Positions 1-45,958 are shown, counted from the first letter of the stretch. The stretch is 45,958 nt of DNA from Selaginella moellendorffii (GCF_000143415.4 NW_003314278.1:1149951-1195908), one strand, 5' to 3'. Numbers and translations: made by a program. The notes: generated by a model from the letters alone, not told the origin.

Positions 1-811
1 TCCAAATACTAATACGGGTCAAGGGGTGAAAGCCCAAAGCGTGCGTCTCCCAGGGGGGGGGGGGGGGGGGGGGCCTACAAGGGGTTCCAAAAGTATAATA
101 GGGATAATGGGGCCCCGGAACCCTTTTAAAAGGGACTTTCCAGGGGGGGCCCCAAAATGATTTGAGGTTGGGAATGGGACCAAGGGGCCTTGGGTGGGAG
201 TGAGCATGGACTTGGGTGGTGCCGGAGGGGCCATCCAAGGAAGTGCTCAAGAGTAGCTCCCACTCCCGAAAGGGAAACCGATTGCGGTGCTCCCGGCTCA
301 TGTGGAGTGGTGCCCCACTTGAGTACCATGCGGCTCATTAGTCATCGCCCTTCCTAGGGGCTTGGACCTTCCTTCGGGATGGAAGTGGGGGGGGGGTAGA
401 GGTACCCATACCGGGCCGTTAGGCCACGGTGTTTCGCCCCGACGTCCCGAAGCAAGTGCTGCACCCAAGGCTTGGGATTTAGAGGGTCCCATGATCAAGT
501 CTTGTTGTACCAAGGGGTGTTAGGAACCTGGAGGCTTGGTGTGCTTGGCTGCTTGTGCCTGCGGGGAGTGTAGCCGAACCTTAAGTCCAGTCTAACCCGG
601 GGAGGGGGATTGGGAAAGAATTGGGAATCCGTGGATGGATGGCTAACACTCCGTTGCTCGTGCAGTGAGTAGCTGAAAGCAAGTAGGACCAAGTAGGAGT
701 TGGTACCATAGGCGAGAACCTTGGCGAGGGAACTTAGCAAAAGCCAAGGCAGTGCCGGACGGATAGACGAGGTAAGCTAGCAAATTGGAAAGGAAAAATT
801 TGTGGCTTACA
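1..811 (+). repeat. 5' LTR of element A (3' part only)
   Basis: Matches 5321-6120; ends ...GGCTTACA immediately before the PBS. Confidence 0.92.
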
Positions 812-814
812 ATT

Positions 815-826
815 TGGTATCGGAGC
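815..826 (+). promoter_or_regulatory. Primer-binding site (initiator tRNA-Met type)
   Basis: TGGTATCGGAGC 3 nt after the LTR-terminal CA; one mismatch to the common plant TGGTATCAGAGC. Confidence 0.9.
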
Positions 827-870
827 CTTTTCCTCAATTCTAGCGAAGGATAGAGGCGGATTGCTGGGAG

Positions 871-2054
871 ATGGCAAGGGCAGGGCGTAAGCGAACCCAG
901 GCGGAGACGGAACTTCCGCCGGAGCTGGAGCCTCCAGTCGAACAAGAGGCTATGGATGAGGAATCCTTGCATGAGGAGGGCTCTAGTGAGGAAATTTCCA
1001 AACAGGAGTCCGGTGGCGAGGTTCGGTCGTCCAAGGCTCGATTGGACGTGCTAGAAGGACAGTTGGCACAGACCAATGCTCTGCTGGAGACTCTCGTACG
1101 CAAGCTAAAGCGTGACGAGAAGCGGAAGAAAAAGAGAAAGACTGCAGATGCTGGCAACGCAGAAGGTGCGGACCCTTCGGCAAGGACTGAGGCAAAACCA
1201 GACAAGGTCAAACAGACTGAAGTAGAATCAGTCCCTCAGGCAGTTCCCAAATACAAACCAAAGCCCCCACCGGTCTTCAAGGGAGTGAATGACTATAAGG
1301 TGGTGGAGGATTGGTTTTACGATATGGAGGACTACTTTCGAGCGTTGCGATTACCAAGCTCGGAGAAGGTCCCATGTGCAAAACCATACTTGGCAGATAA
1401 TGCCAAGTCTTGGTGGAGAATGACAGAGGCCAATGAAGGACCGGTGGCCACTTAGGACATGATGAAGGCGAGGATCTGTGCAACATACGTTCCTCCGAAT
1501 GCCACTCTGCATCTGAGAGATGAGCTGAGTAGGTTGAAGCAGACTGGAACCATCGAAGAATATGTGAATGGGTTCATGGCAAAGAGGATACTGGTCACGG
1601 ACATGGGGGATATGGATGTGTTCCATGCCTTCATATCAGGTTTGCAAACCTGGGCTCGCGGCGAGGTGATGCGGTGGAACCCGACCAACTACAAGGAAGC
1701 GTTGGATGCGGCCATCAAGGTGCATTTCAACGATAACCTGCGAAAGGGGAACACGACGGGGTTGGGATCCACGTTTAGCAAAGGGGCCAAACAAAGGGGA
1801 ACGTATAGCACGGGGAAATTCAAGAAGAGTTTCTCTAAGAATGAGTCCTCGGGGTTCCGGAAAGGCAAATCCGGTGGCCAGCGAGCGAGTACATGGGGGA
1901 GTCAAGCGAAAAAAGACAAACCCACGGATAAGAAGGTCAAATTGTATAGCAGCGTGGGAAACAACGTATGCTACAACTGCGGTGAAGCGGGACACTTTTC
2001 GAGGGAATGTCCCTACCCGAAGAAGGCCAAAACCAATATGGCCATCAAGTCGGG
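871..2054 (+). pseudogene. gag: gag (capsid-like region + CCHC zinc knuckle), in-frame TAG at 1453-1455
   Basis: PPVFKG...VEDWFYDMEDYF, LSRLKQTGTIEEYV and CYNCGEAGHFSRECP; ORFs 871-1455 and 1459-2103 are in the same frame. Confidence 0.9.
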
Positions 2055-3053
2055 TTGTTCGATAGGTTGGGAAAGGCAAAATACTTCTCGAGGATTGACC
2101 TAAGGTCAGGATACTACCAGATCAGGGTAGCCGAGGAAGATGTTGAGAAGACAACCTGTCGAACGAGGTATGGGAGTTTTGAGTTTTTTGTGATGCCCTT
2201 TGGGCTATGCAATGTGCCGGCCACGTTTTCGGCGCTAATGAACCACATCTTTGTACCCTATCTGGATCACTTCGTGGTCGTCTATATCGACGACATCCTG
2301 ATCTATAGCGAGACGCTAGAGGAGCATGCTGAACACTTGGCGAAGGTGTTTGAGAAACTAAGGGAACACAAACTGTATGCTAAAGAGAGCAAATGTGACT
2401 TTGCTCAACAAGAGGTAAAGTTTCTCGGGCATGTGGTGGGTCAGGACGGGCTCAAGGTGGACCCGGAGAAGGTCCAAGCGATCCAGGAATGCGAGCGACC
2501 ATCGAATGTACATGAGTTGAGGGCATTCTTGGGGCTATGCAACTACTATCGAAAGTTTATCAGACACTATTTGAGAGTAGCCCTACTTTTAACGGACCAA
2601 ACAGGAAAAGGGAAGATGGTATGGACAGCAGAATGCGAGGCGGCATTCGTCCACCTCAAAGGGAAGTTGAGGAAGGCTCCGGTGTTGGCATTACCAGATT
2701 TTGGTAAGGACTTTGAGGTAGACACGGATGCTTCGGACTTTGCGTTGGGCGCAGTTTTGAAGCAAGACAACCATCCAGTAGCGTTCTTCTTGAAGAAGTT
2801 GGACAAGGCTCAACGGAAGTGGCCTGCCCACGAGAAGGAATTGTTTGCGGTGGTCAAGGCGCTCAAGGAGTGGCGACACTACCTTGAGAGACACTTCAAG
2901 GTTTACACGGACAATGTGGCAACGAAACACTTGTTGTCACAGCCCGACCTGAGAGGGAAACAAGGTCAGTGGGCCAATGCCTTGGCTGAGTTTGATTGTG
3001 AGATTTTGTACAAGCCTGGGAAGAGCAACATCGTGGCAGATGCGCTAAGTTGA
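2055..3053 (+). pseudogene. pol: Reverse transcriptase + RNase H (RT N-terminus and protease absent)
   Basis: LFDRLGKAKYFSRIDLRSGYYQIR, VMPFGLCN, VVYIDDILIYS, DTDASDFALGAVL, ADALS followed by TGA. Confidence 0.95.
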
Positions 3054-3795
3054 AAAGCAAGCTTGAGGTTGGCGATATCCAACGCAATAGCAACCTTCTG
3101 GGATGATGTGCGGACAGCATATGAGAACGATGGTCTAGCACAAGAAGTGTTGCTGAGGAATCTAGAGGCGCGGGAAGCTCACCAGAGAGGTGAGCTACCA
3201 ACGGAAGAGAAAATGGGCTATGCGGAACGCAACAGACTCATCTATTACAAGCAAACGAGGGTGTATGTTCCAGAAGGGGACCTAAGGAAGGTAGCCTTAG
3301 AAGAGTGTCATGATGGACCTCTTGCGAGACACGGCAGAGTGCCCAAGACGATGGGCTTACTCAAGAGGAAGTACCATTGGCCAGATATGGCTAAGGACGT
3401 CCAAGACTATGTAAAGACATGTCCAACATGTCAGCAGGTCAAAGCCGTGACTAAGGCTAGTGGGGGCTTGTTGCAAAGCATCCCAATTCCAGATCGTCCG
3501 TGGAAATGTCTTACGATGGACTTCATCACGGGACTTCCCCCAAGCGAGGGGTTTGATGCGATAATCGTGGTGGTGGACCAATTTTCGAAAATGGCATATT
3601 TCATACCCACCACAACGGAAGTGGATGCGGAAGGTGTGGCGAAGCTGTTCTTCGAACAAGTGGTTTGAGTGCGGGGAAGGCCGGAAGAGATCATCTCAGA
3701 TCGAGATAAGATCTTCACTAGTAGATTCTGGAGGACTCTCCTGGAACAGTATCGCACCAAGTTGAAATTCAGCACCGCCTATCACCCACAGACAG

Positions 3796-3842
3796 ATATG
3801 GGGTATTAAGTCAAGTTTGGTGACACTAACACTTCTTAACAG
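3796..3842 (+). other. 47-nt intron-like insert in integrase (AT..AG; donor probably a mutated GT)
   Basis: Removal restores HPQTD-GQTER exactly; contains branch-point-like CACTAAC, pyrimidine tract and CAG. Confidence 0.75.
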
Positions 3843-4260
3843 ACGGACAAACGGAAAGGGTGAATAGGCAGCTGGAGGATTATTTGCGATGCTATGTCTC
3901 GGGAGACCAGACCGATTGGGTAAGTCATTTGGGACTTGCAGAAATGTGTTATAACAACTCACCACATTCGAGTATCGGGGTGAGTCCATGGGAAGTCATC
4001 AATGGGCGAGCTATTGAAGGTCCTGTGGAACTCGGCGTGGCCGAGTATCATGGAGAGCTACCTGCAGTGGAGGCATTCACGGCGGAAAGACTCAACATTT
4101 GGAATCTAGTGAGGGATTCCTTGGAACGAGCTCAACAAAGGCAAACCAAGTACGCGAACCTAAAGCGCCGAGATGTAGAGTTCCAAGCTGGGGAGAAGGT
4201 GTGGCTGAACACCAAGAACCTCAGGCTACCAAGTGGGATCAGCCGAAAGTTGACCCAAAG

Positions 4261-4312
4261 GTAAAAATGCATGTATTCCCGTAAATGAATTGATCTTGAG
4301 TTCCTTAAGCAG
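4261..4312 (+). other. 52-nt GT-AG intron in the integrase C-terminal (GPY) region
   Basis: AG|GTAAAA...TTAAGCAG|GT; removal restores KLTQR-FAGPY and joins ORFs 3860-4264 and 4290-4694. Confidence 0.85.
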
Positions 4313-4740
4313 GTTTGCGGGGCCTTACGAGATTGAGGCACGAATCGGTAAAGTGGCTTACCGACTCCGACTTCCTCAAGAGATGGGGAAGATGCACCCA
4401 GTGTTCCACGTGAACTTACTCAAGCCGTACTTTGAGGATCCGCTTCGCAAAGACCAAGTAAGACCTTTACCTGAGGTTATCCAAGGGGAAGAGGAATACA
4501 AAGTCAAGGCCATCCTCAATGCGCGCAAGAGCAAGCGACAAGGACGCGAGGTGAGAGAGTTCCATGTGAAGTGGAAAGGATTTCCACACTGCGAAGCAAC
4601 ATGGGAACCGGAGGAAAACCTAGCGAATGCGCGAGATCTAGTGGAGGAATTTCTGCAAGGCAGAACTCTATGTACTTATGCAAAGTTCAATTAAAAATAT
4701 CAATTTGCAAAATTGAGCAAGTGGCATACGTTGGGACCCG

Positions 4741-5034
4741 AAGGCGCGCTGAAGGTAAGCTAATTAGCATGGGTTAGCTAGGTCGACCAGGCGTAGGGAG
4801 CTACGCCCGACTCCCTGCGGGGATGTCGAATCCGTAGACGTATTCTACGGAGGTTGGGTTCGAGTCCCAACCCCCTAGTAAAGCAAGGCTGGGTTCAAGT
4901 CCCGACCCCATACTAGGGCGTGGTGAGGTGAGGAGTATAGGGACACCTATATTCCGTTGTCATGGGCTCTTGGCCAGGGAGGCTAATTTAGGCACACCGC
5001 TAAGTGGGGGGATGCCCCCGGAGACATGGTCAAC
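4741..5034 (+). ncRNA. Conserved structured cis-RNA module in the 3' UTR of element A (tRNA-like hairpins, twin T-loops, four-way junction)
   Basis: Homologous to 41028-41290 and in part 41356-41467, with compensatory changes in several helices. Confidence 0.75.
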
Positions 5035-5086
5035 AAGTCGTAGGATAAAAAAGAGACGTTCGATGTGGGCATCGAACTTCTTCTAT

Positions 5087-5098
5087 GGGTGGTGGAGT
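5087..5098 (+). promoter_or_regulatory. Polypurine-tract equivalent of element A
   Basis: GGGTGGTGGAGT directly before the LTR start TGTAAC; identical in element B. Confidence 0.85.
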
Positions 5099-6120
5099 TG
5101 TAACGAACCAACTCGCCGAGGTGTCGTACGCTAAAGGAACCCCGAAAGCATGACCAAAATGACAAAGAGTTCATCGGATGGGACCAAGTCGAAGATCGGG
5201 TCCGAGACCGAGTCCGAAGTCGAGTCCGAGGTCGGGTCCGAGATCGGGTCCGAGATCAAGTCCGAGACCGAATCCGAAGTCGGATCCGAAATCGAGTCCG
5301 AGATCGAGCCAGAGACTAAGTCCAAATACTAATATGGGTCAAGGGGTGAAAGCCCAAAGTGTGCGTCTCCCAGGGGGGGGGGCTGCAGGGGGTTCCAAAA
5401 GTATAGTAGGGATAGTGAGGTCCAGGAACCAGTTTAGAAGGGACTCTCCAGTGGGGCTCCCAAACTGACTTGAGGTTGGGACTGGGACCGAGGGGCCTTG
5501 GGTGGGAGTGAGCATGGACTTGGTTGGTGCCAGAGGGGCCATCCAAGGAAGTGCTCAAGAGCAGCTCCCACTCCCGAAAGGGAAACCGATTGCGGTGCTC
5601 CCGGCTCATGTGGAGTGGTGCCCCACTTGAGTACCATGCGGCTCATTAGTCCTCGCCCTTCCTAGGGGCTTGGGCCTTCCTTCGGGATGGAAGTGGGGGG
5701 GGGGTAGAGGTACCCATACCGGGCCGTTAGGCCACAGTGTTTCACCCCGACATCCCGAAGCAAGTGTTGCACCCAAGGCTTGGGATTTAGAGGGTCCCAT
5801 GATCAAGTCTTGTTGTACCAAGGATTTTTAGGACCCGGAGGGCTTGGTTTATTTGCCCTATTGCCCCCGCGGGGAGATTACCCGACCCTTAAACCCATTT
5901 TAACCCCGGGGGGGGGATTGGGAAAAAATTGGAAACCCGGGGAAGGAGGGTAAACCCCCCGTTGCCCATCCCGGGGGTAGCTAAAACCAATGGGGCCCAA
6001 TTAGGGGTTGGTTCCTTAGGGGAAAACCTTGGGGGGGGAATTTCACAAAAACCAAGGCATGTCCCGGCCGGATAGGCGAGGTAATCTACCAAATTGGAAA
6101 GGAAAAATTTGGGGGTTAAC
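5099..6120 (+). repeat. 3' LTR of element A (~1.02 kb); last ~300 nt appear to be low-quality sequence
   Basis: Starts TG after the PPT; matches 1-811; contains a GAGTCC/GAGATC satellite at ~5197-5320. Confidence 0.88.
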
Positions 6121-6565
6121 CCCCTGGCAGCCCCCCCCCCCCCCCCCCCCCCTGGGAGATGCATGCTTTGGGCTTTCACCCCTTGACCCGTATTAGTACT
6201 CGGACTTAGTCTCTGGATCGATCTCGGACTCGATCTCGGATCCGACTTCGGATTCGGATTCAGACTCAATCTCAGACTCGATCTCGGATCCGATCTCAGA
6301 CCCGACCTTGGACTCGACCTCGGACTCGGTCTCGGACCCGATTTCAAATCTCGGACTCTGTCTCGAACTCGGTCTCAAACTCGGTCTCAAACTCGGTCTC
6401 CGAGTCGGTCTCGGACTCGATTCCGGACTCTATCTCGAACTTGGTCTTAGAGTCGGTCTTGGACTCGATCTTAGACTTGGTCCCATCCGATGAACTCTTT
6501 ATCATTTTGGTTATGCTTTCGGGGCTCCTTTAGCCTACGACACCTCGGCGAGTTGGTTCCTTACA
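6121..6565 (-). repeat. Inverted partial LTR of family A (LTR 5' end to just past the poly-G tract)
   Basis: Reverse complement of 5099-~5390 with a longer satellite; begins TGTAAGGAACCAACTCGCCGAGG on the minus strand at 6565. Confidence 0.88.
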
Positions 6566-6566
6566 G

Positions 6567-6845
6567 ATGGCATGTGAGAGAAGTTTCGGATTGCTTAAAG
6601 GTCGTTGGAGGATGTTTAGGAAGTTGGTTAAAGTTGTGACCATCACTCAGCTAACAAGTGCCATAAAAACAGCTTGCATTCTGCATAACTTCATTATTGG
6701 TATAGGTGACATAGGGGAAATAGACATTGAGCCTAAGCCAGTGATTAATCAACCACAAGGCTGGCAACCAGAGCCTCATGTCACTACTATGGAGCTTAGA
6801 AACATTCTCATTACTTATGTAGTAGACTTAAACAAATCCACTTGA
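6567..6845 (+). mobile_element. PIF/Harbinger DDE transposase C-terminal fragment, cut by the LTR
   Basis: ACERSFGLLKGRWR...TACILHNF motif. Confidence 0.85.
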
Positions 6846-6982
6846 AGCTCACGAATTTATTTATTTTAGCATGCTCACAAACTCAAGTTTTGTTTTATTT
6901 TTTAGGGTTTTAATTCAGAGATTTCAATACAAGGCTTAAACGTGGGTGCAGCAGAGAACCTGGCTAGAGCAGAGAGAGGGGG

Positions 6983-7082
6983 NNNNNNNNNNNNNNNNNN
7001 NNNNNNNNNNNNNNNNNNNNNNNNNNNNNNNNNNNNNNNNNNNNNNNNNNNNNNNNNNNNNNNNNNNNNNNNNNNNNNNNNN
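6983..7082. other. Assembly gap (100 N)
   Basis: N run. Confidence 1.
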
Positions 7083-7899
7083 AATCCTACAGCATTGCCA
7101 GGCTTATAGGCATACCTGAGTAGTGGTCACTAAGAGAGGATCAATCAACCATACACAAAGATTGTCATTTTGCAGTGTGGCACTCTTGGTACTTACTCTT
7201 GCAAAGTTCTTTCTTTCCTTTCAATCTAACTCTAATCCATTTGTGTTTCTATTGCTAAACAACTGATACAAACAGTTTTACGTGAACACTCATGTCCTTC
7301 CAACAAAAATGCTCTATCTAAATTGATGGAATCAATCCAAGGATATTGGCAGTGGCAATGCAAGGTGGGAATGCTGGGCCTAGAATTGTTGATCAGGTAA
7401 GTCATCACATCTTCATCAGTTCATCATCTCTCTCATTGCTTCAGAGATAGTAATCAGTAACACTATAAATTACAAAAGTGAAGTTCATGAATAAGAAAAT
7501 GAAATGACTTACCAAAGAATCAGCAATTGCAAACAAGGCTTGAGCTACTTGATCCACACTCTTCACCATCTATCTATCCACAGCCAGAGTATGCTCTATG
7601 AATTCTTCCTTCTTCAGATTATGACAATAAATTTCCTTCTTCAGATTATGACAATAAATTTCCTTCTAGCTATTTTCCATTGTATCAATGAGGCTCACAT
7701 TGTTGTCACACAATGCTTTTGCAAGTTGTTTTGTAAGTTGTGTGCAGGACTTCTTCCTCAGCCGGCCTAAACTATGCTTTTCAAGATTGTTCTTGTTTCT
7801 TGTCATTGTATGAACAAAAACTACAAAACATACCTTTAGGCTCTGATTCTCCATATGGAGGTAATAGTGATCATTGTTGTGAAGCTCTTAGTGTTGGTA

Positions 7900-8800
7900 A
7901 TGATGATTGTTAGGATGTAGATGGTGAAGACATTAATTCCTAAATCTATCTTTGTGAATTTACAGTTTGACAGTCCTAAAGCCACTCGTCCATCATTGCA
8001 TAGAGTTGATCATTGAACTTTGGTGGTAAATCAGCTTCACGACATTGCTCTGTTGTCATGTTTCAGTACTGCTTTTGCCAATAGGAACATGATATTCATA
8101 TGACTTGATTTTGTTGAAATATACTCCCAACGAGATTGGCATTTGCCCAGGCAAATGGTTGACACCATGTGTCAAACAATAGTTGAAAACTTAGTGAATG
8201 ATTGGAAGTCTAAAAAATCCAAAACTTACTCGGAAATTTGCTGCCAATGAACACTTGTAGTTTTGTGCCTCTTGAATGCTACCTCATTGCTGTAAGAAGA
8301 AATCATGCTTCTTTGCTTTATTCAGAGCCAACAATTCATTTAAAGACCAATGCCTCCAATTTCTAGTTGGTTTCAAAGGCTTCAGTGGAGTGGGAGCAGT
8401 AAAATTCCCCTTGCTGAATTGAGAACCATCATACAGAAACTCTTGCTAACATTGAGTGGAGAACACAATCTCCAAATCGTTCAACTGTTGCTCTCCCATT
8501 CTGCTCAAGACCCCAAAACCATGAATTGACATCTCAACATCAAATTATGTAACTATCCTTCATTATGCATCCCTATATATCCCTATACTAATTCCTAAAG
8601 CTCTCCAAGGATTTGGTTCTTGACAGGTATGGCATTGACTTTGCGGAAGATTTGATAAATTTCCTTGTAAAATCGCCTTGCATACATGCTTTGCAAAGAG
8701 CAATCCATTCAACATAGATTAAGCCCATCATAAAAGTGGGCCAATTGTCTTTAAATTTACTTCTCTGTATCAACATCCAATGGAGCCTTCGTAAATATCA
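7900..8800 (+). mobile_element. Heavily decayed Gypsy pol remnant
   Basis: Scattered motifs read by eye: LKTNASNF near 8340 (RNase H TDAS-like) and an integrase-like patch near 8590-8700; no intact ORF. Confidence 0.4.
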
Positions 8801-9296
8801 AGAATGGGCTGAGGCCCAGCAGAGAGGATAACATATAGAACTCAGAGAGGAGAACATATGAAGCATGTCGGGAGGCAACGAGGGAGATAGGATACAAGGA
8901 AGGCAATGGGAACGAGGTATCAATGAGCCCATCTCCACCCGCGCCTCAAACGCAAGCATTTCACACTACTACTTCCCACTTTCAACAGGAGCTCATGATA
9001 GACTCTCACCGGCATGGTCTTGAGAATCTGGATTGCCACGCCTAGCATGGCACTGATGTGGAGCAGGAGGAGCGCAGTGCTGCTGCTCAAATTCACAACA
9101 GCAGCATTGGATCTTGCGTTGCTGGCTATAGCAAACCCACTGCACGTAACACTCCAGATAGATTTCTGAAGACTCTCCTATGCCCAATCTCTGTGCGTCC
9201 CGCTATCCATCCATGGGGGATGGGGCGGCTCACGGAATGGCTGGATATCAACGATCGATGTTTGGGTTAACACATCAAAACAGTGAAGAATCAAGT

Positions 9297-10645
9297 CTGA
9301 ACTGCTCTGAAGATGTTCTCCAGCATCACATAAGGCAATGCATCACTCACAAGGCTGGACTGGCACGTAAATTCCGCAGCATGCATCCCTCGATTCATCT
9401 CCCCGTGGTTTTTGCACGCGTTAAGAAACGTTGCACATGCAACTCCATCAGCTGGACATCCTCGGCCTCTTTCAATCGCCCTAGTCGTCCGAGAGCATCA
9501 ACAATGCAGGTGTAGTGGTCTTGCGAAGGATCCAATCCATTGTCAAAGCTCATTGCCGTGAAGTAGCTTACTGCTTCCTTGACGAGCCCCAGATGGCTAC
9601 ACGCCGTCAAAACGATGGCAAACGCTGCCTTGTCGTCGTCAAAGCCGTGAAGAAACATCGCCCAAAAGAGCTGGATCGCAGAATACGCATGCCCGATCTG
9701 GGCATATGCTGCAAGAATCGTGTTCCAGGAGACCAAGTTCCAAGTTGGCATCTCATCGAACGCTTTCTTAGCATCAAGAATATTTGCATCTAGAGCATAT
9801 ACCACTAGAATTGTGTTCCATGAATAGGAATCCCAGCAGCAACACAAAGAAAACGCCCGGATCGCCTCTTTGAAACGACCTCTCTGGGCATAAAGAGCGA
9901 TTATCGCGTTCCATGAAACAAGATCTCTGTGTGGCATTTCTTCAAACAAGTGTTTTCTTGATCAGCATCACCGTTTTTCGCGTATGGCTTGATCATAATC
10001 GTCCACGAAAGTACGCTGTGCTGAGGCATACTATCAAACAAACTCTTGGCTTGAATCAAATCCCCATTTTGGGCATAGCAGCAGTGCATCGCCCCCCAGA
10101 GGATCGCGTTTCGGTGGACAATCTCCTGGAAAGACATCCTCCGCCTCCTCCACGAATCCATTCTCCGCAAACATGACGAGCATCACCGCGCGAGTGATGC
10201 TGTTCTTCTCGGGCATGGAATCAAACGCAGCCTTCGCATCGCCCACTCGCCCGCGCTGCACGAAACCCTGCACGAGGATCGTCCACGCTACCACATTCGT
10301 CTCGGGCATCCAATCCAGCACCTCTCTCGCTCGCCCAATCTCTCCGCCGAGAGCAAATCCCCGCAGCAGCGTCGCCCACGTCTTGCAGTTCCTCTCGGGC
10401 ATCGCATCAAACACCGCCTTGCTCGATCCAATCCGCCCGCAATCGCCCAGCGCCTTGATCATCGCAGTGGAGGAAACTACGTCCCACACCGCCATTCGAT
10501 TGAACGCTGCCTTGGCCTCCCCCGGATGCCCACTCTCGGCATAGGCGCTCGCGAGCGCCGTCCACGACGCGATGTTCTTGGCCGGCAATGCATCAAAGAT
10601 CCTTCTCGATTCCCCCAAATGCCCACACCGCGCGTAGACAACCAG
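9297..10645 (-). pseudogene. PLS-class PPR (E-type) pseudogene, copy 1
   Basis: FDxMPxxxxxSW repeats, ACSHLGLV, HYTCIVDALGRLGRL; frameshifts between ORFs 10034-10618, 9901-10170 and 9395-9949. Confidence 0.9.
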
Positions 10646-10886
10646 TGTGAGCTACGCGCGCCATATTTTAAATCCGGGAGATTATTCGAGGTATATTCAT
10701 CACAAGGCCTTTGCTTTTATTTGTTAGAGTTTCCTTTCTCTAGCAACTTTAAGGAGCTTCCGCGCTTCGCTCGTGGCTCCAAAGAATCACCCTAGCCAAA
10801 AAAAATTCCTCCTTCCACGACTACTACTTCGCTACACTGCTCTACCAAAATCCACCCAGCAACACTACTTACTTGTGGAGTGTGAT

Positions 10887-13155
10887 TTACAATTCCACCT
10901 CTTGCAAGTCGTCTCCAAACACTCCGGAGGAACTGGCAGCTTCGAATCCCACTGTGCCGGACTGTTGATGGTGGTGCCGATGAATCGAACTTTCCTGGTG
11001 TTGGTTTTGCTGCTGCTGCTCGACCATCACTGTGGAGTGACTTCCAGAGCTGGAGGTGGCGGCAACGAGACGGTCGACGGTGCTGCTGGATAGTGATTCG
11101 AATAGAACATTGCTGGCGAAGAGCTGCTCGAGAGATGATCAGGTGTTGGCCCCGGATCGTTTCTCATATCCTGTACAACCGGCTGAGCGAATGCTCCATT
11201 CCCGTTTGAGAACGCCGTGTCGGAGACAAAGGCCGGTGCCGAGGAAGGATCCACCGAATGGTTGCTGTTGATATCTGGAGCAGCGGCAGCAGCGGCCGCA
11301 GGCACGAAAAATCTCGCTGGAGCCAAAGGCTTTGCGCTTGCCTTTGGCACCACGCCAAACAGTGGAGGAGAGTCCGATGATGTCTTGGATGGTGTTACGC
11401 TACCTTTGTTGAATGTATCGACATATCTGCAAAACCCTCGTGAGATTGGAGTGCTGGGAATGACCAAAACGGTACCTTGATCTAACGTTTTGACGTGCGC
11501 GAGCTGCGTACTGGTTACTGCTCGGAGGCATTGGTGGGATTCCACTCACAACCGGTTGCGCCCTTTCTGGAGTTGGCTGTGGTCTCTCCGGAGACATGGA
11601 AATAGGAGCGCCGTTCTCCTCCACGCGCGAGACGAGCTTGTTTGCCGTGGGAGGAGGAGCCAACGGAAGGTCTGGCGCTTGTGCCTCGGCTCCTTCTTCA
11701 ACCCAGCGCTTCAGTGTCTCGTCGTATCTAAACTTGTTGCTGTCACCAAGCTTTGCCTGCATCACATACCCGACCATCAATCAGCTAGCTCTCTTTCCAA
11801 AGCTTCTACAAACCTCCTTCGAAGGTGTTTTTATGAAGCCCATCGCTCTTTGCACGAAAGAAGTAAAGACGCCTCTGTTTGGCGTTCCTTTTGCTGGACT
11901 AACGATCTGATGAAAGAATACAAGTCTTAATCGAAGGCACACAAGAGCAAGTCGAGTTACCTGTGCAGGCCTAAAGTCAGGCTCAGAAATGCTTCTCGCT
12001 GGCATGTTGGATCTTTTCGTATTATCACTTATGGGTTCCATTGATGCCGATGAGGCAAGTATACACTGCTTCTGCTAGAAGCTGTTGCAGGACAGTTATT
12101 AATATCAGCATTATCGGAAGCTTTTGGGATCATCTTGTGTAGATCAATATTGCCAAAAAACCGTAGGAAAGTGAGTATAAAAGCCGAGTGTCCGCTTACA
12201 AACCTGAGAGTGGATACGAAGACGCTTTTCCAAGGCTACAGCCGCTTCTTTGCACATATCAGCTGCATGGCCCGCTGTTTTCAATGTTTTCCAATACCTT
12301 CGAAGAGAAACCTTGTGTTAACGAAGCATACAGTTAAAAATCACTACCAACCTTAAAGCTTCGTTTATCTTTCCAGCTTCAGCAAGCATCGACGCATAAA
12401 TAAGCTTGTATGGCTGAAAAGGAGGTAAAATAAACTGGGAATTGCCGGTCACTCTTGCAAATTCGTACACTTCCATTCGCTGATGAAGAAAAGGTTAACA
12501 ATTGTTATTGAGGACAAACACGGCTTACCTGGATAGCTTCTGGACTAGCGTACGTGCGTGGATACTTACAATCGTCGGCACCTATAAGACAAAGTCTGGC
12601 ACAAGGGGAGAAAGGCTCAAAATGCAAGAAGATAGCAAATATGGGCTCCACATATCTCAACGTGTGACCATGTATATACCTCATCTCGATGTCTCCAGAG
12701 ACGCTGGAACCGGTTGAGGTTGAAGAGCTGTTACGTTCGACGAATTAGTGTTCCCTACGAACACTCCGGCATGTTGACCAGCACAAAGAAGAGTTAGAGC
12801 CCGGAGGGGAAACCCTGGTTGAAACTGACGTTGAGCCATCTCCGCTATAGTGTCGGTGTAGAACTATTAAAAACCACAAGACCATCACTAACGGTCTATA
12901 CATCAAAGCTACAAGACAAGGTACCTTCTCTCCCAGCTGCCGGGCCATAAGAAGAGCACATCCCCAAAGTTGCCCGCCTTGAGCAGCCCGTAAAGCCTCT
13001 TTCTGCTTTCCGGCAATCAGTAGCCTTTTCACCTCAAATGCAGTTGCCTGTCGCCAGAAAGTTGTCGTTTGTATCAACTCAAGAGAAAAAGACTGCCCAA
13101 CCTGTATTTGCTGTTCGGTTGGAGTTGTCTGTAGACAGCGAGAGCCAAAAGCCCA
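10887..13155 (-). pseudogene. SEC16: SEC16 (COPII/ER exit-site scaffold) 3' half with short introns, 5'-truncated
   Basis: LWGCALLMARQLG, RSISEPDF, AKLGDSNKFRYDETLKRWVEEG, RSRYVDTFN and C-terminal DLQEVEL-stop; apparent frameshift near 11050. Confidence 0.85.
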
Positions 13156-13861
13156 TGACTCTACATCGCGCTCCTCCTTTATGTTCTCAAACAAAGCCTT
13201 GGCTTCTTCCAAATGCCCTTTTCTGGCAAATGCCGTGACGAGGGCAGTCTGCGCAACGATCGTCTTCACGGGCATCCGATCAAACAAATCCTTGACAGAA
13301 GATATCTTTCCACTGCGGATGCAAAGCGTGATCATCACATTTCAAGAGATCTCGCTCTTCTCTGGAGCCAATTCGAAAATCTCTCGCGTTATCAAGATGC
13401 CCGTTGTCGGCATATGCCGTGACGATCGAGTTCCACGTGGAGGCATCTCGCCGGAGCATCCCATCGAACGTTCTGCGCGCTCGATTTAGATCTTTCGCCT
13501 GTGCGTAGGCCTGGATCATGATGTTGGAGGAGAAGAGCTTAGGATTCTCTATGGATTCCAAGATTGCACGGGCGTCATCGACGCTGCCGCATTTGCCATA
13601 CATCTGGAAGAGCAGATTCGCGAGGTATTTGTTGCGGCGGTGCTCGCTCTGCGCAATGCGGGCGTGGATTTGCCTCCCCTGTGAGAGCAAGCAATCCTCT
13701 GAGGTGTCTGTGGAAATCACGAATTGGGGAAGAGCAATGCCATAAACTTTGCTGGATCTCACACACATTCGCGATTCGCGAGGTATTCCTTGCGAGAATC
13801 CGAGAATCCTGGACGGAGAAAGAACATTCCAATCTAGCTTAAGAAGAAGAAGATAATCCAT
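13153..13861 (-). pseudogene. PLS-class PPR N-terminal fragment fused to SEC16
   Basis: GRQIHARI...LANLLFQMYGKCGSVDDARAI; frameshift and stop near 13340-13380. Confidence 0.85.
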
Positions 13862-13976
13862 CTTGCCTTGCAAGAACAAGGACACCCTGGAAGAAGCAAA
13901 GATTTTACTCTCTGGTGACAATTCCTCTACTCCACTGGGCTTATAAGATTGGCTCTCTCCTCCATTCTCTATAGCA

Positions 13977-15671
13977 ATGAATTTCCATCTCTCTTTCTTG
14001 CTCCTCGAGATACTAGTGTTCTTGAGAGCTGTCGCCCTAAATTCGCCCCCACCGCTCCCTCTCCGCCCAATTCCCTCATGGCGCCAGCTCCAGTTCCACT
14101 CGCGCCGCCTCTCGATGTTCTTCCACTTCGGCGTCAACACATTCACGGACTCGGAGCGTGGATCCGGCCACGAATCGCCCTCCATCTTCAACCCGGAGCG
14201 ATTGAATGCGTCGCAGTAGATGGACGTGGCCCAATCCGCGGGCGCGCAGCTCGTGATCCTCACGGTCAAGCACCACGACGGGTTCTGCCTGTGGCCCTCG
14301 GCCTACACCAATTTCTCCGTGGCTAGCAGCTCTTGGCGAGGAGGGAAGGGGGATGTGGTGGCCGAGTTCGTGGCCGCCGCCAGGGAGCGTGGATTGGACG
14401 TGAGCTTTTACCTCTCGCCATGGGATTTGCACGAGAGCTGCTATGGCGACACTCTTCTCTAGCACGAGTTCTACTTGGAGAGCTTCTTACTGGGTGAGTG
14501 AGACATTCTTTGCTTCTTCTTCACGCAGTTTTCTTGGTGGCATGATCACTGTGTGATATGTTTGCATTTGCTCCAGCCCATCAAACGGTTTTAGCATTAG
14601 GAGCTCGCGAGCTTGTGGGCTTTTGTAGTTTTCATCTCTAGCAGCAGATGCCTTGACGCGGCATTTTGTTTCGGCGTGCAGATATGGGCCGATCTCCGAG
14701 GTGTGGCTGGATGGTGCGAAATCACCCACTGCAGTGAACATGACCTACGATTTTGAGCCCTGGTTTGACACGATTCATCCCCGGTGCCAACATCTTTTCT
14801 GACGCCAACGTCCCCGACATCCGATGGGTTGGGAACGAGTATGGCGAGGCCGGACAACCATGCTGGGCGATGGCGAACAGATCTTCCATTACGATCGGCA
14901 GGAGCGATGGCCAGTACGTAAAATCCATCCTTCCATGAAACCTTCGTTCTCGTGAAACTCGATCCAATTCGCAACATCAACAGGTACTTGATGTCTGGAG
15001 AGAGTGCTGGAACCGACTGGCTCCCTCCGGAGTGCGATATCTCCATCAGGCCCGGTTGGTTTTGGCACAGGAACGAGGCTCCAAAATCCCTGGAGCAGCT
15101 GCTCGACGTTTTCTACAAATCATCCGCCAGGAACTGCTTGCTCCTGCTCAACGTCCCTCCAAACTCGTCGGGACTGATCGACGAATCCGACTTCCAGACG
15201 CTGGAGCGGTTTAGCTCCGCCATAGATTCCATCTTCAGCGTCAACTTAGCAGCGAATCCCTTGTCCGTGACAGCAAGCAGCGTTCGCAGCTCTTCGTTCA
15301 GGCCGAAGAAAATCCTTGACGAGCGTATGGAAACTTTCCGGGCTCCAATGCAAGGGGAGTCGACCGGCTGGATCGAGCTTGATCTTGGCAAGGTCTCAAA
15401 GTTCAACGCACTGGAGATCCGAGAGCCAGTAAACATGGGACAAAGGGTCATGGAATATCTCGTCGAGACATGGGACAGCGAGCTGGGCTGGTACCTGGTG
15501 AGCAACGGTAGCACCATTGGTTACAGGAAAGTGGATCGACTGGAAGAGGATCAAGTATGCGCTGCTCGCCTCGTTTGACTGCTGATTGACGCGTCGCAGG
15601 GAGATCCATTGATCTGCTTCTTTGGTTTGTACTTCGATATGTACAACCTCAGGCACTTGTCTTCTATTTAG
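13977..15671 (+). pseudogene. FUC1: Alpha-L-fucosidase (GH29, FUC1-like) pseudogene with introns
   Basis: Signal peptide, MFFHFGVNTFTD, KHHDGFCLWPS, YLSPWD, DIRWVGNE, ECDISIRPGWFW, LLLNVPP; premature stops at 14217, 14460 and 15576. Confidence 0.9.
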
Positions 15672-15970
15672 AAGAGAAACTACAAGAGGATATGTATATT
15701 TCATGGATACAGTTTTCAGGTATGAGAAACATAGCTTTGGTTTGGAAATCCCTGGCCTGATCAATAACAGTCTCTTTGGCACAAGCAGGGTGCGCCTCTC
15801 AAGGCATCCAAATCTGTTCTAGCTCCCATTTGGAAATAAGAAAGATTACAAGTGCCATTTCCTACTCATCCATTCCCTTTGAAAACTTTCTTTCTATTCT
15901 GCAGGGTGGAGTTTTACATATAATGTTGTTGTCACAAATAATTATAAAGCAAGTATAAGAGAATATTGCT

Positions 15971-17835
15971 TCTTCAATGGCAACTAGCACTTTGTAAAAT
16001 GTTTTGTGACCAACTATTCCCTTCTCTTCCAATATCATGGAATATAAGTATATGAAAATTTTCAAAACTATCATGTTGGAGTACAATCTTAATCATTCTT
16101 AAACTCTTAGGAATACTAGACTCAACTCTTCAGTTCCCTTTAATCTTTCAGTCACTCCAAATCCAGGATTGGTATTCAGATTTAGAATATTGCACTAGCC
16201 TTTTGAGACAAGGATAATTAGTTGTTATTTCAATCTACATTGAGTTATAATTTAAATAGATTGCTACTTTGTCCTCTATGACATGCTAGATGGAGAAAAA
16301 GTGTTATATAAGATCATATTTTTTATGCATTCCCCAAGTATTCTTTACAATTCAAATATTTATTTTAATAGATTTTTTTTCTGCAGGCTATTTGCAAAAG
16401 AACACCAAACAGCTGATTGCATAAATAGAAGATGATGGTCATATTAGATTATGGTTTTCAAATGATTCTTTCACAAGGCACACATATCATATTTTTATAT
16501 TCTTTATTTTTCCACAATACCTATCTTTTATAGCTTCAGTTTTGAGTATTTCTTCAATGTAGGCACTATATTTTTGGTTTGCTTAATAGACACTGCACAT
16601 GTGACTATCACAGTCAAATTGTGATGGCCACATCAGCAATTTGAATTAACGCTGCCTTAGTACATGTCACTGTCACTGTCATTTTGTTAACAGTGGCATT
16701 GTGACAATGATATCAATTTGAATGTTTTTCAAAACTAGCCCAGCTGGTTGACCACCATGAAACCTACAATAGCAAGTTAAAATGTGATGTGGCAGTTATT
16801 TCCTCCTACCACTGCATCACTCCTAACAGATTGGAGCCAAGAGAACAACCAAAAAAAATCAAGAGCTAGCCCTCTACCCTTTGAGCTTGTGGAAAATGGA
16901 GGTGGCAGCTGGTTAAACTTGAGAAGTTAGCTTGTCTGGAGGTTGCTCCTGCTTCCTCGCCACAAAATCACACCTGCAAACACACGTCCAAACATTGAAT
17001 TAGTAGTTCTCAGATTTAAAAGCTTTGAAAATAAATTAGAACATCTTTTTGCCGAAACCGTCGGTCAACTATATGTAGTCAACGTGACGACCATTATTAA
17101 AATGTTTTTAATTTATAAACACAAAATTATTCTAAATAATTATCAACAATTAAATTATAGAATATTCAAGAATACCCAGGTATATCCTATCTTGGTTTGC
17201 TTAAACAAACCAAAAATATAGTGCCTAAATTGAAGAAATACTCAAAGGTGTAAATGACTATAACTTAACTGAAGCCATAAAAGATAGGTATTGTGGAAAA
17301 TTAAAGAATATAAATATAACAAAATTGATATGTGTGCAAATACTAAACAGGTCATACACCTTGTGGGTGTTCTTTTGCAAATAGCCTGCAGAAAAAAAGC
17401 TATTAAAATAAATATTTGATTTGTAAAGAATACTTGATGCATTAAAAATATGAGCTTATATAACACTTTTTCTCTATCTAGCATGTCATAGAGGACAAAG
17501 TAGCAATCTATTTAAATTATAACTCAATGTAGATTAAAATCACTAAAGGATGATCCTAATGATTCAAAACAACTATTATACTTGTCTCAAAAGACTAGCA
17601 ATATTCTAATCTGAATACCAATCCTGGATTTAGAATGATGCTAGACTGGAAGATTAAAGGGAACTGAAGTATATCTCTAGTTGAGTCTAGTATTTCTAAG
17701 AGTTTAAGAATGATTAAGATTGTACTCCAATATGTTAGTTTTGAAAATTTTCATATACTTATATTCCATGATATTGGAAGAGAAGGGAATAGATTGGTCA
17801 CGAAACATTGAACAAGTGCTAGTTGCCATTGAAGA
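15971..17835. repeat. Long inverted repeat: arms 15971-16586 and 17201-17835, spacer ~615 bp
   Basis: Arms are reverse complements with scattered substitutions and indels. Confidence 0.9.
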
Positions 17836-18270
17836 TGGGCTCATTGCAGTAAGGTGATAGCTCGTTCCCATTGCCTTCCTTTTGTATCCTATCTCCCTCA
17901 TTGCCTCCCAACATGCTTCATATGTTCTCCTCTCTGTGTTCCATATGTTATCCTCTCCGCTTGCAAAGCATTGCACAGCATGTTGCTGGAGCTGGGCCTC
18001 AGCCCATTCGTTGATGGCTAGCATTTACGAAGGCTTCATTGGATGTTGATACAGAGAATTAAGTTTAAAGACAATTGGCCCACTTTTATGATGGGCTTAA
18101 TTTATGTTGACTGGATTGTTCTTTGCAAAGCATGTATGCAAGGCGATTTTACAAGGAAATTTATCAAATCTTCCGCAAAGTCAATGCCATAATCTGTCAA
18201 GAACCAAATCCTTGGAGAGCTTTAGGAATTAATATATGCATAATGAAGGATAGTTAAGTAATTTGATGAT
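17833..18270 (-). repeat. Inverted duplicate of ~8545-8934
   Basis: Reverse-complement match, e.g. ...GGAAATTTATCAAATCTTCCGCAAAGTCAATGCC... Confidence 0.88.
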
Positions 18271-18449
18271 GAGAAGTTTGACATATGTTATCAAACATAT
18301 TATCTAGCATAGCAATCAGGGATGCTCAACATCCCAAACAATTCTCCCCATTGGAAATAAGAAATATCACAAGTGCCATTTCCTACTCATCCATTCCCTT
18401 CGAAAACTTTCTTTCTATTCTGCAGGGTGGAGTTTTATATATAATGTTG

Positions 18450-20210
18450 CCACCCACGCCTCAAACGCAAGCTTTCCACACCACTACTTCCCACTTTCAA
18501 CAAGAGCTCATGAGAGACTTCCACGGCTCACACTCACCGGCATGGTCTTGAGAATCTGGATTGCCACGCCTAGCATGGCACTGATGTGGAGCAGGAGGAG
18601 CACAGTGCTGCTGCTGAAATTCACAACAGCAGCATTGGATCTTGCATTGCTGACTATAGCAAACCCACTGCACTTAACATTCCAGATGCATGGGACACCA
18701 CAGACTCATACGCGAGAGGCGGAGGACTATGCTCCTCATGAAGACTCTCCTATGCTCAATCCTCTGTGCGTCCTGCTCTCCATCCATGGGGGATGGGGCG
18801 GCTCACGGAATGGCTGGATATCAACGATTGATGTTTGGGTCAACACATCAAGTCTAAACTGCTCTGAAGATGTTCTCCAGCATCACATAAGGCAATGCAT
18901 CACTCACAAGGCTGGACTGGCACGTAAATTCCGCAGCATGCATCCCTCGATTCATCTCCCCGTGGTTTTTACACGCAGTAAGAAACGTTGCCCATGCAAC
19001 TCCATCAGCTGGCAAAGGCATATTCTCCAGGACATCCTCGGCCTCTTCCAATCGCCCTAGCCGTCCTAGAGCATCAACAATGCAGGTGTAGTGGTCTTGC
19101 GAAGGGTCCAATCCATTGTCAAAGCTCATTGGTGTGAAGTAGCTTACTGCTTCCTTGACGAGCCCCAGATGGCTACACGCCGTCAAAACGATGGCAAACG
19201 CTACCTTGTCGGGATCAAAGCCGTGAAGAAACATCACCCAAAAGAGCTGGATCACAGAATACGCATGGCCGGTCTGGGCATATGCTGCTAGCATCGTGTT
19301 CCAGGAGACCAAAATCCAAGTTGGTATTCTATCAAACGTCTTCTTCGCCTCAAAATATTTGCATCTAAAGCGTATACCACGAGAATTGTGTTCCATGAAT
19401 AGGAATCCCACCAGCAACACAAAGAAAACGCTCGTATAGCGTCTTTGAAACGACCTTTCTGGGCATAAACAGCGATTATCGAGTTCCATGAAACAAGATC
19501 TCTGTGTGGCATTGCTTCAAACAATTGTTATCCTTGATCAGCGTCACCTTTTTGCGCGTGTGACTTGATCATAATCGTCCACGAAAGTATGCAGTGCAGA
19601 GGCATCCTATCAAACAAACTCTTGGCTTGAATCAAATCCCCATTTTGGGCATAGCAGCAGTGCATCGGATCGCGTTTCGGTGGACAATCTCCTGGAAGAC
19701 ATCCTCCGACTCCTCCACGAATCCATTCTCCGCAAACATGACGAGCATCACCGCGCGAGTGATGCTGTTCTTCTCGGGCATGGAATCAAACGCGGCCTTC
19801 GCATCGCCCACTTGCCCACGCTGCACGAAACTCTGCACGAGGATCGTCCACGCTACNNNNNNNNNNNNNNNNNNNNNNNNNNNNNNNNNNNNNNNNNNNN
19901 NNNNNNNNNNNNNNNNNNNNNNNNNNNNNNNNNNNNNNNNNNNNNNNNNNNNNNNNNNNNNNNNNNNNNNNNNNNNNNNNNNNNNNNNNNNNNNNNNNNN
20001 NNNNNNNNNNNNNNNNNNNNNNNNNNNNNNGTGGAGGAAACTACGTCCTGCACTGCCATTTGATCGAACGCTGCCTTGGCCTCGCCCGGATGCCCACTCT
20101 CGGCATACGCGCTCGCAAGCGCTGTCCACGACGCGATGTTCTTGGCCGGCAATGCATCAAAGATCCTTCTCGATTCCTCCAAATGCCCACACTGCGCGTA
20201 GACAACCAGC
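18450..20210 (+). repeat. Direct duplicate of 8935-10645
   Basis: Colinear match starting at CCACCC(G/A)CGCCTCAAACGC. Confidence 0.92.
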
Positions 20211-20218
20211 GTTTCCAT
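18854..20218 (-). pseudogene. PLS-class PPR (E-type) pseudogene, copy 2 (contains gap 19857-20030)
   Basis: Paralog of 9297-10645 with different frameshifts; keeps the E-motif MPLPADGVAWATFLTACKNHG. Confidence 0.9.
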
Positions 20219-20600
20219 ACATAATATCTATACTGATGACTTATGAATAGTAAACACAAGTCATAAAGGTCAAGTACAAAAGACTTGCTATAATGAAACT
20301 TCAAACAATTAAACACTGAATAGAGGAAATTGCTAAGCCAAAGTCCACCAAGATCATTACATTTATACTATTTATGACTCCAGCAAAAACTAACATAAAC
20401 TACTCATCCTCCATTAATTCTATATTGCATGTTATGAAAGAGAGTGGAGGAGAGAGAATAGGAGGACTTTTGTTATTTGTTGGTGATAGAGAAGAAGCAC
20501 AAGAAATAGAACTTCTATTATCCATAAATGTCAAAAGAGCATAAGTATATTTTTAGCATGGCAGAAGTTCTAGTGTTATTCCTCACATCATGAACAATTG

Positions 20601-23600
20601 TGTTATAACATAGAACGAAAAGTCAATGATCTAATCTTCCTAGACTAAATTAAATTTCTTAAGGTTCCTCACCACCCAACCACCCCTGAGCTACCTCAAA
20701 ATTGTGAGCCCTAGGGTAAGTTAAGTTCTTTACCCTAACATACCTTCATAAACCCTTGAGCCTCCCTTTGACCAATATTGACCATGTGGTCAAAATTGGC
20801 ATTTAACAATTCTTCCCCCCAACAAAGTCCTTATCCCAAAGACAAGTTATACCAGTGATCACCCTTGATGGGGAACCTTGCTCAAGCTCCTGAGCTATAC
20901 ATTAAAGAGGCATTGGGCTTGTCACTTTGAGATAAAACACCTTTCAATTAGCTACATAAAATATTAGATGAATTTTCACCCCAGCTGCTAGCCACACTCA
21001 ATAAACCACCTTACCGACGTGCTCCAACACTTCATATAGACTAGCATACTAATGAAAAAGTTTATCACTCTTCCCATTCCACAAAGGCACTAAAGTGTTC
21101 TGCTGCTCACTTGACAAAAAGATCATTCACACAAAGACAAGGTCACCCATCTTATATTCCCGGAATTGGCGATGCTTATTAACAAACTTCTCTGCTCTAT
21201 TCTAAACTACTTGCAAATTTTGTTTGCACACCACCAGAATCTCATCAAGTTCTGTGGATAGATTAGTCACCTTTGAATCAAGCTTTTCTTGAACATCCTT
21301 ACTCAAATGCAATTCCAACTCCACTGTTGTTTGAGGATGCCTTACAAACATGGCAAAGTAAGGACTTAACTTGGTTCCACTGTATTAGCTATTGTTGCAA
21401 ACAAATTGCACTAATGGAAGATATAGATCCTATTGTCCCTGCCTTTGACCAATGCTACAATGTAGCATATCCTCCACCACTTGATTCACACGCTCGGTTT
21501 GCTCATCCATCTAAGGATGATCTCCACTCGAGAGTTTTAGAGTCACTTGCATAACCTTTGCAAAGCTTTTCCAAAATCCACTAGTGAACTTTGAATCTCG
21601 ATTGCTGACGATGTCCTCCGGTAAACCAAAATCAGGAAAGACCTTCTCCATGTAGACCGCAGCCAAGTCTAAGGCAGTGACACTCTTCTAAAGAGCCAAC
21701 AACCACACATACTTCGTTAAGCAATCCATTATGACCCATACTTGCTCTTTTTGCTTCTGTGTTTGTGGTAAACAAATGATGAAGTCCATAAAGATACTAC
21801 ACCAACAACTTTGAGGAATAGGTAAAAGTTGCAAAAGTCCCCCTAGCTTCTCCCATGGCACCTTTACCTGCTGATAGAGCTCACATGATTTATAGTACTC
21901 AAGGATATCAGCTTTCATATTCCTCCAATAGAAATTGTGTTTAATCAACTCATGTGTCTTCTTCCCCCCCAAAATGACTAGCCTCTAGACGATCATGATA
22001 GTGAAATAAAACCTAAGTTAACACATCCATCTGTGGCAAATACATATGGCCATTATAATAAAGAATGCCATCTACCAATGAGAACACTCAACCAATTGCC
22101 CAAACTCACTAACTACTTTACTCAAATGATGACAAAACCATGTTTATAACACCATTACATGGCAAACACAAGATAAAACATCTGCCACTATATTCGATTT
22201 TCCTGGATGATGCTCAATAGAAAACTCCCCAAACTCTATGAGTTTGACCATTCAATGAGCTTGCCTAGTGTTCAACTCCTTCTATGTGAAAAGATATACA
22301 AGAGGTTTGTGATCCATCAACACCGTGAACACTGCACTATAAAGATAGTGCTGCCACATCCGCAAAGCATGAACAATGAAGAGTAACTTTTGCTCATATG
22401 TGGAATAACATTACTTCGCAGGATTCAAAGTTTAACTCTCACATGCAATAAGCTGTCCCTTTTGCATGAGAACTCCTCCCAATGCATAACCACTCGCATC
22501 ACATGTCACCTCATAAGGTTTTGATGGATCAGCAATGCGAAGTGCTGGAGCCTCGCTTAACAAATGTTTCAATGCCACAAAACTATCCTCATGTGGCTTT
22601 TTTCACTCGAATGGCATGTTCTTGTGCAACAATTGTGTCAAAGAAATAGCCATCTCTACAAACTTATGTTGAAAATGTCAGTAATAACTAGCCATACCAA
22701 GGAAACTGCATAACTCAACCACTAAAGTCAGTGTAGGCCAGTTCTCCACCATAGCCACCTTCCTTGGATCCGTCTTGACACCCTTGGATGTCATAATATG
22801 GCCTAGATATTTCATCTTCGACTTTGCAAATTCACATTTGCTCTTCTTCACATAAAGTTTGTTGTCATGGAGTAACAAAAGAACCTTGCACAAATGCACT
22901 TTATGCTCCTCCATATTTTTGCTGAAAACAAGAATATCATCCAAGAAAATCTCCACAAACTCATAAAAATAATGCCTAAAGACCTCTGTCATCAACCGAG
23001 TAAATGTGGCTGGTGCATTCATCAAACCAAACGGCATAACCATAAACTCAAAATGCTTGAAATTTATGTTGAATGCCATCTTAGAGATAGATGCATCATC
23101 CATTGCAATCTGATGATACCAAACTTGTCTAAGATATTATCCACATGCGGCATTGGCATCTTGTCCTTCATGGTCTTTTTGTTCAAGGCACGGTAATCAA
23201 TACATATCCTCATTGAACTGTCCTTCTTCTTCACAAGCAAAACCGGAGCACCAAACAAAGACTTACTTGGTTGAATAAATGCAAACTCAAGTAACTTCTT
23301 GACTTGTTGTTAAACTTTTTGCTCTTCAGCATAACTCAATTGAAATAGACACTAGTAAATTGGCCGTGTCCCTGGCTCCAACATAATCCCATGCTCCACA
23401 CTTCGTAATAGAGGCAATCCATGAGGAAGTTTAAAGGGAAAAACATCAGAGAACTCTTCGAGTATAGTCCGCATACTGCACACGTGACTTAGTCCCCCAA
23501 GTCATGAACAAACAATAAGTAACTTAAAAGTGTTTTTCCATTACGATAAGCCCGCTTCAAAGATGTAGTAGAGAGCATAACAACTAGAGGTTGAACTACC

Positions 23601-25264
23601 TCTCCAAACCACACATCTTTAATGCCACCATACTCTAACGAGACACATTTAATACTCCACTTTATCTCTAGATCCACCTTCACCAACCATGGCATCTCCA
23701 CACGATGAAGATCCGTGAGATAAAAAGTTTCCACAAGTGTGGTTTTGCCAACCAACACTTCTAACCTTTCTACACAAGTATCGAAATGCTAAGTAGAGGT
23801 AATTGCACCTTCCACCATGTATGGAAGAACTCCTCGTGTCACTAGGCTAGGTTCCTCAACAAACTTTGTAGAAACAAAGTTGTCATCGCTCCCACTGTCC
23901 AGTAAAATCCACATTAGACTGCCACAGAACATGCCCTCTAGCATTAAAGTTGATGCACAAGTGTCCTTGACCTTGTTCCACACATAGTTAAGTTGACAAG
24001 TAACAATTGAAAGCCTCTTCTTCCAACCGGAATTGTCGTCCCTGTCATCCTTGCGTTGCAAAGTTTACAACTTCTTAGTATTTGACTTACCGTTAGTAAA
24101 ATATTGGCCATTCTTGTTGCCATGTTATTTGCTCTTCATTGTGGACAATCAACCTTGTAATATCCCAGCTTGCCACAATGATGATAACCTTGTCTATAAT
24201 TCTTCACAAAGAATTTCTGCTTCTTTGACCCCTATGTACCCAAAGTAGCCACCATAGACTTCAGCTTGTGATGTTTATTCCCATCCTTGTGTCCACAATG
24301 ATCATCACGACAATTCTCAACATAAGGACTCCTCGAACGTTTGTGAGACTTATACTTGTTATTGTCAAGTCGACAAACAGCATCAAAGAGCTCCTCCAAA
24401 CTCTTTGTAGGCTAAGAATGATGCAAATGTTGCCGCATGCTCTCACTATGAAGGCCATCAATGAAGTAAGACTTGTTCTGATCTGGATCCTTCGTGGGAA
24501 CATGACTAATCAAACGAGTCAGCTTCTCAATATAGTCCTCAAGTTTCATTTTCCCTTGCTGAAAATGTCAAAGTTTAGTGTGAGCATTTTCCACGTCATA
24601 ATGAAGGGCAAAACATAAATGGAAAGCAACCTCAAACTTATCTATCATAGATATTAATGGTTTTTTATCCACAACACAAAACTCCTCAAGCCAATTCCAC
24701 CACCGAAAACCCACATCACACAAAACCATTGGAATAGCCATTAAAGCCTTTGCATCCGAATTTCCTCTAACAGCCAAAAACTTCTTCACATTGGCTAGCC
24801 AAGCTAAACACTCATCCACACCACCATCACCAGAAAAGGTTGGAATTTTGAGTCGATCTACCAAAGAAAACTTACTTGGAGTGCCACCATCGAGTGCCTC
24901 AACACGCTCACACAAGGTACTCATCATGCCATACATCTTGTCTTGCATCTCTTGCTAATTTTTATTAAGGGCTTGCACATCTTCCATGGTCCAAACCTCC
25001 GTAGCTCCGTCGGCACCACCATCGACAATAGGATTCTAGCATCCAACATGGTCGGCTATCACAATTAACACCCCTAATACCAATGTTATGACCTGGCATG
25101 AAAAATCAACAATCTAGTCTTCCTAAACTAAACTATGCCCCCTCTTGAACCCAACCACCCCCAAGCTACCTCAAAAGCTCCTTTGTGCTGTCACTCTTAA
25201 ATTCTTTACCCTAACATGCCCCTTTGACCGATGTTAACCATGTGGTCAAAGCTGGCACCTAACA
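20601..25264 (-). mobile_element. Element C: old full-length Ty3/Gypsy with short diverged LTRs and 5-bp TSD AATTG
   Basis: LTRs 20601-20808 and 25084-25264 (TG...CA); AATTG at 20596-20600 and 25265-25269; degenerate PBS next to 25084; PPT next to 20808; gag, protease [22 protein letters not shown] and INT MDFI fragments. Confidence 0.93.
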
Positions 25265-25329
25265 AATTGCCACACTTTGTTGTAATATATCCCCAACATT
25301 AGCACTCAAAACATTGAGGTCTTCTACCA

Positions 25330-27660
25330 TACCTTTGATCTGCATCCCCAAACACAAGCATGCTTACTATAGTAGTTTCCATGATCATTATAACCACCTA
25401 AAGTAATTGCTATTTGCTCTTTAAATGCTTCCCTAGGTTGAGATAAGCCATCCATATGTTCATCTTTTCCATTTCTTCTCGATAAATTATCTTTTCCAAT
25501 GCCCTATAAAAAAGAGCTTGGATCGTAACACCTCAAGAAAAATAGAATCAAATGCGAGTAGAGTGTTACCTTTCAGCCACTGCTCACTCCTTGTCCAGGT
25601 CCGCAAGACACAACCAATAAGCCATGCATTTGATTCACATGTAGCTACTATTTGGTGACGCTGCTACAAGCCTTTCAAAGTCGTCCTTGGTCTCTGGAGG
25701 CTGGTCCATCTGTAATAACTTCTCTTTTGCTGCAGCCTCCCTGTTGAGAAGCAGGACATGAGAAGAGTAAATATAAACAAGAAGTAACTCTGCTCTTTCA
25801 AGTCAATTGGCACTGTATCCTCAACGTCTTTGTTGAGAGTGGATCGACATGCACAGCTGTGGGAATCGTTTTGATGCCAGATCCAAGTAGTCCTCCTCCT
25901 CCCTCTCATCATTATTCATGAGCACATTTGTGTTCGAAGGCTCTTCATTTATAGCTTCTTCCTCCATCGGCTCGATGCCATCCTCAGGGGTCAGATATGA
26001 CGCTTTCATTCCAAGAGATATACGTTTGGTTTCCGCATCAACCTGTAGAGCGAAATCATGTGGTTTTACTAAAGCTTTCGTTCTCACCTTTAGAATCTTT
26101 ACTTGAACCCATTGGCCGACTTTGTAAAGTGTTGACAAGTCTTGAATAAAATCGTAAGATACTTCAGAGACATGACAGAAGCAACCTGGAGCACAGACTA
26201 AGAACTTGAAACCAAGATAGAGAGAGAGCTTGCCACCTCACTCTCGGCAAGGGTGATGAAGATCCCAAATGCTTCAATGTTGTGTATGCGCACTAACGAT
26301 CTCTCCAGCACCAAACTTCTTCCAGCCACTTGAATCTTGTGATGTTGTTGCCGTCAAAGACATTTCAATGTGCCCAGACAATGGCTCGATGCTTAAAATT
26401 CTGACGAAGAAGAACATATCAGCAAACACTTCCATACGGAGAAAAGTTCATACCTTCCTGATATCACCTTGCCTGGTGGAAACATTTCTGCAGGGTTTTG
26501 TACAAACGAGTTCGATAGGTTCTTCAGTTGAATTCTAGCTTCAAGTGAAGGTGCCAGGACCACAAAACAACCTTTCTCCGTCACATTCTTGACAAAACCC
26601 TGCAACACAAAAACAAGTCACGTCCACAGCATGCAAGGTTTCTGCTTACTTGCACTTCATATCTTGCTTAAGTTCCAATACGGAATTGACAATACGAGCA
26701 TTGGATGCAGAGTCAAAAAAATTTAATGCAAATCTCGGAAGTTACCTTTCAAGTGTTTGATAGCTCGGAAGGGACTCAAAACCACCACGTCCACCAACTT
26801 ACTGAAAGTTCCAAGCCCATCTTTCCCCTCCCTGGTCGTTTTAAATCCAAGACCTTACGAACTGTCCCTCTGTAAATAAACTGGCTGGGTCATCAATCCA
26901 TGTATCGTTACATGAACTCTTCCGAAACTTTCCCATCTGCCTTGCACAGTATGTCTGCCAACACCAGCAAAAAATCGTGTCATTCGTCGGCCTAACAGGT
27001 CGCCTTTCTTGAATTGTTCGTCACTTGTTTTCGGGTGTAGAGACAAATCCACTTGCTTCCTTTCGTGGTTAACACTTCTTATATGGCACTGGAACGGGTC
27101 ACCGACTTTGAAGCGCTCTTTAAAACGTTCAAGCTCTGAGGGATCGTCAGACGTGTCCAGTATAAAAAGGCAGCCTTTAAGATGGGGTGAAAGGACTAGC
27201 CATGCCCAGTTGTCCTTTACTTCTTGAACGTATCTGATAACCGACTGTTCAATGATTACGGTCTCGAAAGTAATCACTGAGCATGCAGCATCGTTTCCTG
27301 CAAGTCATGATATTCAAAGGGCCACCATACAGACCTGCAAGCTCAGATGGACGTAGAGATAAATCCAAAATGCCAGCATTTCTGTGCTTTCTGCTGGTTT
27401 TGCGTTTTGAAAGGATTTTAGCTCGAACAGTCTGCCCAACACTGTATTTTCTCAATGGGTTCTCTTCTTCATAATGACGAAGACATTTGAGGAGTTAAAA
27501 GACAGACTGGAAAACAGAAACGAACCTCTGTAATGTGCACATTCCCCACGAAAGGAGCACTGGCTGTCCATGGGACAGGGCTTGTCTGCCAGTCCTAGAA
27601 CTATTGAGTGTTGCAGCCTCCATGAGGCGATTTCTTGGGTCCTGTGCAGTATGAGAAAGA
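25330..27660 (-). pseudogene. RRP5: RRP5 (S1-repeat + HAT rRNA biogenesis protein) 3' fragment with introns
   Basis: S1 motifs QGFVKNVTEKGCFVVL, YKVGQWVQVKILKV...KRISLGMK and FKVGD; HAT motif RALEKIIYREEMEKMNIWMAYLNL near 25435-25505; frameshifts. Confidence 0.85.
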
Positions 27661-27690
27661 AGTGACGATTCACAGAAGAATTCTAGAAAC

Positions 27691-28120
27691 ATGGAGCTCA
27701 ATCTTGGAAATGTGATCATGAGCATTGCAGGAAGTTTTGAGCAAGAGGACCTTGGTCTCTTGGAATGCAATGATCACTGCAAATGCCTAGAATGGTGTCT
27801 TTTGAAAGTGCTTAAGCTGTTGGATTTCATTCCGGCACCTTTTGTGAATGCATTGATCACCACCCATGGCAGATCAAGGATCCTAGCTCAAGCAAGAAAC
27901 ATGTTTGATCAAATCTTGTGCAAAACTGTGAGCTCCTGATCACCCATGATCTAACTGTAAGCCCAGTAAGGACAATCCAGCAAAACCTTATTAAATCTTT
28001 GCAGAACTTACCTTTATCAGTGTCTTAGCCACTCCAGCCTAACAAGCAAGATCCAGGAGAACTTTTGTATCAATCACTACAGCCACTTGATTATATTGTT
28101 GCCCATTGCATGGAGAATAA
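27691..28120 (+). pseudogene. Decayed PPR fragment
   Basis: FVNALITTHGRSRILAQARNMFDQILCKTVSS resembles a PLS S-motif; many stops. Confidence 0.55.
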
Positions 28121-28539
28121 GCTCAAACTTCTTCTATCACTGTGATACTCTACTATGAGGAGCAAGTAAAAAGTTCCTTGTTTTCTGTTTATGGACATGC
28201 TATAAAGACAAACACATCAGACTACTCAAAAAAAGTGAACTTTTTGACTAGTTCTTAAAGGAAAGTTTGCAAGATTTTAAGAGTGTAGGACTTCTTCCTT
28301 ATATTCTTCACTATTTGCTTTAAGCTTGCTATAGGAAGAATAAAATTGATAAAAAAAAACATTAGTTGAACTCTTTGAGAGATAAACAAGAAGTACATAT
28401 GAATAAAAAAATGTATTAAAATGAGTACATCATATAAATTTTTTATTTATGTAAAAATTGAAATATCAAAGCAAACCAGAAAATTATATCTATTTGAGTT
28501 CGGTTAGGTTAGTTAGTGTAGATGGTATTGTGTATAATG

Positions 28540-28935
28540 CCCAACTCTCCACCTAGCAACTCTTATTTTCCTCTAGTGCCCAACTCCTCTAGTGGCTCTT
28601 ACTTTCCTCCAATGCAACATATCTCCTCCCTCCAACACTCTTCCTGTAGCAACTCTCCTCCATGTCCTCTAGTGCTCCTCCTGCAACAACTCTCTTCCAC
28701 ATTGTACTTTTGCCAATCCTACTCTTGGATTTTTCAGTTTTTTTTTTATTTTCATCAAATCATTCTTTCTCACTCTTTAGCTCCTCCAAAACCCCTTGTG
28801 CATTGAGTCTCTTCCAGCTCCTCCACCACTCCTCCTATAACAGCTCTCCAGCTCCTCCAGCACTTCTCCTGCAACAGCTCTCCTCCAACTCCTCTAGCAC
28901 TCCTCCTACAACAGCTCTCCTCTAGCTCCTCTAGT
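28540..28935 (+). repeat. C/T-rich degenerate tandem / low-complexity tract
   Basis: Recurrent CAACTCTCC, CTCCTC and CAGCTC units. Confidence 0.7.
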
Positions 28936-29479
28936 AGATGGCTATGCCACGGCTAAGGCCAGCCAAGGTAGTGCTAGCCATGGCCGAGACCTTGTGCCAC
29001 CATGGCTGTGCTTGCTATGGGCCATTGGTGGTGTAACTTTGGCACTAGCTGTATGGTTATAGATACCACAGCCAAGGACAACATCATTGGCAATCAAGGT
29101 TGCCAGTGGTTGTGGTAAGCTTGGCAAAACATTATCTTTTATGTTGAGAAAGGACAAATTCGCACATTTATTTAGTGAAAAAAAACTTAAGCGACCCACT
29201 TTAAAAATTAAGAAAGTTGGGTTTGCACATTGAAAAAATTTGTGTTGCAAAGTAAACTTATAAGGACTTTTGCATTTGCACATGTCTTAGATTTAAGTGG
29301 TAAAACACCCTCAGATTCGCACTTAAAAACAATGCATTCGAACACTTAAAATTCACTTAATTCAAATTTTAAAATTTCAAATTCAAATTCAAATGTTTAG
29401 AATTATATCCCGGCAAATTTGAAAGCAAACACGAACGCCACTGGCAAAGACAGAGGGAAAACGTGAGGTTCTCTCTAAC

Positions 29480-30732
29480 CTCTTTCGCATCCTCTGGACT
29501 GTGCAACTCCTCACAAGGCTCCCCTTCTGCTTGCTCGGGATCACCATAATCGACAAAGAGGTCCTGGTCCTTGAGCCTTTTCACCTCTTTCCTCCAAGCT
29601 TGGATCTCCACCCAAAGATCAGTCTCCCCAACATCAATCAAGAACAACTCTTGATGATGTTGGGAAGGTACTTTGGCTGGATCCTTTGTTTTTGATCCAA
29701 GCATCTGAACTTCATTTTAAGAAGTCCAAATGCTTGCTCAATAACAATCCGAGCAAGGTGGTGATGAAGGTTGAAAGCTGCCTTGGATGGTCTCAGGTTC
29801 GGAGCTGAGCAACAACCAAAACAAGTGAACAAAAGAAAGTAGAATGAAGAAGATTTACTTGTGTGTGGAATCATCAGATGCTGCTGGAGTTGGTACCCTT
29901 TGTCCCCCACTAAGTATGGCTTGATCCTATCATCATATGCTAACACCGCAGGCAATGTCAGCAGCTTTTTGCTTTCAGGATGCATCCATGACATGAGGGT
30001 TTTTCATAATTCAACCCTCAGGAACAAAATTGTAGCAACACACAAAGAAACATACCTGGCCACCCAGCGTAGACACTGAGGAACCTCTTCTGGGCATCAC
30101 AAACCCCTTACAAGATGACCGAGTACCGCTGCTTCCAGTCGTAGTAGCTCTCGCCGTCCAGTCTAGTAGTCAATCGCCCCAGCAACATTAGGCAGTCGGG
30201 TTCCTATTGCTCATCAAAACTTATAACAATCCAAAAAACATAAGAAAATGTACCTGTCACTTGTCGAAAGCCAGCAGTAACAGCTCGAACCTCCTTGGCC
30301 GTTGAAGGAAAATGAATCTTGTACCTGAGACACTTGACAATCGCCGCAGTAGTGTCCATGACAATCTCATGAGCTGTGGACTCCCCGATGCCGAACTTGT
30401 CCGCCAGATCCAAGTAATCTGTGTTCTTGAAAAGCTTGTACAAAGTCACCCCCAGTCGAACATCCACCGGCACCGCACTCCTCCAACCGGTATCTTGCTT
30501 CTGGATCTCGCTCTCCAGCATGCCACAAATGGTGAAGAAGGTCCTCTTCTCCATCTGAAGTTTCCTCTACATCGTAATACTCCAAAGAAAACTTACTCCA
30601 GGTGGTGACATGTTGAGGCTTCACCCACCACAGGCCGATGCAAAACCTCCTCCCAATCACAGCCCGACGAACCTCAAGTTCACGGTCTTCTTCCTCAGGC
30701 AGCACTTGGCTCTTGTCATCCGCAATATGCAT
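29480..30732 (-). mobile_element. PIF/Harbinger (HARBI1-like) transposase pseudogene with introns
   Basis: DLADKFGIGESTAH HTH, GAID followed by a deletion/stop, YLVGDKGY, ARIVIEQAFGLLKMKFRCL. Confidence 0.9.
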
Positions 30733-31286
30733 TTAAACCCTAAAGCAAAAGGGTGAAAGATGAGATTCCAGCGCTGTGTCTTCGTCATGAGAACATGCTA
30801 GCTGCTCCTCCCCCTCCCCACAATCTTTAGGAGATGTTTTTCCAGATCAATCAGGAGCATGGTCTCAGCAATAGAAGAACTAAATTGCTTTCTTCTTCTC
30901 TCTCACCTTTTTTGCTTTTCTCTCTTTTTCTTTTGTGCATAATCATTAATGAGTTTGGTTCCAGTTCTTTCCCTGGATTCTCTTCGCCTGGCAGGTTTTC
31001 ATACTAAGGCTTATTATCTGAATCTGGGCACTCTGTTCTGGGGCATCTGTTGGCAGGTTTAGTGAGCATTCCCCGATTCTGCTACCAAAAAGAAATTTAA
31101 ATTTAAGACAACGTGTCATCCTCCTTTTGCATAGTTTTAACTTTTAAATGTTAATTTTTTCTCCGTGAAGTTCAGGTTGACGGCGGTACTTTGACGAGGC
31201 ATGCTCACTCAGCGGCCCATGTTTCTGCTTAACTCACGGAGGGTTTAAAACCAGGGATAACTGCAAGAAAGAGCACTGACATGTTT

Positions 31287-33231
31287 TCAAAAGTAGTTGT
31301 CACAGGAACATCTGCCATCCTGGAACACATGAACCCGACTGGCATCTTTGCAGATGATTAGCCTTTTTTCCAGCTTAGAGATGAGAGCAGTGGCTGCATG
31401 GCAATCGTCACAAACTCGGAGATTTTTCACAATTCTGATGGTCTCCTTCTGGTGCGAGTTCACCAGAGCACACCCCAGCGCAAGCTTCTCACTGTGGCCG
31501 CACAGGTGATCCTCTTTCTCTTCCTCGGGTATGTCTTTTAGAACGTTGATCACATCACTCGCGTACCCCTCCTCTTTCATTCTCAGCAACAATTGCTTGA
31601 GCTTGGCCGCAATCTCGTCGCTCTGTGAGTGACTCCTATCCCCGACAAGTTTTCCTGAGCTAACATCCGTCCACCAGCTTCTCCCGGGCTCCCTGAAGCT
31701 GCCTTCACCTCTCATTCTCTCCACAACAGCGGCCCTTTCACTGAGCATCCCCAGGTTTCCAAATATATTGGCCATCAATGCGTAGGGCGTGCTGCTCTTG
31801 GGATCCATCTCCACAAGACACTCAAACGCGAGTTTGCCGATCGTGTAATTCTTCCACTTCCGGCAGGCTCCGAGCAGGGATTTCCAAACCACTGCATCCA
31901 GTTCAAAAGGCATGGCTCTGAGAACTCTCACAGCTTCGTCGAGGAGGTTAGCTCGCCCGAGCATATCGATCAGGCACACATAATGCACCAGACGTGGCTT
32001 GACTCCATACTGCTTGGGCATTTCATCCAGAAGCTGCCTTTTTTTCCCGACCAGACCATCATGGCTGCAAGCGTTCAACACCGAGACAAAACTCACATCG
32101 TCAGCTTTACAGCCCTCCTCCTGAGTCATGGAATAGAAACGCTCCAAGGCCTCGATCGATCGGCCCTGGAGAGTGTAAGCCTGTATAAGAGAGTTCCAGA
32201 GACCCGTGTTGTCCCGAGCTCGGCACTCGTCAAACGCTTCCTGAGCAGAATCAACATCACCGCATTTGCCATAGAAGCTCACCAGGCTGGAGCCCAGAAC
32301 TGGATTGTTTTTCAGCAGCCCCTCATGCTTCGCCAGCTGGTGAATCTCCCTCCCGAGCTTGATCGCCATCACACTCCCGCAAGCAACAAGGACGCAGGTG
32401 TAGGTGCAAGCATTAGCTTGAATGGTGTTATCAGCAAGTCGCCATGTACAGACCTAGATGTTTCTTCTCCTTGCTCAGTATTGAATGGACTTCCATCCCG
32501 ATGCGTAGAGCTCTCTCCCTCTTCTCGCTGGATTCGGTAGCAAGTGTGGAGCAGGCGCTGATCACCGCGACATGAGTCCGATCGTTGGGTTGAATGGTGG
32601 TACAAGCTCTCAGGGCAGAGTAGTACTCCAGAGCAAGTTCAGCTCGCCCGTTCGTGTTGCAGCCCTGGATGATCGCGGTGTAGGACACAACACTCCGAGT
32701 TCCCATGGAGTGGAAAATCTTGCGAGCCTCCTCAAGCTCGCCACACTTGCAGTACATGTCTACCAGGCAAGTCGCCACGAACAGATCTACCTGTTTCTTC
32801 TCCTTGCTCAGCATTGAATGGATCTCCATCCCGATGCGTAGAGCTCTCTCCCTCTTCTCGCTGGATGCGGTAGCAAGTCTGGAGCAGGCGCTGATCACCG
32901 CAACATGTGTCCGATCATTGGGTTGAATGGTGGTACAAGCTCTCAGGGCAGAGTAGTACTCCAGAGCAAGTTCAGCTTGCCCGTTCAAGCCGCAGCCCTG
33001 GATGATCGTGTTGTAGGACACAACACTCTGGGTTCCCATGGAGTGGAAAATCTTGCGAGCCTCCTCAAGCTCGCCACACTTGCAGTACATATCGATCAAT
33101 CCCGTCAACAAGTAGATGTTGCTTTTGTGCTCATCACTCTTGAGCACAGCTTCATAGGCTTGTTTTCCCAAAGAAAGGGATCTGCTCTCAGCTGAGTCTC
33201 TCACGCGGTGTATCAGCCTCCCTAAACTCAC
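31287..33231 (-). pseudogene. PLS-E-DYW PPR RNA-editing factor, frameshifted near 32435; the 3' ORF (361 aa) is open
   Basis: ACSHDGLV, E motifs, PG box, HSEKLA, KNLRVCDDCH, terminal CSCDNYF. Confidence 0.9.
32436..33100 (-). repeat. 333-bp (111-aa) tandem duplication of a PPR triplet
   Basis: CCATCCCGATGCGTAGAG at 32493 and 32826; near-identical peptide repeat. Confidence 0.9.
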
Positions 33232-35879
33232 CGGTTCATCACCAGCTACAGGTGGGGTATGTGGAGATTTGTAGCGGGCCGTGGTGGCCTTACCTACAGC
33301 TGGGTCAGCGAGCGACTCGAGTTTTGCAGAGACCCAGGTTGGTGTTTTCCTGTTGGCGATCCACAGGCTCTCTCCGGTAGAAACATGTTTGAAATCCGGG
33401 TAGGACTCTGAGAAGAACTTGTTTTTCTTCTTGAACCTGTTGTCGAAAGTGGGATCCCTAAAAAGCTCGTGTTTTCTGTTTTTTCTTTTTCTTGCACTTT
33501 TTTAAGAAGGGTGACCCTTGTGCTTTTTTTCTGTAGTGTTATGCTCAGTGGCAGGTTGCACTTTGCATTTCATTAAGACTCTATGAGAGTAGTGAACTCT
33601 CACTGATCTTGATTTAGTCTTAGTAGCCCTGCACCTTGGCTGAGGATGGTGATGTCCAACTTAGTTATTTGAGTTTGAGATGTTAATACATATACTATAA
33701 CTTTGTCTATAAGGAGGTTGTGTACCAATATGAGTCTATCTCATGGTCCTCACTTTAGTTGCTATTGAGTGTTGATCATGTATAGCTAACCTTTTCAAGG
33801 CATGCTCAAAGCTATTGGCTAAATGTATTGGTGGGCTTATTACAATTGAATTGGATTTGAGTGGTCATCACGAATCCATTTATAGCAAGATGTAATTCAT
33901 TTCATAACAAACACAAGAAGAATCATTAATGATTGATATATTCCAACTCAAACTTATAAGGATTCAAACATTCCAATATCGATCACTAACTTTTCCACTT
34001 ATAGACTTAATATAGTCCATAATAGAATCACTTTTCAAGGAAAAGCCAAAGCTCAACCCACTAAATAATCTTATTTAAAAACACAACCAACTACTCAGTT
34101 CATTTGAATGTCAACATAGTTGCTAACTAGTAAATGTGCAAATGCTAATAACACAAAGCTACAACTAAATCATCAACACTATCTCTATTGAGAGTAATGA
34201 AACTCAATATCAATCCTAAGGATAGGCATATCGTCTCACTTGAATTTCAACATCAATAATATCAATGATAAGGTATCACTTCAATGCCATCAACACCATA
34301 ACAAAGCTAGAAGAAAGCAAGAGTGAATCACCATTCAAAACTCTTTAGCAATCAAGCTAACTAAAGTCAAAATACTATACTTAGTATATGAGACTAATTC
34401 TTCAACATTACTCAGGTACAGATAACACATCATCAAGGAGTGATTCACCACATCCAAGACTCAATGAAATCCAACACCACAGACTAAATGCAACCAAATG
34501 ACATTGACAAAGGTAGAATCGATATGCTAATATAGAAAAACCATGTAAGTTTAATAACACGATCCTCTACAACACCATCTAGTAAAGCAAACCCATCACT
34601 GCTAAATCATCATCGAGCAAAGCAAGTGTTAAACAGTCTTTGATGAAGTCTACAAACAATCACTAGTCGCAAAGCAACTAACAATCACTCTTTAACTTAC
34701 CTTCACAAGACCCAAACACTAAACTTGTGCCATCAAGCCATATACTTGTCCAATATGAACGTGATACCCCAGGTACGAAATAAAGGTTCATGGACAAGCA
34801 CAAACTAGAGGATCGTTTGGTGATCACTTGTTGAGTATAATTTCATTGTGTTTGGTTTTTAAAATGCTCTTCATTAGTTTTGGCATTATGAAGTTTAGCT
34901 TATGGATGTGTTAAGGAGAATATAATGGGTTGTACCATGATTTCTTCTTTAGCATTGAAGTTAATTCATGTGAAACTCGTGATTATTATTAAGTAAAACT
35001 TGGCTATACTCTTCTTCAAGCTTTTGGTTCTTTGAGTTTTCATACTTGTGGTCTATTTGTTAAAAGTTGTTAGGGAAGGCATTTTGGCTTGTTAGCTTCG
35101 CTGTTGAAGTTAGTATTTGCATCTGGCAATCATTGATGATGATTGACTATCATTTAAGATAGTTGATTATCCTTATCAAAGGTTTTGCTTGATTGTTATT
35201 GATTAGAATGATTTGCTATTTTTCGGGATGGTGGATTCTTCCTTCATTAATGATTATGCATCTCTTTATTGATATGATGATTAATGATCTTTCATAATGA
35301 TTAATTGTTCTTTTTGATGGCTTTTGGCTTTTTGCAGTACTACATGATCTTTGTGGTTTGCTTTGGATTGGTCTCTTGGGTTTAAGACATCCGTAGAATG
35401 TTGTTGACACTTGCTTAGGCAACTTGAGTTCCTTAGTATTGTTGGCTAGGATCTATTCAGATTGGCTAGTGCGATGGTTGGCATGAATGTTATGTTTGTT
35501 AGTCTTGCAACATTCATTATATTATATTGATCATTGCTTGAGTTAGTTCTGATAGATTGGGATGTTATTTCCTTTGGGTGATACATTCGCGAGCATTGTG
35601 GTTATTAGTCAATAATACTTTGTATTCTTTGAGTTATCTTTAGTAAATTGTTTGGCTTACTGTCTGTCATCTTTGGTAATTAAGTTTCATCATTGAGTTT
35701 TCTTGATGATATACTTGCTATTGAATTTTGTTGGCTGGTCAATCCTATGTTTCCAAAAATGATGATCTTTGTGGTTCTTACACTATCATACTAGTTTATC
35801 AGATGATAACTTACTTGGAATACTTTTGTGTTCTAATCTAAGATATATTCACTAAGACTCTAAAATATCAATGTCTATA

Positions 35880-36650
35880 ACTTTGATATTGTTCATCTAT
35901 TAATATTTGAGTTTGGGCCAGTATAGGTAAACTAGCTTCAACACTTCGTATGCATGGTGAAATCTTTAATCATGGGGTAGCTACTGTCAACTAGTCACAT
36001 AACCCACCTCTTTGTCGATGTTCCTCATTCCGTTAAAAGGGCGTGACCGTGTAAACAACTCTAATTGCCTGTTTACAGTAATCTATCTAAACCTTACCGA
36101 CAAGTTTGGTTTCTTTGCTCAGAAGGGTTGGGGCCTCTGGCTTCTTTCTTTATATCCCTACGGGTAGGGGCGTATCACAGTTTTGTAAGCTGAGTGACAC
36201 CTAGAGCAACAAGGGTGGCTAACTCCATTGGTCATTTCTTTGTCAGCAACAGTCAGAAGGTGTTTGAGCTGGTAGCGCATCTACGTTAAACAAAGAGGTT
36301 GCCTCATAACTTATTTAAGTTAGTGCATTTCTCACATACTGTGAATACTGTGAACTTTTTCTGGAGTTTTTTCCTTGGCGGTATTCTAGACACAAATATG
36401 CATCGACAAGGATGTCGATCTTCCCTAGGGGGGGAGAATGTTACGAATGTGACTTTATGTATCGAAAGCTACTTGTCGGCTAGTCCTTATGGACACTCTT
36501 TGCTTACTGCCACGATGGCAGAAGGTCAGTATTGCTAGTTCCCTTTATTGGCCCCTCTTGTTCAAGTGTTAGTAAACTAGGCTTAGCATTTGTACTTGGC
36601 CGGATGAGCATAAGGATGGAATTCCTAAATGTCTATTTAGCCAAGCATAC
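35880..36650 (+). mobile_element. Element D: decayed Gypsy 3' end (PPT 36427-36438, LTR from 36439), interrupted by element B
   Basis: AGGGGGGGAGAA followed by TGTTACG; only weak integrase C-terminal-like remnants upstream. Confidence 0.6.
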
Positions 36651-38572
36651 TGTGAGACACAAAATCCCTAGGCCCCAAAGTGGAGCTGGAAGGGCGCCAC
36701 ATGGTAGTGGCCGAAGCGAGAGCCAAACGATGCAACGTGTATGTACATTTCTCCAAGTCCCTTAGGGACTGATACAAAAAAGCAAGAATCCCTTAGCGCT
36801 GTTCACTCAACTACGCTGTCCTGCAATTCTCCACCTAGTAGTGATCGCTGCCCTCCAATCGTGGCTGCTGTGGTCGTCGCCTCCGCAGTGCATCCAGCGC
36901 CAGGAAGCGAGAGCCAAACGAGCGTAACACGTTTGGACCAAAAGCTCCGACTTGAAAAGTCAAGAGCGGGAGTGGAACTCCCAACGAAGTGCTCGAGGAA
37001 CGAGCACGAAGCGAGCAAAAGGCGAGGCTCCAAAAAGGGACCCAAAAGGGCCAACACATGACACGTGGGAGTCCGAGATGGACCCGAGTTGGAGTCTGAA
37101 GTGGAGTCCGAGATGGACCCGAGTTGGAGTCCGAAGTGGAGTCCGAGATGGACCCGAGTTGGAGTCCGAAGTGGAGTCCGAGATGGACCCGAGATGGAGT
37201 CCGAGATGGAGTCCGAGATGGAGTTCGAGGTGGACCCGAGATGGACCCGAAATGGAGTCCGAGATGGAGTCCGAGATGGACCCGAGATGGAGTCCGAGGT
37301 GGACCCGAGATGGACCCGAAATGGAGTCCGAGATGGAGTCCGAGATGGACCCGAGATGGAGTCCGAGATGGAGTCCGAGATGGACCCGAGATGGAGTCCG
37401 AAGTCGAGACCGAGACCAGGACCGAGACCGAGACCGAGACCAAGACCGAGATCGGGACCGAGACCGAGACCGAGGCCGAGGCCTAGACCGAGCCCGAGCC
37501 CGAGTCCGAGTCCGAGTCCAAGTCCGAGTCCGAGTCCGAGTCCGAGTCCGAGTCCGAGTCCGAGTCCGGAGCCTGAGAGGGTGAAAGCCCAAAGCGTTCG
37601 TCTCCCAGACCCTGGGGGGTTTGGTGAGCTCCAAAAGTATAGTAGGGGGAGGACTGCAGTGGAGCCAGTTTGGCCAGGAAAGGCCAGTTTGGCCCAGGAA
37701 GGCCGGACCCAGTGTTGGGTGATGAGCTGCCCACTGGGAAGTCCAAGACTAGAGTGAACACGGACCGACAAGTGGGGTAGCTTGGTGAAGTGTTCAAGAG
37801 CCGGCTCTAGTTCCCCCGGGAGATCGACTGGCCGATGCTCCCAGTCCAAGTGTGGGTGGCACTACCTACTTGGACACCTGTCGTGGCTCAACGGAACCTC
37901 GCTCTAAGCCCATGGCTAGAGCACCTAAAGGCGAAAGGCGAGGAGAGTACCCAGGTGGCTCGCGTAAGGCCACGGTGTTCCGAAATGTTGTCCCGAAGGC
38001 CCAGACTGTGGAAAGGAAGAGGAACAGTCCTCTGGGGTAGTGACCAAGGACACAGTCGTGTGGTGGGGAAGTCCTAGAGGACCGTGGGACTTAGTGGTCG
38101 GGCCTGTGGGTCTTGATCCAGTGGCAGTGTTGGCAAACTCAGCCAGGGGCAGAAAGGGACTTAGTGGGGACTGACAGAGGGATATTGGGGAAGGCTATTC
38201 CCCTTGTCGGTGGGCATCCTAAGGATGCTAAGGAGTGGATCTGAGATGACCACTCACGGATGGTTTGCCTAGTCTTGGAGAGCCAAGACTGTGATGCAAG
38301 TGGTATTGGACTACCAGTGTGGCAAAGGTGATTGGGCATGGCCTTAGCGTAACGGGCTGCTATGTCGGTGGTACCTTTGAGTGTCGGTCATGGGATCGGA
38401 CACGTGGAGCACTTGGACCAAGTGCAAATGTTGAGTGGCATGGATGCCATTCTCGGGGCTAGCAAGTCCCAAGTCTTGGATTGGACTTATGGAGGTGGTG
38501 AATGAGACTCCTCCAAGTGGTCAGAGGTGTGGTTAAGTGACTAAAGTAGAATGGAAAATTTAGTCGCTTACA
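36651..38572 (+). repeat. LTR 1 of element B
   Basis: TGTGAG...GCTTACA; nearly identical to 42715-44642. Confidence 0.95.
37068..37570 (+). repeat. CpG-rich minisatellite in the LTR (GGAGTCCGAGAT / GGACCCGAGAT grading into GAGACC, GAGCCC, GAGTCC)
   Basis: Directly visible; repeated at ~43132-43640. Confidence 0.95.
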
Positions 38573-38575
38573 ACT

Positions 38576-38587
38576 TGGTATCGGAGC
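38576..38587 (+). promoter_or_regulatory. PBS (initiator tRNA-Met type)
   Basis: TGGTATCGGAGC, identical to element A. Confidence 0.9.
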
Positions 38588-41027
38588 TGTTCCTTAGTCC
38601 GACTTTTATTGGTGCTCAAGTATATCACCACTAGTGTTGGCATCGGAAGGTCCGAGGAGTGGGCCTATCCTTGAGGAGTAGCAAGTCGGGAAGACATGGC
38701 TCCCCATTACAGTTCATGTATGAACTTGTAGACGAGGTGGTGGATAGAAAAGGGCCAATAATGGAACGACTTTGGGATCTTGGGAACAGTGCAAGGTTTT
38801 CCTCATTGAGTTGAGGATGTGATCCGGATGAGCATTTGTCTCAGCAAATTGGCTAAGGTTGTCATGGTAAACAACTAAAGTTGGGATCACGGGAAAGATA
38901 GAGACTCCAAAACAATAAAGGAGTCACAAGATTATCCTCATATAGTTGAGGTTGGTGCTCATGAATGTGAGGCCAGAGGTAATGACCGTGGGAGGTCAAA
39001 TACGGAAAAGGACTCAAGTCCTTGAAATGGTAGCCGGGGCTACCTTTAATAAATGCTGGAACAACCCAAGGAGTTGGGGGGTGTACTTAGAGATGAGTGG
39101 TATTCTCATCGCATGGACAAGTAGTCCTAAGGGGCAAAAGTTGCCTCCAGAGAACAAAATCAAGTGTCGGAGTAACACTTGTGAAAATAGTCCTTTTGAG
39201 TAGGACAGGAATGCAAGAAGTGTATTCCAGTGAGCTAGTGCCTCACAAGTAGGACCTTACGGGTCTGTGGATTAACCAAGTCCAAAACTGCTGGATGACT
39301 CAAGTAGAGTCAACGGATGGTCCTAAAAGGACTGATGGAAGCATTTGGACTGTGGTGTGTTGTACCCCACAAAGGATGGGGGGGGGATCATAGGATCCAA
39401 GGATGAGAACAGAGGGTATCTCATCGATGGCAAAATGTGCCATGCTAAAGTTATGGGAAAGGTGTTCCCAGAAGAAAACAACTTTGACATAAAGTTGTGT
39501 GTGACCTCTATGGTGCAGTGCCAACGGATGGTTGGCATGAGAAAGAGCGGTGTTGGTCTTGGCAAAGACTTAGACACGAAGGGGAAATGTCATAGAGGTA
39601 GGCTCGTGGAGCCGATGGTGTGGAGACACCAAATGTGCCAAGGTGTGATACCTTGAGGCTATGTTGGTGGGTTCATGAGAACCCCTTGCCAAAGGAATCC
39701 CAATGGAAATGGGAATGGCATAGCCTAAGCTGTAGAGCATGCAGTTGGAGTGTGGTGACCCAGATAATGATGGAGGTGTGAAAGCACCAAAACAATGAGT
39801 TGTAGGACTTGACAACTATGAGGCAACTAAGCAAGAGGTGCAAAATAACTGGTTGAACGGGTAGAAGGTAGCTACCCAAGACTTCTTAATAGCATAGGGA
39901 AGTCGGATACACCCTTACGGGAGATAAGTGCTTGTGTTGCGATATAGTAAGTCAATGTCATAAAAGGAAATACTCATTGTCAAGAAAGCCATCATTGGGA
40001 CACCCGAACACTCTAGAACACCAAAAGGTGGTGTTTGATGTCGCGAGGGCAATGGATAAAGCCCAAGGGACTAAGTCCCTAGCGAATGATGGATAGAAGG
40101 TGCTATCCAAATGTCCAAGGTTGCGGAGATAGGAGAGGACTGTCTACCCAAGTTGGACAAAGCTAAAAATGGAATTTTGGCAAGGCTAGTGATGGGCATG
40201 TAAAGGCCCATAAGCAACAATGTAATCCCAGTGTGTGGGATTATAAGGTGAGCATACCCGGATTGAGGAACCACTCCCTGGGCTATTGGGTAGGTTCATC
40301 CCTAAGAATACTTGCTAAGGCATGATAGAAAGTGCAAAGCTATCCTCCTGATCTGGAGGAGAATGACCGAAGGAAAGGTGTGAAGCCAAAGGCAAGTAGT
40401 ATTGGGATGTAACTGAACCATAGAAATCGAAGGGCATAACCAAGGTTGGTTATGCCAGCTGGGAGTGGGGAATCAAGTGGGGGCTCGAGGGTGTTGCCGC
40501 TAGCAACCGTGACGCCATGGAGAGTCTAAGTTATGGAATTGTCCATGTTAGACTATGTGGCATTTGGAAGGCTTGCAAAAGGGAGGCCTTAGCAAGCTGA
40601 GGGACAGAGTTCCTTCAAGGTTCCCAAAGACGATTCTAGGTAGCTTAGTACCTAGAAAGGCCAAGTGTAAATGGTTCATGGAATGCGCGAAATCAGAGTG
40701 GCGCAGCAGAAGCGTGGTCTTGAAGCTTGCCATGAGGCAAGGCTATCAAGGTTAGGGAAGTAGTTCCCGAGTGTTCAAAGAGAGGGCTTTGAACGAAAGT
40801 CGATGGTCAAGGACTTTCACGCTTATGCAGGAACCATGTTACAGTGGTCGGAGAACTTGCCAAGCGAGATTGGCACGTCGGGGGAACAAATACCCTAGTT
40901 GAAGGTGATAACTTCAAAAAGGGTGGGCCATGGGGCCGAGCATGGAGGAGTCCATGCATGATCACAGACATGTCAAGTGAGAGGACTTGGCAGTGTGGAG
41001 GAACTAGGTTCCTAAGCTGTGATCTGT

Positions 41028-41467
41028 AGCGCGCTTTAAAAATAAGTTGGTGCACCGGCGTGGGGAGTCACGCCAGGCATCTTGTGTGATGCCGTCCGTA
41101 GATGCATATACGGAGGTTGGGTTCGAGTCCCGACCCTCTAGTGCTTGGGTTCGAGTCCCAAATCACTAGGGCGTGGTGATGGTTTGGAATATGAGGACAC
41201 TCATATTTCGGTGGTCATGGACTCTCAGTGGGGAGACTGGTTTGGGCACACCGCCAAGCGAGGGATGCCTCGGAGTCGTGATGCACGGTTAGATTGCTTA
41301 GTGTGAAAGCTTAGCATATCTAACTTGAACGCTTTGGTGCAAGTGGCACCAAGGTCGTGGTGAGTGAGATGGGGACACCTAATCTCAGTTGCTATGAACC
41401 CTTGGCCGTAAGGGCTGGCTTAGGTGCACCGCCAAGTGTGGGGGATGCCCCCGGGGTTATAGTCAAC
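41028..41467 (+). ncRNA. Conserved structured cis-RNA module in element B (3' half duplicated)
   Basis: Homologous to 4741-5034 with compensatory substitutions. Confidence 0.75.
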
Positions 41468-42480
41468 AACTTGGAGGTCTAGAAGACCAAGTACCTCTTG
41501 GCAACTCTGTTAAGGTGCCAAGGTGAGATCACTAGGTGATCTTATGGCCAGATAAGGACAAGGTCCTTGGTTGGCTAAGGAACGAAGTTCCTGGTTCAAA
41601 ATGTTGAAATTGAACTGTTTAAGGTGGTGTGGCTTGGTCGTGATGACCAAGTGGGAAGAGCACCTAAGGGAAATAAACTATGTCCGTGCGATGGCATAGT
41701 GAGTCCGAGGAAAGTAGTCTCTATAAAAGACCCATGGGAGGGTCACGAAGTTGGGCCGTGGATAGAGCCCATAGCAGAAGATGCTAAAGAGACGTACTAG
41801 GGGTGAACATCCTCCGGACTTGGCAAAGAAGAGTCTTTGCTATGGAACCGAAACAATACCTCAAGAAGGGAGGTAGAGATTCGATGTTGCTTGGTGCAAC
41901 AATCAATGGATAGGAGCAAAAGATGAGTGGCCAAGATAGGGCCGTGGAATCCCTTGGAAGGAATCCAAGTGACAAAGTTAGGCGAGGAACACTAATGTGT
42001 TGGACGCTAACAAGTTGCGGGAAAGGAAGTGTGTTTCCAAGGAGGGATTCCGAAATGCTCCGATTTGGCGAAAGTGGAAGCTCCAAGGGAGGGAGCGGTA
42101 AGGTAGCCAAATGATAGGGCCATGAACAGCCCTAGCACAAAGTATGATAACTGGAACTTTGGCACGAAATAGAAGAGAGGATGATGGTGCCCTCGAGTAG
42201 AGAACTTCCTAGGATGGGAAGTGGAGTTGCACAAAAAGGTGCAAGGCAAGGTGTCGGAGACACCTAGGAAATTGACTCCAAGAAGTCAAAATTCAAAGTT
42301 CCAAAGTGCAAAGGTTATATCGATGGAAATCGAGACTACTCGAGAAGGAGTAGTGGGATTGAATTAGAGAAGGGTCTCTAAGAGATTTAGCGAGGACTAA
42401 ACCAATAAAAGGAGAGAACCTCTACATGTGGTCCAATCAATCTCTAAGTTGGAGAGACTACCCTCCTTAGAGGATAGGCA

Positions 42481-42610
42481 AGGCATGGTGAGCCTTTGGT
42501 GTCAAACCATGGAGGCCTATGCAAAAGGCATGGTGAGCCTTCAATGTTAAACCATTGACGAATATGGAGAAGGCATGGTGAGCCTTCAATGTCAAACCAT
42601 TGACAAATAT
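42481..42610 (+). repeat. Three ~45-bp tandem repeats upstream of the PPT
   Basis: AGGCATGGTGAGCCTT at 42481, 42526 and 42571. Confidence 0.9.
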
Positions 42611-42702
42611 TGGCTAGGTGCCAAGGATGGAAATGGTAACACATGCGAGTGTTACTTTACAAAATGGTTTACCGTTCGATGAGGACATCGAACTTCGTCT
42701 AT

Positions 42703-42714
42703 GGGTGGTGGAGT
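42703..42714 (+). promoter_or_regulatory. PPT equivalent of element B
   Basis: GGGTGGTGGAGT before TGTGAG. Confidence 0.85.
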
Positions 42715-44642
42715 TGTGAGACACAAAATCCCTAGGCCCCAAAGTGGAGCTGGAAGGGCGCCACATGGTAGTGGCCGAAGCGAGAGCCAAACGATGCAAC
42801 GTGTATGTACATTTCTCCAAGTCCCTTAGGGACTGATACAAAAAAGCAAGAATCCCTTAGCGCTGTTCACTCAACTACGCTGTCCTGCAATTCTCCACCT
42901 AGTAGTGATCGCTGCCCTCCAATCGTGGCTGCTGTGGTCGTCGCCTCCGCAGTGCATCCAGCGCCAGGAAGCGAGAGCCAAACGAGCGTAACACGTTTGG
43001 ACCAAAAGCTCCGACTTGAAAAGTCAAGAGCGGGAGTGGAACTCCCAACGAAGTGCTCGAGGAACGAGCACGAAGCGAGCAAAAGGCGAGGCTCCAAAAA
43101 GGGACCCAAAAGGGCCAACACATGACACGTGGGAGTCCGAGATGGACCCGAGTTGGAGTCTGAAGTGGAGTCCGAGATGGACCCGAGTTGGAGTCCGAAG
43201 TGGAGTCCGAGATGGACCCGAGTTGGAGTCCGAAGTGGAGTCCGAGATGGACCCGAGATGGAGTCCGAGATGGAGTCCGAGATGGAGTCCGAGGTGGACC
43301 CGAGATGGACCCGAAATGGAGTCCGAGATGGAGTCCGAGATGGACCCGAGATGGAGTCCGAGATGGAGTCCGAGGTGGACCCGAGATGGACCCGAAATGG
43401 AGTCCGAGATGGAGTCCGAGATGGACCCGAGATGGAGTCCGAGATGGAGTCCGAGATGGACCCGAGATGGAGTCCGAAGTCGAGACCGAGACCAGGACCG
43501 AGACCGAGACCGAGACCAAGACCGAGATCGGGACCGAGACCGAGACCGAGGCCGAGGCCGAGACCGAGCCCGAGCCCGAGTCCGAGTCCGAGTCCAAGTC
43601 CGAGTCCGAGTCCGAGTCCGAGTCCGAGTCCGAGTCCGGAGCCTGAGAGGGTGAAAGCCCAAAGCGTTTGTCTCCCAGACCCTGGGGGGTTTGGTGAGCT
43701 CCAAAAGTATAGTAGGGGGAGGACTGCAGTGGAGCCAGTTTGGCCAGGAAAGGCCAGTTTGGCCCAGGAAGGCCGGACCCAGTGTTGGGTGATGAGCTGC
43801 CCACTGGGAAGTCCAAGACTAGAGTGAACACGGACCGACAAGTGGGGTAGCTTGGTGAAGTGTTCAAGAGCCGGCTCTAGTTCCCCCGGGAGATCGACTG
43901 GCCGATGCTCCCAGTCCAAGTGTGGGTGGCACTACCTACTTGGACACCTGTCGTGGCTCAACGGAACCTCGCTCTAAGCCCATGGCTAGAGCACCTAAAG
44001 GCGAAAGGCGAGGAGAGTACCCAGGTGGCTCGCGTAAGGCCACGGTGTTCCGAAATGTTGTCCCGAAGGCCCAGACTGTGGAAAGGAAGAGGAACAGTCC
44101 TCTGGGGTAGTGACCAAGGACACAGTCGTGTGGTGGGGAAGTCCTAGAGGACCGTGGGACTTAGTGGTCGGGCCTGTGGGTCTTGATCCAGTGGCAGTGT
44201 TGGCAAACACGGCCAGGGGCAGAAAGGGACTTAGTGGGGACTGACAGAGGGATATTGGGGAAGGCTATTCCCCTTGTCGGTGGGCATCCTAAGGATGCTA
44301 AGGAGTGGATCTGAGATGACCACTCACGGATGGTTTGCCTAGTCTTGGAGAGCCAAGACTGTGATGCAAGTGGTATTGGACTACCAGTGTGGCAAAGGTG
44401 ATTGGGCATGGCCTTAGCGTAACGGGCTGCTATGTCGGTGGTACCTTTGAGTGTCGGTCATGGGATCGGACACGTGGAGCACTTGGACCAAGTGCAAATG
44501 TTGAGTGGCATGGATGCCATTCTCGGGGCTAGCAAGTCCCAAGTCTTGGATTGGACTTATGGAGGTTGTGAATGAGACTCCTCCAAGTGGTCAGAGGTGT
44601 GGTTAAGTGACTAAAGTAGAATGGAAAATTTAGTCGCTTACA
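42715..44642 (+). repeat. LTR 2 of element B (internal, shared LTR)
   Basis: Preceded by a PPT and followed by a PBS (44646-44657). Confidence 0.95.
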
Positions 44643-45958
44643 ACTTGGTATCGGAGCTGTTCCTTAGTCCGACTTTTATTGGTGCTCAAGTATATCACCA
44701 CTAGTGTTGGCATCGGAAGGTCCGAGGAGTGGGCCTATCCTTGAGGAGTAGCAAGTCGGGAAGACATGGCTTTCCATTACAGTTCATGTATGAACTTGTA
44801 GACGAGGTGGTGGATAGAAAAGGGCCAATAATGGAACGACTTTGGGATCTTGGGAACAGTGCAAGGTTTTCCTCATTGAGTTGAGGATGTGATCCGGATG
44901 AGCATTTGTCTCAGCAAATTGGCTAAGGTTGTCATGGTAAACAACTAAAGTTGGGATCACGGGAAAGATAGAGACTCCAAAACAATAAAGGAGTCACAAG
45001 ATTATCCTCATATAGTTGAGGTTGGTGCTCATGAATGTGAGGCCAGAGGTAATGACCGTGGGAGGTCAAATACGGAAAAGGACTCAAGTCCTTGAAATGG
45101 TAGCCGGGGCTACCTTTAATAAATGCTGGAACAACCCAAGGAGTTGGGGGGTGTACTTAGAGATGAGTGGTATTCTCATCGCATGGACAAGTAGTCCTAA
45201 GGGGCAAAAGTTGCCTCCAGAGAACAAAATCAAGTGTCGGAGTAACACTTGTGAAAATAGTCCTTTTGAGTAGGACAGGAATGCAAGAAGTGTATTCCAG
45301 TGAGCTAGTGCCTCACAAGTAGGACCTTACGGGTCTGTGGATTAACCAAGTCCAAAACTGCTGGATGACTCAAGTAGAGTCAACGGATGGTCCTAAAAGG
45401 ACTGATGGAAGCATTTGGACTGTGGTGTGTTGTACCCCACAAAGGATGGGGGGGGGATCATAGGATCCAAGGATGAGAACAGAGGGTATCTCATCGATGG
45501 CAAAATGTGCCATGCTAAAGTTATGGGAAAGGTGTTCCCAGAAGAAAACAACTTTGACATAAAGTTGTGTGTGACCTCTATGGTGCAGTGCCAACGGATG
45601 GTTGGCATGAGAAAGAGCGGTGTTGGTCTTGGCAAAGACTTAGACACGAAGGGGAAATGTCATAGAGGTAGGCTCGTGGAGCCGATGGTGTGGAGACACC
45701 AAATGTGCCAAGGTGTGATACCTTGAGGCTATGTTGGTGGGTTCATGAGAACCCCTTGCCAAAGGAATCCCAATGGAAATGGGAATGGCATAGCCTAAGC
45801 TGTAGAGCATGCAGTTGGAGTGTGGTGACCCAGATAATGATGGAGGTGTGAAAGCACCAAAACAATGAGTTGTAGGACTTGACAACTATGAGGCAACTAA
45901 GCAAGAGGTGCAAAATAACTGGTTGAACGGGTAGAAGGTAGCTACCCAAGACTTCTTA

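What the first reader, a model, noticed from the sequence alone, without database searches (positions are those of the whole stretch)
4790..4918. tRNA-like hairpin array with twin T-loops, conserved with covariation between a coding chromovirus and a non-coding LARD
Seen in A: GGCGTAG-GGAG-CTACGCC (4790-4807), CGACTCCC-TGCG-GGGATGTCG, TCCGTAGA-CGTAT-TCTACGGA, GGTTGGG-TTCGAGT-CCCAACC (4852-4872), then a CCCTAGTA/TACTAGGG stem enclosing a second T-arm GGCTGGG-TTCAAGT-CCCGACC. Seen in B (41057-41171), in the same order: GGCGTGG-GGAG-TCACGCC, GGCATC-TTGTGT-GATGCC, TCCGTA-GATGCATA-TACGGA, GGTTGGG-TTCGAGT-CCCGACC, and CTAGTG/CACTAG enclosing TTGGG-TTCGAGT-CCCAA. Stems change but pairing is kept, while the flanks are unrelated. 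Established: GTTCRANNC is the tRNA T-loop and Pol III B-box, and Cassandra TRIMs carry 5S-derived Pol III elements. Inference: the order of four hairpins ending in a T-arm, with no acceptor stem, suggests a tRNA mimic or a TFIIIC-binding/Pol III cassette under selection in the 3' UTR. I do not recognise this module as described.
Basis: partly seen in the sequence, partly recalled or inferred. Interest (0 to 1): 0.9.

Follow-up and report, generated by a model that had tools for sequence, protein, structure and literature searches.

The report
Structured 3' RNA domain of retrotransposons
Two related Selaginella retrotransposon families, one coding and one non-coding, share a roughly 265-base, hairpin-rich stretch just before their 3' repeat that includes two tRNA-T-arm look-alikes and is probably an RNA signal both need to be copied, though its job is not shown.

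Summary
The hairpins are real and sit at the stated coordinates. Both copies fold on their own into the same five-hairpin array (z about -5), and the twin T-loop pattern is not expected by chance.

Three points of the finding need correcting:
- The 3' flank is not unrelated. Homology runs about 130 nt further, into a sixth hairpin and a four-way junction.
- The two elements also share LTR ends, the primer-binding site and the polypurine tract with its hairpin. B is a non-autonomous partner of the A family.
- Covariation in the array itself is thin: 3 pairs changed on both sides, and the T-arms are nearly invariant. It is clear only in the downstream domain, where 11 of 29 pairs changed on both sides and 0 of 500 shuffles reached that.

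The window is Selaginella moellendorffii. Three more natural copies found there confirm the domain. G-U pairs place the structure on the sense strand.

It is not a tRNA, SINE, Helenus TRIM or Pol III gene: tRNA models find nothing, and there is no A box and no T-run terminator.

Best reading: a cis-acting structured domain of the genomic RNA, kept in the non-coding partner alongside the canonical cis signals. Likely roles are packaging, dimerisation or post-transcriptional handling. TFIIIC binding to the B-box-like sites cannot be excluded.

The parts
1..811 (+). Element A: 5' LTR, cut off by the start of the window
   Evidence: 1-809 matches 5321-6118 at 86%. It ends in ...CA, three bases before the PBS.
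815..826 (+). Element A: primer-binding site (12-mer TGGTATCGGAGC)
   Evidence: The same 12-mer is found at 38576 and 44646 in B. It differs by one base from the plant PBS printed in PMC7215508 and equals the start of Helenus-1_SMo-I.
871..4694 (+). Element A: gag-pol of a Ty3/gypsy chromovirus; broken (given as one part)
   Evidence: Pfam finds gag, zinc knuckle, RT, RNase H, integrase zinc finger, SH3 and chromo domains. Breaks counted: gag has 1 in-frame stop; pol has 1 large internal deletion that removes the protease and the start of RT (relative to copy L130 and to P0110), at least 2 frameshifts and 2 in-frame stops.
4781..5044 (+). Element A: the whole conserved structured domain (hairpin array, hairpin 6 and four-way junction)
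   Evidence: Homologous to B 41049-41280 at 73%. The fold has z -4.55. Among 265-nt stretches of the internal region it is one of the best conserved between A and A'.
4790..4807 (+). A hairpin 1 (7 bp, loop GGAG)
   Evidence: One A-U to G-C exchange between families, and one G-C to G-U change.
4808..4828 (+). A hairpin 2 (8 bp with a bulge)
   Evidence: B has a 6-bp hairpin of largely different sequence at the same place. The MAFFT alignment is unreliable here.
4831..4851 (+). A hairpin 3 (8 bp; the loop holds the self-complementary run ACGU)
   Evidence: The outer 6 bp are unchanged between A and B; the only change in that stem is one G-C to G-U in the decayed copy A'.
4852..4872 (+). A hairpin 4: T-arm look-alike 1 (7 bp, 7-nt loop TTCGAGT)
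   Evidence: The only change in the stem is U-A to U-G.
4873..4918 (+). A hairpin 5: 8-bp outer stem enclosing T-arm look-alike 2 (loop TTCAAGT); resembles a tRNA acceptor/T-arm minihelix
   Evidence: The innermost outer pair is A-U in A and G-C in B, read and hidden by an alignment gap.
4932..4955 (+). A hairpin 6 (10 bp, invariant loop GACA)
   Evidence: Two or three pairs are exchanged on both sides among the copies.
4959..5030 (+). A four-way junction: long-range closing helix (4959-4970 with 5020-5030) around three hairpins (4971-4985, 4986-5005, 5006-5019)
   Evidence: Predicted independently from A alone and from B alone. The closing helix has 5 of 11 pairs changed on both sides.
5058..5077 (+). 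A hairpin next to the PPT (GTTCGATG / CATCGAAC)
   Evidence: The same stem is found in B at 42674-42693, with a different loop.
5085..5097 (+). A polypurine tract
   Evidence: A 28-mer shared with B, differing at one position. The LTR starts with TG at 5099.
5099..6118 (+). Element A: 3' LTR
   Evidence: The start is fixed by the inverted LTR fragment 6143-6565, which matches from 5099 on, and by copy L130.
36651..38572 (+). Element B: LTR
   Evidence: Repeat 36651-39888 equals 42715-45958 at 98.8%. The PBS follows at 38576.
38573..42714 (+). Element B: non-coding internal region (PBS at 38576-38587)
   Evidence: No tblastn similarity to A's ORFs, and no ORF above 108 aa.
41049..41285 (+). Element B: structured domain (array 41057-41171, hairpin 6 at 41186-41209, four-way junction 41214-41282)
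   Evidence: B' (L131) is 98.3% and B'' (L132) 90.2% identical across the whole 41037-41500 query stretch, which includes this domain.
41349..41482 (+). Element B: second, more decayed copy of the downstream half (hairpin 6 plus junction)
   Evidence: 85.8% identity between B and B'', against 93.5% for the first copy.
42674..42713 (+). Element B: hairpin next to the PPT (42674-42693) and the PPT (42701-42713)
   Evidence: 100% identical between B and B''.
42715..44642 (+). Element B: second LTR, followed by a second PBS (44646-44657) and a second internal region that runs off the window

Best explanation
The five hairpins are the 5' half of a structured domain of about 265 nt. It comprises hairpins 1-5, hairpin 6 and a four-way junction, and lies in the sense-strand (genomic) RNA of a Selaginella moellendorffii chromovirus family. 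In the coding element it sits between the end of pol and the polypurine tract.

The non-coding family B shares with A only the following:
- the LTR and its ends;
- the primer-binding site;
- the polypurine tract with its hairpin;
- this domain.

The first three are the sequences a non-autonomous element is known to need in order to use another element's proteins. The domain is therefore most likely a further cis-acting signal. It would be read by the family's own Gag or reverse-transcription machinery (packaging or dimerisation), or by a host factor that handles the unspliced RNA (export or stability).

The two T-arm look-alikes would then be recognition modules borrowed from tRNA architecture, not a tRNA.

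Shown: the anatomy, the shared set of sequences, the pairing pattern and the strand. Inferred: that it acts in cis, and what it does.
For: 1. Same architecture from each sequence alone. Each copy folds on its own with z between -3.9 and -7.0.
2. Structures cross-check in the downstream half. A structure derived from A alone, tested on B, gives 11 changed pairs kept and 1 broken. The reverse test gives 10 kept and 1 broken.
3. Downstream domain across 8 natural rows: 29 pairs, 95.5% of cells paired, 11 pairs changed on both sides. 0 of 500 shuffles reach this, and slid controls give 0-3.
4. Strand. There are 60 G-U cells against 10 A-C cells. 98% and 96% of cells pair on the + strand, against 90% and 81% on the - strand.
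5. Shared set. A-B homology is limited to LTR parts, LTR end plus PBS (79%), the domain (73%) and the PPT region (83%). The rest of B's 4.1-kb internal region has no DNA or protein similarity to A.
6. No room for a shared leader signal. A's leader between the PBS and gag is about 44 nt, and B shares only about 8 nt beyond the PBS.
7. Conservation within families. A vs A': domain 90-94%, pol 89%, gag 86%, LTR 82-86%. B vs B'': array 96.2%, first downstream copy 93.5%, the remaining internal sequence 90% and 77%.
8. Between-family changes keep pairing far more often than within-family decay does. From: A vs B1 gives 17 kept and 2 broken. A vs A' and B vs B'' together give about 11 kept and 10 broken.
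9. Precedent. [quoted passage not shown] The musD transport element is a multi-stem RNA of about 400 nt next to the 3' LTR (PMC4588558).
Against: 1. Only three independent lineages of the domain were available: A, B1 and B2. A', B' and B'' are close copies. No R-scape-grade test could be run, and the tool's own notes warn that related sequences can beat shuffles without any structure.
2. The consensus structures were derived from the same sequences that were then counted.
3. In the array itself, stems are mostly invariant, so pairing there could reflect sequence conservation for another reason, such as DNA-level B boxes.
4. In B the domain lies about 1.2 kb upstream of the PPT rather than 13 nt, so position is not fixed.
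5. Chromoviruses at about 55% RT identity have no such module in the three loci that include their 3' untranslated region (L121, L123, L124); the fourth, L122, ends 166 nt after pol. It is therefore not general to the group.
6. No conserved 5'-3' complementarity was found.
7. There is no expression or probing data.
Confidence: 0.5

Rival explanations
1. Host tRNA-machinery mimic. Hairpin 5 (8-bp stem plus T-arm) imitates the acceptor/T-arm minihelix, and hairpin 4 imitates a T-arm. This would let a host tRNA-binding factor act on the genomic RNA. Candidates are RNase P or Z, exportin-t, the T-loop modification enzymes, the CCA-adding enzyme or EF1A. The outcome could be 3' processing, export, stabilisation or modification.
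For: - Both 7-nt loops and their closing G-C pairs keep the tRNA T-loop pattern in every lineage. The only loop variation that is not plain CpG decay falls at the purine position.
- The hairpin-1 loop begins with GG in all five copies, as a D-loop partner would. This is an inference.
- The only Rfam hint is to mascRNA/menRNA, a known tRNA-like 3'-processing element, but at chance level: 13 bits against a gathering score of 42.5, E 9.2.
Against: - No overall tRNA-like fold: ARAGORN finds 0 and Rfam tRNA finds none.
- Cleavage at this site would separate the body of the RNA from the PPT and 3' LTR.
- This reading does not explain the equally conserved hairpin 6 and four-way junction.
Confidence: 0.2
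2. DNA-level function. The two T-arm look-alikes are B boxes bound by TFIIIC. They would act as a chromatin boundary, as a target or anchor for integration, or as a partial Pol III promoter. The RNA hairpins would then be incidental.
For: - The two 11-nt cores are the best conserved letters of the array.
- tRNA-derived Pol III promoters do occur in non-autonomous LTR elements of this same species: Helenus-1_SMo (PMC10886601).
Against: - No box A as defined in PMC10886601, and no T-run terminator.
- In Helenus the tRNA-like part lies in the LTR, not in the internal region.
- Stems outside the boxes and the whole downstream domain keep pairing through G-U and two-sided changes that are specific to the sense strand. 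A DNA site does not predict this.
Confidence: 0.1
3. Neutral relic. An ancestor of A and B captured a tRNA-derived or hairpin-rich fragment. It persists by descent, and B kept it only because the event that replaced its coding region happened to spare it.
For: - Only three deep lineages are available.
- Array stems are mostly invariant.
- The second downstream copy in B is visibly decaying.
- Differences within a family break pairs about half the time.
Against: - Between families at about 73% identity, changed pairs are kept 17 times and broken 2 times.
- There are 11 two-sided exchanges in 29 pairs.
- The domain is as well conserved as the RT core within family A.
- All other non-LTR sequence that B retains is a known cis signal.
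Confidence: 0.15
4. Independent insertions of a tRNA-derived SINE or of a Helenus TRIM into two unrelated elements.
For: T-arm-like motifs are present, and Helenus-1_SMo exists in this genome and has the same PBS 12-mer.
Against: - Homology between A and B continues without a break for about 130 nt on the 3' side. There is no TSD, no tail and no TG..CA ends.
- The Helenus D-arm 20-mer is absent from the window at up to 3 mismatches.
- No A box.
- No tRNA call.
Confidence: 0.02

Closest known systems
3' post-transcriptional or transport elements of retroelements (musD MTE, MPMV CTE, IAP RTE)
   Same: A multi-stem-loop RNA domain of a few hundred nt lying between the last ORF and the 3' LTR. The MTE is about 400 nt, adjacent to the 3' LTR, and depends on long-range contacts (PMC4588558). 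From my own knowledge, the musD internal 3' region is also retained by its non-coding partner ETn.
   Different: No sequence or Rfam similarity. The host is a plant (lycophyte). T-arm look-alikes are not a feature of those elements. In B the domain is 1.2 kb away from the LTR. Function is untested.
Conserved RNA structure of LARD and TRIM internal domains (Kalendar and colleagues)
   Same: Non-coding LTR elements that keep the PBS, the PPT and a conserved predicted RNA structure (PMC7215508). B fits this description.
   Different: Here the conserved part is a discrete domain that is also present in the coding partner, so it can be delimited. B is smaller than the barley LARDs (LTR 1.9 kb, internal region 4.1 kb).
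[quoted passage not shown]
   Same: Same genome and the same PBS 12-mer. Both are LTR elements carrying tRNA-like letters (PMC10886601).
   Different: Helenus carries a whole tRNA-like unit with boxes A and B inside each LTR. Here only T-arm hairpins are present, there are two of them 28-35 nt apart, they lie in the internal region, and there is no box A.
tRNA-like structures of RNAs (plant-virus 3' TLS; mascRNA/menRNA)
   Same: Use of a T-arm or T-loop module outside a tRNA.
   Different: The domain is not at the 3' end of the RNA and has no acceptor-like end. Rfam finds no TLS match, and mascRNA scores only 13 bits against a gathering score of 42.5.
Ty3 bipartite primer-binding site (from my own knowledge; no paper was retrieved)
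   Same: A Ty3/gypsy element that uses sequences near its 3' end together with tRNA architecture during priming.
   Different: There the 3' sequences are complementary to the primer tRNA. Here the hairpins have the same sense as a T-arm and are of elongator type. No complementarity to the PBS region was found.

Membership tests
tRNA gene or tRNA-derived SINE | Cloverleaf detectable by tRNA models | tested here: not met
   ARAGORN finds 0 genes in the window. The Rfam tRNA model gives no match even at E up to 10.
tRNA gene or tRNA-derived SINE | Internal Pol III promoter: box A plus box B | tested here: not met
   B-box-like cores are present twice. Box A (TRGCY...YGG, as printed in PMC10886601) is absent from 4600-5100 and from 40900-41500.
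tRNA gene or tRNA-derived SINE | Pol III terminator (T run) or SINE tail, and its own target-site duplication | tested here: not met
   No run of four or more T within 600-850 nt downstream. The 3' flank is homologous between A and B, so there is no insertion boundary.
Helenus / TRIMp3 | tRNA-like sequence located in the LTRs of a short non-coding LTR element | tested here: not met
   The module lies in the internal region of 5-6 kb elements. The Helenus-1_SMo D-arm 20-mer is absent. The PBS 12-mer is shared.
Viral 3' tRNA-like structure (TLS) | Sits at the 3' terminus of the RNA with an acceptor-like end; matches the Rfam TLS families | tested here: not met
   It is internal, about 180 nt (A) or 1.5 kb (B) upstream of the 3' LTR. 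No Rfam match.
mascRNA/menRNA-type tRNA-like 3'-processing element | Rfam RF01684 at or above its gathering score | tested here: not met
   13 bits against 42.5, E 9.2, in A only.
Retroelement 3' transport or post-transcriptional element | Multi-stem RNA domain between the last ORF and the 3' LTR | tested here: met
   Met in A. In B the domain is 1.2 kb from the LTR.
Retroelement 3' transport or post-transcriptional element | Promotes export or expression of unspliced RNA through a host export factor | not testable with these tools
   No expression or binding data are available here.
Non-autonomous LTR element (LARD-like), for element B | LTRs, PBS and PPT present, internal region without gag or pol, cis signals shared with a coding family | tested here: met
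Chromovirus (Ty3/gypsy with chromodomain), for element A | gag, RT, RNase H and integrase in that order, with a C-terminal chromodomain | tested here: met
   Pfam finds Retrotrans_gag, zf-CCHC, RVT_1, RT_RNaseH, Integrase_H2C2, SH3_Tf2-1 and Chromo. The copy is broken.
Structured RNA under selection (general) | Statistically supported covariation over many independent sequences | tested here: inconclusive
   The downstream domain is strong for its sample size. The array is weak. Only three deep lineages were available, and no R-scape test was possible.

The most novel reading that the evidence does not exclude
The two T-loop hairpins, together with the GG-bearing loop of hairpin 1, form a tRNA-elbow or minihelix mimic inside a retrotransposon genomic RNA. 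This mimic would recruit a tRNA-handling factor, or the primer tRNA itself, to the 3' end of the genome. That would make it a packaging or priming platform built from tRNA parts, shared by a coding element and its non-coding parasite. It would be a kind of cis signal not described for LTR retrotransposons.
Probability: 0.2. Interest if true: 0.8.

Novelty: new variant of a known kind. Interest (0 to 1): 0.55.

Why it matters
Which RNA signals let plant LTR retrotransposons, and the non-coding elements that ride on them, be recognised for packaging and reverse transcription is largely unknown.

This case offers a natural delimitation. A coding family and a non-coding family share nothing in their internal regions except the PBS, the PPT and one domain of about 265 nt whose pairing is kept through two-sided changes. 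That points to a concrete, small and testable candidate for such a signal, in an early-diverging vascular plant.

The domain also contains two tRNA T-arm look-alikes. If they are functional, this would extend the use of the T-loop module to retrotransposon genomes.

If the domain turns out to be neutral, it still warns that T-arm-like hairpins inside transposons can pass for tRNA relics or B boxes.

Tried and rejected
SEARCHES THAT FOUND NOTHING USEFUL
None holds the module by BLAST or by the covariance model. Most are prokaryotic or phage tRNA genes with a nearby copy of the tRNA 3' part, or arrays of T-arm-like hairpins.
2. A specific 22-mer found nothing in genome contigs or viral contigs.
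3. Protein searches with the chromodomain and RT ORFs found no close relative. The best are 46% and 60% identity, and 57% among cluster representatives.
4. Four chromovirus loci from other organisms (L121-L124) showed no module; one of them, L122, ends 166 nt after pol, so its 3' untranslated region is largely unsampled.
5. Covariance model R1, built from the array in natural copies A and B, found only its own training copies in the window. This held with filters off.
6. Rfam at E up to 10 gave only chance-level hits.
7. A 5'-3' duplex scan scored no better than shuffles.

ANALYSES THAT MISLED
8. A structure taken from an isolated 136-nt piece of A made kept and broken pairs look alike. Folding in the 270-nt context fixed this. 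The pair counts therefore depend on the structure chosen.

WHAT WORKED
9. Helenus was considered and rejected.
10. PPR paralogues served as handles to fetch S. moellendorffii DNA. That is how copies A', B' and B'' were found.

RULE-BOUND OMISSIONS
ORF pieces were searched separately.
- Consensus lines that the tools printed by themselves were not used.

SLIP, DECLARED
- I stopped and sent none of it to any tool.
- The box-A test used the motif as printed in PMC10886601. No conclusion rests on the remembered letters.

Full report
OBSERVATION

The quoted hairpins are all present at 4790-4918 (copy A) and 41057-41171 (copy B).
- Folded alone, each copy gives the same five-hairpin array. A: -69.7 kcal/mol, z -5.5. 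B: -63.0 kcal/mol, z -5.2. None of 200 dinucleotide shuffles folds as well.
- The twin T-loop pattern (two 13-nt cores 10-40 nt apart) occurs exactly twice in the window, with none expected.
- ARAGORN finds no tRNA.
- Rfam finds nothing at gathering scores and only chance-level hits at E up to 10, with no tRNA among them.

SOURCE AND ANATOMY

The window is Selaginella moellendorffii, or something extremely close to it.
- A PPR-DYW ORF at 31287-32372(-) is 95-96% identical to several S. moellendorffii paralogues.
- Loci fetched from assembly GCA_000143415.2 are colinear with parts of the window.

Element A is a Ty3/gypsy chromovirus (Pfam domains; anatomy). Its parts are:
- 5' LTR, cut by the window start, ending at 811
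- PBS at 815-826
- gag-pol at 871-4694
- a 3' untranslated internal stretch at 4695-5084
- PPT at 5085-5097
- 3' LTR at 5099-6118

The copy is dead.
- gag has one in-frame stop.
- pol has one large internal deletion that removes the protease and the start of RT, at least two frameshifts and two in-frame stops.
- Its LTRs are 86% identical.

Element B has these parts:
- LTR at 36651-38572
- the same PBS 12-mer at 38576
- a 4.1-kb internal region with no ORF above 108 aa and no tblastn similarity to A's proteins
- the same PPT, with the same hairpin in front of it, at 42674-42713
- a second LTR, a second PBS and the start of a second internal region that runs to the window end

B is therefore a non-coding, LARD-like element in a tandem LTR-internal-LTR-internal arrangement.

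WHAT A AND B SHARE

A sensitive comparison finds homology only in:
- parts of the LTR (62-67% identity)
- the LTR end plus PBS (79%)
- 4781-5044 against 41049-41280 (73%), with a second copy of the downstream half at 41352-41477
- the PPT region plus the first bases of the LTR (83%)

So 'the flanks are unrelated' is wrong on the 3' side. Apart from this domain, everything B shares with A is a canonical cis signal.

A's leader between the PBS and gag is only about 44 nt, and B shares about 8 nt beyond the PBS. A signal common to both is therefore unlikely to lie in the leader.

THE WHOLE DOMAIN

Downstream of the array come two further parts:
- hairpin 6 (10 bp, invariant GACA loop)
- a four-way junction, in which a long-range helix of about 11 bp closes around three hairpins

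This architecture is predicted independently from A alone and from B alone. RNAalifold gives it as well.

MORE NATURAL COPIES

Protein and pattern searches found no copy outside this genome. PPR paralogues used as handles gave three further copies:

| Copy | Location | Identity |
|---|---|---|
| A' | L130:17059-17340 | 92.6% to A |
| B' | L131:327-790 | 98.3% to B |
| B'' | L132:20976-21435(-) | 90.2% to B |

PAIRING STATISTICS

Downstream domain, 8 rows:
- 29 consensus pairs, 95.5% of cells paired
- 11 pairs changed on both sides
- 0 of 500 shuffles reach the observed values
- slid controls give 0-3

Cross-validation avoids some circularity. The structure derived from A alone, tested on B, keeps 11 changed pairs and breaks 1. 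The structure derived from B alone, tested on A, keeps 10 and breaks 1.

Array, 5 rows:
- 35 pairs, 98.3% of cells paired
- only 3 pairs changed on both sides, one of them in the poorly aligned hairpin 2
- shuffles reach that count 187 times in 500
- hairpin 3 and both T-arms hardly vary

One further A-U to G-C exchange, in the innermost pair of the outer stem of hairpin 5, is hidden by an alignment gap; I read it.

The counts depend on the structure chosen. A fold of an isolated piece gave a misleading picture.

STRAND

G-U cells outnumber A-C cells 60 to 10. Pairing is 98% and 96% on the + strand, against 90% and 81% on the complement. The + strand also folds 14-19 kcal/mol more stably. The structure belongs to the sense RNA, or to plus-strand DNA.

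CONSERVATION

| Comparison | Region | Identity |
|---|---|---|
| A vs A' | array | 90.3% |
| | downstream half | 94.1% |
| | pol | about 89% |
| | gag | 86% |
| | LTR | 82-86% |
| B vs B'' | array | 96.2% |
| | first downstream copy | 93.5% |
| | rest of the internal region | 90% and 77% |
| | second downstream copy | 85.8% |
| | PPT region | 100% |

The best 265-nt stretch of A's whole internal region lies in the domain (93.2%), level with the RT core.

Differences within a family look like post-insertion decay. 19 of 22 are transitions, 8 are at CpG, and about half break pairs. Between families, changed pairs are kept 17 times and broken 2 times.

WHAT IT IS NOT

- Not a tRNA or a SINE. There is no model hit, no box A as printed in PMC10886601, no T-run and no insertion boundary.
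- Not Helenus, the tRNA-bearing TRIM described from this very species (PMC10886601). Helenus-1_SMo has the same PBS 12-mer. But its tRNA-like unit lies in the LTR, and its D-arm 20-mer is absent from the window.
- Not a 3'-terminal viral TLS.
- Not a mascRNA-type element: 13 bits against a gathering score of 42.5.

MECHANISM

Most likely (about 0.5) this is a cis-acting structured domain of the genomic RNA, which the non-coding family must keep in order to use the coding family's proteins.
- Candidate roles are packaging or dimerisation, or post-transcriptional handling of the unspliced RNA. The second would resemble the musD transport element, a multi-stem RNA of about 400 nt next to the 3' LTR (PMC4588558).
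- LARDs and TRIMs are already said to specify conserved RNA structures (PMC7215508).
- The T-arm look-alikes would be recognition modules. Hairpin 5 resembles an acceptor/T-arm minihelix.
- The loop of hairpin 3 holds a self-complementary run in both families (ACGU in A, AUGCAU in B). This is compatible with a kissing-loop contact but could be chance.

All of this is inference. What is shown is the anatomy, the shared set of sequences, the pairing pattern and the strand.

Rivals:

| Rival | Confidence |
|---|---|
| Host tRNA-machinery mimic | 0.2 |
| DNA-level B boxes binding TFIIIC | 0.1 |
| Neutral relic | 0.15 |
| Independent SINE or Helenus insertions | 0.02 (rejected) |

LIMITS

- Only three deep lineages of the domain were available.
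- No expression, probing or chromatin data were available.
ORF pieces were searched apart, and consensus lines printed by tools were not used.

VERDICT

This is a real, delimitable and apparently undescribed structured RNA domain, shared by a chromovirus and its non-coding partner. The tRNA and Pol III reading is largely unsupported. Interest is moderate to good. Novelty: a new variant of a known kind, namely the cis-acting structured 3' domains of retroelements.

Noticed in passing
window 36651-45958: Element B is arranged as LTR-internal-LTR-internal with a period of about 6064-6070 bp, and the repeats are 98.8% identical. This is a tandem array sharing the middle LTR, of the kind described for Cassandra and other non-autonomous elements.
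   Followed up: partly
window 5142-5347; 37033-37603; 43097-43673: Blocks of 12-nt and roughly 35-nt tandem repeats lie inside the LTRs of both A and B, and are related between the two families.
   Followed up: no
window 6120-6565: Directly after A's 3' LTR comes a long C/G homopolymer run and then an inverted fragment of a family-A LTR start (6143-6565 matches 5099-5382 in reverse). A similar G run interrupts the 5' LTR near position 50.
   Followed up: no
window 31287-33231 (-): A PPR-DYW (organellar RNA-editing type) gene with a 333-bp internal tandem duplication. It is split into two ORFs here. Segments 93-96% identical to it sit on three S. moellendorffii scaffolds, so this gene neighbourhood has been duplicated repeatedly.
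   Followed up: partly
window 8529-20212: Long direct repeats (8935-10648 and 18450-20212, 87-93% identical) flank PPR-like ORFs at 12745-14269(-). This is either another LTR element that captured PPR sequence or a segmental duplication.
   Followed up: no
window 21130-23118 (-): Remnant of a second, different Ty3/gypsy pol, 26-39% identical to A's RT and integrase pieces. No T-loop module lies near it.
   Followed up: no
window 41349-41482: B carries a second copy of the downstream half of the domain. It is less conserved between B copies than the first copy (85.8% against 93.5%) and has more broken pairs, as if it were redundant.
   Followed up: partly
window 4839-4843 and 41101-41108: The loop of hairpin 3 holds a self-complementary run in both families, but a different one in each: ACGU in A (partly in the closing pair) and AUGCAU in B. 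This is compatible with a family-specific kissing-loop contact, or with chance.
   Followed up: no
L130:13570-14515: The second family-A copy keeps about 0.95 kb of pol that the window copy lacks, but it is itself riddled with stops (16 counted inside the alignments). Neither copy is intact.
   Followed up: partly
PMC10886601 DataS1 (Helenus-1_SMo-I); L126:15671-15682(-): The 12-mer PBS of A and B is also the first 12 bases of the internal part of Helenus-1_SMo. It occurs once more in locus L126 next to a short insertion. This may be the standard initiator-tRNA PBS variant of this species.
   Followed up: no
L082:1016-1162; L073; L095; L103: Some metagenome contigs hold tandem arrays of T-arm-like hairpins with no tRNA gene called: three repeats about 30 nt apart in L082, and 34 cores in L073. 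They are unrelated to the module here, and their nature is unknown.
   Followed up: no
L001-L120 (for example L001, L005, L011, L014, L025): In prokaryotic or phage contigs the twin T-loop pattern usually marks a tRNA gene followed within 10-40 nt by a copy of its own 3' part. This is the signature left by elements that integrate into tRNA genes.
   Followed up: partly
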